DNA of 63,968 bases, filler included, from Catajapyx aquilonaris (Eukaryota): assembly GCA_000934665.2 (NCBI GenBank). It is 3 parts of 3 records of this genome, joined end to end, with 100 filler letters (N's around TTAATTAATTAA, not from the genome) between each part and the next. Parts side by side here need not be neighbours in the genome. Positions count along the whole stretch, not along the records: positions 21,462 to 42,837 come from KZ539472.1; 2 more parts are not named here. One strand, written 5' to 3'. Both the position numbers and the translations under genes were made by a program. Positions 1-63,968 of the stretch are shown here, one piece after another (position 1 is the stretch's first letter; every line of letters starts with the position of its first letter). The notes below the pieces were generated by a model. That model ran no database searches and was not told where the DNA came from. It saw only the letters and a program-made list of their open reading frames with translations.

Positions 1-129
1 AAAATTTCTGGATCCGCCACCGGCGGATACATGCCTATTTTTCAGCGATAGTATGTAAAAGTGCGGGGTCTCCAGATACGAAAGCGTAGCCTGCAGTTCC
101 TTGTTACTATCATACCAATTATCCTCTAG

Positions 130-326
130 GTCTGAAACTGGTGAACCTAAAAATTCCCGAGTGGGTTGAAGTCGGAGGTGAGGCCATACTTCGCTGCCAC
201 TTTGACCTGGAAGGTGACCATCTCTACGCAGTCAAGTGGTATAAGGACAACGAGGAATTCTATCGGTTTGTCCCAAGATACAACCCACCAGGCCACAGCT
301 ACAGAATCGAGGGCCTCAAGTTGGAC
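130..326 (+). CDS. beat: Beat-family Ig protein, internal exon (first part of Ig domain 1); 5' exon(s) lie upstream of the window
   Basis: Acceptor ctctag at 124-129 and donor gtacgt at 327. Translation (G)LKLVNLKIPEWVEVGGEAILRCHFDLEGDHLYAVKWYKDNEEFYRFVP contains the Beat signature LYxVKWYKxxxEFYRFVP. Confidence 0.93.
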
Positions 327-1604
327 GTACGTATCGAATCCTCTACCCTTCCATCATCCATCAACGTTGTTTCATGATCAGTTAATAATCTTGTCAAAGT
401 AGGTAGCGACATGTCCGGGTCAACCCGTCCATTTGCGTCGTCATCTCAGGGAAAAGGCTGAGCTCATAAAGACGCGGCCCTTCTTAAGCCTCGTAAAATA
501 AAGTGTGGGCTCGAAAGCAAAAGAGGAGCACTTGGGCAGGAGAGCTGTCATCTGGGGATCCTCCAGATTCCTCCACCTGCTTCTCCCAATATCATCCCAG
601 AGCCTCGTAAAAAAAATATTCCCTGGTCCCTCCCCGAACACCAAAGACTAATATTACATCATCCCTGCCGCAGCCATCTCCCAAAAGTTGAAGGGGTTTA
701 TTTTGGGACGCAGGGTGCAGCCGGTTTCCTTAACCCCTTCCCTTTTTCTCCGCCTTCTTCACATCTTTTTTTTTTTTATATTTTATTTTTTGCCTCAGCA
801 TCCATCCCACTCTTCTGGTCCGCAGAGATAGATGCAGTCTTTTCCAGTACAATGCATGCGGGTCGAATGCCCAATTTTCCCGAAGGATGCATCCCCTTGG
901 CTGTACAGCTGCATCCCCGAAAGGCCCAGGCGAACAAGTCTTCTTATTCACTCTCCTCACGCGTCACTTGGCCCCACACCAGAAAATGGAGGCCCCTCTG
1001 CCTCCCTTGCCTAGGACTGCCTAGCACAACTACTGACGCCAGGGCGCCACAAATTTCAGTTATTTCCTCGACACCCGATCAACTTGTCCCGTTTTTTTTC
1101 CTTTTTACTTAAGTCGCTGAGTTTACCTGCGGGCCATGAAACAAGTTTCTAGGGTCTTCTACATGCACATTTAACAACTTTTGCGGGTAAGCTGGAATGT
1201 TACGACGGCTAAGGCCATCTAGCGTATCCGGTGGGAAAAACTGAAGGGTGACCTCTTCGATCTGGAATGTTGGCATAATGCGACAGTTTACTTTTTGAGT
1301 GTGATGTAAAACTCAAAAGAGGCTGTTTCTGGTCCGTCCTATTAGCCTGCTATTAGTGGGCTCCTCCCATAAGCTTCCTTATGGCAGAAAGTCCACTAAT
1401 AGAAGGCACACGTTGAACTTTATTTTGCATCCCTAGCACTGCATAATTACTGAATAAATTATAATGGTGTTATGCAATAATGTGTCAACCCAGCACAAAA
1501 AATGTCAAAATTTAGTTAAGCCCAGGAACATAATTATACCCAAAGGATCGTAGTTCATTCTGTTAAAATCAAGCTGGCGAAATCTGTATACTTCTACCAT
1601 AAAT

Positions 1605-2287
1605 GAAGGGTCTGAGATCAAAAACAGCCAAAACCAAGTTGGTGGGTATAACACAAATATGTGCCGCAATTATGTGTTTTAATGTCATTGGGTGTTAACT
1701 GCATATTTGCGTACAGTGCTGGACAAATTAGCCGTCACTGAATGTTTTTTTCCCGTCGGCGACGGCGCTGCGTTACCTGGCAACCCTGTCCGGCGGGCCA
1801 ATTCAAACATCAGCCCATGGAGAGCGCTTCCATTGTTGCCACTGTTTACAAATCGAGTGAGTGACCCCAAAATGACTTATTGCTTCTAACATCATTATTT
1901 TCTCCGTTTTCTCCTGCATATCCCTGCAGATACTGTGTAAGCAGGCAGAAGAGACCCGTCGCTGGGTCGTCCGCGTCACTCACTCGATTTGTAAACAGTG
2001 GCAACAATGGAAGCGCTCTCCATGGGCTGATGTTTGAATTGGCCCGCCAGACAGGGTTGCCAGGTAACGCGGCCGCCGCCGCCGCAGCAGGAAAAAAACA
2101 TTCAGCGACGGCTAATTTGTCCAGCACTGTATATTTGATACCGTAATATAGCAGAGATTGGCAGAGCACCCTGCCGAAGGTGAGGGCCTGTCGTCTCCAA
2201 CTTTATGCTCGCGGGTGTACCAGTTTTTGCTCATTTTACGACCAGTATTTTCAAGCGGACTTGGCTGTTTTTGATCTCAGACCCCTC
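1605..2287. mobile_element. Mariner-like MITE (middle layer of the nest)
   Basis: Terminal inverted repeats gaagggtctgagatcaaaaacagccaa and ttggctgtttttgatctcagacccctc. Confidence 0.75.
1714..2129. mobile_element. Tc1/mariner-type MITE with ~150-bp TIRs (innermost layer)
   Basis: TA|CAGTGCTGGACAAATTAGCC...GGCTAATTTGTCCAGCACTG|TA. Near-identical partial copies lie at ~42723-42837 and 63792-63968. Confidence 0.92.
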
Positions 2288-3363
2288 AAATGATCTAAAT
2301 GAATTTAATTTCACAGGTGTGACATTCAAAGCCCCTTTTCTCAAAACTGTGGGTTGACTCATTATTGCATAACACATTCTAATTTTGCCTGCGAACTTAT
2401 TTTATGACAGCCAACTTTTAGCTTCCTTAAAAAAAAATGATAATAGTAAAAGAATCTGGTCCGCTCAAAAACCAATTCGTCCCATATATCTTGTTAAGTA
2501 CCCCCATCGCTTTAATATTACAGCTGACAGCCGTTTAAATATGGCCAGTTCAACGCACCAAACTTCAGCAAGTTGGGATAATTCTGAATCGAGCTGGTTG
2601 GTGAGAAGAAAAAGAAATGTGAATTGCAGACTTTACAGCATCATAACGGTTAGGAATAATACGTTCAGGGCGAGAGTTAGTTTTGTGCATGAAAGGTGAT
2701 TATGAGCTGAAACGCTCGTATCTCCGAAATCCCAGTCAGCCACAAAAGGAAGCCTGTAGTTGGTGAGGGGAAGGAGAGGTGGGAGGTTGCTAGCAAGCAT
2801 ACTTTTAATGGCGAGCTAATAACTGCCCTAACGACTGGCTTTGCGATCCGTCCTCTCAGGCCAAACTTGCCAAACAACGTCCCTCAAAAGTTTCGGGAGT
2901 AGGTGGGTGGTTGCAACGAGAGGCGAATATATCCGCAGCTGCTACCCGGCAACCTATTGCAGGCTTTTACGGCTCCAACTTAACCGTCCTAGGCAACCCT
3001 TCACCTACCGAAAAACTAGACCATATCCTGGTAACACCACTGGCGCCAAATTTCAAACTTGCAAAAACACTGCATTCAATTTGCGCATAATGGATGGCGA
3101 ATCAGTACTTTTTTTTGCTGTTGGGGGGGGGGGGGNNNNNNNNNNNNNNNNNNNNNNNNNNNNNNNNNNNNNNNNNNNNNNNNNNNNNNNNNNNNNNCTG
3201 GGGTCGTGTAGGGAAGGTTGGGAGGGGGGGGGGGTGAGACGAGATGGGAATAATTTCTCCCTAGGGTGCGATGGGAAAAGAGGTCCGATAAGTCTTGGCG
3301 GATGTTCCCGTGAATCTTGTTCCGATTTGCCCATTTCTCTACCTATGCCGGTGCATCAAGCAG

Positions 3364-3499
3364 TACTCGCAGACTGGGGAGCAGGAAGTGGCCCTGAGAC
3401 AGGTCAGCCTCAAATCCAGTGGAAACTACCGATGTGAGGTCTCGGCCGAAGCACCATCCTTCGCTTCGGTGCAAGGAGAGGCCACACTCAATGTCATTC
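3364..3499 (+). CDS. beat: Beat exon (second part of Ig domain 1)
   Basis: Acceptor cag at 3361-3363 and donor gtgagt at 3500. YSQTGEQEVALRQVSLKSSGNYRCEVSAEAPSF contains the Beat GxYxCEVSxEAPxF motif. Phase 0 in, phase 1 out, matching its neighbours. Confidence 0.92.
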
Positions 3500-3705
3500 G
3501 TGAGTATCCCTTCTATTGTCGTGTGAACTCAAAATTTAATTTCCCCATAAGAATAAGTGTGTCTGTTGCTATTCCGACAAGATATTTATATTCGACGGTT
3601 CCGTCAGAGTTCGACCGATGTAAACTCGCCCGACACAAACTCGCCCAGCTGCACATTCGGCCCGATGCGATGTGTAGAACTGATACCTGAAACATAACGT
3701 ACGGC

Positions 3706-3895
3706 CAGTGACGTAGCCAGGATTCAAGTTCGGGGGGGGGGGGNNNNNNNNNNNNNNNNNNNNNNNNNNNNNNNNNNNNNNNNNNNNNNNNNNNNNNNNN
3801 NNNNNNNNNNNNNNNNNNNNNNNNNNNNNNNNNNNNNNNNNNNNNNNNNNNNNNNNNCAGACCCCCCCCCCCCCCCCCCCCCGGATACGTCACTG
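3706..3895. mobile_element. Short hAT-type MITE with poly-G/poly-C interior (contains an N gap)
   Basis: TIRs CAGTGACGTA / TACGTCACTG and a perfect 8-bp TSD cgtacggc (3698-3705, 3896-3903). Confidence 0.88.
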
Positions 3896-4770
3896 CGTAC
3901 GGCAAATATGCATTGTGGGCGAGTTTGTATCGGGGGAATTGGTCTGATACCATACTCGACATTGAAGTCGAAAAAAACGGACTTCAGGGGTACCGTGGTT
4001 TAGCCTATCTGCCAGGATAGATGGTATCGAGTATTCCGGAGCATGGCAAGAAGAGGATGTCGAATTTCCAATCGACGCAGAGGGCGCCGGATGGAAGTCC
4101 ATGTACATCAGCCGATGACTTTGATTAGTAGTTACCGTAGTTTCCCCTTGAGAAGCTGTAATCAAACGGGTCTCCAGACGCGCTTCGCCTTTTCATTAGT
4201 CCCAGAGCATGCAGTCGTATAAATGCCTGCTTCGCTCTGTATGCGACTCCGTCGGCCTCTCAGCCCATTTCCCACTAAGCCTAATAGACACTTAGAAGAT
4301 TCTCTCCCCGGATTACCAACTGTTTTCCGCTCGTAGCTAAGGGGGTACTAGAAAAAAAAATAGAGGCACTTCTTTATCCTATAGAGAGGCAAATTCGAAG
4401 GAATACTGGTCCCCAGGATTCGCTTTAATCAGGTTCAAGGTTATTTATATGCAAATCGTTCGGTACTTCCACGCTACTTAATGAACACTCAATATAAATT
4501 TCGTTCTGACTATAACTATTTTTTAAAATGGATATCCGGACAATGTTGCACTTCTAGCAGTGCAATGGGCGTTCGATTTAAATGTTGGCTGGACTTCAAG
4601 TAATATTAATCGTATTAATTGTTATATTAACTGTGGTGTTGGACCAGACAAGCAGTGTCAATGTAACAACTATCCTATTGTTTTTCCCCAGGAGAGCATT
4701 CTGTTGGCCAAAAACTCCACAACTGATTACAAAACCTGGAATGATGCTGCGACAAATCATCTCGTTTCAG

Positions 4771-4919
4771 AACTGCCATTACACGGGCCTCGAATATCTG
4801 GTAACTACTCCATTGAAAGCCCCCCACTCTACCACGTGGGTGACTTGGTCAACCTAAACTGCACGTCCGGAAGATCCATTCCAGCTGCCAATCTCACATG
4901 GTACATCAACGACCGTGAG
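4771..4919 (+). CDS. beat: Beat exon (start of Ig domain 2)
   Basis: Acceptor tttcag and donor gtaaaa at 4920. LPLHGPRISG...YHVGDLVNLNCTSGRSIPAANLTWYIND is typical of Beat Ig2. Confidence 0.92.
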
Positions 4920-4962
4920 GTAAAACACTTAACTGCCATGTGCATGAAATATATAATGCGAG

Positions 4963-4965
<3 letters not shown>

Positions 4966-5029
<64 letters not shown>

Positions 5030-5375
5030 TATTATATTATAATAATCGGGGTAGTGCTTGACCTCTTTTAGAGGTATGTTGCACGGACCTTTATTTGTAC
5101 CGCTGTAGTACGATACATGCTGGAACCTTGAACGAATCGCCCTGGTCCAAGGGCAGGGTGACTGGGAGGAGATGTGCAAAGTGCAAGTGCAATGTCTGAA
5201 ATTAATGTGGTACATTTTGTGAACTCCCCCGGGTGGATTAGTCTGTCGGAGATTCCACCCGAGACGATGCCAGAGACGACCCAACTCTGCACGAGATGAA
5301 GGGGGGGAGACCCCGGGCTGGGATCGAACCTGGGACCCTTCCATCCGTTACCGCAGCGCCACTCCGCCTCCCCAA
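4966..5375 (-). mobile_element. tRNA-derived SINE, family B, with (TAT)n tail
   Basis: Head GGGGAGGCGGAGTGGCGCTGCGGTAAC...GGTTCGATCCC (A/B boxes) on the minus strand. The tail appears as (TAA)n at ~4963-5027. 13-bp TSD ataatgcgagtat at 4953-4965 and 5376-5388. Confidence 0.88.
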
Positions 5376-5412
5376 ATAATGCGAGTATTTACATTTGTGC
5401 ATTTCTCCACAG

Positions 5413-5752
5413 GCTCATCCAGAAGAACTGTTATTATATGACGATGACGATGGGGACATCCTCCGAAGTTCAACACTTGGTCTGAGCTTCAAGCTACAAA
5501 CTCGTCACTTCAAAAATGGTCGGGTGGAGCTGAAGTGTGTGGCAAGCATTCGTCTGGGTAATTCCTGGAGCAGCTCCAGCATACAAAAGGAACCACCTGG
5601 AGACCAGCCACAGGAATCCAAGCAAGATTCATGGCTCCCAGATTCCTTGGCCACTCAGCACCATGAGCATCACCAAAATCATGAGGAGCATCAGCAGAAG
5701 AACACCAGTGCTCCTCAGCCAAGAACCCAGAATATGGAGGCTCTCATCTTAG
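5413..5752 (+). CDS. beat: Beat exon (end of Ig2 plus Q/H/S-rich stalk)
   Basis: Acceptor ccacag and donor gtaata at 5753. STLGLSFKLQTRHFKNGRVELKCVASI matches the Beat LGLxF...HFxxGxxxLKCxAxI motif. Confidence 0.9.
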
Positions 5753-5821
5753 GTAATATATTCTGCAGCCTGTTGCATGTTCAGGTTGAAAATATACAGA
5801 TATCCCTTCTCTTTCCTACAG

Positions 5822-5916
5822 TAACAAGTGCAGTTCAGCCAACTACACAGGTTAACTGGGTGTCGAATGGACTATTGGTCTTGGTTGTGGCAGCAGTTAC
5901 TTCTCTCACATCCTGA
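5822..5916 (+). CDS. beat: Beat terminal exon with hydrophobic C-terminus (possible GPI-anchor signal)
   Basis: Acceptor cctacag at 5815-5821. Reads VTSAVQPTTQVNWVSNGLLVLVVAAVTSLTS, then TGA at 5914-5916. Confidence 0.78.
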
Positions 5917-6572
5917 CAACAGCATGATTCACTATGGCATCTGTGATACCAGCCATAAACAGGACATTCACATGAGATGTTTTTAAAAACTGTGTAGCGA
6001 TTCATGAACGCTCAAGATTTCAATCAGGAATTGCACTTGAATCAGAGAGCACCGCATATGGTTGGTTCCGAACTGGCGCTGTATACAGTATTCGTATCAC
6101 ATCAGGAATGATATTGCTTCATTAAATGTATCAAATGAAGTACTGCATGTGAACCCAATTGAAAGTACTGGCGATGGTAGTCCAATTTAAAGTAAGCACA
6201 CGATATACTTGTAAACTGATATTTGTGCAAGTACAACCTATGATAACATTCCACATGCATAAATCCAAAGAAAATCAGAGTAGGCAGTTTGCACTCCTTG
6301 TTCCACTCTCATATGCATTCAGATCCTGAGGGTTTAACAATGGGGGTTGTGCAAAAAATCTATTACGGGGATACAGGCTACATAAAGTTCACTTGGGCAA
6401 CATTAGCTTTGGTTGTTCAACAAGGCAACTAATGCCATGTCATAATTCACAAAAATTGGGTATCATATGACACAGTTGGCATGAATAAAATAATGTGCGT
6501 AATAATGCAGTAAAATATTACATTGATATAGTTTGCATTTCATTAGTCTTGTACTCCCAAGCACAAGCATCC

Positions 6573-6782
6573 CTGTAGGATGTCATTTTGCTGTATTATA
6601 CGCCCAAAAACGTTTTGTTCAATAGTATCCTGGCACTATATGACTATCAGCACTCTAGCAAGAGGAAGGTTTTATTATTTTCGTCAACTTTCTCCTTGTT
6701 AGAGTGCTGATGGTTGGACGGGGCCAAGGTTTTTCGTCCGAAACGTATGAGGTATAGTACATCATAAAAGGCATACACACAG
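6573..6782. mobile_element. Small degenerate palindromic MITE
   Basis: Degenerate inverted ends plus an internal hairpin atcagcactctagcaagagga / tccttgttagagtgctgat. Confidence 0.55.
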
Positions 6783-7162
6783 TATTTATGACTCTTTTCA
6801 TCATGCAAACACTCTTTGTGTATGAGAGGGGGCCTAGTAAATATTTTGTCTCATTTAGAGGCTTGACTCTATCAACTCAAACTAAGAGAAAACACCTGAT
6901 TATATGTATTGTGAATACCTTCATATTGTCATAGAATATCCCCTATATTTTGTGTTCATGAAATTGGCCCTAAGTTTATGGATTAATATATTATTACTGT
7001 CCATAATTACACATATGGAGTACAACAATTTAACAGTCATAGGTGAATGATATAGAAATATAATATTATTAGCTTAATACATCATCATAATTAAACAGCA
7101 GTTACAACAGCTTCATTCATGAATAAAAGTTTTGGTTATCACAGTCATATCCACAACTACTA

Positions 7163-8096
7163 CTTGCCCTGATCTAAAAATATTGGGACACCCCCAAAAA
7201 ATGGAGTGGTGGGGTTATACACAGGATGTGATAAAAAGTTTCCATTAAGATTATCTGGACTTTAGAATGGATAATTATGAATAGTAACAATTGAGCTAGG
7301 AGGATACCAAATTTGAAGTTCATTTGACAGTTAACAACTGAAATAAATACGATTATACCTTGGACAGTGAATTTCTGTGGGGTCTGGTAAAAATTGCTGC
7401 CACTCTGTTTATTTCTTACTTAGCGGGATGTAAATGTTGATAATGAACCTGAGGGGCCGCACAAACCCAAAAACAGTTATGACATTAATTACAAAAAATC
7501 TAGCACAAAATTAAAAAATATTTATCGCAAGTGAATTTTTTCAGAAATTGATACACTTGGCTGTACCACATTTAACGGTGTTATTTATTAATAAATTAAA
7601 ATGTGATAGTATTGTTTATCTAGAACTCAGTCCAATGTGCTATGATAAAAAATTTCATTGCAATTACAGTAAAATGGCTTTAAATATTCCTTAATTCAAA
7701 AATGCACAGAAAATGGCATATCTGCAAGCCATGATAAATATTTTTTTATTTTATGCTAGATTTTTTGTAATTAATGTCATAACTGTTTTTGTGTTTGTGC
7801 GGCCCCTCAGGTTCATTATCAACATTTACATCCCGCTAAGTAAGAAATTAACATAGTGGCAGCAATTTTTACCAGACCCCACAGAAATTCACTGTCCAAG
7901 GTATAATCGTATTTATTTCAGTTGTTAACTGTCAAATGAACTTCAAATTTGGTATCCTCCTAGCTCAACTGTTACTATTCATAATTATCCATTCTAAAGT
8001 CCAGATAATCTTAAAGGAAACTTTTTATCACATCCTGTGTATAACCCCACCACTCCATTTTTTGGGGGTGTCCCAATATTTTCAGATCAGAGCAAG
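7163..8096. mobile_element. Foldback MITE with ~350-bp TIRs (Tc1-like)
   Basis: TA|CTTGCCCTGATCT...AGATCAGAGCAAG|TA. 7163-~7515 is a near-perfect inverse of ~7745-8096. Confidence 0.92.
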
Positions 8097-9936
8097 TATT
8101 TCTTTCATAAGCCATGCCATATTCAAATCAGAGAAAACCACTAAACATTTCGTTCCCAAAGATTGATAGTCACCAGTAGCATCTTGAATCCAGATCGTAA
8201 CACGTTTTTGTGTTATGTCTTAATAATAAGGACATGCGTGCAGAATTATTGATAAACATTCAAACTTTTCGAAGGGGTGCATGGCAGATCAACCTTTCTC
8301 CAAAAAAATCTGACTTTCTGTATTTCATCATCTGGATCAATAAAATGATCTTAATTGATTTAATTAATGATTGAGCTTAATGAATAGTATTGATGCCACA
8401 ATGGCCACTAATTTCTACAATGGAGCTGGCAATTTAAAGGGCCATGATGTTAATACTGTTCGCTGCCTAAATGAACTGCAGAACTAAGAAGCGGATATCT
8501 TGTGTTATAACATTGCTAACTTACCAACGTTTTACAATTCTCTTATTGAAAGTTGAGATTTTTTTTGCTATCCACCCCTCCATTTGTAAAAAAAAAAAGA
8601 AGTAAACATTCACGAATATAGCTGTTCTGAATGTACGAGAACGTATGAGGAAAAAGCTGTCAGATCTGGAAATCTACTTCTGGTGCCTGTACACATCTGT
8701 AAAATTAATGATCTTAATTCAAAACAAACCATCATCGTAAGATGTTTACACAGTCATGTCATGGCAAAGTGATTAGAAGCTGGAATCTGACCAGTGTGTA
8801 GTAGAAAACATTAATATTGTTCTGAGTGGTTCTCATTTTTTGTGAAGTGAACTGAATAGCAGCATGTCAAAAACACTTTGTTAGTAGAATAAGAGTTGGA
8901 TTTTAAAATACTCATGCCAATCGGAACCATAGGTAAATACCAAAGGTGTTGATTCTTGTGAAATTGAAACGAATCAAATTTGGGACATAACATTCCGTTG
9001 CCCAACGGACCCAAATTGAGAATGAAGTGTTTCGATGCAATCCCTGATTTCAATCCTTTCTGCTTTTATTATTTGGTGTACAGTTAACTTGTTTCCTTTC
9101 TCTAGGGCTATGTAGACAGCTTCAGTGCTCAACGGACACTTGTGCCTCATACTCACACTGTAGTTCATTCCTCAAGCGTAGGCTGGAATTCTTGTAGCTG
9201 TCAGCAAGACTAGTGATGTGTTCAGTGTATGCTAATAAATTTCACAAAGCTTCTGAAAAAAATGCTATTAAGTATATTCAGTATATATGGAGTCTTGATT
9301 TTCAGAATGATCAGTCACATTTTGGTTGAAATTGCTTTATGCACTGAATAATACAATCCTCAATATGGGTATACTTGTGGAGAGATGGTCAAGTAAGTTT
9401 CTGCACGTTTCTGCTAGAACTGCATCCCCCTACATTAATGTTTCAAACAATTGGAAACCATATAAGGGATGGCGCAATCCTCATATTTCCAACCCTTATA
9501 TTTCGAAATCATTCCAACATGATTGATCATTCTGCAGTTCAGGTCTTCATAATAATTATTTTTTTAAACTGATCAATTATTCAGTAAGATCTCTGTAAAT
9601 CCGATATGACTTTTAAGTGACAGTCTGCAAATATATATCCATTTTTTTTAACCAACTTGTTCTCAGTGAATGTGATGGCAGTCATATCTCGAAAATTGTA
9701 TTTTTGGACTTGGGCCACTTTTGTTCTATAAGCGCCTCATTTATTTCAACTGTGCAGGTTTTAACTACTGTGTGAGGCAATGTTTATCGTTAACATATTT
9801 GAATAAGATTATCAGGTAGTTTCAATAGGAAAGTTTGTATTATTAAAATGAAATACTGAGTGATATAGATGCACCATAATTGCAATCAACCAGACAGACT
9901 CCTATTTGAGGCACTGAAAAATAATCCCATCTTATT

Positions 9937-10068
9937 CGCTGGATGTAAAGGTAGGCTTCCTTATAGAGTTATGTGCTTTAAATATTCCAAACTTCTCTAA
10001 CTCGAATCTTCTATAACTCGAAGTTTTTTCCCGGTCCCATGGAGATTCGACATATAGAAGTTTTACTG
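9937..10068 (-). mobile_element. Truncated copy of the pogo/Tigger-like MITE at 24377
   Basis: Reverse complement matches 24377-24510 and ends in ...gaagttttactg|ta. Confidence 0.8.
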
Positions 10069-10117
10069 TATTTCCCCATATGGAGAGGAAGAAGTTCGTT
10101 CCGCTAAAGGTAATTAA

Positions 10118-11123
10118 TAGAGAACTGATTTCTAGGTTCGAAAAAAAACCCTCAAATAGGTAGGCATTTAGGCCCTGAAAACAGTCAAAATAGGCTCTTA
10201 AATAGGCACTATAAATCAAGCTGGTTCTAATTTATTTTAATTTATACACATATTTACAGCCTACTCCTGGCCATGGAATTTAGCAACACAGTAACGAACT
10301 AGCAGTTATTCTATATTTTCGTTTGTTAGTCGCAGTTATTCGGTGACAGTTAAGATCCTCCCTCACGGGGAGCCAATATGGCCGATAGAGGGGAGGTGTG
10401 GTGGCCGTGATGGTAACGTCACGGCTTGCTGAGTGAAAGGCCCCAGGTTCGATCCCCGCCTGGGGAACTTTCCTTTCACCTGCGTCAGGAGGGTCTCTGA
10501 CCTGCACCAAGAGGTGTCTGGCAACCTAACCTCCTGGGGGACAGCACATGACCCAGTTGTTGACATTGCACTTGCACCTATGTTCCCTCCCCAATAAATC
10601 CCTATCCTTACCCCATGTCCTTTCGTCCTTGCACCGGAGTTGGAAGAAAAATATAGAAAATCGAACGAAAAATGGTGGTGTCCCACTCCCCTATAAGGGC
10701 CTATGGCCCTATAACGGGGTATATATTTTAAAAAAATATGGCCGATAGAAAAGCCGTCGGGCCGAATGTAGCAACTTATTTAACGGCTATTAATAACAGT
10801 TATTTCGAGTCGCAATAACAGTTAACATCATATATATTACCCGGGATCTTACCCATCAACCGCTTCTTCGCTCGTCACAGGTTGAAGTGGGAGGGATTCC
10901 TTGAACGGAAAACCTGCAGAACTCTCGAAAATCTTACCGAACGGCGTGAAAAGGTCGAAATAGGCACTAATAGGTTCTAATAGGCCATTTAGGTCGCAAC
11001 ACCCGAAACAGGCATTTTTAGGTTCTATAAAACTACGATTTTTGAGGTCCTTGTGTTATGAAACGGATAAATATTTTGCCTACAAAAGAAAAAGTAGGTA
11101 AAAACCTAGAAATCCTTTCTCTA
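10118..11123. mobile_element. hAT-like non-autonomous element carrying a SINE
   Basis: TIRs TAGAGAActGATTTCTAGGTT / AACCTAGAAATCcttTCTCTA and 8-bp TSD gtaattaa / ataattaa. Confidence 0.7.
10390..10734 (+). mobile_element. tRNA-derived SINE, family A, full length
   Basis: Head GGGGGAGGTGTGGTGGCCGTGATGG...GGTTCGATCCCC, A-rich tail and 15-bp TSD aatatggccgataga (10375-10389, 10735-10749). Confidence 0.88.
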
Positions 11124-11396
11124 ATAATTAAATATAAACGTATTTACAGCATTTACACATTGTGATAGACTGATCCGATTGATATTATGTTACTTTTGAC
11201 CAGGGATGAAAGCAGTTAGCTTCAAAAAATATATTATTCTTAACGTTGATGTAAGTATTTCTTGATTCTTGAGCACTTACTTTTACATAGGGCGTTATGG
11301 CTAAGCCTCACATATGTAATAATTACTGCATCGGACTATTAACAAATGCGATAATAATTAGAGAAGTGGCTGTTATTTGCATTTATTTGCATGTAA

Positions 11397-12874
11397 AGGT
11401 CTGAACTCAAAGCGACTTGAAACTACGACATGTGCGTCAAAGTCCGACTTGTGCGTGAAATTCGTACTTTTGCGTGCGTTGGAACGCCGTTTCTGCATGC
11501 GTTGAGGGCTTGAGGCCTCTTGTTGATATTGGTTGACCGTGGTTGTCCGTGGTTGCCATTCACCGCGCGCAACTGTTGGCACCCTGATGCGTTTGGGCCC
11601 CAGGCCTGCCCCTGGTCGTCAGCATCTGGTGGTCTGACCAAGAGGCTGCTGATCATCTTTCACGGAAAACCCAACAGTAGGCCTGTTATAAAGTTGCGTT
11701 TTCCTCGTCTTCCTCCCCTTCTTTGACCACTTCCACCAACGAATAAAAATTCCCCTCCCTAAAAAGGCCTCATTTTCACCTCCTTCCTAAATCTCGGGCG
11801 CGCCCCCTGACCACGGTAGTCTTTCGCAATATGGCTGAAACTTGATATGCAGCGTTATGTCATAGTTCTGTACTGCCGTGATTTTTTTTTTTCCTGCGAA
11901 ATCCGAGATGGTCGAGGAACATTCTTGCGCTCTCTTGATTCGGAATGGCCCAACTATTTCGAGAAATATGGTTTTGTGACTGCCCCGAGGTCCAAAATTA
12001 AGTTCAGACAAACGGAATGCTCATTATTGTGAGCTACGAATGACCTAAGGAACATGGTAATAGCGATGAAATTCCATGGACAAGAAGAGTGTTACATGTA
12101 GATGTATAGTGTCATTACGAAAGAAAGTTTCATTAAACATTTCAAAAAAAAAAAAAAATCGAATGAAAACCCACTAGCCAATTAACAGTAGTCCCTCGTC
12201 TTCATCACTCCTCAAAAAATATCGGGCTGGTCTGCCCCGTATCCAGACCTCCACACCACCAGACCACCACACGTGCTAGAGAAGAGCCCATTCACAATGG
12301 GCGGGTAATGGAGAGCATGTTGCAATCGACTAAAAATTCACTCAAGGGGCAGGCTGCCATGAGGCCGATTGACTTCAGACACACACGGAAAGGGAAGGCA
12401 GACTGTCCCTCCTCACATTAAAAAAAAAACCTCAGGATGATCTGCCCCGGGGCCAGACCACCAGATGCGGACAGGCAGAGCCCATCCACAATAATGGGCA
12501 GGCAATACAAGACTCCCGCGCATGATCGCATTTCGCCGACATTTTGACATGATGCCTGATTGCGCCGCTAGAGGTACGAAACTGGAACGTGGTCAATATA
12601 ATTATTGTTGACCGTTGTTGACATTCGATTGTTGGCACTTTTCGATTATCGTGCTGCACGACATACTGCGCATGCGCCCTCGGGGATGGAACTGCACGCG
12701 CATGCGCAGCCGGCGCGGCGGGATGGATTCGAACACGCATAAGTTCGATTTTGACGCACAAGTCGATATGGAAACAGCCCTATTTCCCATACAAACAAGG
12801 CCATGGAAACGCACACGCAAAAGTACGACTTTGACGCACTAGTCGTAGTTTCAAGTCGCTTTGAGTTCAGACCT
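11397..12874. mobile_element. PIF/Harbinger non-autonomous element with a further insertion inside
   Basis: TIR AGGTCTGAACTCAAAGCGACTTGAAACTACGAC at both ends and a TAA duplication. The empty site gcatgTAActgtat is present in another satellite unit (16907-16920). Confidence 0.9.
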
Positions 12875-14773
12875 TAACTGTATTATGTGAACCTTATTAT
12901 TTTTTATTTTATGACTATAGGGCCTATGAATTATTTTAATTATTGAAATGGGACGTTGCCCAGTTCCGGCAAAATATTTCGATAAATAGGTCTGTTATGT
13001 TAGATTTGACCACGGATGAAAGCAGTTAGCGTCAAAAGAGAGACTATGTAAGTATTTCTTGATTCTTGAGCACTTACTTTTCCTTAGGACGTTATGGCTA
13101 AGCTTCACATAATAAATGACCCAAAATGGAAAGGGGATAAGTCCATGAGACCTAATTTTACAGGAGAGGCAAAAAACTGATATGCTGCGTTGTAAATTCT
13201 TCAAGGGAAATGTTGATCTTAGTCTCCTTCGGCATCATGTTGAGCACAGTTCGGTGGAAAACGCGTCATTACAGATGCGTGCGAGCGATTTAAAGGGACG
13301 AGACTTACATCCTTTTCATTCTGAATGATGGGAGGATGAGGAAATCTGTGCCGTTCTGCCACATGATGACATAATTAACACCAAGTAATGCACTCATTGA
13401 TATACGCAAACAGTCGTCTACTTAATTTTTTTTGAATACCGGTACATGTCGGTATTTACCGAATAATGACACATATCTCCCATACGTCCTTGGTTTTGAG
13501 AGGGGATATTAGTATCATTTCCCACCAAGGCAGCAACATTATGCCCTCAGTCACTGTCGCCCTCAGACTCCTCTCCTCCTGTTTTGTCCTTAGTTAGTGA
13601 CTTATAGAGAGACTGTGCGCCACTTGTTAAATACTTACAGAGTTTCAAAACATCTGTGAGTTTCAAGGGCTTTATGCTGGGTAATGCTGTTCCATAAAAT
13701 ATGTATGCCAGGACCGCACTGCCACACGTACGGCTGGATTAGCGGAGAGACCAGCCTCCATTGCCTCTCCTGGGTTAGTGAAGGGTTAGTGCGACGCAAA
13801 AGAAGGGGCCCCCCTTCACTAAGTTTTGCCTTAGTGCACCGCTTTAACAGGATCGCACTAAGTCCGCACTAGGCCTAAAGCGCGACTCTGCATGCGACTT
13901 TTCTTAGTGAACTGGGCCACGTGGTTTAAAGCACTGCACTATAACTTCTTGTTGTTGACTGAATACGGCCCATTATTTTTAATTTTATGACTATGAATTA
14001 TTTCAATTATTGAAATGGGACGTTGCCCAGTTCCGGCCAAATATTTCGATATTATGTTAGTTTTGACCAAGGATGAAAGCAGTTAGCTTCAAAAACGATA
14101 CTATTATTAGTAACGTTGATGTAAGTACAGTATTTATTGATTCTCGTGCACCTACTTTTACTTAGGGCGTTATGGCTAAGGCTCACATATGTAATTGAAG
14201 ACCACAATTCAATAAGGGCCCAATATATTATGAAAATCGAAAATGTCCAGGAAGCAAAAAAAGCTATTTATTTCTGTTTCTGTTCATAAGTTCATGGTAG
14301 GCAATTGTGCTAAACCTAATGACAGATATAATTATACAACATGAATACATGACAGCACTTTCATCGAAATCGGCATGTAATTTATATTTTATTTAAATAC
14401 TTTTAATGCTCACAATTGCACCCTTCTTGCATCGTATCGTTCCTTTGGCTTAAATATGTAGAATAAACCGTCTCAGGATAAAATATATTATAATATACAG
14501 GAGACATAGTATTCGCCTCAGAGTAATTACACGTTATGGGGAGACGGAGTGGCGCCCACATTGACATGTACTTACCTTGTATCATGCCAAACAAGATAAG
14601 TACATATCAATTCTCAGCGGGAACCATACCATAGTTAAAAAGTTATTGAGAAAAGTTTGGGTTTCCATTCGGGAGAATCGCCCTGTATATTATAGCAGAA
14701 CTCTTCGGTTTTGACCAACGATGAAAGCAATTAGCTTCAAAAACGATACTATTCTTAACGTTAATGTAAATAC

Positions 14774-15785
14774 CAGGGTGTCCGTGGATTGACCGGTCAG
14801 ACCTGTCACCAGAATTGACACCAGATCATGTTATATAGAGGATTCATTATGTCTGGGCAGCCTCATCACTGACGATGGAATAAGTGTAAGTGTTATCCGT
14901 GGAGTTGCTGAATGAAACTTGGCACAATAATATAGGCAGGTAAGTTATTAAAGAAAATGCAAACAATTTAGGCGAATGCCCACAAGGTCAGAAGTTATGA
15001 CCTCTCGAACTCACAAGGGACCATTTCCACGGTCTCACCTATTTCCTTGAAATTCGGTACATTGGTAGGCCATCCCAAGGGATGAAAAACGCACCTAAAG
15101 TGACCTGCTCAAAATGACCCGGTGACCCCTTTTGGGGGACAGAGGTCAACTCTTAAATGCCGAAAACTCGCCGATTTTCTTGAAATTCGGTGCATTGGTA
15201 GCCCCCAGAAGGGGTCACCGGGTCATTTTGAGCAGGTCACTTTAGGTGCGTTTTTCATCCCTTGGGGTGGCCTACCAATGTACCGAATTTCAAGAAAATC
15301 GGCGTGACCTTGGAAACTGTCCCTTGTGAGTTCGAGAGGTCATAACTTTTGACCTTGTGGGCATTCGCCTAAATTGTTTGCATTTTGTTTAATAACTTGC
15401 ATGCCTATATTATTGTGCCAAGTTTCATTCAGCAACTCCACGGACAACACTTACACTTCCCTTGTGAGATAATTGATCATTTGAGATTTAGCGATTGGGC
15501 CTGGTCAGTGGTTACCCTGGGTCGGTCATCAGGGCCCTCCCTAATGCGTGTCAGTGTGTGCCATGCGACATGCTAGTCGCCAAATGGGATCACTGCTATT
15601 TTGACCGGTGATACGATTTCGGGGCTGAAGGTTTCCATACCTCCCAGAATACTTTGTATTTGTCGTTTGAAGGTAATTATCTCAGTAATGAGGCTGCCCA
15701 GACATAATGACTCCTCTACATAACATGATCCTCTGGTATCAATTGAGCCACTGCAGGTCTGACTGGTCAATTCACGGACACCCTG
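14774..15785. mobile_element. Tc1-type MITE containing a ~570-bp foldback (14885-15455)
   Basis: TIRs CAGGGTGTCCGTGgATTGACC / GGTCAATTCACGGACACCCTG. The inner inverted arms are ~14885-15130 and ~15210-15455. Confidence 0.85.
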
Positions 15786-15819
15786 CATTTCTTGATTCTT
15801 GTGCGCTTTTTTTTACGTT

Positions 15820-16149
15820 ACCCAATTAGAGAGAACGGAGCTCCTTTAGGGGGGGGGGGGGGTGTGAACCACCGTAAATATAATTTTTCTTATTTTTACT
15901 TCAGCACCGGTGCAAGGACAAAAGGAAATCGGGTATGGATGGGGATTTCTGGGGAGGGGACACGGGTGCAGGTGCAATGTCGGTAAGAGGGTCATGTGCA
16001 GTCCCCCAGGAGGTCAGGTTGCCAGACACCTCCAAGGTTCGGGTCAGAGACCCTCCTGACGCAGGCGAAAGGGAGCTTCCAGGCGGGGACCGAACCTACT
16101 GGGACCTTTCACTCAGCAAGCCGAGACGTCACCATCTCGGCTATTCCCC
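15820..16149 (-). mobile_element. tRNA-derived SINE, family A
   Basis: Reverse complement is similar to 10390-10690. Confidence 0.8.
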
Positions 16150-18065
16150 GATTCTTGAGCACTTACTTTTACTTAGGCCGTTATGGCTATATAGTGTTTC
16201 ACACATGTAATTACTGCATCGGAGTATTCACAAATACGATAATAAGAGAAGTGGCTGTCATTGGCATTTATTTGCATGTAACTATATTATTTTTAACCTT
16301 ATTATTTTTAATTTTGTGACTCTAAATTATTTTAATTATTGAAATAGAACGTTGCCCAGTTCCGGCAGAATATTTCGATATTATGTTAGTTTTGACCAAG
16401 GATTAAAGCAGTTAGCGGCTTCAAAAACGATACTATTATTAGTAACGTTGATGTAAGTATTTATTGATTCATTTGCACTTACTTTTACTTAGGGCGTTAC
16501 GGCTGAGCTTCACACATGTAATTACTGCATCGGACTATTCACAAAATATGCGGTATTTAGAGAAGTGGCTGTCATTTGCATTTATTTGCATGTAACGATA
16601 TTATTTTAACCTTATTATTTTGTTTTATGACAGTGAATTATTTTAATTATTGAAATGGGACGTCAGTTGCCAGTTCCGGCAAAATATTTCGATAAATAGG
16701 TCTATTATGTTAGTTTTGACCACGGATGAAATCAGTTAGCTTCAAAAAAGATACTTTTCTTAACGTTGATGTAAGTATTTCTTGATTCTTGAGCACTTAC
16801 TTTTACATAGGCGTTATGGCTAAGCCTCACATATGTAATATTACTGCATAGGACTATTAACAAATGCGATAATAATTAGAGAAGTGGCTGTCATTTGCAT
16901 TTATTTGCATGTAACTGTATTATTTGAACCTTATTATTTTTTATTTTATGACTATATGAATTATTTTAATTATTGAAATGGGACGTTGCCCAGTTCCGGC
17001 AAAATATGTTGATAAATAGGTCTGTTATGTTAGATTTGACCACGGATGAAAGCGTTAGCGTCTAAAGCGATATTATTCTTAACGTTGATGTAAGTATTTC
17101 TTGATTCTTGAGCCCTTACTTTTACTTAGGACGTTATCAGTGGCTAAGGTTCACATATACTGCATCGGACTATTCACAAATGGAATATAATTATAATATA
17201 AATTGCTGTCATTTGCATTTATTGACATGTATATCTGTTTGCTTTCGGTTTAGTTGAATTGAATTGTGGAAGCGCTGAAGTACTACATACCCTCGCCAGA
17301 AGCAGAAATTAATCGGTCACCGAAGAAGGAATTTCAGAAGGCTTCGGAGCAGAGGTGGCGATAAGCAGCCATACATGGCCGGCCCATTGAGAATCACTGA
17401 TAAGGTATTTAAAATTCAACATCTTACTACCCCTCAAGTGGTCTACTGGCTCAAGTCCGACCGAATTATTGCGACCCACGAACATAGGTTCCCCTAGGAA
17501 GATAATTTTGTTCGGTTTGGCCGTCGCATGCGTCCAGGCGTTCCGACCGGACCTATAGGGAAACCTACAGTATATTATTTTATTTTGTCGGTTGCAAAGC
17601 TTCTGGTCGTGCGACCGAGGTTCAAATCGTAAGGGCGTAAACAGGCCAATATCTGACTTCGACTGACAAATACCGGTTTTGGCCTGATTTGGGCTCGAAA
17701 GTGGTATGTGGTCGGACCCTCGGACCTAGTCAGACTTGGTGTCTTACTGTACACTACAAGGGATTTGAGGAGATATTTATCGTCACTACACTGCACCTTA
17801 TAAGAAGCTAATTGAAGGGGAGACAATGCAAAGGTCATAAGTGCCAAAAAATCCTCATTTGAGTTATGAGTGTCAAGGTATCCTATGTGGCATCGCCAAT
17901 GTTGGGTAGAAGTCCCAAGTGCCAGAAAAATCAGTAAGGTTCTGCATTTGGCCAGTAGATGGGGAGGTTGCCTATGTTGTTTTGTTTTGTTGAGGAGAAT
18001 GAAACATGCATAACTCAAAATCAGGGGTTTGGCATTTAGGACCTTTGCATTGTCTCCCCTTAGTC

Positions 18066-18190
18066 CGGGCCACAGAAAACCACAGAAATCCACAGAAAAC
18101 CACCGTCAGGATCGCCGGGCCTGGGATTCGAACCCATGACCTCCCTATCAGCAGTCTGGCTCCTTAACCCCTACACCAACCTGCTTCGGT
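18066..18190 (-). mobile_element. tRNA-derived SINE, family D (head fragment)
   Basis: Minus strand reads ACCGAAGCAGGTTGGTGTAGGGGTTAAGGAGCCAGACTGC...GGTTCGAATCCC, as in 53611-53910. Confidence 0.75.
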
Positions 18191-18970
18191 CAAAATGACC
18201 TATTGTACAACATTCATCTACGTGGGTGCTACGAAAAATAATCATTAAAATATGCACGTGGTGAACAGTGGCGCACTTGCCCCCCAACATGGGGCAAGCG
18301 CGATATTGGAATTCTGTCACAGTAATAAACACTTTTCGGGTTGCATATAGGACTAGTGCCAAAGACACAAACTTCCTCTGTCAATCTGTTTCCCGAATAA
18401 AAATTTACCAACTATTTATTTCGGGACAAACTTTTATTCGCTGCTCCGCAACAGGTTGGCTAACAGTACTGACATTATCTGATTTAAATGAATTATATCG
18501 AAGTGTTTTCACACTGTCAGTGTTCGAAATTAGCATGTAGCCAGTAGCGGACTATCCATTGTCTTGTCGCCTCTTTTCGCGACAGCCAACTTTATTCCTC
18601 CAATATTGCATTTTGAACCACATAGGGGCCTACCCATATTAATTGGGTACGCACTTGCCACTGACAATGCGATGGATAGTAAGGGGAAAGTGCGTCACCC
18701 CTTTTTGAAACCACCCTGATTATGCCACCAAAAATGGAACAATAACAGCATGATAGTATTTACACCTTAACTTCTTACGTACATTGCCGGAGGCTAGGGG
18801 TTAAGGCCATTTCACAAAAAAACGTCGCGCGGCAAAAGGCGCGCGTTGCGGTATATTTCTTATTTATATTTATTATTGCCAACAATAATTAATAACAATT
18901 GGCGGGGCAGGCGTTTGCCGCTTGTCGCTGCCGCAATATCTTTTTGTGTTTTGGCCTTTACGCAGCATGA

Positions 18971-19300
18971 TGTGGGGAGGCGAAGTGGCGCTGCGGTAAC
19001 GTATGCGCCCGCGGATGTTAAGGTCCCGGGTTCGATCCCAACCCGGAGTTCCCCCCTTCATCTCGCGCAGAGTAAGACCGTCTCTGGCTTCGTTTCGGGT
19101 GGCGATCCTTTCACATATGCCACCCGGGGGAGTTCACAAAACGGCACATCAACGTCTGTGCACACGCACTTCGCTCATCCCCTCCTACCTACCCTTGGAA
19201 CACACTAAATACTATCTTAGTATACCAGTTCCACCCAGATGGTGGTATTCCACCCCCCTAAAGGATATGTAACTCCCAATGAGGTAATGCAAAAAAAATA
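18971..19300 (+). mobile_element. tRNA-derived SINE, family B head with a different, poly-A-ending tail; flanked by 106-bp direct repeats
   Basis: Head GGGGAGGCGAAGTGGCGCTGCGGTAAC...GGTTCGATCCC. Direct repeat at 18865-18970 and 19301-19406 with one mismatch. Confidence 0.85.
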
Positions 19301-19414
19301 TATATTTATTATTGCCAACAATAATTAATAACAATTGGCGGGGCAGGCGTTTGCCGCTTGTCGCTGCCGCAATATCTTTTTGTGTTTTGGACTTTACGCA
19401 GCATGAGATTCAAG

Positions 19415-19990
19415 ACTCGCTTTGCGAGGCGGTGGGGCTGCGCCCCACTTGCGCGCCTTGGGCGCAATATATTGGTCGAGCCGCAGGGAGCTCCACCTCA
19501 GTCTCCGTATAACTATGGGAGGCCCGGGGTTCAGGTACACCAGACTGACTCCACGACCGCCAGTCTCCGATGCGAACACAGCACGTGTTTTAAATGGGTC
19601 GGAGTGAAGACTGATCCGCTTACTAAGCATCCACCACTGACGTCACCGACAGACCAACCGAACGAGTCTCTGACGTAGCCTATCATTCCCACGGCAGGTT
19701 TGAGTCGAGAGTGAACGCAGATGGGAGCGGCTGGTGGGGTGCGTTGGTTGGAGATGGGTGGGTGGCCTATTGTTTTCTGGGGCTTAACCACATGGCCAGC
19801 AAGGTCGGGAATTTTAAAAATCGTTCTGCGAGCATATCTCGCAAACGGTTGGGAATTTTGCGATTATGAAGATTTTTGGCATCGCTAATTCGGGGGCAAA
19901 TAATCCTGCGAAACTTTTCCCAGCGCTCTACGAACTCGGGAAGTGAGATTTTTTTCCAATCCTTCATCCTCCTCCTATATCCTCCTATAT
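19415..19990 (+). repeat. Dispersed repeat family, second copy at ~35205-35790
   Basis: Both copies share, in order, ctcgct..gcgaggcg, ctccgatgcgaacacagca, gcgattatga.gatttttgg, cggggg.caa, cgggaagtg and tatatcctcct. Confidence 0.7.
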
Positions 19991-20099
19991 CAGCGATTCT
20001 CAAACTTTGCCACATTTTTTATCAGGTGGGCAAAGGTCGTCGTGAAGGTTTACGTGATTTTCGATAGCTCCTGCCACCTTGTGCCATAGAGTCCAGGTG

Positions 20100-21361
20100 C
20101 TAAGGGACAAATTTGACCCAAACTTTGCATTTTGTGACAAAAGTATGAAACTCGGTACACTTGTTCTTTGGACACTTCTGATCATATCTGGACGTGGAGC
20201 CACGATGACCCACCCCGGTGGTGGTCCATTTCGCAGGGTTTCCATAACTACCAGATGCAGCATCCTTTTAGGACCTTGTATTGGGTGACAAAAACATGCA
20301 ACTCGCCACAATTGGTCTTTGGACACTTCTGAACATGTCCGGATGTGGGGCCATGATGACTGACCCCGCTGTGGGTCACCTGCAGGGTTGACAGATCTAA
20401 CGGACCAAACATACATCTCTGCGAGGATCATGTGAATTGGGAGCTTGCATTCGGTGATAAAAACGTGAAACGCGGTACGGTAGTTCTTCGAACACATCTC
20501 AACATATCTGGACGTGGGGTCACAGTGGGTGACCCCTGGTGGCCTCGCCAGGGGTCACTATCGCGGAGTTGCCTAATCGAACATGTGTTGCACACCTTTA
20601 CATGAAAAAGGGCCTTGCATTCGGTGATAAAACACTGCTAAAACATGAAACTCGCCCCAATTGGTCTACGGACTATACTGAACATGTCTGGAAGTAAGGC
20701 CACTATGGATGACCCCGCTGGGGTCACTCGCAGGGTTGCCAGATCTAATGGGCCCTCTAAGTAAACTATGTGAATAGGGAGCTTGCATTCGGTGACGAAG
20801 ACGTGAAACTCGGTACAATATAGTTCTTTGCACACTTCCGAACATATCTGGACGTGGGGACACGATGACCCACCCCGGTGGAGGGCACTATCATGGTGTT
20901 GCCAAATCTAACAGACTGTGCAACATGCGTTTATATTTTGATAGGGAGCTTGCATTTGGTGACAAAGACGTGAAACTTGGTAGAATTGTTCTTTGGACAC
21001 TTCCGAACATATCTGGACGGGGAGCCACGATGATCCACCCCGAGGGAGGGCACTATCGCAGGGTTGCCATATCTAACAGAATGTGCAACACGTGTTTATT
21101 TTTGAATAATGAGCTTGCATTCGGTGACAAAGCCATAAAACTTGGTACGTTAGTTCTATGCACACTTCCGAACATATCTGGACGTGGGGCCCCGATGACC
21201 CACCCCGAGAAAGGGCACTATCGCGGCGTTGCCGTATATAGTCGGGGCAACCTAGGAATACTCCATATGAATAGGGAGCTTGCATTCGGTGACAAAGCCA
21301 TAAAACTTGGTACGTTAGTTCTTTGGACACTTCCGAAAATATCTGGACGTGGAGCCACGAT
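20100..21361. repeat. ~165-bp tandem repeat array (about 8 units) running into the scaffold end
   Basis: The unit gcttgcattcggtgacaaa..gaaactcggtac..gttctttggacacttccgaacatatctggacgtgg..cacgatgacccacccc recurs at ~20123, 20275, 20443, 20613, 20781, 20948, 21113 and 21278. Confidence 0.92.
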
Positions 21362-21461
21362 NNNNNNNNNNNNNNNNNNNNNNNNNNNNNNNNNNNNNNN
21401 NNNNNTTAATTAATTAANNNNNNNNNNNNNNNNNNNNNNNNNNNNNNNNNNNNNNNNNNNN
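21362..21461. other. Artificial scaffold-joining spacer
   Basis: 44 N + TTAATTAATTAA (stops in all six frames) + 44 N = 100 nt. Confidence 0.95.
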
Positions 21462-22654
21462 TTAATTTACCAAGGTAGGACTGTTTACTGTCCTTTCCCA
21501 ACAGAAAATTATTTGAAAGTAAAAATGGAGACAAATGTGACGGTAAAAATTCGAAAGTAATGCATCCGGGTCCGCCATTTCATGCATTCCTTTTCAAATA
21601 TTTATTGGACCAGGTTATGGACCAATGCGAAAAATAAGGTCAGGAGTGAGTTCACAACATCTGCATGAAGGGGAACTCATGGAAAAGGGTCATAAAAACC
21701 TTACCTGACGCAGAATATGACCAGGTGTCCTCCAAGGCAACAAGCAAAATAAACGCAAAACAGATAGGATGTTTAGATGAGTCACAGAGGCGAAGTTATT
21801 AATGGAATTGCGAAAACGAAGGTGCTCAGATGTTCTCAAGATTATGCTTCAAAAGATAGTGTACATTAGAACTGCTTGTGGGCTTTTAAAAGATGTGAAA
21901 AGACGCTGTGAAAAGTAGGGTTAAAAAACCTGGGGGGGTCCGAAACTTTCCGTCCACCCTGTAGTAACATATGCAATGACGTACAAATGTCTCATATTTT
22001 TCATTTTGTGGCAGGAATATGAGCATTATCCTGAAAAAAGCTAATGTACTTTTCATTTCATGGAAGTTGGCATGCACATTTCCACTTTGTGTTTTCAAGA
22101 AATATGGTGATCACTAGTTAGGAAATGTTAGAAAATGCACAATACTTTCAGGTGCTTATTGTTCACGAAAAGTAATACTCCCTTATATTTCATAAAATAA
22201 ATTATTCTGCAGCCTTGTTAGAACAATCCTTAAAATGGGCAATGCATGGGAAACCAACAATTGCATACATTAACTCCAGGGGAAATCTGAAAGTGGATGA
22301 TCTGCATCATTTCATCATTTGATTCAGCACTCCCTGCTCTTCTTTGCCACTAGGTTTCAATCAAAATGGGATGAAGGGGACCAGATATGTAATTATATCC
22401 AAGAAAAATGAAAGGTTCCTTTCTGCCATACATCCTTGCATCCAGACTTCCCTGGTGAAATAGATTTGAACCTAAAGTCTGTAAGTTCTTTAAAGTTTAA
22501 ATGTGAAATAACATTCAGATTGTTACTCGTTTGAGGGATAATTAGGATTGCATAAACATTTATTTGAAATCTTACACATCCATTGTATCCCCTTTATACA
22601 TATGAAGAAAGTTATTTTAAAAGCCCTCTGTACATAAAAATAGTTTCATTTCAG

Positions 22655-22828
22655 AAATGGTGTGGGATGTTAGCATTGGAAGGGAAAGATGATCGAGTCA
22701 TCTCAGCTCTAAGATCATTAGGTTTTCCAAACATCCTTCCACTTGTTATTTTGTGGATATGGCAGCGAGGTCCTGAGCATCATTTGGATGATATTTTCAT
22801 CCTGCAAAAACTGTGGGAATCAGCAGGG
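22655..22828 (+). CDS. ZFYVE26: ZFYVE26/spastizin internal exon (probable)
   Basis: Acceptor tttcag and donor gtgagt. Open frame KWCGMLALEGK...KLWESAG, phase-compatible with the downstream chain. Confidence 0.65.
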
Positions 22829-22884
22829 GTGAGTTCAAAATATTAGTATGTGATGGTTGCTCAATAACAATGTATATATGGCAG

Positions 22885-23206
22885 GAATTGGATGACATTT
22901 GGCAAGAAGTGTGGCGAGAAATGAATCAGGACTGTGCCATAGTGGAGTGGTCCATGTCAAGGAGTCCATCAATAATTCTGACTGCTTCTGAGCTGTTCCT
23001 GCAGTTTGAGAACAAGATCCAGCATTCTCTCCTGGGGTTGGTCAACAGGGCTGTCAACCTGGCTGAGGTTGATTGTGACCAATTAGAAATTCTACTTGGA
23101 GGCCCTTCTTTACTCAGACAAGCAGAAGTAGCGACGCTGCAAGGGTTTAGGATTCTTCTGAGGGTTTTGTTAGCTTTGGCTGAGTCAAATAGAATCCAAG
23201 AACCAG
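22885..23206 (+). CDS. ZFYVE26: ZFYVE26 internal exon
   Basis: Acceptor ggcag after a 56-nt intron and donor gtaagt. Reads ELDDIWQEVW...HSLLGLV...EVATLQGFRILLRVLLAL; phase 1 out. Confidence 0.72.
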
Positions 23207-23879
23207 GTAAGTTGACATTTCAATAATAATAATAATTGTTCACACTGTTAACCCTCTTGGTACTGGCGCCGTGTTTTACGGCGCCTCACGGCCTGCATCA
23301 CTTTGCGAATTGTTTTACGGAACTTCTATAAGGCGTAAATGAATGCCGTTTTCGGCACATTCACAAACGAAAAAGGCACAACTCACCCAAAAAATCTCAC
23401 GTGATCAGGCTGTCCGACCATCATAGGTGCATTCCGAGAAGCTTGCAAGGTAACTTTTAAAGCTAATTAAATTACCGTAACTCTAAAGATTTAATAAAAA
23501 TAAGCTCATTTTTAGGACTTTCACAATAAATGAATTTGTGTGGTGAGCAAAAATTTGCATAAAAGAATGTTTTAAAGAGTCCCCATGGTGTCCGGTAAAT
23601 ACCCTGGAAAAGCTTGTCCCTTTATGCGTCAGATGACTCGCAATCCCGCATCAGCTGTTTGATCAGCTTGTCAGGAATTTAGTCGGGAGGAAAGAGATAG
23701 CGGGCCCCATACCCTGACAGCTATCGGTGGCACGAAACCAAATTGAAAACTCTGGGAAATTCTTCTTTTTCTGGATACCCACCCACTAATTGCAATTTTA
23801 AAACTGTCCAAGGTCAAATCAACCGGCACTGATTGTTGATTGTTCAAGCTATTGGTAGTATGATAATAAGCAATGGTTA

Positions 23880-24360
23880 CACTGGCCAACAGATTTTTTG
23901 CGGCATTGATGCCAGCACTTGTTCTTACTTAATTCGAGGGTGCTTAATCCAAATCTGATGTTAGTTTTTCTCTGTAAGCTCCAGTTTTAGAACAGTGGTT
24001 CGTTCCTTCGCCTATGCTGTACCTATGCCCGCGTTAAGGCAAAAGTGGCCCTTTTGGAAAGATGGCGCGAAGCTCTATACAGCGAGGTTGGTTTGGCACA
24101 TTTAACACATTTGACATGAAAGGGCTAAGGTTATGATAGATGATAGATGATAGTTAAGCCTAATTCTCAAGCTAACCCTAATGTAAATAGCAAGGGGTGT
24201 CCTTTATTGTGAAAATCGCAAGTTTCAAATTGCATGAAAACTAGAGCTTGGAGAGGTAAACAGATTTCAGATTTGAAATCAGGGTTGAAAAAATACTTAG
24301 AATCAGTTGAAAAAGCTCATGCAGCAGATATTATTATTATTATTTTGTTGTTGGCCAGTG
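23880..24360. mobile_element. Tc1-like MITE
   Basis: TA|CACTGGCCAACA...TGTTGGCCAGTG with sub-terminal inverted blocks (aaatctga..ctccagtttt / aaaactagag..cagattt). Confidence 0.65.
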
Positions 24361-24376
24361 TTATCAACATTCAATA

Positions 24377-25196
24377 CAGTAAAACTTCTATAAGTCGAAT
24401 CTGCATGGGACCGGAAAAAAACTTCGAGTTATAGAAGATTCGAGTTAGAGAAGTTTGGCTTTTGTAAAGCACATAACTCTGTAAGGAAGCCTACCTTTAT
24501 ATCCAGCGACGAAAGGTGTTCAAAACTTAAAAATAACTGCCACTATCACACTTACCATGTTCCTCGTTGTTTTGTTGTAAAAAAATCTCTGTTATGGACA
24601 TTTGCCTACTCTTAGATTCAAGGATTCAATCATTGTCACAATCGAGTCAAACACTTCTTTCGGTACGTCTGGTAGACATAGATCAGGAAATTGAGCCTTT
24701 CTGTACATGTGACCTACTGTCGACCCTTCGGCTTGGAAATGAGAAAATTTTCTGTGCTCGCCAACATGAACTTCGACTTAGGGAGACTGAAAATGCATTG
24801 ATATCCCATCATAAGGCCCTGCCAGCACTTCGAGTTATGGAGAACTTCGAGCAGTGGCGGATCTATGGGGGGGGTGATCGGGGTGATCACCCTCCCCCCC
24901 NNNNNNNNNNNNNNNNNNNNNNNNNNNNNNNNNNNNNNNNNNNNNNNNNNNNNNNNNNNNNNNNNNNNNNNNNNNNNNNNNNNNNNNNNNNNNNNNNNNN
25001 NNNCCCCCCCCCCAACAACGACGTCTAGATCCGCCACTGACTTCGAGTGATAGAAATTCGAGTTACGGAAGTTTATTTCCTATTATTTTACATTGTGACC
25101 AACCAAGCTCATCATTTTCTTCGACTTATAGAGAACTTCGACTTAGGGAAGTTCGACTTATCAATTATAGACTTATCTATTATAGAAGTTTTACTG
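24377..25196. mobile_element. pogo/Tigger-like MITE
   Basis: TA|CAGTAAAACTTCTATAA...TTATAGAAGTTTTACTG|TA. Confidence 0.85.
24852..25039. mobile_element. hAT-type MITE nested in the previous element
   Basis: TIRs CAGTGGCGGATCTA / TAGATCCGCCACTG and 8-bp TSD acttcgag. The right end of the same family is at positions ~10-22. Confidence 0.88.
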
Positions 25197-25426
25197 TATA
25201 ATGAATCTGCAGAAAATATCATTTTGTTATGGAGAAATTGTGTTGTGTGGATATGTGCGTTAAATCACATTTTAAAGTATGGTATTCAAGTTTTACACTA
25301 CACCATGAGGGGAGATATTATATTGTCTAACAATTCTGGAATGCATTAGTAAATCTGTCTACAAGGTGTGGTTATTTTTATGTCTGAAGAATGATTTTTT
25401 CTTCAAAGAAATGAATTGCATTCTTA

Positions 25427-27192
25427 CCCCTTTGGAGCGCTGCACCTTGGCATGCATGGACTCTTATGGACATGCTGATTTTCATGTTTTCTCCATTGCA
25501 AATGCACCAAAAATAACACAAACTATGCTGTTAGATAGCCAGGAACAAGGACTCAATCTTCTTTTTGGCCATACACTTTGGTATACGTATGTAATTAATT
25601 GGAGAAAATTATGCACTTGAGCCATGTCACAAGTGCACTGGGAATGAGAAAAACTGGGCCATCACCAGGGTCTGCCCCGTCCACCTAATCCCTCCTCACT
25701 CGGGTGTCGGGTCCCAGCCAACGGGTCTTGGTGCAAGGGGGAGGAGGGGGGCAGATATATAATGCTAGTCCTTATCTACCTTCCTCAGGCTTATAGCAGG
25801 TGGTGCATTGACCTTATAAAATAATCCATCAACTCTTTTAAGGATGTCCCGTTTTCCTTTTTGACAGCAAATATGAATTCAAGGTGTCGAAATCCTACAT
25901 TTTCATACTCAGTTCGTACCAAGCATATCACAAACAGGCCCACGGAAGGCCATGCATGGAAAGTAAAACCTATTGCAGTTATCATTCTAGAGCTACTTGT
26001 GACATGCCTGGCATGAATCGCACATGAAAATATAGGTTTGCGACACCTTAGAATTCATATTTGGTGTCAAAAATGCAAAAAGGGACATAATTTAAAAAGT
26101 TTCTGGATTATTTCAGAAGGTCCAATACACCACCTTCTATAAGCCCAAAGGGGTAGATATGGAGGGGTCTTACTTATCTGCTCCCCTCCTAGTGGCCTGC
26201 CCAAACCCTTGGCAACATTTCAGCCCACTTGATTTGGAATGACCCCTATATTTTGGGCATTTTCGTTTTTTGACTGCCCCAAGGCCAAAAACGAAATTCA
26301 GACAAAATGAATGGTCATTCTGAGTTACAAGTGACCTAAGGGACATGGAAATAGTGATGAATTCCTGTTGATAAAATCATATTGCATAGTGTAATTACAG
26401 TAAAGTGGTGATCAATCTCCATATTCTGCATTAGGTGTGCATTACATAGTAAAAGTGATTGGTCGTGATCAGAAGTCACTTTAAATCTGTGAAAAAATCT
26501 GCAGCACTTCTACTGCCATTCCAGGGAAAAGATAGAGATGCAATTACGTAGTAGTGACAATGACATCCAGAATATTAAAGAGTAGTTTTCCCATTTTTGC
26601 ACATGCTTTTATTAGAGTAAAACCTATACATCGCATCACAGATAATGAAATAATCGTATGCTATGTGATAGCTTTCATGACATGATTTACAATGTATTGA
26701 TTTGGAAATAAATATTATAATGGTGAATTTGTTTTAAATTAAATTATCCAGGCCTTTGGGAAAAAACAAAATCATATTTCAAAGGAGACGGGGTTCCTCT
26801 CACCCACCATCCTCTCCTCAACCCATCCTTCACTGCTGGACTTGTGAGCTCTGTAAAGGAGAGGAAGTGGGGGACGAAGGCTGTATGGGACCTGAGTGAG
26901 GAGGGATGGGATGGAGGGGTGAGACCTGCTGGTGATGGCCCGGTTTTTCTCATTCCCAGGGCACTTGTGACATGGCTCATATGAATAATTTTCTCCAATT
27001 AAGTACACACTTATGCTAAAGCATATGCCCAAAAAGACGGATGTCCCCATTGAGTCCTTGTTCCCGGCTATCTAACGGCATAATTTGTCTTATTTTTGGT
27101 CCATTTGCAATGGAGAAAACATGAAAATCAACATGTCCATAAGTTCATGCAAACAGTAGATCTCTGGGCCAAGGCGCAGCGCTCCAAAGGGG
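25427..27192. mobile_element. piggyBac-like non-autonomous element with ~250-bp inverted ends and internal insertions
   Basis: ccctttggagcgctgc..cttggc at 25428 and gccaaggcgcagcgctccaaaggg ending ~27191. Inverted similarity spans 25427-25680 vs 26925-27192. Confidence 0.7.
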
Positions 27193-27480
27193 TCTGCATA
27201 TCTGTTAAGACGTAAATGTAGCATATGACTTCAATTTGATGTGGGTGTCATATACCATTAGAAACAAAAGTTATCTCAGATCTGTGGCAGTGGGAATTTT
27301 GCTTATTCCATTTTGTCCTCATATAAATCTAGAGGGATCCAGAGAAAGTAATATGATATTCTTTTGACTGATCCTACTTTATTGTCAGTGGAGCATGATG
27401 GCTTTAGAACAAGACTACCTCTCTCATATGGTGTTCTACAATACTAATTTTTCTTGTAATGAGTTGTTTCTTATTTACAG

Positions 27481-27565
27481 GGAAGACCATCTTATATGAT
27501 GGGATACAAGACCATATAAAATGGGCCAAGGATCATGCTCTTCAATTATTTCCCCTAACATTTAG
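27481..27565 (+). CDS. ZFYVE26: ZFYVE26 internal exon
   Basis: Acceptor ttacag and donor gtttgt. Reads KTILYDGIQDHIKWAKDHALQLFPLTF; phase 1 in, phase 2 out. Confidence 0.78.
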
Positions 27566-27840
27566 GTTTGTACAATAAGTTTGTGTTAAGGCCTGTACGC
27601 ACTTTTGTGAAAATGTATGTGGCACGATACATTTGGGAGAAAGAGAGGAGTGAGAGCAATGTGCAGAAGGGGAGGGAAAAAGCACATGACTGAAATGTGT
27701 GGGAAAAGGCAAGTGCACAGGATCCCAGAACTGCGAAGCATTCTTGCAGACAGGATTAAGTTGATTGTTTCCCTCAGAAAGTGAGACCCTGTCCACATGG
27801 TTGTTATGCTGACTTCTCCTTTTTTCCCCAAACCCATGTA

Positions 27841-28390
27841 CCGTATTTACTCGCATACAAGACGCACTCCGGTTTTGAGGCGAAAAATTGTGGAAAATCG
27901 GTTGTTGACTCATATAAGACGCACCCAGATTGTTGCCGTAGTTTGGGAACTGGCCTCGAGCTGCCGGCAGCAACCTCGTGTGCAATGCATGTGCGTGTGG
28001 AATCCATTAAAATCCAGTAAAGGGGGGGGGGGGGGGGGGNTTAAAAGGGGGGGGGGGAGTGGAAAATGGGACAATGCTACGCATCTGAAACGTATAGGTA
28101 GCAAGGTCACACCGGAATTGTGCACGTGTGGGGACAGGGAGAGCATATCAATGGAAGTGAAGGAGAAACGCAGGTCGTACCGTGCCGATTTCAAGAGGAA
28201 AGTGATCAACTGTGCTGACAGGACATCAAACCGACAAGCTTAAATTTTTCAATAAACGATTTTCACGATTTCTCACGGGTTTCACCGGTTGTGCCCTGCC
28301 GTATAAGACGCACACGCGTATAAGACGCACCCTACTTTTTGAGCTACAAAAATCGGGAAAAAAGTGCGTCTTATATGCGAGTAAATACGG
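27841..28390 (+). mobile_element. pogo-family deletion derivative retaining the transposase N-terminus
   Basis: TA|CCGTATTTACTCGCATA...TATGCGAGTAAATACGG|TA. MEVKEKRRSYRADFKRKVINCADRTSNRQA resembles a Brinker-type DNA-binding domain. Confidence 0.88.
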
Positions 28391-28480
28391 TAGTTTTTTA
28401 TGAATGTATGTACAGGCCACAAGAGACATCTATTATGATCAAGAGTTTTGACAGTATGATCAAGTGTTTTACTATTTCAG

Positions 28481-28751
28481 GGTGGAGATTCTAGAAGACA
28501 TGTTCTCGTTTTTGTTTCTGCGCCACAGTGATTGGTGGGAAGAGGAAGGTTCTGATAGTGCAGGGGATGTTGAGCTGGAAGAAGGATCTAAATTAGGTCA
28601 AGTCCTACCTGAAAAGTCAGACTTATCTCCAGATCTCATACCAGAAGGGGATGGTCATTCTCTGTCAAAAGAATTCTCAACCTATGAACCTATTGCTGCA
28701 TTTGACACTAGTCCAGAGGAGCTGGCCAGTACTGTCCTACAAACCATTCAT
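28481..28751 (+). CDS. ZFYVE26: ZFYVE26 internal exon
   Basis: RVEILEDMFSFLFLRHSD resembles vertebrate LELLENIFSLLL..SAD. Acceptor tttcag, donor gttagt. Confidence 0.82.
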
Positions 28752-28880
28752 GTTAGTCTGTATTGCATTACACTAAATGATTTTATGTATGCTCTTGGGC
28801 ATCTGCCTTGAAACAGGCAAGGTACTGTACTAGTCAGTGTTGGAAAATCTTTGGTGGGGCCTTTCTATATTTTGCAACTA

Positions 28881-29665
28881 CAGTGCGCCCCGCTTATTTG
28901 GACCACATCGGGGCCACGGCATTTTGGCCCAATAAAGCGGGGGTTCAATTAACAGGGGTTCATATGAAACCGAAAATGAAAAAACCGCAAAAAATTAGAC
29001 TGCACTACCAGATTTCATCATCAAAAATTATTGTGCAACAGGTGAAGGTAAAATCGTCGTATAAAAGTGACTGTGTCATGCAAATGTCATGGAAGTGCAA
29101 AGTACTGTACGACTGTACAGTAATTTTAGTGCTCACTCCGCTATAAAAATTGACTAGTGACACCTGCCGGGTTCTTGTTTTTGACTTCATGTTAACAAAG
29201 TCCGCGCAGGTGTCGAGTGCAGTCACAGGACTGTCATCATTCCCTACTTGCATAAAAAATCGTCTTAAAATAGCCACAGAATTCCGCACTTCTGTGGTTG
29301 TCACTGGAATGAGTGCAGGTGTTTCATCCTCCTCACTATCTTGGTCACCCTCCTCCTTTTGGTAATTGGCCACCACTTGATCAAGTATGGCATGTTCCAC
29401 CCCGGATGCACTACTGTAAATGACTTAGGACTTAATCACAAGCCCTACAGACGTTATGTGCAGTACGGTAGTATAGCATTATAGCAACCAAACTGGTCCG
29501 ACTAACCGGGAAAATCACCAGCTAAGCGGGAAAAAATTACATTGATGGTATTGATTTGATTCTGGTCCTGGACATTCGGTCCAAAAATACGGGGGGGGGG
29601 GGGGNAGAGAGAGAGAGAGAGAGAGAGAGAGATAAACCCGGGCACCAATTAAGCAGGGCGCATTG
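28881..29665 (-). mobile_element. Tigger-like deletion derivative with the transposase C-terminus
   Basis: TA|CAGTGCGCCCCGCTTA...TAAGCAGGGCGCATTG|TA. The minus ORF has an acidic stretch, then TTTEVRNSVAILRRFF...RQVSLVNFY, typical of Tigger C-termini. Confidence 0.82.
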
Positions 29666-29732
29666 TATACATTAAATTTTTGTTAGCACTTGGAACAAAT
29701 CTTAAACAATATTTGGTAACTCAAAGAATTGA

Positions 29733-30007
29733 GGGGCGACACGGTGGCGGAGTGGTTAGCGCCGCAGCCTTCCACCTCTAAGGTCCCGAGTTCGATCCCC
29801 GGGTCGGACGGACGATACTTATGTGGATAGAGTTTCGATGGGTTCTCTCCGTGTTCGCGTGGGTTTTCTCGGGGTTCTCCCGTTTCCTCCCACTATCAAA
29901 ATCCATCACATTTCAGGCAAATGATTAAAGTCGGTAATTCAAAAGATGATCCCCTAAGAGGCCCAAGGGGCCTATCACGGGGTATCCATTATTATAAAAA
30001 AAAAAAA
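29733..30007 (+). mobile_element. tRNA-derived SINE, family C
   Basis: A box TGGCGGAGTGG, B box GAGTTCGATCC, poly-A tail and 15-bp TSD aactcaaagaattga. Confidence 0.9.
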
Positions 30008-30082
30008 AACTCAAAGAATTGATGTGAAAAGTTTAATTTTTAAATTTCGTGAGTTGATCTGATCATTCTTTTCCATGTGTAG

Positions 30083-30302
30083 ATGATTGAAGCTCGAGTT
30101 TCATCTCCATCCACATCTGGTGATAACACAGAACATTCAACATGGGAGTGGCAAAAAGCAACAACCATTCCAGTTTCAGAAACAAGCAAAGGTCCAACAT
30201 CACCACAGCCATTGTCAATGTCAAACAGCAGCCTAGTGTCTGGCAGCAGACAGCGTAAAACTGCATCTTCAAAGGAGAGAACCAAGTGTCGCAATCTGTC
30301 AG
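30083..30302 (+). CDS. ZFYVE26: ZFYVE26 internal exon (Ser/Thr-rich linker)
   Basis: Acceptor gtgtag and donor gtgagt. Phase 0 in, phase 1 out, open frame. Confidence 0.75.
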
Positions 30303-30544
30303 GTGAGTTTTCTCATTAACCCTATAGCTACCAACTTTTTTTGATCAAATGTGCTGACCTTTACCAAATTTGTGTTAGCTAGAAGTGCTGTTGTTTTTTT
30401 TAACCTGATGCTTCAAGCATGTTGGGGGAACATGTAAAGATAGCCATAATGTAGTTTCCCTTGACCCCACCAATGTGGTAGGAAAAACCATACCAGGCTG
30501 GGGCAGCATGGTACTAGGAAACTGCTAGTCTAGTGGGTCACACA

Positions 30545-30770
30545 CAGCGCCGGACTTACACCCCCCCCCCCCCCCCCCCCNCCCTGAAGCAGTTTAGATT
30601 CACCACCACCCTCCCGCTGTATGTTGCTCAAAAATTTCATTTTTCTCCTGTGTTTTCGCCTTTGTTTTATTATATCATATTTTATTTTATTTAAAAATAT
30701 ATATATTCCATATCTTGCGCCCGCCCCCCTAGGTAATTGCCTACTCTGCCTATTGGGAAATCCGGCGCTG
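30545..30770. mobile_element. hAT-type MITE
   Basis: TIRs CAGCGCCGGA / TCCGGCGCTG and 8-bp TSD gtcacaca. Confidence 0.85.
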
Positions 30771-30823
30771 GTCACACACCCACAAGCAGCTTATCCCTAT
30801 TCTGATTTTAGGGCATCCATGAA

Positions 30824-31655
30824 TCCTTTGAAGCCTACGTGCATCATATGATGTCCTGAGGGCTTTTGAATTTGGCGTGATAGGATGGGCATAAAGAATT
30901 CGAACTTTGTGATTCCAAATGTGGTTCAATATGCTCCTGCCATCTCTTGGATGGTGACTCAACTACCCATAATGCCCCCCTATTCCCGCCACGTTGAGTC
31001 GTATATGGCAAGGTCATGTTGCTCCGTCATGATCGCTGAGGTAAACATGCCCCCTCAGTACAGGGTGTCCCGTAAAGTTTGGACCCTTGGGAGTTTCTCA
31101 TAATACAGTGTTGTGGTAATATTATGTAATATATCAGCCATCAGCTCTTTAGGGGGGAAGTGTGTTTTGCCTGGAACTCTGCTTTTTTCATTTTACGTGC
31201 TCTTTGGGATAGGATAGGGACGGAAGGAAGTGGCTGTGGCCTATTAATTACGGAAGCAACTACGGAATTTTCCTAGAAGGACCGTGGGAAACCACAGAAA
31301 ACCTCGGTCAGAGTTGCTGGCACCGGAATTTGATCCCAGGACCTCCCGATTAGCAGTGGGACACCATATCCCCTCCTCCAAACTGCTTCGGTCCATAATA
31401 ACAATGTATAGTGACTGAGTAAACTTGTTATGCCTATCGACGTTCAGAGAGCCAGGCGATTCTTTAAAGAATTATTTCTGGGACACCCTGCAGATGAATT
31501 TTCTCCGGCATGTTACATTCAAAAGGACCACCACGAATTAAAATGATTAATTTTGGTGTGAATATGTTATTATTAATATCACTCCTACATCGAATTTTGC
31601 ACAAAAACAGAAAGAAACATCCCAAAAACCTGCCAAAAACTTAGCCTTCAAAGGG
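30824..31655. mobile_element. piggyBac-like element holding a Tc1 MITE (31061-31490), which holds a family-D SINE (31200-31393, minus)
   Basis: Outer ends tcctttgaagccta / tagccttcaaaggg|ttaa. Inner element TA|CAGGGTGTCCC...GGGACACCCTG. The SINE matches 53700-53908. Confidence 0.65.
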
Positions 31656-31753
31656 TTAATTTACCCCAAGCAGGATCATAATTATAATCAGAATGTTCAT
31701 TCTTGTGTACACAAATTATGTATATGAAGCATGTGTGTGTTTTTCTTTTACAG

Positions 31754-31979
31754 GAGGATCAGGTGTAGTGAGTGGAGGTAGTGCAGGTGTCCGAAACTAT
31801 GGGTTGGGGTTTGTATGTGACCAGCAGTTTGTGAGCTTGTTGGTGGAGGCCTTGCATGAGGCCACCTTGCAGACATGTACAGACATATATTCTACTCATG
31901 GGCAAATTGGAGAATGCACAGAAGATATTCCTGTTAATACAACTGTCACTTCTTCAACTCTGAAGCAAAGGGCAAACAG
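31754..31979 (+). CDS. ZFYVE26: ZFYVE26 internal exon
   Basis: GFVCDQQFVSLLVEALHE resembles vertebrate GFLVDEFAIGAFLRLLQE. Acceptor ttacag, donor gttagc. Confidence 0.82.
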
Positions 31980-32357
31980 GTTAGCACCATTTCTTTTTTG
32001 TTCACATATGTGGACTTCCCCAAACAATGCATCTTGAAAGTTATAGATCTGAGACCTCTCTTCTATTCAGAAGAATAGGGAACATGTGGTCATAATTTGT
32101 TGATTATCATTTTAATGCAAATTGATTTGAAAACTATTATCTGCTACGAAGATTAATGTATGAGGCACTCAGGATGCACAAGTGAACATCAAAGCCAATG
32201 GGGAAGTCCTGAAAATTCTTGAAATATTCTGTTGACATGTTCTAATGTGCCATCTACAGTGTTGTTGTCCTTACTTGCATTGTTTCAACTTAGATCATTT
32301 GGTGTCATTAAAGGGCAGTTGTATCAAAGCAAAGGGAAAATGTCAAATTAATATATG

Positions 32358-33264
32358 CGAGGGCTATTTTTAAATTAGTTGCTGTGCACTGTGAAATAAA
32401 AAGAAGAGCTATGAAAAATATTTTAATACTTACCGAGCTACATTCTTATGCTACTTTACCACATAGTCACCATCCCAATTGAATCACTTGTTGTAACGCG
32501 GCACCAATTTTTGTACAGTGTTGGACATAAATTGACTCATACTGCTAGCGACATTTTCCGAAGCGGCAGAAGAATGAATCGAAGATATGGATGGTGCAAG
32601 CCGTGCAAGCAAGATTCGTTCTTCTGCCACTTCAGAAAATGTCGCTAGCAGTATGACTCGATTAATGTCCAACACTGTACGCGCACCCCATAGAAGGTTG
32701 CCGCCTGGCTACTGAGCCAACCTATCACACCCTTTTTCAGCTCTCCGCAGTTCTTAAGCTCACTATCTACAATGATTGTGATAGCCTAGCTTTCCTGTCA
32801 CAAAGTCATACGGAGCTGACCACGAAATGTGGGGGTAAATCATCAGACAGGTCAGAAACTGTCAACTAAGGCTTCATAACCACATTGTTCAGTTTTCAAC
32901 AACATCATCAGTCGCCACAGATTTTTTCCCTTGACCTTCCTTATCATGGGCATCAGTTCCTCCTTTTTGAAAATTCTACACAGTCACTCATACACTTTTC
33001 TCCTGACACATTACACGATTCCTATGCATTTCGGCTGCATTGTGTCCCTTAGCTTGGAGAAATCAAATTACAGAGAGAACGTGGCTTTTGGCGAGAGCGT
33101 CAATTGTATTGTGGTTAGAAAAGAGGGTGCCACGTTATGACAAGTGACTATGTGGAGGAGTAGCAGAAGAGTGACTCTCACTTTTGTGAGTATTAAAATA
33201 TTTTGCATTGCTCTCGTTGTTTTTTTTCACAGCTCATCGGAACTTCATTTTAAAATAGCCCTCG
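32358..33264. mobile_element. Mariner-derived element with a nested palindromic MITE (32516-32677)
   Basis: CGAGGGCTATTTT...AAAATAGCCCTCG|TA. Inner element TA|CAGTGTTGGACAT...ATGTCCAACACTG|TA. Confidence 0.8.
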
Positions 33265-33470
33265 TACAATACACATTGGAGATTTCTTCCTTACTTTGAG
33301 TTGATACAACCAGAACTCTATGTCACGTAACAGTACATAAATAATTATGTGTTCAGACTTTTTAAAACTCCTTTGAAGATATGTTTGTGACAATGAGTGA
33401 TCACATGGTTGATTTTCTTATACATAATCAAAATTTTTATGAGGTCTCATGCTAACAATGTGAATGGTAG

Positions 33471-33676
33471 GCTGTCCCAAATGGTGACAGAAGCAAAGTG
33501 GAGGCTGCATCTGGTGGTCAATGACACTGAACTTCCAGAAGAAATTTGGATGTGGAACTGGGAGGGTGAGGAGGAAGAGGAGAGTGAAGATGAAGGAGTA
33601 GAATTGATAAAAGACCATGGAGTCAAGAAAAAGCTCTCATCTGCCAGGTCCAGTGAGTCAGAAGCCACTTCCCAAG
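33471..33676 (+). CDS. ZFYVE26: ZFYVE26 internal exon
   Basis: RLSQMVTEAKWRLHLV matches the conserved spastizin motif RLSKVVSEAQWR..VV. Phase 2 in, phase 1 out. Confidence 0.85.
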
Positions 33677-34155
33677 GTGCAGTAAAAGCATTCAAATGTA
33701 TTGGAATTAATTTGAGGGAATGGCAGTTTCTGTTAGTTGGGGTCTACAGTGCATGGTTTAGAGTTATTGCGAATTGTACAGTGAAATCTGCAAGGAGAAG
33801 AGACATTTGGTTCCACTTTATTTTTTTATAACAAACCTGATTTTGTTGTATAAGACACTACAAAACTAAGAACGATGTCCATAAGCCTTGTTCACATTCG
33901 TGCACGTCTTAGGTACTATATCGCTCAAAATATAGCGATATAGTACATTCACACATTCATGCCTCCAGATTTATAATGAAGACCTCTCTGAATAAGGTCA
34001 TCAGACCTTACCTGACATTCATTATAACGTTCATGTGTGAGAAAAGGACTGAAGCAATCTGGTACTGCAGATATGTTGCAGGTTTAAATTTTATGAAGTT
34101 TACAGTAGCATATGATTAGGAACTTTTATGCCTATTTACAATTTCATCTTTCTAG

Positions 34156-34373
34156 TAAGTTCTCACTCAGTATCGCAGAGTAAGAACAGGGTCTTTCTTT
34201 TAGGTAGTTCAGAACAGAATTCTTCATCAAGAAGCAGCAATGTCCAGGGACTGAGATCACTCCAGACTTTTCACCAGAGAGGCACTGTCTCTGAAATGCT
34301 TGCTAGTCCTGCAAGTTTGGCTTCACTTTGCCTTGTTCATGGAAATCTGGAGAAAGTGGGACAGATCATCCAG
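34156..34373 (+). CDS. ZFYVE26: ZFYVE26 internal exon
   Basis: MLASPASLASLCLVHGNLEKVGQIIQ resembles vertebrate MFSPPESLLASCILRGNFAEAHQVL. Donor gtaact. Confidence 0.85.
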
Positions 34374-34406
34374 GTAACTATATTTTTTTATTATGTGAGG
34401 AAGTTG

Positions 34407-34865
34407 TTACATTAGCTGAAAATTTTGAAGCAGGCTATAGTAGATCTTCTTCTCTTCAGTGGAAGGATCGTAAGTCCTTACATTTCCTTCAGGCTGAGGC
34501 CAGAATCCTGGTTTGTTGTTTATGATCTTGTTTTGCATATCCAGCATCAGGGCCTTTTGTTTGCACCATAATGGAATGCAGTCATAGCAAAAGTCTTTAT
34601 AGTAGGATAGGATGAGCAGTGACACCACAACCAAAGGGAAGATCCAGACTATCAACACTATCCATATATTTCTTTGAGTATCGAAGGTATATGTGTAGCT
34701 CGTGAAGTCAGCCCAGACACACTTGATGGCATCTAGAGGGTTTGGCTCAGAACAGATATCTTTTCCTGGTTTAAAAAATGTTTCGTTAGGCCAGTTATAT
34801 GAACAGGAGCTAAGGTTAACTATGGAGTTAGCTGTTGTATGCATATAGACCAACTCTATAGTTAT
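34407..34865 (-). CDS. Nested antisense gene, last exon (Cys-containing juxtamembrane region, one TM helix, cytoplasmic tail)
   Basis: Open frame of ~152 codons with N-glycosylation sequons (NLS, NET), TM segment IWIVLIVWIFPLVVVSLLILSYY, a ~60-aa tail and stop at 34407. The exact acceptor is uncertain. Confidence 0.62.
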   Translation of the reverse strand: MTIELVYMHTTANSIVNLSSCSYNWPNETFFKPGKDICSEPNPLDAIKCVWADFTSYTYTFDTQRNIWIVLIVWIFPLVVVSLLILSYYKDFCYDCIPLWCKQKALMLDMQNKIINNKPGFWPQPEGNVRTYDPSTEEKKIYYSLLQNFQLM

Positions 34866-36518
34866 CTATACCTCATGTTCTTACAACTAACCCTTATTAT
34901 AGCATCTTGAATGGACATATTAAAAGGATCCCTTCCAAGAGCTATTTTGTTGCTTTGCACCATAATTTTTAAAGGAGACAGAGTGGAATTTTTGCCCGAC
35001 TACTAGTTACCTCTAACTAAGCAGTACCAGAGTGCCAACACTGGTACTTCTATGTTAGCAGTGTCTAGCAGTGGGACAAAAATTCAACCCATGGTACCTA
35101 ACAATAGCAGAAGCAAAAGTGAAAGTGCCTTTTTTCCTATTGGGTTTATGAGTTGTGAAAATCAGGCTTTGAAAGACTGAATTTGCCAATTACTTTATAT
35201 TTATACTCGCTCCGCGAGGCGGGGGGTTCCCCCCCTCCCCCCCTTCCCCGTGTCGGCGCGAATTGGTCCGGTCCTCAGCAGGTCCTCCTAGGTCTCCGTA
35301 ACTCTCTGAGGCCCGGTGCAAGTCCGCTGCACCCTTCTCCCACTCTCCGATGCGAACACAGCAAGAATTTTTACGCAAAAATTGGTCGGAGCGAGGTGGC
35401 ATCCGTTTACAGAACACCAGTGACATCACCACTAAAGGTGTGGAGTATCAGAATGCGCCCTAGCTGACGTATCGTGAAAAAGGCACCATGATGCAATAAC
35501 AGATGACTTAGTGACAGGGTTGAGTAGGGGAGGAGGATACGAGGGGCCGGGGGCAGTGGGAGGTTGTGGGTGGTGGAGGCGATCGCAGCGCTCGTCTATG
35601 GGCCGCGCGGGGCAACTATCCGAGGGTATTTGCTGATACACTTAATTTTTTATCTCGAAAATGGCTGGGAAATTCGCGATTATGAGGATTTTTGGAAACA
35701 GTAAACCGGGGGCAAGGAATCCAACGGTGTAAGTCCGAGGTCTCTGCGATACCGGGAAGTGCGAAATCTTTTCCATCCTATATCCTCCTCGGATTGGGGC
35801 TTTATATATACTTGACTTGATACTTCATATCCACTCTTTCCAAAGGGCCCAAGTACCAAAATTTCGAAAAACCATTTTATTGTGGATTCCTACTCTTGGA
35901 GTTGGCCTCACAGCCCTGGTGAAGATGAAGAGCCAAAGTCAATCAGAAGTGCCTCAAAATTGAATGTGACGATTTGCGGTCCATTGCCTACTACTGGACT
36001 TGGGCCCTTTGGCAACTGACTGGACATAAATCAGATTCTGATTGATGTTAATAATAATTAATCTAGGATGGAAATATCACTGATCACACCTTTCTTTGTA
36101 GTACTACTTTATGAATATGATGTGTTCAGATGGACAGGCTATACCACTGAAATTTGCAGCATGAAATGTTGGTGCAGGCGTTCACTTGCCAAAAGGCCCA
36201 AGTCCACTGATTTTTACATTCAATCAGCTCTGACCTATTTCTTTCTAGTAGATGAAGTTTATGCCACTAGGTATGTATAATGGTGCCCTAAACCGCAAAA
36301 CTCTGTATGGAGCAATTACGCATATACGCAGTTTTTAGTCTCTCCTGAAAAATTTCACCACGTAGACTTGGGCCCTTTGGCAAGTGACGTCTTCAATTGT
36401 CAAATGGTCACCGGAGGAAATTTGAAGGTGGAGGAATTTTTATTTCAATTTATACAGGTCAATGGTAGATCACACCCAATTTTTTGAGCCATGTAAGCTA
36501 TTATGCTCTAAAACTGAC

Positions 36519-36664
36519 ATTTAATGAAATTGATGATGAGGTAGAGCTGATTGCAAAATGTGGCAACCCTTGAAGTGGGGTATTACAGTGGGCTAACATG
36601 ACTGTGCTCATGCCATATAATTGATTAATATGTGGCTGTAAAAATTGGGCATGATGTACCTTTG
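36519..36664 (-). CDS. Nested antisense gene, candidate internal exon
   Basis: Acceptor ttttacag and donor gtcagt. Open frame KVHHAQFLQPHINQLYGMSTVMLAHCNTPLQGLPHFAISSTSSSISLN. Confidence 0.4.
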
Positions 36665-36721
36665 CTGTAAAACTTGAAATCAAAATTTTTTCATCTTCCA
36701 ATTTCCTCATGTGGCCATTAA

Positions 36722-37225
36722 GGGCCGGTTGCACCAGTCACGGTATATGGAAAACGGCGGGTTTTCACTCCGGTATACCGCGAGAAGTGTTGCGCCCTCT
36801 ACGGTTGTTCTAAAACGGCCCGTTCTCCCTCCCATTTACCGCCGGATCCATCTACCCGCCGATCCTGCAGCACAAGTTGCTTATACCGCGGGTTTATGGT
36901 GTTGTCATGGTGCTCGGGATTTCGGGTACTGTGTGACACCAGGTGGCAACCCTGCCACATGGTTGCCGTAGATACGAGACGACCAGCCATACTTCTATGA
37001 CGTCACGGATTGCGTCACGGGTGCTATGATCCAATCAAGGCTCTCTAAAATTTTTGCCCGCTTACGTCTCTCATGAGCCAGCGTACTACCGAAAACGCAG
37101 CGTTTATCTGGACCGGTGCAACGCTATGGAATAAACCCGCGGTTTTTCATGGAATATACCGTGTACCCGCGGTGCAGGGTTCTTCCATATACCGTTCCAT
37201 ATACCGCGACTGGTGCAACCGGCCC
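36722..37225. mobile_element. Harbinger-like MITE
   Basis: TIRs GGGCCGGTTGCACCAGTC / GACTGGTGCAACCGGCCC with TAA/TTA flanks. Confidence 0.78.
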
Positions 37226-37621
37226 TTACAGTGCAAATTATGAATCTTAAACCCTGATTTTCACAACTCGTAAACCTGATCGGAAAAAATTGAGTTTCAC
37301 TTTTGATTATGATGTTGTTAGGTACAATCTCCACTAAAAGGTGTGGTGCACAGTGACAAAATGAATATAAAAAGGGATCCTGTATAGGTCAACAAAGAAG
37401 AAAATATCCGTGACAATTTTATGCCTCAGAAATAAATATGACAATTAGACCTGTCCATTTCTGCTTTTAGCCTGGACATGAAGATCTGATTTTTTCACTA
37501 CTTGTCTTAGCCACTTCCTTCAAGCCACTTTAATGGGCTCCCTTCCCCTGAAGGCATATGTGGACAGGCATGATGATCATAGTCAATACTGCACTGCTGC
37601 AAAACATTATACCCAGGTATA

Positions 37622-39562
37622 CTTGCCCAACACCAGTGAAGTTCACCTAGCACGAAAATCACCTGCATGTCGATGTTACAAATACGAATTACTTGAGAAT
37701 GAATCATGTTTTAATCGCACAACTTATATGCTAATGAGCCTCATGGAAGAGCAATGTTGGGGCGAGATATCAATGCATTTGTCAGTGGAAGAAGAAGAAT
37801 AGGACAGTATTTATTTAGCTCGCCAGGGGCAATGGTGTTCGCCCAGAGTGCTAAACGCGCCACAAAGTTCGCCTACGAGTAGGTGGGATCGCCATGGGCA
37901 GCAATGACGGCCTCCACACAACACCACATGTGTTGAATTAGCTCTGGCACTCGGCTGGAGTGATGGTGTTCCAAACCTCCCGTAGTTTGGCCCTCAAGGG
38001 ATGCCTTGGTGCAAAGATGATTCCTCTAAAGTACCTTCTTCATGATTTTCCAGTCTGTCTCAATCGGATTGAGGTCCAGGCTGCTCGATGGTCACGTAAA
38101 ATGTCAATCCCCTTGTCTGCCAGCCACTTGCTTCTGCTGTTTTGGTAAGATGCAAAGTCCTGTTTAAATATTGCATTGATATTCGGATGTAAGGTTGCTG
38201 TTGAGGGCGCACACAGCGGATGGTCTCTCAAAATCTCCTGAAACATGCTTGTATCGATGGTGCCATTGATGCCGGGAAAGTTTCCAAGGCCAACACTACC
38301 CATGCATCCCCACACCATAATGCTGTGTGCATGTTTGACGGTTCTAGTGAGACATTGGGATGGTACGCCTCTTCTTTGTTTGCAGTACTCGATTATGGAT
38401 GTCCCTGTACTGACTAATTCATCGTGAAGCATGATTAATACCACATCTGATGTGCCCAATGCTTCCATCCCTTCTCCCAAGCAAGTCTTTTTCCTGTTCC
38501 AGTGCCTTTAAGGGTGGTTTCTTCTTGGCCTATTGTCAAGAGGGCAGGTCGTGATTTCATGAATTCCCCGTTAGTCTTTGAGAAGTTGCACGTATAAGTT
38601 CAACTTCATGTCATGGATGCAGAGTCGACAGGTTGTTGTATGGACCACCTTTTGGGTCACATCTGACCATTTTGAAATTGATGGTCGCTGCTCCTTTTGC
38701 AGATATTGCGACACATTTTTCTCATCGCTCGGTTTTTCCTTGCTGCTGTTGCCTGGTGACGTCCATAATAAGGTTTTTCTGAATGATTCTTGTAGTTTTG
38801 TTACTTCATGCGATGCCACTAGCCACCAAAGAGTTCTGCTATATTATATATACACCTAGAAGAGGTACTCGGCCTGAAATGTGAGGCAGGCAACAATGCA
38901 GGCAACAATATGACCTCCAACAAGATGGCGGACGCCTGACATTATTTGAACTAATTGTCGCCCAGTTGTCATTATTGGTTGTTGTCCCAGTTGCTAGACA
39001 ACTGTTAGAACAACAATATGACCTCCAACAAGATGGCGGCTGCCTCAGCTTGTCTAATGGAAAAGGATAGGGAGTACCTCCTCTAGGTATTATATTATAT
39101 AATAGCAGAACTCTTTGCTAGCCACTGACTATGGCACGTGCCCTTCTTGAGCAACCACATAAGCAGACTTTCCTTCTTCAGAGCTCTTCCATTTCACCTT
39201 GTGTACCTCTGGAGGAATGGGCTTACCACCTCCTGTGATTGTTATTTTCAGACACCGAGTGCACTTTTTTTTTCATCTGGCACAACCGTTAAAGTCTGTA
39301 TTTAACAGTGGGCGAACTTTGTGGCGAGTTTAGCGCTCTGGGCGAACTCCATTGCCCCTGGCGCGCTAAATAAATACTGTCCTATTCTTCTTCTTCCACT
39401 GACAAATGCATTGATATCTTGCCCCAACATTGCTCTTCCATGAGGCTCATTAGCATATAAGTTGTGCGATTAAAACATGATTCATTCTCAAGTAATTCGT
39501 ATTTGTAACATCGACATGCAGGTGATTTTCGTGCTAGGCGAACTTCACTGGTGTTGGGAAAG
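37622..39562 (-). mobile_element. Near-full-length Tc1-like transposon with ~250-bp TIRs and a decayed DD34E transposase
   Basis: TA|CTTGCCCAACACCAGTGAAG...CTTCACTGGTGTTGGGAAAG|TA. The minus-strand fragment TVKHAHSIMVWGCM..IFKQDFASY is followed by a frameshifted SxDLNPIE motif. Confidence 0.92.
38827..39117. mobile_element. P-element-like MITE inserted in the Tc1 transposase
   Basis: TIRs CAAAGAGTTCTGCTAT / ATAGCAGAACTCTTTG and 8-bp TSD ctagccac. Confidence 0.82.
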
Positions 39563-40065
39563 TACTATAAAGTCACTTCGCTTTCAAGGTAATTTAAACT
39601 TGCTTCTTATAGAAGTGAGCTTTCTGAGCATCAAGCTATTGAAGAACTGCTGGAGCCTATGTTTTGTTATATTGCTTGCTCTTTAATACCAAAATTAATT
39701 ATTTCTTGCATGTTTTTGCCTGTTGCTTACTCCACCTGTCCCACTAACAAGTGGGATTGAGGAATATGCAATATACAGGGCACAGTCTTTAAGTCCCTGC
39801 AGTTTAAAGATGAGTGTGTGAATAAGTTTTGAATTGTTCACTTCAGCAACCAGCTTAAAGAAGCAATGATCACAATTGAAAGTAGCCCTGATTGCTGCTT
39901 TCAAGAGAGGATGCTTCTCCATAAACCCATTGCTGAGAAAAACAATTCATAACTTTCATACTGTTATCGTGAACTAGGACTTGCGATACTACCCTTTTTA
40001 TTGATCTTTAGAAGATTAGTTGATGTCAGCAACTCCAAAGGATGTCAAAATGAATTAGAACCTAC

Positions 40066-40240
40066 CACTGCTAGAAGTTTCTTCGATTTCATCTTCGTCA
40101 GCCATTTGATGTTTTTCTTGAGTACTATAGTATTCATCTTTGAATTCATCATATTCATAATTGGATCCATCTTTCCCTTTAGGAGGTTTTAATGGCGTCC
40201 AGTCTATCTTCGGCACTGTCTGTTTGGTAGTATTGGCATT
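40066..40240 (-). CDS. Nested antisense gene, exon 2 (acidic region)
   Basis: Follows a 64-nt gt..ttctag intron. Reads NANTTKQTVPKIDWTPLKPPKGKDGSNYEYDEFKDEYYSTQEKHQMADEDEIEETSSS; donor gtaggt. Confidence 0.62.
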
Positions 40241-40304
40241 CTAGAATGATAAGTTTTGAAAGAGTTATAGAGTGATATTTTTTCTCATTAATATGGTACC
40301 TTAC

Positions 40305-40409
40305 CTGCAGATTTGACTTCTTTGTAAGATGCACAGACAGAGGTCTACCTTGTAAAGCCATGAAGGACTCAATAAGCAGGCATAGGACCCATACAAATTT
40401 TGCTGTCAT
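40305..40409 (-). CDS. Nested antisense gene, first coding exon (signal peptide)
   Basis: ATG at 40409. MTAKFVWVLCLLIESFMALQGRP looks like a signal peptide. Strong donor CAG|gtaagg, phase 0. Confidence 0.65.
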
Positions 40410-40479
40410 TTTATGCTTGCCTGTTGACTGTTGTTTCTATGGTTATTGTCCATGATTGGAAATATGACTTTTCTTCCAG

Positions 40480-40608
40480 ATCTTCGAGATGCAAGATTCC
40501 ATACTAGCCAAGGAAGTGAAATTTATCCAAGAATTTCAGAAGTGTGTGGAACAAATGAATACTTTGGCATCTAATACAAGTTCCACCAAACTTTCACATA
40601 GTCTTCAA
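40480..40608 (+). CDS. ZFYVE26: ZFYVE26 internal exon
   Basis: IFEMQDSILAKEVKFIQEFQKCVEQM continues the vertebrate alignment (TFNLKSSPSSGELMFMERYQEVIQEL). Acceptor ttccag, donor gtatgt. Confidence 0.8.
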
Positions 40609-40699
40609 GTATGTACATCAGATGCAATTCTTGTAGTGAAAAGAAAAGGTAAATGAACATTGTTGGGTGTAGAGTTCACTGTGTGTGTTTTTTTTGCAG

Positions 40700-40817
40700 A
40701 CTCTTCATAAAGTTGCAACTGAAGGTTCAAATTTAACAATGATTAGGGATTACGTGAAGATGCTTATGTCTCAGTGTGAACCTCCCCCCCTTGATGGACT
40801 GGAAAGATTTCAAAAAC
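40700..40817 (+). CDS. ZFYVE26: ZFYVE26 internal exon; gene continues beyond this scaffold
   Basis: Acceptor ttgcag and donor gtatgt. Reads TLHKVATEGSNLTMIRDYVKMLMSQCEPPP. Confidence 0.75.
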
Positions 40818-42326
40818 GTATGTATTATTATATTTACTCTGGTTTATTAGTTGGTTAGAGTAAAGGTAGGCCTAGTAAGATGTGGCTGGACTTGGTGGGT
40901 GACCGTCTTAGGTACAAAGATGGTCTTAAGGCACTAAGTCATATGCCTTGGCATTCATGCATTAAGGCAGTGGTTCCCAACCTTTCTCGAGTCATGTCCG
41001 CCTTTTATAGTAGTCAAGTAACCTGCAACCCCCCATCACCATTTGCGTGAAACGCTTGGCAACAAGGCGAAGCAAAGGGAGATGGGCCCTATCTGGACTT
41101 CAGTTGTGACAAGAGTATTGGTAGTGTACACATACAGGGTGATCCAACTTTATCGCCCCAACAGTTATTGGAAAAATCGCGTAAGCTGCTACTTTTTAAG
41201 CTGCTACTTGCTAAGAGTTACTTTCTCGAGTATCTGAAATAGCACCTGCTGATATTAGGTCCAATGCCCATGTACCAATTAATGACCTATTTATTGACAC
41301 AACCGGGTCTGTCGGTTCGACGGATTAGCCCTCTGATTGGTAGCTAGTGACATCATCTGAATCCCTCCATGCTCCATATTGACAAGAATAGTGACAACAA
41401 CCAATGAGAACATTAGGACCCAATTTCTGCTACAAAGCAGAACGGATGGAAGCTGAAAATTTAAATACCACTTAATGGATCACTAACATAGTGCTCTATC
41501 CTCTAAACAGTGTTTTTTTAAATTCCTTTGTGGAATTTGTGGTAGCAATTTTTCTCATAAGACAATTAAAGATAAATGAAATTATTTTTGAACGCCACCA
41601 CTCCAAGCATCCTTCCCTTCTTACCCCATAGCATGGTACCTCGCTATTCTAGATTTTAAAACTGAACTGTATAATGCAAAGCACACTTCCTTATGGGTGT
41701 ACAGGTACAGGCACTTAAAGAAAAGCCACAGCCCATTCAGCTAAAAATAATAATTTTGGATGTCCATTTAAATGGGCCTTTGATCTCAGGAAGAAAAGAA
41801 AATGACCAGTTATCTACAGCAGCAAAGATTGTCACAGACACATCTTTTCGTATTTCCTAATACACATTCCTTGCGAATCCCAGGACATTCACTGCATTGC
41901 GAAAATTGCACTCTAAATATGAGTAAAAAAATAAAACTTATCAGATGAGCGCCTAGCTTCAGCAGCGGAATCCGCCATTTTAATAAGTGATTTAATTTCC
42001 GCGGCCAAAGTCAGATATTCGACACTAGGTGGCTACACCGATTGAGACCAGATTGTAATCATGGGATATCAACAGATTACAGTTCTGTTGGCATCACTAG
42101 TTGGCGCCAAATTTTTTTTTCCTGATGTCGACATATGCTGACATCAGGTCTCAGGAGGATATTATTGGTCTCTGCCCACCCCAAAGTACTGTACCTGTTT
42201 ATGCAATGCACTACGTATACTGCAGTTCTTGCCAAAGAAGGGAAAGGAGTCCTAAGAACATGATGACCTTCAACCTGGTACCTCCCATTAAATGTGTGTA
42301 ATAAATGTTTGAAATACTCAGCATTA

Positions 42327-42584
42327 TAATGGATACCCCGTGATAGGCCCCTTGGGCCTCTTAGGGGATCATCTTTTGAATACCCGACTTTAATTATTTG
42401 CCTGTAATGTGATGGATTTTGATTGCGGGAGGAAATGGGAGAACCCCGAGAAAACCCATGCAAACACGGAGAGAACCCATCGAAACTCTATCCACATAAG
42501 TATTCTCCGTCCGACCCGGGGATCGAACTCGGGACCTTAGAGGTGGAAGGCTGCGGCGCTAACCACTCGGCCACCGTGTCGCCC
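42327..42584 (-). mobile_element. tRNA-derived SINE, family C
   Basis: Near-identical inverse of 29733-29995. TSD aaatactc(a/g)gcatta. Confidence 0.88.
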
Positions 42585-42837
42585 AAATACTCGGCATTAA
42601 AAACAGCAATAGTCAGTTTTGGAAAATTTGAAACCTATCCCATTCACTTATACAGGGTGATCAAACTTTTTTGTCGTTTTAGTTATTGACAAATTCGGCA
42701 TAAGCTGCTTATATTGTAGCCCGTTACCTGGCAACCCCGTCCGGCGGGCCAATTCAAACATCAGCCCATGGAGAGCGCTTCCATTGTTGCCACTGTTTAC
42801 AAATCGAGTGAGTGACGCGGATGCCCCAGCGACGGGT

Positions 42838-42937
42838 NNNNNNNNNNNNNNNNNNNNNNNNNNNNNNNNNNNNNNNNNNNNTTAATTAATTAANNNNNNN
42901 NNNNNNNNNNNNNNNNNNNNNNNNNNNNNNNNNNNNN
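42838..42937. other. Artificial scaffold-joining spacer
   Basis: Same 44 N + TTAATTAATTAA + 44 N layout as at 21362. Confidence 0.95.
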
Positions 42938-43033
42938 CACTGTAGGCCGCAGGCCGAGAAAAGAGCGAGCGAAGCGAGCGGTTTTCAAGGCCAGCGCCCT
43001 AGGAAAATACGAGCGGAGCGAGGGTTTTCCTAG
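42938..43033 (+). mobile_element. Helitron-like 3' end (second copy ~53490-53583)
   Basis: Both copies carry gagcgaagcga-type motifs and end in CTAG|T. Confidence 0.55.
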
Positions 43034-43801
43034 TTATGATATAAAGTAGTGAAAGTAATGCTAAATTTACACACAATTTTTAAAATTCCCATAACAAATC
43101 AATTTTCGCACACCAGTATAGACAGCAGATTCCAAGTTCAACCAGCATTCACAAGCAGTTGCTGCTTAAATTGCATTTGCAATACTATACAGAATCAGAA
43201 ATCAGCCACCATCAGTTGTTCTAAATTGCAGCTCTCTACAAACTTGTTACATTACTGCCTTGTCATTGTATAAACAACATCAATCAAGAGACTTGATATG
43301 TGTTAGCTGTCCCTATTACTCTGGAATCCCATTGTTTTTAAAGGTTCATAATCCTGAGTGCAACTTAACATTAAAAATGAGTCATGTTGGAAGTTGTGAC
43401 AGCTGTGCTTGTTTTGTGTGATACGAAATTGCAGATGAAGAGTACTGTACACTAGCAAGAATAAACAAATAATGCTTTAAAAATTTGGAATAAAAGATTG
43501 ATTTTAATTATTACTATGTCTTTCCATGGACGGAACTTCTAACTTTCACTTCAAAATCTTAAGCCCGGCTCAGGGACCTCCATGGAAATGGACCAACTCC
43601 TCCATCTCATCGTCCTTTTAACCAGTGTGGATATAGGAGTAAAACATAGTGAGTATGCCTGGGCAGTGAGGAAAAAGTCAGCGGGTCTCCAGACTGATTT
43701 TGGTGGCACTCTTTGCCTCTAGATACAACCATCATCTGTTTTTGCTTTTTGCTTCCAGTCATTTCCTAATATCTCCAAGAAGTCTTTTTACCAAGAAATG
43801 C

Positions 43802-43889
43802 GATTTTACAGTAAAAATGTGGAAAAAGTCTGAACTGTTGATGATTTTATCAACAGTTCAGACTTTTTCCACATTTTTACTGTAAAATC
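43802..43889. repeat. Perfect 41-bp inverted repeat with a 6-nt loop
   Basis: 43802-43842 is the exact reverse complement of 43849-43889. Confidence 0.95.
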
Positions 43890-45605
43890 TCATTTGTCAT
43901 TGTTGATAACCCATGTCTGGATAAAAATTTGGCATCATTAAGTTGATGAATCATAATAATTTATCTTACTTTTGCATCACATTCAGCAGAATTATAAACA
44001 CTCGGGGAAAAAGTTTGCATGCAAACATAGGGTAACAACACTGCAGAATTCAAATCTGCCATCAGAAGTTCAGAAAGGAGAGTATTGGAAACAGTTAATA
44101 GGATAATAAAAAAGGAGAAGACAAGCTCCTGTCAATCACAGGAAATCCATAGGTAAAAGGTAAGTGGAGATCAGAAGAGGAAACCTATTCAAGCAACTTT
44201 CATGTCATGGAAACTAAATTTTTGGGAGTTAATCAGTACTAACCCTCAAGAGTTCTAAAGGAATTGAGTGTAAGGAAGGTCCATGGAGCATACAAAATAG
44301 GACTATGCAATTTTATAAATGTCAAATCCATGATTAAATCATATCTATAATGAAACAAGTGGCAAATATGTGACAAAAACAGCAGGCAGGAAGCAAGAGG
44401 AAAAGCAAAAGTGGGGGGGAGAGCCTTTAACCCAGGCTGCTTTGATCTGTTTTTATATAATAGGAAAGGTTAATTCTATAATAATTATGTGTGCCTTCTA
44501 CTCTGCGGATAATATTTTTAGTGGAGGTTGTTCCTACTGTAGAAACTTAAATATTTAGTGGGAATATAAAAATCAGCTACTCCCTTCCTATCCTCTGATA
44601 TGTAAAAATATGGGTTTGAGAGTTATGAAAGTGATCATTTTCAATATGGTCACCAAAGGAACTATCTATGCATATCCATTTTTTATAGCAATAGAAGGTG
44701 ACAACTCATTTTTCGTATTGCACACTGTTCACTAATGGTTAATTAGCAGTACCGTGTCAATAACTAGTTAATGGCAGAATCCCACCTAGAAGGAGCAGGC
44801 TGCTAGAAGAAACTTAGTAGGTGAAAGAATAAAAAACACATACAATAATTAACACATTACATCAGGTAATGTCCACACCTGAATATCTCATTGAACAAAA
44901 TGCAACTCAAAACTTTGAGGGCCACCTACAAATTGAAGAAAAGATTATGTTCAACAAGTTGCAGAGGCAATTACTGAATGTCTCGATTGCTGCCTATGAT
45001 ACGAATTTGACAAAAATGGCCCATGGGCAGATTTTCAGGGTATGTTGTGGACAGGAAAACAAGCAGTTTCACTGTTTCATAAAATATTGCTAGGAACAAC
45101 ACCCACTGAAAGTTACCCTGGCTTTCTGACTGGAAATCTGGATCGCGATCTGGATAACACCACAGGTTATCATGGCACACAGCAAAATCTACCCTTGGAC
45201 ATGCCGATTTCCCATGGCTTTTGTTGGATTAGTAAAATAATAATAGAAGTAAAAACATGCTCTACATCAAAATGCAGTAAGTAGTAAACTACTTTTTGAA
45301 GGCATGTACACCAATTGGTACCAATTTACGACGATGTAACATACATTTACAGGCATCTGCATAGCATCTTTATTTCTGTCCAGCAAAACAAATATGAAAA
45401 AATGCTGCTACATAAACAATGAAATTGACTCAGAATACAAAATTCTTGCCGCCAATACTAGTCTAGATCTTCTTTGTTTCAAACTCTAATTGCAAATGCC
45501 ACAGCTTATAGAATAACTTGATGTGGATATACTGCATCCTATGCCTCCTTCACAAATATGTTAGTTTATTTGTAATCCATCTACTTATTATTACTATTAT
45601 TATTA

Positions 45606-45747
45606 CAGTTGAATCCGGATTTACCAACTGCGGCTATAACAGACTCGAAAGGCCGGTCCGGCAAACTTCCATGTATGACTTCTGTATTCGGCTATAACAG
45701 ACTGATTTCCATGGTCCCTTGAAGTCTGTTATATCCTGATTCAACTG
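45606..45747. mobile_element. pogo-like MITE inside a (TTA)n microsatellite (partial copy ~63477-63590)
   Basis: TA|CAGTTGAATCCGGAT...ATCCTGATTCAACTG, followed by (TTG)n(TTA)n to ~45808. Confidence 0.75.
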
Positions 45748-45756
45748 TTGTTGTTG

Positions 45757-45808
<52 letters not shown>

Positions 45809-46049
45809 GTTCTGACTACACAAGCAATGTAAAATTCAGCAGATTACCACAAGGCTGTCAAAATTATGTCACTCTGCATTACCTGTCACTATTTACTACT
45901 GCTGTCAAGAAAGGTATGTCTGTGTTTATAAAACAAGTTTAACACATTTTCTTACCAAAAAACCACCTTGCACACAATTCCTGGCACATGCGACATATCC
46001 TGGTGCGACTGCCACCCACAATTACAAAAGTCCTCCGGATTGAGCAAAC

Positions 46050-47350
46050 TCCCAGGCTTTGATGCAAGCCCTCCTCCGTAACGAGCTGCACCCTTGACAT
46101 GCACACGCCCGGCCGCAGCAGACGTTCCCGCAAAACGAAAGTGAAGACAAAACGAGAGAATGTTCCTTCTCGCCTGCAGCAAAAGCAGCAGACTCGCTTA
46201 ACCTACATTTTCCCCCATCCGAGTTAACCTACTTTCCTCCTCCTCCTCCGGTATATATTCCCCCCCACGTGACTCTCCACCGCGACCGAACCCGGCCTGG
46301 ACCGACCCGTAATGTCCGCAGAAATGTCCCGCCGGCTCCAGACCGGACGTCGCCTCTCCGGACAACCCCAGACTGTCTCTCGTCTCCTTTTCTCTCTCTC
46401 TAGGTCTCTGGGTTAAGATCTCCCGTCTACTCCGCCGCCATTTTCCAACCCCCAAAAACACTGGCGATTAAAAAAACAACAACCAGTGGTAGTAATTGGC
46501 GCCACTGTGCGCTCGAAGATAATTACAATTGAGGTTAGTGCATTGGGCCTGGAATTCAGGAGGATTGCAATTGCGCTAATTGCACTTTCAAAATGGTGAT
46601 TTAAATTAATGCGGTTTTCCTCCACCGCCATCTGTCGGATGCACTGTGCACTCAGCACAAACAAAAGCTCAATCGGCATAAACACGAAATTAGTACTAAT
46701 TAGGTTTATAACTTTTAAAATAAGGAGCTGAATTACACCAGCAAATGCGGTTAATTTTACAATTTGTCAGTTACATGAGCGGAAAGTACTCACCGCCATC
46801 TGTCGACAGTATGCGAAAGTACAGAACAAATAAAGACGCCCAGATGCACTGAATAATCAAAATGCATAAATGGAGCACATTAGCCCCCAATATTGTTAAG
46901 TTTAACTCAACTAACAAGTACGTAGAGGTGCATGACTGTTGTTTCGGCAGGCATCCGTTGCTTTGTGCGAAACCCTTGTTTTTTTAGTGGCAGGAGCCGG
47001 CGCCTTTATTTCCAGGCCTAGTAGTACCCGCGCTTGAATGGCCGCCGAGCTCTTCCGAGGGTCGAGTTTTGCTTTCATTGCGAACCCGCGCTTTTTCGCA
47101 CAACCGATTGCCATTCCCAGCCCCTGATCGCATCGAGGGAAGGTCGGTGCAGGACCTGCGCGGGACGAGGGATGCCCGACACCCGCCGCTGCTGACGGGA
47201 GCCCGGAAGAGGTACTTGGACCAAGCGAGTAGGGAGGGAATGTGCGTATTGTGCTGACTTCAGTTGGCGTGTGGAACGACGACGGTCCTGTAGGGTTTGA
47301 ATAGAGCGGCGTGGCATGTTAGTCACAGGTTGCCGGTGCAAGGCTTGGTT
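46050..47350. promoter_or_regulatory. CpG-rich, probably bidirectional promoter region upstream of Rif1
   Basis: Two CpG/GC-rich blocks flank an AT-richer core. YY1-like AAAATGGCGGCG on the minus strand (46433-46444). CACCGCCATCTGTCG is duplicated at 46623 and 46791. Candidate donors lie on both strands (plus 47212; minus ~46203 and ~46228). Confidence 0.6.
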
Positions 47351-47752
47351 GGAAGCGTGGGAGGAAATTAAATACTGGCCAGTTCCAACATGCACATAAT
47401 GCCAGGGTAGCTCACAGGGTGGGCCACAGCCACATTTTTAGGTGCTCAATTTCATCCTTCAGTTTGTACCCATAGCTGTGTCGTTGTACTGAGAGAACAA
47501 GATGCAGGCAGTACTGGAAAGCCAAGCTACTGCAGAGTTATGAGAAGAGTGGCGAAAGGGTTCTTTACAACTTCCTGGGTTCACCCCAAAGCCGCTCTGA
47601 TGGCCCAAGGCAAAATCCTGAATTGCGGCTTTTTGCAATATCGCGATATTTGTGTTTCAAGTTTGTATGTTTCCATTATCATATATGGACGTGCATGGTT
47701 TCATTGCGGCCAAATTTTTGCAAGGGTTTCTCCTACAGTTTTGGGCTTTGTA

Positions 47753-48479
47753 CGAGGGCAAATCAATGAATAATGTACCATAATTATCTTCAAGCCAAGT
47801 TTAATGTCAAGAACAAATGTATTATAGGTGACAGCAATGACAACCTTTGGCTATTTTTCAACGTATGAATCATTTCTGTTGCATTTGTCCCACTGAGGTA
47901 CATAGTTAAATATGCCATGTTTTTATAGCTCCATTTTTTGCCATAAGACCTTTTTACTGGTCGGCCGAGACAATGCTGATCGGTAATGTCTTCTCTGTCC
48001 TCAGAAAACAGCTTACACCACCTTGAAATGTTGCTATGGTCCAGGCATGTGTTCCCATTCACTTCTGTCATGTCCATGTGATTTTGGGTGGGAGGTGCCT
48101 TTCGTCCGCAAAAAAATCACACCAGCTTCTCAATAAGGGTGGGCCTTGCTAACACATTCACTATGTTTTCTGGCTCATTCTCTTTTGATGCACTTGGGGG
48201 CATGCATATGTGTACAGACCTGACCATGGACCTGACCTTAAACTGAGCGACTTTCGTCTCTTTGCCCCCTTGAAAAAAAGGCCTTCTGGCAAAAAATTGA
48301 GCTCTAAAAACATGGCATCTTTAACTATGTATCACAGTGGGACAAATGCATCAACAGAAACGATTCATATGTTGAAAAATAGCCATAGGTTGTTGCTTGC
48401 TGTCGCCTATAAAACATTTGTTATTGACATTAAACTTGGCTAAAAAAATTATTTTGCGTTACTTATCAATTTGCCCTTG
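47753..48479. mobile_element. Mariner-derived element abutted by a palindromic MITE (48482-48642)
   Basis: TA|CGAGGGCAAAT...ATTTGCCCTTG|TA with transposase remnants (ISRWCKLFSEDRE..GRP; PDLKLSDFRLF). The adjacent MITE is the same family as 32516-32677. Confidence 0.82.
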
Positions 48480-49547
48480 TACAGTGTTGGTCATAAATCG
48501 AGGCAACTGCCAGCGACATTTTCCGAAGCGCCAGAAGAAGGAATCGAAGATAAGCATACTTACAAGCCGGGCGAGCAAGCTTCCTTCTTCTGCCGCTTCG
48601 GAAAATGTCGCTGGCGGTTGCCTCGATATATGACCAATACTGTACCAACAGGTGGGGCTTGCAACGAGGAGTGCACTGATGCGTTTATCTCCATGTATAT
48701 TATTTTGGAAGATACGGGGTTTTTGCTTTGGCCATCAGAGCTGTACCCTGCCCATCCCTTCTTGGCCTGTCTTCCTGAGTGGAGGACATTGTACTTTAGT
48801 TGTAGCTTTGTTTTGGATTCTCCCCACAGGCACAATATAATACTGTAGTTTGTGTCAATGTTGACATTGTGACATCCATTGTATTCTCTATTCTGTAGGT
48901 GGAAATAGACCTAGGTTCACATTCTCCTCTGCTTTTCTAGGGGATTTGTGACGAGATGTAATATTCAGTGTTGAGGTTCTGCTATGTTTGAAGACAACAG
49001 TGACAGTGGGGTATGACATGCTAAGAGAAGCGTATGGTGAAGAAGTGTTCCACGTCATACTGATGGTACAAATCATTCAGTGAGGGTCTGTAGTCCGCTT
49101 TCAAAGAAGCAGGTTTGCAGACTCCCATCCTCGTTCCGACACCACTTATGCAGTGATTGTCGAGGAAAATCACAGCATAACTGTTGATGACCTGACACTG
49201 ACATGCGTTCCTTTGCCGCGCGAAATATTTTTTCGTAAAATAGTACCATACAATAGGACCACAAAAAAGCCAGAAACGCAATTTGGAGAAAAACTGACTT
49301 AATCACTTCTGCTTCTGGGTGCTTCAATTGAGAGAATGGTGTGAAGCAGCCTTGCCTTTAAAGTGGTTGAGCATCAATGGGTGTCAGACTGGCTGACAGA
49401 CACCCACTATTACCTTAATGAAATCATAAATTTAATGTGTTACTGCTGCTGATGGGTGTAAATGTGTGGTCTGATATTTCTGTTGCAATTAAATGAATTT
49501 GTCTTTTCAGTGATTGAGTCCAGAAGCTGCACAGACACACACCCAGA

Positions 49548-49639
49548 ATGAGCACTCACATACCTGACCAATTTGTTGTCCGGATATGTGGGACTGAAGC
49601 AGTGGCTGACAGGGCAGAAGCCTATGTTAACTTAACCAG
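49548..49639 (+). CDS. Rif1: Rif1 first coding exon (exon begins 49511)
   Basis: MSTHIPDQFVVRICGTEAVADRAEAYVNLT resembles the vertebrate RIF1 N-terminus (QTDAYLTLTS). Donor gtaaaa, phase 2. Confidence 0.75.
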
Positions 49640-50034
49640 GTAAAAGCTTAGTTGCATAGGGATTGGCCTGCTGAAATATAGCAAAGTAATAGGCTCAACA
49701 GATTATTGTCAATGTGATGATTAGAGTTAGGGGAAGGAGGATGAAAGGGGGGAGAGAGACTGTGGTGATGCTTTTGCCCATGGATAGAAAAATTCCAGGA
49801 CCCTTTGTCATCTCACACGAAATTTACATTTCTCTGGCTCTGTCTCAGGGGATATTTCCAGATGGAAATGTTTCCCAAGATGGAGCTGGAAAGACCTAAT
49901 CTGCCCAAAGGGAAGAGGGACCTGGGCTTCATGTTGAACCTGGGACATTTCCATCCATGGTGCATACATGAATTCAGTGCCACTCTGCCACCAAAAAACA
50001 GTATTAAAGCTAACCTGGGTTTATATTTTCCCAG

Positions 50035-50476
50035 CTGGCTGAATTCCACAGAGAACCCAAGCAGTCGGATAACTCAGCTGAGTGCAGAATTCTGCAATGC
50101 CCTGTGCAAAGACCTAGAGACTGCCACCGACCAGCTATTTACCAGAGCGGTAGATTGTGCCACGGCCATTACTGGGCAGTCCAGCTGCCTCCCAGCGTGT
50201 ATACAGGAGCAAATACTCAAAGCCATTATTCAACAATGTCAAGATAACACGGAATTAATTTTCTTACAATTACTTGGATGCATCATTAAGTTGCCCTGGG
50301 GAGTACATGTGGCGGAGGTCCAGTCCATTGTGATAAAGTGTTCCAGTGCTGCAATGAAGTCAGATATGGAACAATTTCTGGAACTGGGCACCAAAGCATC
50401 CTGCTATGGCAACATTGAAGGATTTGATCCAGTCATATGGTTTCAAATGTTCTACCCTCATTTGTATCATTCTCAG
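50035..50476 (+). CDS. Rif1: Rif1 exon (HEAT-like N-terminal domain)
   Basis: Acceptor ttttcccag (phase 2) and donor gtaata. Reads ...FCNALCKDLETATDQLFTRAVDC...PVIWFQMFYPHLYHSQ. An alternative in-frame acceptor exists at 49848. Confidence 0.75.
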
Positions 50477-51047
50477 GTAATATTACACTATAGCAGCTTA
50501 CTTGCCTATAAATTTAAAATTGTAGTCGTCATGTATGGTTATGCCCTCTGATTGGTCGTCCTCATATTGTTTCCGCCACCTTCAGATTGGCCCCCGCTCA
50601 TTGTTACCTGGACGTATTGTTACCACCACCTCTCCGATTGGCCCCCGTTCAGTGCATGCACAATGGGGTGGGACCTATTCATTCCTGTCCTGATGGCCCA
50701 TCAGGTGCACATCTCGGTCGGCGTCTCTCCCGTCACCAGTCACCTCATCCCTTCCCCCTCCTCGACCCACACACCCACCCTTCCCTCCATCACTGTAACA
50801 GTTTGCCGAGTAGGTCTTTGGGTATGGCTGTATGTGCGGGTGTAGACACGTACGTATATGGCCTTTCCAATGATGCATTCGTCTTCAATTAGCCTATTCC
50901 GAATGAGCTAAAATTAAGCACATTCGAAACGGTTTGTTTGTTTTGTTGCCAACCTCCAGAATTTTCATTGTTGCCTTGCATGTTCTTGAGCTGGCACGTT
51001 TGTTTGTCACCTAGGCAACATATGCCTTTAGCCTGACCGATAATAAT

Positions 51048-51054
51048 AATAATA

Positions 51055-51112
<58 letters not shown>

Positions 51113-51436
51113 TAATGCTGGGGTAATGTGCTTTCGCCCCCACATGGGGGCATATCGCACGGACCTTTATATATTGGTACATATGGTGCCAATTCATTTG
51201 AAACGCCCAGGCCCACGGGCAGGATGACAGGAGGGGATGTGCAAGGTGCAGTGCAATGTCTTAATGTGGCCATTTTTAGTGAACTCCCCCGGGTGGTTTA
51301 GTCTGTTGGAAATACCACCCGAGACGAAGCAGCCTGAACTCTGCACGAGATGAAGAGGGTGTCCCCGGGTTGGGATCCAACCCGGGACCTTAACATCCGT
51401 GGGCGCGTACATTACCGCAGCACCACTTCGCCTCCC
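51048..51436 (-). mobile_element. tRNA-derived SINE, family B, with (TAT)n tail
   Basis: Similar to 4966-5375. TSD gcctga(c/g)cgataataat at 51031 and 51437. Confidence 0.85.
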
Positions 51437-51490
51437 GCCTGAGCGATAATAATGATCCCGCCTGCATTCTGGTCTAGCTTCAGGATTTAA

Positions 51491-52598
51491 GACGGCGCAT
51501 TAGCAAAAATCCGGTAGGCGCGTTTTTGAGGGAACTTAATTTTTTAATGGCGAAATGCGAAGTTAATATGGAAAAACAAGAATTAGGGCACCTGCGCAAA
51601 GGTTTGGCCTTTACAATGATACCATACTCGACATGATTGCATTAAAGTTGTCCAAGTGAAATGTGTCCGATTTTCACGCGATTTCTGCCGCTATGTTATT
51701 CAAATTGACTTTTTGAAAGTGTCGTTTTCCACTCACTTCAACTCGTCCGAAATGTAATTTCTAGGCCGAAAATGGGAAAAAGACTAACTAGGGCACATGC
51801 ACCAGATCATCTACTATTTTTTGATGCAATTTCTGGATCGATTGAACCATTTTTGCCGTTTGCTGGCATGCATAAGTGAGTTTGTTTGGGTCGTCCCCAA
51901 GGGCTTCGCATTATTACCGTATTTTTGCCATGTGGGCAGGGAGCATATACTACAATGGCTTATAGCAGGAGTTTCCAACCTTTTATCAACTGCGACCCCC
52001 TAAACATGTTTCCATAAATGTGCGACACCCCCCCCCCCCCCCCNNNNNTACAACTGACCCATTTCCAGAAAACATACATTCTGTACGGCCGCAAAAATGG
52101 TTCAATTTACACAGATATTGCAAAAAAAAAAGTTGAACAAAGGCTCGCGACCCCCCGTGACCCTGCCCGCGACCCCCAGGTTGGAAACCACTGGCATATA
52201 GTATATGCTCCCTGGTATGGCCTTAAAAATGGTGCGATCGAATCAAAAATTGCACCTAAAAATAGAATATGATCTGGCGCAGGGCACCTTATTCGTCTTC
52301 CTTCCATTTTCAGCCTGGAAATGACCTTTTCATCGAATTGAAGTGAGGGCTAAATGGCGTTCCCGAAAAGCCCATTTGAATAACATGGCCGCAGGAAATG
52401 TGACAGTCGGGCACGCTTCCATGCCCGTAATAATGTCCATAATTTTAATGCAATCATATCGAGTATGGTACCATTGAAAAGGCCAAACCTTTGCTCAGGG
52501 CACCTTGTTCGTGATTTTTCTGATTAATGGCGCGTTTCGCCACAAAAAAATTAAGTTCCCTAAAAATGCGCCTACCATATTTTTGCTGTTGCGCTGCC
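51491..52598. mobile_element. Long-inverted-repeat element (TTAA-flanked, Kolobok-like) with a nested hAT MITE (51966-52193)
   Basis: 51491-51770 is inversely similar to 52310-52598. The inner element CAGG..TTTCCAACC...GGTTGGAAACCACTG has TSD gc(t/a)tatag. Confidence 0.68.
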
Positions 52599-53610
52599 TT
52601 AGTTCCGGAATCCCTGGTCACTTCCCCGACTTTAAACCCACTCAAAACGACGATGCAAAGGGTCAGTAATCCGCTGGTACTGTGTCCTAATTGATATGTC
52701 ATCTGTGCTGTGAAGTCGACTTTAACAACAGTATATTTTGATCTGATTGCTTTAGAACTAATGGCGTAGTCGCGATTCGAATTCAGAGGTTTTCAAGGCC
52801 AACTTTTTTTTTTAACAGTTCAATTCTTCGATTCCATTCGGCGGTAGAATGTGGCAACAGGATGGGGGGAGGAGGGGGACATGTGCCTTCTATTGTTGCA
52901 CACGCATTTCGTAGACCCATGCCACAGACTCACTTGGCCATCTGCATCACAGCCACGATCAGAGCCATCATCAGAACCTTATTTTTACTACTGCACACTT
53001 TTAGCCATGTTACTTATGTGCAGCGACGTGAGGTGTAGCGGTTCTGACGTCATAATGCAAGCGACAGCTCTTTTACATCACTCATGTGTTTACAAGCCAG
53101 CAATGTGCATCACTACTGCATCACCAAAGGAGGCAAACACAATCAGGTTGTTTATGGCTCAAATTTTGCGCCCTCTTTGTTCGGTTTGTTTATGACATAC
53201 CGTAGATATGAAGCTATGTCCAGCGAGATGTACATCACTCTTCACTTCTTTAAACAGACCGCTGATGCCCTCCATTCTGAAGCGCAATTGCTACTGTTGG
53301 CCCAAATTACTGCTTACATCACTGATGAAATCGCTCGCATGTAAACACAGAAAGGAGAGGGGGAGGGAGGGTGGATGGAGGGTGGATGGAGGGTGGATGG
53401 AGGGTGGAGGGGAGTTTAGGCAGGGTTGTTGGATCCTTGGGCTTCATCATTAGCTACATCTGAAGCAATAAACAATACTGCCTACATTGCCACAGTCCGC
53501 AGGCCTAGAAAAATACGAGCGAAGCAAGTGGGTTTTTAGGCCTGTGCCATAGATAAATGTGAGCGAAGCAAAGGTTTTTCTAGTTAAGGTCTAAACTCAA
53601 GCATGAATGT

Positions 53611-53910
53611 AATAATAAAATAATAATTCATACCCCGTTATCAGCTATTTTTCGGCTCTTTAGGGCGGAAGTTTGTTTTTTCTGGAACTCTTTGCTTTTC
53701 ATTGTACTGTGCTCTTTGCGGGGATGGGATAGGGACGGAAGGAAGCGGCTGTGGCCTATTAATTGCGGAAGCAACTCCGGAATTTTCCTGGAAGGACCGT
53801 GGGAAACCACAGAAAACCATGGTCAGAGTTGCCGGCCCCGGGATTTGATCCCAGGACCTCCCAATTAGCAGTCTGGCTCCTTAACCCCTACACCAACCTG
53901 CTTCGGTACT
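53611..53910 (-). mobile_element. tRNA-derived SINE, family D, full length
   Basis: tRNA-like head on the minus strand, AT-rich tail and 15-bp TSD ctcaagcatgaatgt. Confidence 0.85.
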
Positions 53911-54098
53911 CTCAAGCATGAATGTTGTAGAAGGAAGTGTAGAAGGAAGAGAGAAAAATGTCGATTTTTTATGTCCATGCATGATGATGCCTTTTTTGGG
54001 GGGAGGGGGAGTAAGTTAACAGTCATTCAAAAATATTTCCCCTTAACGTCAATGTTGCCAACATAGATATAAGTGGTAACTATTAATGATCTTTGCAG

Positions 54099-54434
54099 GC
54101 CTCGGTTCGCATGAAAACTCTCAAAGTGTTAAACCAGTTCCTGCCATACATCCCTGACACCTTAGTTCTGGTGGATGAAAAGTTCATCGATGATCTGAAA
54201 GAGCACCATTGCAAGACGATGGTAATGTGCATGTGTGGAGATCAAGAAGACGTGCTTGATGTTTGGTGCTTCCTGGTGCGCTTGCTAGGGACACAATTAC
54301 ATCATGGTGCTTTCCTTATCAACCCTATTTTGGAAGTGGTGGAGAAGGGGTTTAAAGGTGGGAGTCCAGCGATCAGGGTAAAGACTTTTGGTGCCTGGCA
54401 GGAACTCACCAACAACTTTGCACTTGATCGTGAG
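54099..54434 (+). CDS. Rif1: Rif1 exon (Rif1_N domain)
   Basis: WCFLVRLLGTQLHHGAFLINPILEVVEKGFK...FGAWQELTNNFAL matches vertebrate WPLFVKLLGRTLHRSGSFINSLLQLEELGFR...FIAWKSLIDNFAL. Confidence 0.93.
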
Positions 54435-54527
54435 GTGAGTTACCAGACAGTTATAATCATAACTTGTTTGAAATGTGGAATTTTTTATCATGTAGAGCAT
54501 TTCTAACGGTAACCAATCTTATTTCAG

Positions 54528-55052
54528 GTGATTCATAACTCAAAGCGAATGAGGCTTCTCATGGCCCCAATGATGGCCAACAATGCCAAAACTGAAGACA
54601 TAGCTATCAAAAAATTCCAGACCTGGTGGAACCTCATTGTGAAGCTAAAGCAACCCAACTTTGACACTGTAGTCCTTCCTTTCCTGAAGTACTCCTTCTT
54701 TAGTAATCCTTTAACAAGTCCAAACTCTTTCACTCTTTGCCAAAAATATTCCTCCACCCTAGGTCCTTTCTGTGCCGATGCCCTCGCCCAGCTTTTGTGC
54801 CATTTATTACCCTCCTACATTGAGTTGGAGTCCCAGGGGTACAGCCCACGTGTTGACCAGTTGCAGGCACCATTGTCAGATGATAGTGGGAAGTTTCTCA
54901 AGTACCGGAAGGAATTTATTGCTGCTATAAAAATGGTCATGCAAGTGCTTGTTCCTTCAAATGATGAACATGCAGCAAGGGTCTTGGTCATTTGGAAGTA
55001 CCTGCTGTTGCACATCAGAGTAGCATTTGAGGTCCAGCAACTATCCTTGGAG
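54528..55052 (+). CDS. Rif1: Rif1 exon
   Basis: VIHNSKRMRLLMAPM...KTEDIAIKKFQTWWNLI matches vertebrate SAKRLKLLMQPL..TETLALTKLEVWWYL. Donor gtttgt. Confidence 0.88.
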
Positions 55053-56572
55053 GTTTGTTCCCTACTCCACCTCTTTTATTGTCTTGAAGTGGGTATGGCG
55101 CCACATAGATTAGACGTGCAACTCAAAAAGCGAGATGTAGATCTGACAATTTTCAAGGGTCAGTTGGAAAAGAAGTTTCGTGATCCTACAGTTTTGACAC
55201 CATGCGAGAGACAGGATCAAGATGAGCATGGGCAGGTGTGTCAATCCTTCTGTTACTTTATAGGACAGGTAGGCACCGCCGTGCAACTTATTCACAGGTG
55301 CTGCTGCCATCGGATGAGAGTGCCGAGTGCCGAGTGCTGAGCTGAGCATGCCCGCCCACATTCTTTCAGGTGAAGTCATGGTAGACGGAAGTGTGTTGGT
55401 CACATGGACTAAGGCAGAAGTGAGGGGCAGTTGTTCCCTTCAAGTGGTTGACATTTGACATATGGCATACGAAATTCATTGCCAGCTAGCCCTTTCAGCC
55501 ACAAATTAAGGTTTTCAAGAAAAATTACTTTGTTTTTTAGGTTATGGAGCTCAGACACTTATGAGAAATCATTTATGGACTTTTTCTCCACCTCAACAGA
55601 TGGTCATGCTACATAAAGGAGGGGTGGTTTGACCACCATACCACCGTGGCCATAGCGGGAAATAAAATGAGAAAAGGTGGTTTCCCTGAGTAACCACTTC
55701 GGCTGAAAGGGCTAGGGGAGGTGTATGGTCTGTATGTCGCGTCTGAGCAAATGTTTTGGTAATATGGTGCCAGCAATTCCGCAATGGGCTAGCAAGAGTG
55801 AAGGACAACCAGAGACCTGGACGACTGGCTACGGCAATTACTACAGTGTCCTCACTTCTGCCGTATTCCGTGTGACCAATACATGTCTGTCTGCCATGAC
55901 TTCCCTTGGCGGAATGTGGGCGGGCACGCTTGGCTCGCCACTTGGTCTCATCCAACGGATGCCACGCCTAAGCCTAAGTTTCAAGATGGCACCTACCCAT
56001 TCTACAGAGTACCAGATGGATTGACATACCTGCTCACGGTCATCTTTACCTTGCCTGTTGCATGACATCAAAATTGTAGCATCGCGAAACTTATTTTCTG
56101 ACTACTTTCATAGATCAACAATCCCAGACATTTAAATCTTGTGTTGAGCATCTTGGGAGTGGACTCTGTCACACCCCCTTGATTTTGAGTAACCGCGCCA
56201 AGATGGCATCATGGAATTTCGAGTATCTTTTTCCTGAGAGTCTATGCATTTAATTTGGAGGCATTGGAGGCAGTCCCCCTTACAAATCAGTTGTAAGGGC
56301 ATAGGATGACCTTAAACAGAATGGGGATTTTGACACTGACTAACTTAGCCAGGGATCATCAGTTCAATTCAATGCAGTGTGCATGTCAGAAAGAGGGTAG
56401 GGTGCAAGAAAACACCACAGTGTGCCCATGCAATGCATCCAAATATAGCCTTTTCTGCCTTAGAAATCTTAGAAATTAATGTCATCTTGGTTGGAGAATG
56501 GGTGTCATTTTATTGTGTCAGTTGTATTAGGATCTCTTATCAGGTCCTACTGCAGTTGGCAATTTTACTCTT

Positions 56573-56860
56573 AGGAAAGAGTAGGCCTTACTGGCGTGCG
56601 GAGGGTGGTAGGGTGAGTGGTGGCTGGGGGCAGCTTGGCTGTGTCGCAAAGGCAAGGATGTAAGGATTTATTTTTTGGATTTTGGAAGTATGCTGTACCA
56701 ACCTAACCTAACCAAGCCTAACCTTCCTTCCTTGCGGATACAGGCCTACCTTCAGCCAATACACGCCTATCCTTTATCCTTGCCTTTGCGACACAGCCCG
56801 CTGCCCCCACTGACTACTACCCTCCCACCTCCCGCACGCCAGTGAGGCTAACTCTATCCT
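56573..56860. mobile_element. Palindromic MITE with a central (AACCT)n tract
   Basis: Arms cctTactggcgtgcgg..ggctgtgtcgcaaaggcaaggat and atccttgcctttgcgacacagcc..ccgcacgccagtgagg. Confidence 0.7.
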
Positions 56861-56944
56861 TCTCTTCCTGTGGTCAGGATAACCTGCACAATACTGCAAT
56901 ACATATTTGAACTATTGTATGTGATGTGAAACTGATATTTTCAG

Positions 56945-57481
56945 GTGAAGGAGTTGGTGACAGATTTGCTGAAATTGCTGGAGCATTTGGCATGTAATGT
57001 CCGAATAGAACAGTCAAAAGCGCAGCATGTCCTCAAATTAACCCATGAGGCAGCAGTGGGAAACTTTGCTCTCCCTGATGATGTCATGCTTACTACTGTT
57101 TCTATGCCAGCCAAGACTCCTGTGATGTTTTTTGTCTCGCTGCTTCTCCATCGTACACTGATTCCGTTGTATGGGATTGATGAAAAATACTACTCTGTGT
57201 TTCGGCCACTAGTTGACCTGGGTGTGAGGCAACATGAACGCCCCCTTATATTCCACTCAGAAGCACTAGCTAAGCTGGAAACAGTGCAGTCAGATATACA
57301 GAGTATTGATCTGCAAATCCTGTGGGACATGTGGAGATGTCTGGCAACTGCTATGGCGGAAAGGCTCAAGGAGTCGCTATCAAATGATGAGAACCAACTC
57401 AAGGAGATGACTAACTTTGCAAATGTGTATGATACCCTGGTCTTCCCAATCAAGTACCTGCTGGATAGGGAATTGAGAGAG
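56945..57481 (+). CDS. Rif1: Rif1 exon
   Basis: Acceptor ttttcag, donor gttagt, phase 0/0. Contains TPVMFFVSLLL...LWDMWRCLA...NFANVYDTLVFPI. Confidence 0.88.
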
Positions 57482-57569
57482 GTTAGTAGTTTCCAATATT
57501 CAAACAATAACATAAAGAATTTGCAACAGGCCTATGCATAAGACATGCAATGTACTTTTGATGGATATT

Positions 57570-57980
57570 CAGGGCGTAAATTAATTCAACTGACAAACTT
57601 GTAGGGGTAAACAAGGGGACCAAGACAAATGTATTTCACATAGGAAACCGTGTCCGGAAACGCCATCTAGAGGGGGGTTCATAGACAAGGAACGGGTTCA
57701 CTCAGATGCGTCAGGCGGGCAGACCGTTTAGGCTCGCTGATAGTAAACAATGGCTCAATTTGCCATAACCTGGCAACAACAGAGTCGTTTAGTATCTGCG
57801 TGCTACCTAGCAACTAAACGGTCCCCTCTCTAGCGCCGCCTGCCTGACGCATTTCAGTCCGTGTATATGGACCCCTTTTAGATGACGTTTCCGGACATGG
57901 TTTCCTATGTGAAAAAATGATTGTCTTGGTCCCCTCTACTACCCCTATAAGTTTGTCTGAGTAAATTCATTTACTCCCTG
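57570..57980. mobile_element. Tc1-type foldback MITE
   Basis: CAGGGcGTAAAT..GACAAACTTgTAGGG and CCCTATAAGTTTGTC..ATTTACTCCCTG|TA. Confidence 0.75.
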
Positions 57981-57984
57981 TATA

Positions 57985-58872
57985 CAAGGGTTGTTCAAGG
58001 TTGACCGAGACTTTTGTGCATAAAAAGTCAATTAATTACTGGAGCACAATGAAATTTTCGGAGGATGTAAGGTAATTCTTCTTTAATATCCCATACAAGG
58101 CATGATGTATTTGGCGCATGCTCGCAGCAGTTGCGGTGAACATGGGTGTAAGCAGTGTGTCTGTAGCTGTGGGACAGTGGTTCATAATTAAATGTTGTGT
58201 GAAGGCGAACGTTAAACCACCTGAAAATATGAGAATATTGCAAGCACAGCATGGGGAACAAACTATGTCACTATCAAGAGTGTAGGAAGGTGTCAACAGT
58301 TTGGCCAAGGGCGAGAGCTGGTGACAAATTAACAACAAAGACACGTTTGTCTAATTGAAGTCATGCAGACAATCAAAGTGTTATCCATGTGGATTTTTTT
58401 GGAGAAAGGGGTCAAGATTAATGCCCAGTATTACTGTGCACTGACGAAGGGTACCGTACAAACCACTGTTTGCAAGAAAAGGCCTGGAATGTTGTCTGGA
58501 AATGACAATCCCCAACCCTCACGAACAATTTGACAGCAGAAACTCCGCCCAAAATGCAATGGGAGGTCTTGCCCCATACCCCTCACAGTCTGGACTCAGC
58601 CCCCAGTGATTTTATTTCGGTTAGGCCCCTTGGTAGGGAAGAAATTTAAGACAGATGAACCACTGAAGAAAGACCATGTCCTGCAGTGGCTGCGACACCA
58701 GCCCAGATCTTTTTACGCCAAAGGAATCAGGGAGCTGCCACAACAAAGGCATTGGTGCCTCGACGCCCACTGGGAATACTGTACCTTGAAAAACCGACAT
58801 GGTCTGGTACTTGTCAGACTTTTCATTTTATCTGTAGAAATAAAAGTCTTGGTTAACCTTGAACGACCCTTG
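57985..58872 (+). mobile_element. Mariner transposon remnant
   Basis: TA|CAAGGGTtGTTCAAGGTT...AACCTTGAACGACCCTTG|TA. Decayed WEVLPHTPHSLDSAPSDF and QPRSFYAKGIRELP..WCLD are mariner C-terminal motifs. Confidence 0.88.
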
Positions 58873-59560
58873 TAACAGAACCTGCCCAACATGGACATGG
58901 AAAGGATTTTTGTCTCCCTCCACAGAGAAACCCTGTTCATACCAGAAATCAAAATTTTGACATGCTCTCCTGCCAGTCATTGGCTGGTACGAAAATAGAA
59001 GCTCCAGTTGAACCTCCAGCTAGGCCTCTGAGTAAGCCTTTTGTGGACTTTCAGACACCATGTGTCTCATAATATATTGCTGGCGTTGTGATCAGGCTCA
59101 TGACCTTTAAGACAGATTGGCGAGGAAGGGGCACAATTTTTGGTTGGGAAAAGGAGAGACTGTTTGTTTGTGAAGCAGAAGATTGTGACTCATGAAGTGC
59201 TCGTTTTCCTACCTACCTCTTTCCCACTCTTTCTTACCGTTAAAAAAAAAAATCTGTAAAGAATTTGCAGAAAATATGGTGTCAAATATAGTGGAAACCC
59301 ATGTGATTACAGTATGAGCAGGTTTCACTGCACTGAGGAAATTCTAGCTCGCTACCTGGACCATGAATTTTTCCGTGATAGGCAATATTGTCCTGTACTC
59401 TCTTCCGAGTCCAATACAGGCAGGATTTACTATATTATAACTTCTGCAGCAAAAAGGCTTCATGATACAATTTCAAACTGACAATTCATTTGGAATTTTG
59501 ACATTCAAAAGCTTAAACAGTTAATAGGTTTTGTTTATCTGATTGCACCATTACTTTCAG

Positions 59561-60028
59561 ACTCAAATGGTGCAGCTGAAAGATGCATGGGAGAAGCTGT
59601 GCAAACCAATTGTGGCTATAGCCCACTCCAAGCTGATGCTGGATGGACCCCAAGTGACAGAACTGGTGTACCGCCTTATGAAGAGACATATGGGGTGCTT
59701 GGCTATTGAGGAGAGTCCTCTGATGATGTTCCTCCATCTGGCATGCGTCCTAAATGATCTGTCATCAAAATCAAAAAGAAGCAAGATGAAGTACAAGCAA
59801 GGCAAAGGTGAAGGGTTAGCTCTGAGTCAGTGCTTGGCCTTTGTAGTGAATGCCTCCACTAAGCTGATGCCACGCAGTGAACAGTTGGCAGGAGTGGCTA
59901 TGACTCTGACTGAGTCGTTGATGGTGCAAGCCAACCCAGAGCAGATGGAGTACCTAATTGAAAATGTCGTTGGGCAAATCATAATTACCTTCAAGCATAC
60001 ACCCATGAGTCCTTCACATGCGGCACGG
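59561..60028 (+). CDS. Rif1: Rif1 exon
   Basis: Acceptor ctttcag, donor gtaagt, phase 0/0. Reads TQMVQLKDAWEKLCK.... Confidence 0.8.
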
Positions 60029-60215
60029 GTAAGTAATTTCAGTGGCAAATAGCTGTATACAGATTCATAGAGATGTGCATATTGCTCCCATTTATTGTCA
60101 TAGTTATAGTACCGATACTTGTATGTCTTGATCTAGACGTCTAGAGGTCATGGAAATTAGTTTTTCAGTACAAGAGCAATTTTGCCTAATATTTGCTGCA
60201 TGTTTCAGAGGTTAG

Positions 60216-60380
60216 TTTACAGCAATATATACTTGTACAGACATCTTGTGGACCCTTATGTCCACTTGCTCTTATTGCCTCACCTTCAATAAAAACGAGA
60301 TCAAGGCATACGAAGATGGTGTTTTACCTTTTTTCAAAAGTATTGCCAGTGATAATTTACACATGTATCTCACTGAGACA
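60216..60380 (+). CDS. Rif1: Possible additional Rif1 exon
   Basis: Open frame FTAIYTCTDILWTLMSTC...YLTET with donor gtaggg. The phase-0 acceptor (gttag) is weak, so the boundaries are uncertain. Confidence 0.3.
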
Positions 60381-60546
60381 GTAGGGGTACTATGGCCATC
60401 TCATAGAAGCCTTTGGGTTGTTCTTGGAACCACATCTGAACCCCCTCCTTCACTTCATCGTCTGTTTGGAATCAGCATCCTTGCAAAGCTCTCTTCAGTT
60501 CACCAGAAATGTGAAAGTCACAGGGTGACAGGTTAATACTGTAGAG

Positions 60547-61484
60547 CAGGGCTTCCCAAACTTTTTTCGCCGCGTACCCCTTTTCAAATTTGCCAAGACA
60601 GTTTGTACCCCCATTCTCATCCTACCAGTAGTAATATTGTGAGCACTAATTACCAATTAGTGTGATGGGTCTGCTTGCTTGCTTCCTTGCGCACAAGTGG
60701 TCAATGTTTGGGACAAGTGACGTCAATTTGAGTAGTCTCAAGTCGTTTTTCACAGTCAGTCGATTCCGGTATTTTGTTTTGATGGATGTTGATGATGAAA
60801 AGCCAGCTTCACATAAATAGGTTGTGGCAAATCGAATGGGGGTACAAACTGTCTGGAGTCTTAGTGTTTCAAAGCACAGCCTGCCATGCCAGCATAATCG
60901 TCAATTCTTTCCGCGCCCAAAAGGTGACGAGGGTTTTGTGTCAAAATTCCTGGTTGAAATTTCCATCTGTTGAAATTTCGATAATTTTTTCTTGGTCCTG
61001 TACTGGCATGTTTGGAATTGGCAATAAAATATCAAACGGGTTCCTTATCCTGGATAAGGAACCCGTCCAATTCATTGACGTGTCCATTTCGGGAAAATTA
61101 TTCCTAAACTGCTGCGGCAGTTGGAGCACTCATCACTAACATCTGGGAATAAGTGCGCAGTTGTTTTGCACCTGGGAGATGCGTCTAATTTGCAGTTCTA
61201 CGGTCCTGCATATTGACCCCATATGGAAGTAATTTAGGCTTCTCATTTCCAGTCGCACCCCCATCAAACCCTCCCTCCCATCTCTCCTCCCGATATTTCC
61301 ACATGTTTTCCACTTTAATATCGTTCATATCCTTAGATCCCAGGTTTGTTTTTCCCACAAATTTTCTTTCATTTTTCCCCACAAATGTAGAGAACGGACG
61401 CCATTGCACGAAATCTTTCGCGTACCCCCAAAATTGTGTTCACGTACCCCCAGGGGTACGGGTACCCCAGTTTGAAAACCGCTG
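60547..61484 (-). mobile_element. hAT (Buster/Charlie-type) deletion derivative
   Basis: TIRs CAGGGcTTCCCAAAC / GTTTGAAAACCGCTG, perfect 8-bp TSD ctgtagag, and minus-strand remnant IRNPFD...QEKIIEISTD..F..LVTFW. Confidence 0.85.
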
Positions 61485-62037
61485 CTGTAGAGGGTGCGGG
61501 GTTGGCTGAGATCTTCCCACTTCAATTTCTGCACAAGATCTTTCATGAAATTTGCTGTATGGGGGCGGACAATATCATGGTATTCTCGTACTATACTTTG
61601 ATGGTCATACGGTGGATTGTGTCCTTTTTGATCACATGATGTGACAACTGCTGCTTTAGCTGCATTTGCACATGCACATCATTTTACTTGAGGTTAGAAG
61701 GTTATTCATGCCAATGGGCATTATTGCCTGTCCCATAGGTTTTACGCAATAAATTTGGCCTTCTAAAAAATTGACAGCACCTTATAATTATGGGGAGAGT
61801 GGAATTTGGTATAAAAATTCTGCCCAGTATCTGAAAAGTGATGTTCGCTTGCTTAATATTAACTGTAGAGAACTGCATGAGAGCTGAAATTAATAGTAAA
61901 AGCGTAACAGAAATAAGATTGCTGAAAATCTTATTTTGGAAATGTATGTGAAGGTGTGTATGAGTGGTTCATACTACCCGTCATAAAGAGACAGGAATTG
62001 AAACTTATTTTAAATGCGACATTTATGCGTTTTCCAG

Positions 62038-62525
62038 GTGGAGTCGTTTTGCCGTATGGTATGCATTAAACTGGGAGCCTACTTTTCGACTCGCCGCAAC
62101 CGGGATTCTCTCCAGCAAGTGACTCCTTTGCTGCAAGCAGGTTTGACCCATCAGTCCAAGAAAGTACGTCAGATGGTACTCCAACTCTGGAGTGTTGCAT
62201 TTGAGGGACAAGTGGACCTTGTGACTATCCCTGCAGACCTTTTGAAGCTTCTGGAGTTAGGCAGGGCCCATACATCTGAGGGACCAAAGAAGTACAGGGC
62301 ATCCCGATCAACAACCCAACTTGCTCTTTCCAAATCTGCCACCCCCTTGGAAGATTTGGATTCACAGGAATTTGTGCCTATCTCAACAACTCCTGATAAT
62401 GATAAATTAGCACTTACTCGCCACCAGAAGGAAGCAAGGAAGTTGCGAAGCTTTATTCCTGCTCTTTACAATGACTGCACACAGGACACGCAAAACAGCC
62501 TGCCAGACACAGAAGATTCACTAAG
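62038..62525 (+). CDS. Rif1: Rif1 exon (end of HEAT region); gene continues beyond the window
   Basis: LQQVTPLLQAGLTHQSKKVRQMVLQLWSVAF and DSQEFVPI..LTRHQKE..IPALYND match conserved RIF1 motifs. Donor gtaggc. Confidence 0.92.
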
Positions 62526-62549
62526 GTAGGCATTCATATGTGGACTTTC

Positions 62550-62800
62550 GGGGGAGGTGTGGTGGCCGAGATGGAAACGTCTCGGCTTGCTGAGTGAAAG
62601 GTCCCAGGTTGGATCCCCGCCTGGGAGCTACCTTTCGCCTGAGTCGGGAGGGTCTCTGACCTGCACCTTGGAGGTGTCTGGCAACCTAACCTCCTGGGGA
62701 ACAGCACATGGCCCAACGCTTGACATTGCACCCATGTTCCCTCCCCAACAATCCATATCCTTTCCCAATGTCCCTGTTTCCTTGCCCCAGAGAAAGATGC
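62550..62800 (+). mobile_element. tRNA-derived SINE, family A
   Basis: Similar to 10390-10650; starts 25 nt after the Rif1 donor. Confidence 0.82.
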
Positions 62801-63791
62801 TAGAAAATCAAATGTGCCTCACTTGATCTTTCTCGTTGCATGCAATCACTAGCAAATAAAGGGCAATAAAAAACCAGTTAGGTGCTGCGTTACACTAGGC
62901 GTTACCTGAAGTAATGGATGTCTTCCTAGATTGGTGCGAGCATATGATTATTTTAAGGGCGGTAGCCCTTAAGTAAGACCGTAGCATAGCGTTTCAACAA
63001 TGAATTTTTCCTGTTTCTTCTTCTTCTTGTTGTTACATTTTTTTCAATAGCCCTAACTCAGATTCTGCTGTAGGTAGAGCTTCCAAATTTTGAACACAGA
63101 TCCCCACCATTGTGAATTGATTTCCTATCATTTACACGTTTACTTAATTCCTCTTCAAAACGCCGCAAAAAAATTGAGACCACTAAAAAATACGTTTTCA
63201 TTTTTTTGCTCAATAACTATTCGGAATTTGGTTTTTTCATCAAAGGGCCGAAGGTGCAGTAGGATGGTGTGGATCTATGTTCAAAATCTCACAGTTCCCA
63301 CTGCTACAGGATTGGAGCTGTGATTTTTTTACCTCGTATTTTTTCTGTCATTACTTCATTTGTTCATGACGCCATCACCTAGAAACATCAATTCTTGTTT
63401 ACCAACTAGCCATATTGCTATTACCGAAATGTTACCCTGCCGCTGGTGTGAACGCATTTAACTTATTACAGATTTACAGTTGAATCCGGATATAACAGCC
63501 TCGGCTATAACAGACTTGGTTATAAAGGCTGTCCCGGCATGCTTCCATTAGGCACTGTGTATTTTCACTCCTGATATAACAGACTCATTTTCACCTCACC
63601 TCGGGTAAAACAGACCATTTCTTGGACCCTCGGTGGGAAAATACAGCATTGTTTTCCAGGTATAAAATTTGCAAAAAGGAGACGGCAGAAGGAAATTTCG
63701 GATATTTTGGTCCTGCATAATTTTCGGGTGAGCCAATATTGCATTTGTGACAGATTTCATTAATCGCTATGTAGTCTAGTAGTGCATAGTA

Positions 63792-63968
63792 CAGTGCTGG
63801 ACATATTAGCCGTCGCTGAATGTTTTTTTCCGGCGGCTGCGGCGGCGGCGTTACCTGGCAACCCTGCCCGGCGGGCCAATTCAAACATCAGCCCATGGAG
63901 AGCGCTTCCATGGTTGCCACTGTTTACAAATCGAGTGAGTGACGCGGACGACCCAGGGAAGGGTCTCT
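63792..63968 (+). mobile_element. Left arm of the MITE family at 1714-2129 (cut by window end)
   Basis: TA|CAGTGCTGGACAtATTAGCCGTCGCTGAATG.... Confidence 0.88.

Follow-up and report, generated by a model that had tools for sequence, protein, structure and literature searches.

The intron between two plus-strand coding exons of Catajapyx aquilonaris probably harbours an intact three-exon protein-coding gene on the minus strand. We analysed a window of 63,968 nt (filler included) from assembly GCA_000934665.2, in which the first-pass annotation had described two ends of a single antisense type I membrane-protein gene. We conclude that these ends very probably are one gene, since both match the same protein family in the same order and on the same strand and can be joined in phase. 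The protein, formerly left without a family, can be assigned to an unnamed and uncharacterised insect family, in which sequence comparison marks it as a divergent homologue that departs from the typical members.

The enclosing intron is delimited by two host exons (splice sites are marked by a slash):

34208..34373, plus strand: upstream host exon; 3′ end at 34373 firm, donor GTAACT
40480..40648, plus strand: downstream host exon; acceptor ttttcttccag/, donor GT at 40649–40650

The upstream open reading frame stops at 34373 with the donor ATCCAG/GTAACT, and the next one resumes at 40480 after ttttcttccag/. Both edges are codon boundaries and therefore join in phase 0, as had been claimed. Several candidate AGs at 34202–34212 could form the 5′ boundary of the upstream exon. 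A plus-strand gene would enclose a minus-strand gene within one intron of ~6.1 kb. The host gene is putatively spastizin (ZFYVE26). A phmmer search of the host ORFs against PDB sequences returned no spastizin row and two unrelated weak rows only (4h59_A, E 1.9; 8uao_A, E 1.5), and a protein database search with the host sequence, covering proteins of 253–2000 aa only, contained no spastizin among 904 candidates. Pfam gave no match for the host ORFs and no FYVE domain in 70 plus-strand ORFs, 65 of which lie downstream of the intron; an atlas look-up with the host sequence yielded one unrelated cluster (0.75). The contig ends at 42837, so that most of a spastizin gene would be missing anyway.

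The three exons of the nested gene join in phase into one uninterrupted frame of 212 aa, or of 230, 234 or 242 aa via upstream acceptors of the last exon. Whichever of the four acceptors is used, the frame stays open and encodes a hydrophobic segment at the N-terminus plus a single strong transmembrane segment. The features of the gene are the following:

40406..40453, minus strand: upstream ATG with a 15-codon frame whose TGA overlaps the main ATG, read directly; relevant only if transcription begins upstream of 40453
40305..40409, minus strand: coding part of exon 1; ATG at 40409, 35 codons, hydrophobic leader, donor CAG/GTAAGG, phase 0
40241..40304, minus strand: intron 1; 64 nt, GTAAGG...TCTAG, acceptor tcattctag, read directly
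40066..40240, minus strand: exon 2; encodes an acidic part of the ectodomain that is rich in Tyr and bears one N-x-T sequon; ends in phase 1, donor G/GTAGGT
34766..40065, minus strand: intron 2 in the shortest model, mostly elements bounded by inverted repeats; with an upstream acceptor it would end at 34820, 34832 or 34856 instead
34766..34855, minus strand: candidate 5′ extension of the terminal exon; open frame, two sequons
34407..34765, minus strand: minimal terminal exon; acceptor ttttttaaaccag/GA, TAA at 34407–34409
34387..34392, minus strand: AATAAA hexamer, 15 nt past the stop and no more than 20 nt into the host intron; candidate polyadenylation signal

At the 5′ end, 70 nt separate the host exon from the ATG at 40409, which is preceded by an in-frame stop nine codons upstream and opens an exon with an N-terminal 19-mer of Kyte-Doolittle mean 1.78. 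The hydrophobic-leader exon with its strong donor, as well as the 64-nt intron and the acidic exon behind it, can be read in the sequence just as first described. The same applies to the end exon of ~150 codons stopping at 34407: the terminal ORF comprises 152 codons (34410–34865) and contains two sequons, six cysteines, a Tyr-containing tail and one strong hydrophobic helix (19-residue Kyte-Doolittle mean 3.02), and its TAA is 33 nt from the host donor. In its minimal form, this exon covers the loop with two Cys, the membrane-spanning helix, a juxtamembrane set of three Cys and the cytosolic tail. A cis-natural antisense pair had been proposed, in which both untranslated ends of the nested gene would overlap host coding exons. 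Coding sequences of nested gene and host do not overlap; the AATAAA hexamer would place the 3′ end near the host exon boundary, which suggests that a possible 3′ overlap with the host exon would span 0 to ~17 nt. A sequencing-run look-up with the terminal exon listed no RNA run.

Four acceptors are phase-compatible for the last exon, which leaves its start ambiguous; three of them lie within 34766..34855 (exon starts 34819, 34831 and 34855). Sequence upstream of 34765 can be aligned to the family by eye (MAFFT) and does not rise above shuffles: 58 and 113 of 1000 shuffles reach the score of the 34766..34855 extension against the family profile, which is not significant, and its pLDDT is <50.

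Elements flanked by inverted repeats make up approximately two thirds of the host intron:

37620..39564, no strand assigned: insertion resembling a transposon; terminal inverted repeats of 257 nt (97% complementary), with TA at either end
35091..37328, no strand assigned: second inverted-repeat stretch; 96-nt arms, 79%
36703–37244, no strand assigned: inner repeat pair inside 35091..37328; 50-nt arms, 84%

The first insertion holds a decayed 155-codon ORF (38043–38507) in which Pfam detects no transposase domain, and the label of a putative Tc1/mariner element is our own reading. Middle exons had been proposed around 39560–39975, 37510–37600 and 36519–36664. They drop out of the model: no family profile matches them, and the in-phase junction of exon 2 with the terminal exon makes them unnecessary. 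The second (ORF 37507–37710) enters the 257-nt repeat arm that starts at 37620, the third (ORF 36501–36737) enters the repeat arm 36703–36752, and the first lies just past the repeat arm ending at 39564. It is scarcely credible that the three retained exons are chance frames or transposon-derived ORFs of a repeat-rich intron: the decayed ORF does show that a frame of similar length occurs in the transposon-like element of the same intron, but the candidate exons lie outside the inverted-repeat elements, have no second copy in the window and match single insect proteins in the correct order with E 5.2e-9.

Searching 1,835,955,588 representative proteins with the terminal exon gave two matches at E ≤ 0.001, and no protein in this set exceeds ~28% identity to it. 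P0007 (258 aa) is matched with E 6.1e-5, residues 11–116 of the query aligning to residues 148–255 and reaching within at most three residues of both C-termini; pairwise BLASTP gives E 1e-8 at 26% identity. The second match, P0006 (2338 aa, receptor-type phosphatase-like), was discarded as spurious, a 24-residue piece of the tail being aligned to an eight-fold repeat. P0007 belongs to an insect family of hypothetical or uncharacterized proteins, for which we collected 14 different sequences (sets of 11 and 7, 4 shared). They include PNF35304.1 from Cryptotermes secundus (B7P43_G04805), KAF5271759.1 from Lamprigera yunnana, KAF2881692.1 from Ignelater luminosus and XP_072390544.1 from Diabrotica undecimpunctata, in addition to metagenome and Logan contigs. 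Several full-length members are uninterrupted on contigs of 1.3–2.4 kb, whereas two genomic models break at apparent intron borders, which suggests that the short contigs represent spliced mRNAs. Our literature search on the family found no paper and no member with a described function. The atlas look-up with an insect member reached scores of ≤0.84, with Equatorin, TMEM154, AJAP1 and TMEM119 as generic single-pass leads only, and scans of metagenome contigs for insect loci (synteny) yielded no confirmed relative.

We compared profiles of this family with all 2780 six-frame ORFs of the window. The terminal exon ranks first with both HMMs (E 3.5e-6 and 5.2e-9); hhalign against 11 family members gives E 7.9e-6 at a probability of 83.8%, that is, not above 95%. 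Exon 2 aligns with the family motif at E 0.01 and ranks second with one profile and fourth with the broader one, where a poly-isoleucine ORF and one unrelated ORF outrank it; 1 and 9 of 1000 composition-matched shuffles reach its score. Its N-Y-E-Y-D-E-F-K-D-E-Y-Y stretch aligns to the acidic Y-D-Y-[ED]-S-L...[YF] motif of the family, with F in place of the invariant L. In the insects this motif lies upstream of the membrane helix (D135, Y136 and L139 invariant and Y134 nearly so in alignment A3) and is the most conserved ectodomain motif of the family; in the window it keeps the family's order of parts and shares the strand of the terminal exon. With the profile singling out exactly these ORFs among 2780, the match of the exons to the family is more than chance. 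For exon 1, 338 and 202 of 1000 shuffles reach the score and hhalign shows nothing; by eye, P-L-S-V-H-L after the leader takes the same place as insect I-W-P-P-S-Y-K-V, with a score not above shuffles.

The joint evidence from exon 2 and the terminal exon bears on whether the two ends could be separate units, exons 1 and 2 encoding a short secreted acidic peptide and the 3′ ORF residing in another transcript. If the exon 2 donor were unused, the frame would end three codons later in ...GRF-stop (ORF 40055–40240), and 5.3 kb of mostly repeat-derived DNA separate the two parts. The insect family, however, carries the acidic Tyr motif and the transmembrane-plus-tail part in one protein and in the same order, type I insertion calls for a leader, which the terminal exon by itself lacks, and the junction between exon 2 and terminal exon is in phase, so that we regard two units as quite improbable.

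Identity of the window protein to the family amounts to 17–23% in the multiple alignment, part of the match being the transmembrane helix. Five tail columns are invariant across insects and window (N117, G120, P134, E138 and L145). The insect block W-C..G.C-C-C..C.F-C.P, by comparison, is only partly present: the window lacks the W, the first C and the G, and keeps three cysteines (invariant C93 and C101 plus one more). Because this invariant juxtamembrane block is incomplete, we class the protein as a divergent homologue. The same observations could point to a decaying or silent copy: a once functional gene of the insect family, now free of expression and constraint, whose reading frames happen to have stayed open. 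A cysteine block that is invariant in 11 insect sequences and mostly lost here, a very divergent sequence and a second intron that has taken up at least two insertions would all fit such a copy. Yet all three exons are open without a frameshift, the ATG, both donors, the acceptors and AATAAA are intact, the invariant tail positions are kept and the insertions fell in the intron and not in the exons. A decaying copy is thus unlikely, and the intact gene remains our preferred model.

The product of this intact gene is predicted, by hydropathy and AlphaFold2 only, to be a type I single-pass membrane glycoprotein. Hydropathy shows one 19-mer peak (Kyte-Doolittle 3.02) and an N-terminal 19-mer of 1.78, with a sequon at residue 38, and AlphaFold2 places a helix at residues 61–89 of the terminal ORF. 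For the window exon and a beetle protein alike, AlphaFold2 predicts a transmembrane helix followed by helix, hairpin and helix, with a tail pLDDT of ~75–90, the two predictions not being independent as they share overlapping alignments. Pfam searches aimed at naming the family gave only sub-threshold rows of transmembrane type (Pox_EPC_I2-L1, 22.1 bits against a cut-off of 23.4), together with sub-threshold Sigma_reg_N and WVELL, and no family that supports a function. Foldseek against the PDB gave no match at E ≤ 0.001 (best E 0.3, TM ~0.2), and the best hit of a wide VIA-align search (Z 5.2) fell among generic helical hairpins.

From these predictions, the leader would be cut off as a signal peptide, leaving an outward-facing acidic ectodomain of ~100 residues (pI 4.7) with N-glycan sequons. 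Substrates of tyrosylprotein sulfotransferase carry tyrosines clustered among acidic residues, which makes the tyrosine cluster of the ectodomain a candidate for sulfation. Next to the membrane, two cysteines would close a short loop; one helix would cross the membrane, the cysteines just inside are candidates for palmitoylation and the cytosolic tail of ~60 residues is predicted to fold as helix, β-hairpin and helix. What the window protein shares with the insects is found mainly in loop, transmembrane helix and tail; the conserved activity is therefore most likely exerted through intracellular binding partners of the tail, and our best guess is a trafficked adaptor or receptor of the cell surface or of endomembranes. 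A far more specific proposal would be an old functional pairing, in which a membrane protein has been kept in this spastizin intron across arthropods as cargo or partner of AP-5/SPG11/spastizin late-endosome sorting, its folded tail being the docking site and the two genes being counter-regulated via their abutting ends; we consider this highly improbable.

Should the model prove right, the catalogue of this genome would gain a gene that it probably lacks, and an uncharacterised family would extend past beetles and termites, its recorded range so far. The parts that survive deep divergence, namely loop, membrane helix and folded tail, would then be the target for a first functional study. Nesting itself is ordinary in arthropod genomes and would be of interest only if the same two genes were paired in distant species.

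Comparison with the insect family reveals the same order of elements: leader, acidic Tyr-Asp-Tyr...Tyr-Tyr region, sequons, two-Cys loop, one transmembrane helix, juxtamembrane cysteines and a tail with N-x-P-G, P-[ST] and a final L. The shared two-Cys loop ends in K-C-[IVL]-W in the beetles and in P0007, and the tail is predicted to form helix, hairpin and helix in window and insect protein alike. In contrast, the window protein is shorter (212–242 aa versus 280–340 aa), has no long N-terminal acidic part after the leader, lacks W-C..G, retains only three cysteines of the cysteine block, is no more than ~17–28% identical to the insect proteins and has intron positions that appear unlike those inferred for the two insect genomic models. 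The acidic Tyr-Asp-Tyr motif also led us to consider FXYD ion-transport regulators (Pfam PF02038), which are likewise small, type I and single-pass and whose ectodomain carries an aromatic-x-Tyr-Asp motif. There the motif immediately precedes the membrane helix, whereas in the window it lies ~60 residues away from the helix and in another exon; Pfam gave no FXYD match to either exon at E ≤ 1.

Intron-nested genes are common in arthropods, and the nesting observed here is most likely a passive arrangement of this kind, in which transposon insertions would later have inflated the second intron of the nested gene. Opposite-strand intron-nested protein-coding genes are described for Drosophila melanogaster (Lee and Chang 2013, PMC3814207), in pairs whose coding sequences and UTRs are reported to be free of overlap. 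As in those pairs, one intron of the including gene accommodates a complete, intron-containing gene of the opposite strand, and the fast evolution described there fits the divergence of the window protein. The window differs in that its coding sequence approaches the host exons to 33 and 70 nt, so that its untranslated ends may touch host exons.

The frame of the plus-strand host exon ends at 34373 (ATCCAG/GTAACT) and the next host frame opens at 40480, directly 3′ of ttttcttccag. Both exon ends fall at codon boundaries and therefore join in phase 0, so that 34374–40479 behaves as a single host intron, in agreement with the first-pass annotation. The host may be spastizin (ZFYVE26), as that annotation proposed; sequence searches of the host ORFs did not show this identity, and no FYVE domain was found after the intron among the plus-strand ORFs of the host region, since the locus contig comprises only 21462–42837. 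Most of the host gene would fall outside this contig. Beyond host exon 40480–40648, the plus strand of 40673–42837 holds few convincing coding frames up to the contig end.

Within this intron, the minus strand very probably carries, judged from its sequence, an intact gene of three exons, whose product is distantly related to an unnamed family of insect membrane proteins. The coordinates previously assigned to exon 1, exon 2 and the terminal frame proved correct:

Exons and frames of the nested gene
40409, minus strand: ATG with an in-frame stop nine codons upstream
40305–40409, minus strand: coding part of exon 1, 35 codons with a hydrophobic start, donor CAG/GTAAGG
between exon 1 and exon 2, minus strand: intron 1, 64 nt
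40066–40240, minus strand: exon 2, 175 nt, acidic, one extra base at its end, donor G/GTAGGT
34410–34865, then TAA at 34407–34409, minus strand: terminal frame of 152 codons; its product has two sequons and six cysteines, plus a strongly hydrophobic helix and a tail of 64 residues

Within the terminal frame, four AG acceptors take exactly the one base that exon 2 leaves. The resulting exon starts at 34855, 34831, 34819 and 34765 yield uninterrupted frames of 242, 234, 230 and 212 aa, respectively. Each product has a hydrophobic segment at its N-terminus, an ectodomain that is acidic (pI 4.7) and a single transmembrane segment (Kyte-Doolittle mean 3.02). The acceptor at 34765, ttttttaaaccag/GA, fits the consensus best and leaves the ectodomain with two cysteines, a number shared with the beetle relatives. 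Upstream of 34765, the sequence can be aligned to the insect proteins by eye only; shuffled controls match its score 58 and 113 times per 1000, which is not above chance, and it is modelled by AlphaFold2 at pLDDT <50. The last-exon acceptor therefore stays among these four candidates.

We searched 1,835,955,588 representative proteins with the terminal exon (119 aa) and obtained two matches at E ≤ 0.001. A 2338-aa match was judged spurious, a 24-residue piece having aligned to the eight-fold repeat of that protein. In P0007, a 258-aa protein, residues 148–255 align with query residues 11–116 (E 6.1e-5; pairwise E 1e-8), and the alignment stops at most three residues short of both C-termini. 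A family search with P0007 returned 11 proteins and a family profile search seven, three of them new. Named members come from Cryptotermes secundus, Lamprigera yunnana, Ignelater luminosus and Diabrotica undecimpunctata, all hypothetical or uncharacterised proteins, and the others from unnamed contigs. Family members begin with a leader, a long acidic region and an invariant or nearly invariant Tyr-Asp-Tyr motif, with Tyr-Tyr or similar after it; sequons come next, then a single transmembrane helix, a cysteine-rich block that is invariant, and a tail that is conserved.

Two family HMMs, the first built from 11 termite-type sequences and one beetle sequence and the second from this set plus three more beetle-type sequences, were scanned against the 2780 six-frame window ORFs of at least 15 aa, and profiles were also compared directly:

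Matches of the two gene ends to the insect family
first HMM: terminal exon rank 1, E 3.5e-6; exon 2 rank 2, E 0.33
second HMM: terminal exon rank 1, E 5.2e-9; exon 2 rank 4, E 1.1
profile-profile comparison: terminal exon probability 83.8%; exon 2 E 0.01

With the first HMM, exon 2 matches at the Tyr motif, which in the profile precedes the region matched by the terminal exon; with the second HMM, two other ORFs outrank exon 2, one poly-isoleucine and one unrelated. Composition-matched shuffles reached the exon 2 score in 1 of 1000 and 9 of 1000 cases. Exon 1 showed no similarity to the family beyond chance in profile comparison and shuffles, as expected of a leader peptide. Because terminal exon and exon 2 both match the family profile, and in order, they are very probably the two ends of a single homologous gene, as had been suspected. 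The earlier view that no family could be assigned needs amending: a relationship exists (E 5.2e-9), to a family that is itself uncharacterised.

Three middle exons had also been proposed, and these we do not retain, as none matches the family profile among the window ORFs and the open frame is complete without them. The middle of the intron holds inverted repeats:

Inverted repeats in the host intron
37620–39564: 1.9-kb element whose 257-nt terminal repeats are 97% complementary; TA at each end
35091–37328: enclosed by a second inverted-repeat pair
36703–37244, within 35091–37328: third inverted-repeat pair

The proposed second exon runs into the repeat arm starting at 37620, the third into the arm 36703–36752, and the first sits just past the arm ending at 39564. 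The 1.9-kb element contains a decayed 155-codon frame without a Pfam transposase match, so that Tc1/mariner is our own reading of it; its terminal repeats are unusually long. No part of the intron has a second copy within the window.

Coding sequences of nested and host genes do not overlap. An AATAAA at 34392–34387 (minus strand), 15 nt past the stop and within 20 nt of the host donor, on the intron side, would put a candidate nested 3′ end roughly at the border of the host exon. The main ATG is overlapped by an upstream frame of 15 codons, which is relevant if transcription starts upstream of 40453.

AlphaFold2 modelling of the terminal ORF with the family alignment (mean pLDDT 66.6) placed a short helix over the Cys loop, followed by the transmembrane helix (61–89) and a tail of helix 99–116, hairpin 121–131 and helix 136–151 at pLDDT about 75–90. 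The model of the beetle protein has its tail elements in the same order and an ectodomain of mostly low confidence; the tail agreement is not independent, since the alignments share sequences. No function emerged for the nested or insect sequences from Pfam families, from comparison of predicted folds with solved structures or from a protein atlas look-up (no cluster above 0.84), and no papers were found on the family locus tags, accessions or a gene nested in ZFYVE26. Judged by its anatomy alone, the product would be a glycosylated type I membrane protein, possibly tyrosine-sulfated and palmitoylated, with the folded cytosolic tail as its conserved working part.

Identical linkers at 21362–21461 and 42838–42937 (44 N, TTAATTAATTAA, 44 N each) mark the window as at least three contigs joined artificially, and gene order across contigs, such as the host next to RIF1, thus need not be real. 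Long plus-strand ORFs at 54090–62526 probably encode the N-terminal portion of a RIF1 orthologue; ORF 54090–54503 matches Pfam Rif1_N (E 1.1e-7, 31.6 bits vs a cut-off of 23). Exon-like plus-strand ORFs at 90–374 and 4527–4964 suggest that the first contig carries an Ig-superfamily gene; their immunoglobulin V-set and Ig_2/C2-set matches fall short of, or just reach, the Pfam cut-offs. N runs at 3136–3197, 3744–3857 and 24901–25003 and single Ns at 28040, 29605 and 30581 have long poly-G/poly-C flanks and look like uncalled or masked homopolymers rather than scaffold gaps.

By its sequence, the nested protein is not a very typical family member. It is only 17–23% identical to the insect proteins in the multiple alignment and 40–130 residues shorter, and whereas these have W-C..G and the cysteine block, it lacks W-C..G and most of the block, with three cysteines left. 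Tail positions N117, G120, P134, E138 and L145 are invariant in 13 of 13 sequences, the nested protein included. Two insect gene models (contigs of 22.9 and 5.3 kb) end directly after the transmembrane helix and begin with shared non-family residues, breaks that we read as putative intron borders; the nested gene has no intron directly after this helix, and its intron positions thus appear to differ from those of the two models. The nested-gene finding is sound and modest in interest: opposite-strand nesting is a common arrangement, and according to PMC3814207 nearly 10% of Drosophila melanogaster genes belong to nested structures, with fast evolution of the nested genes.
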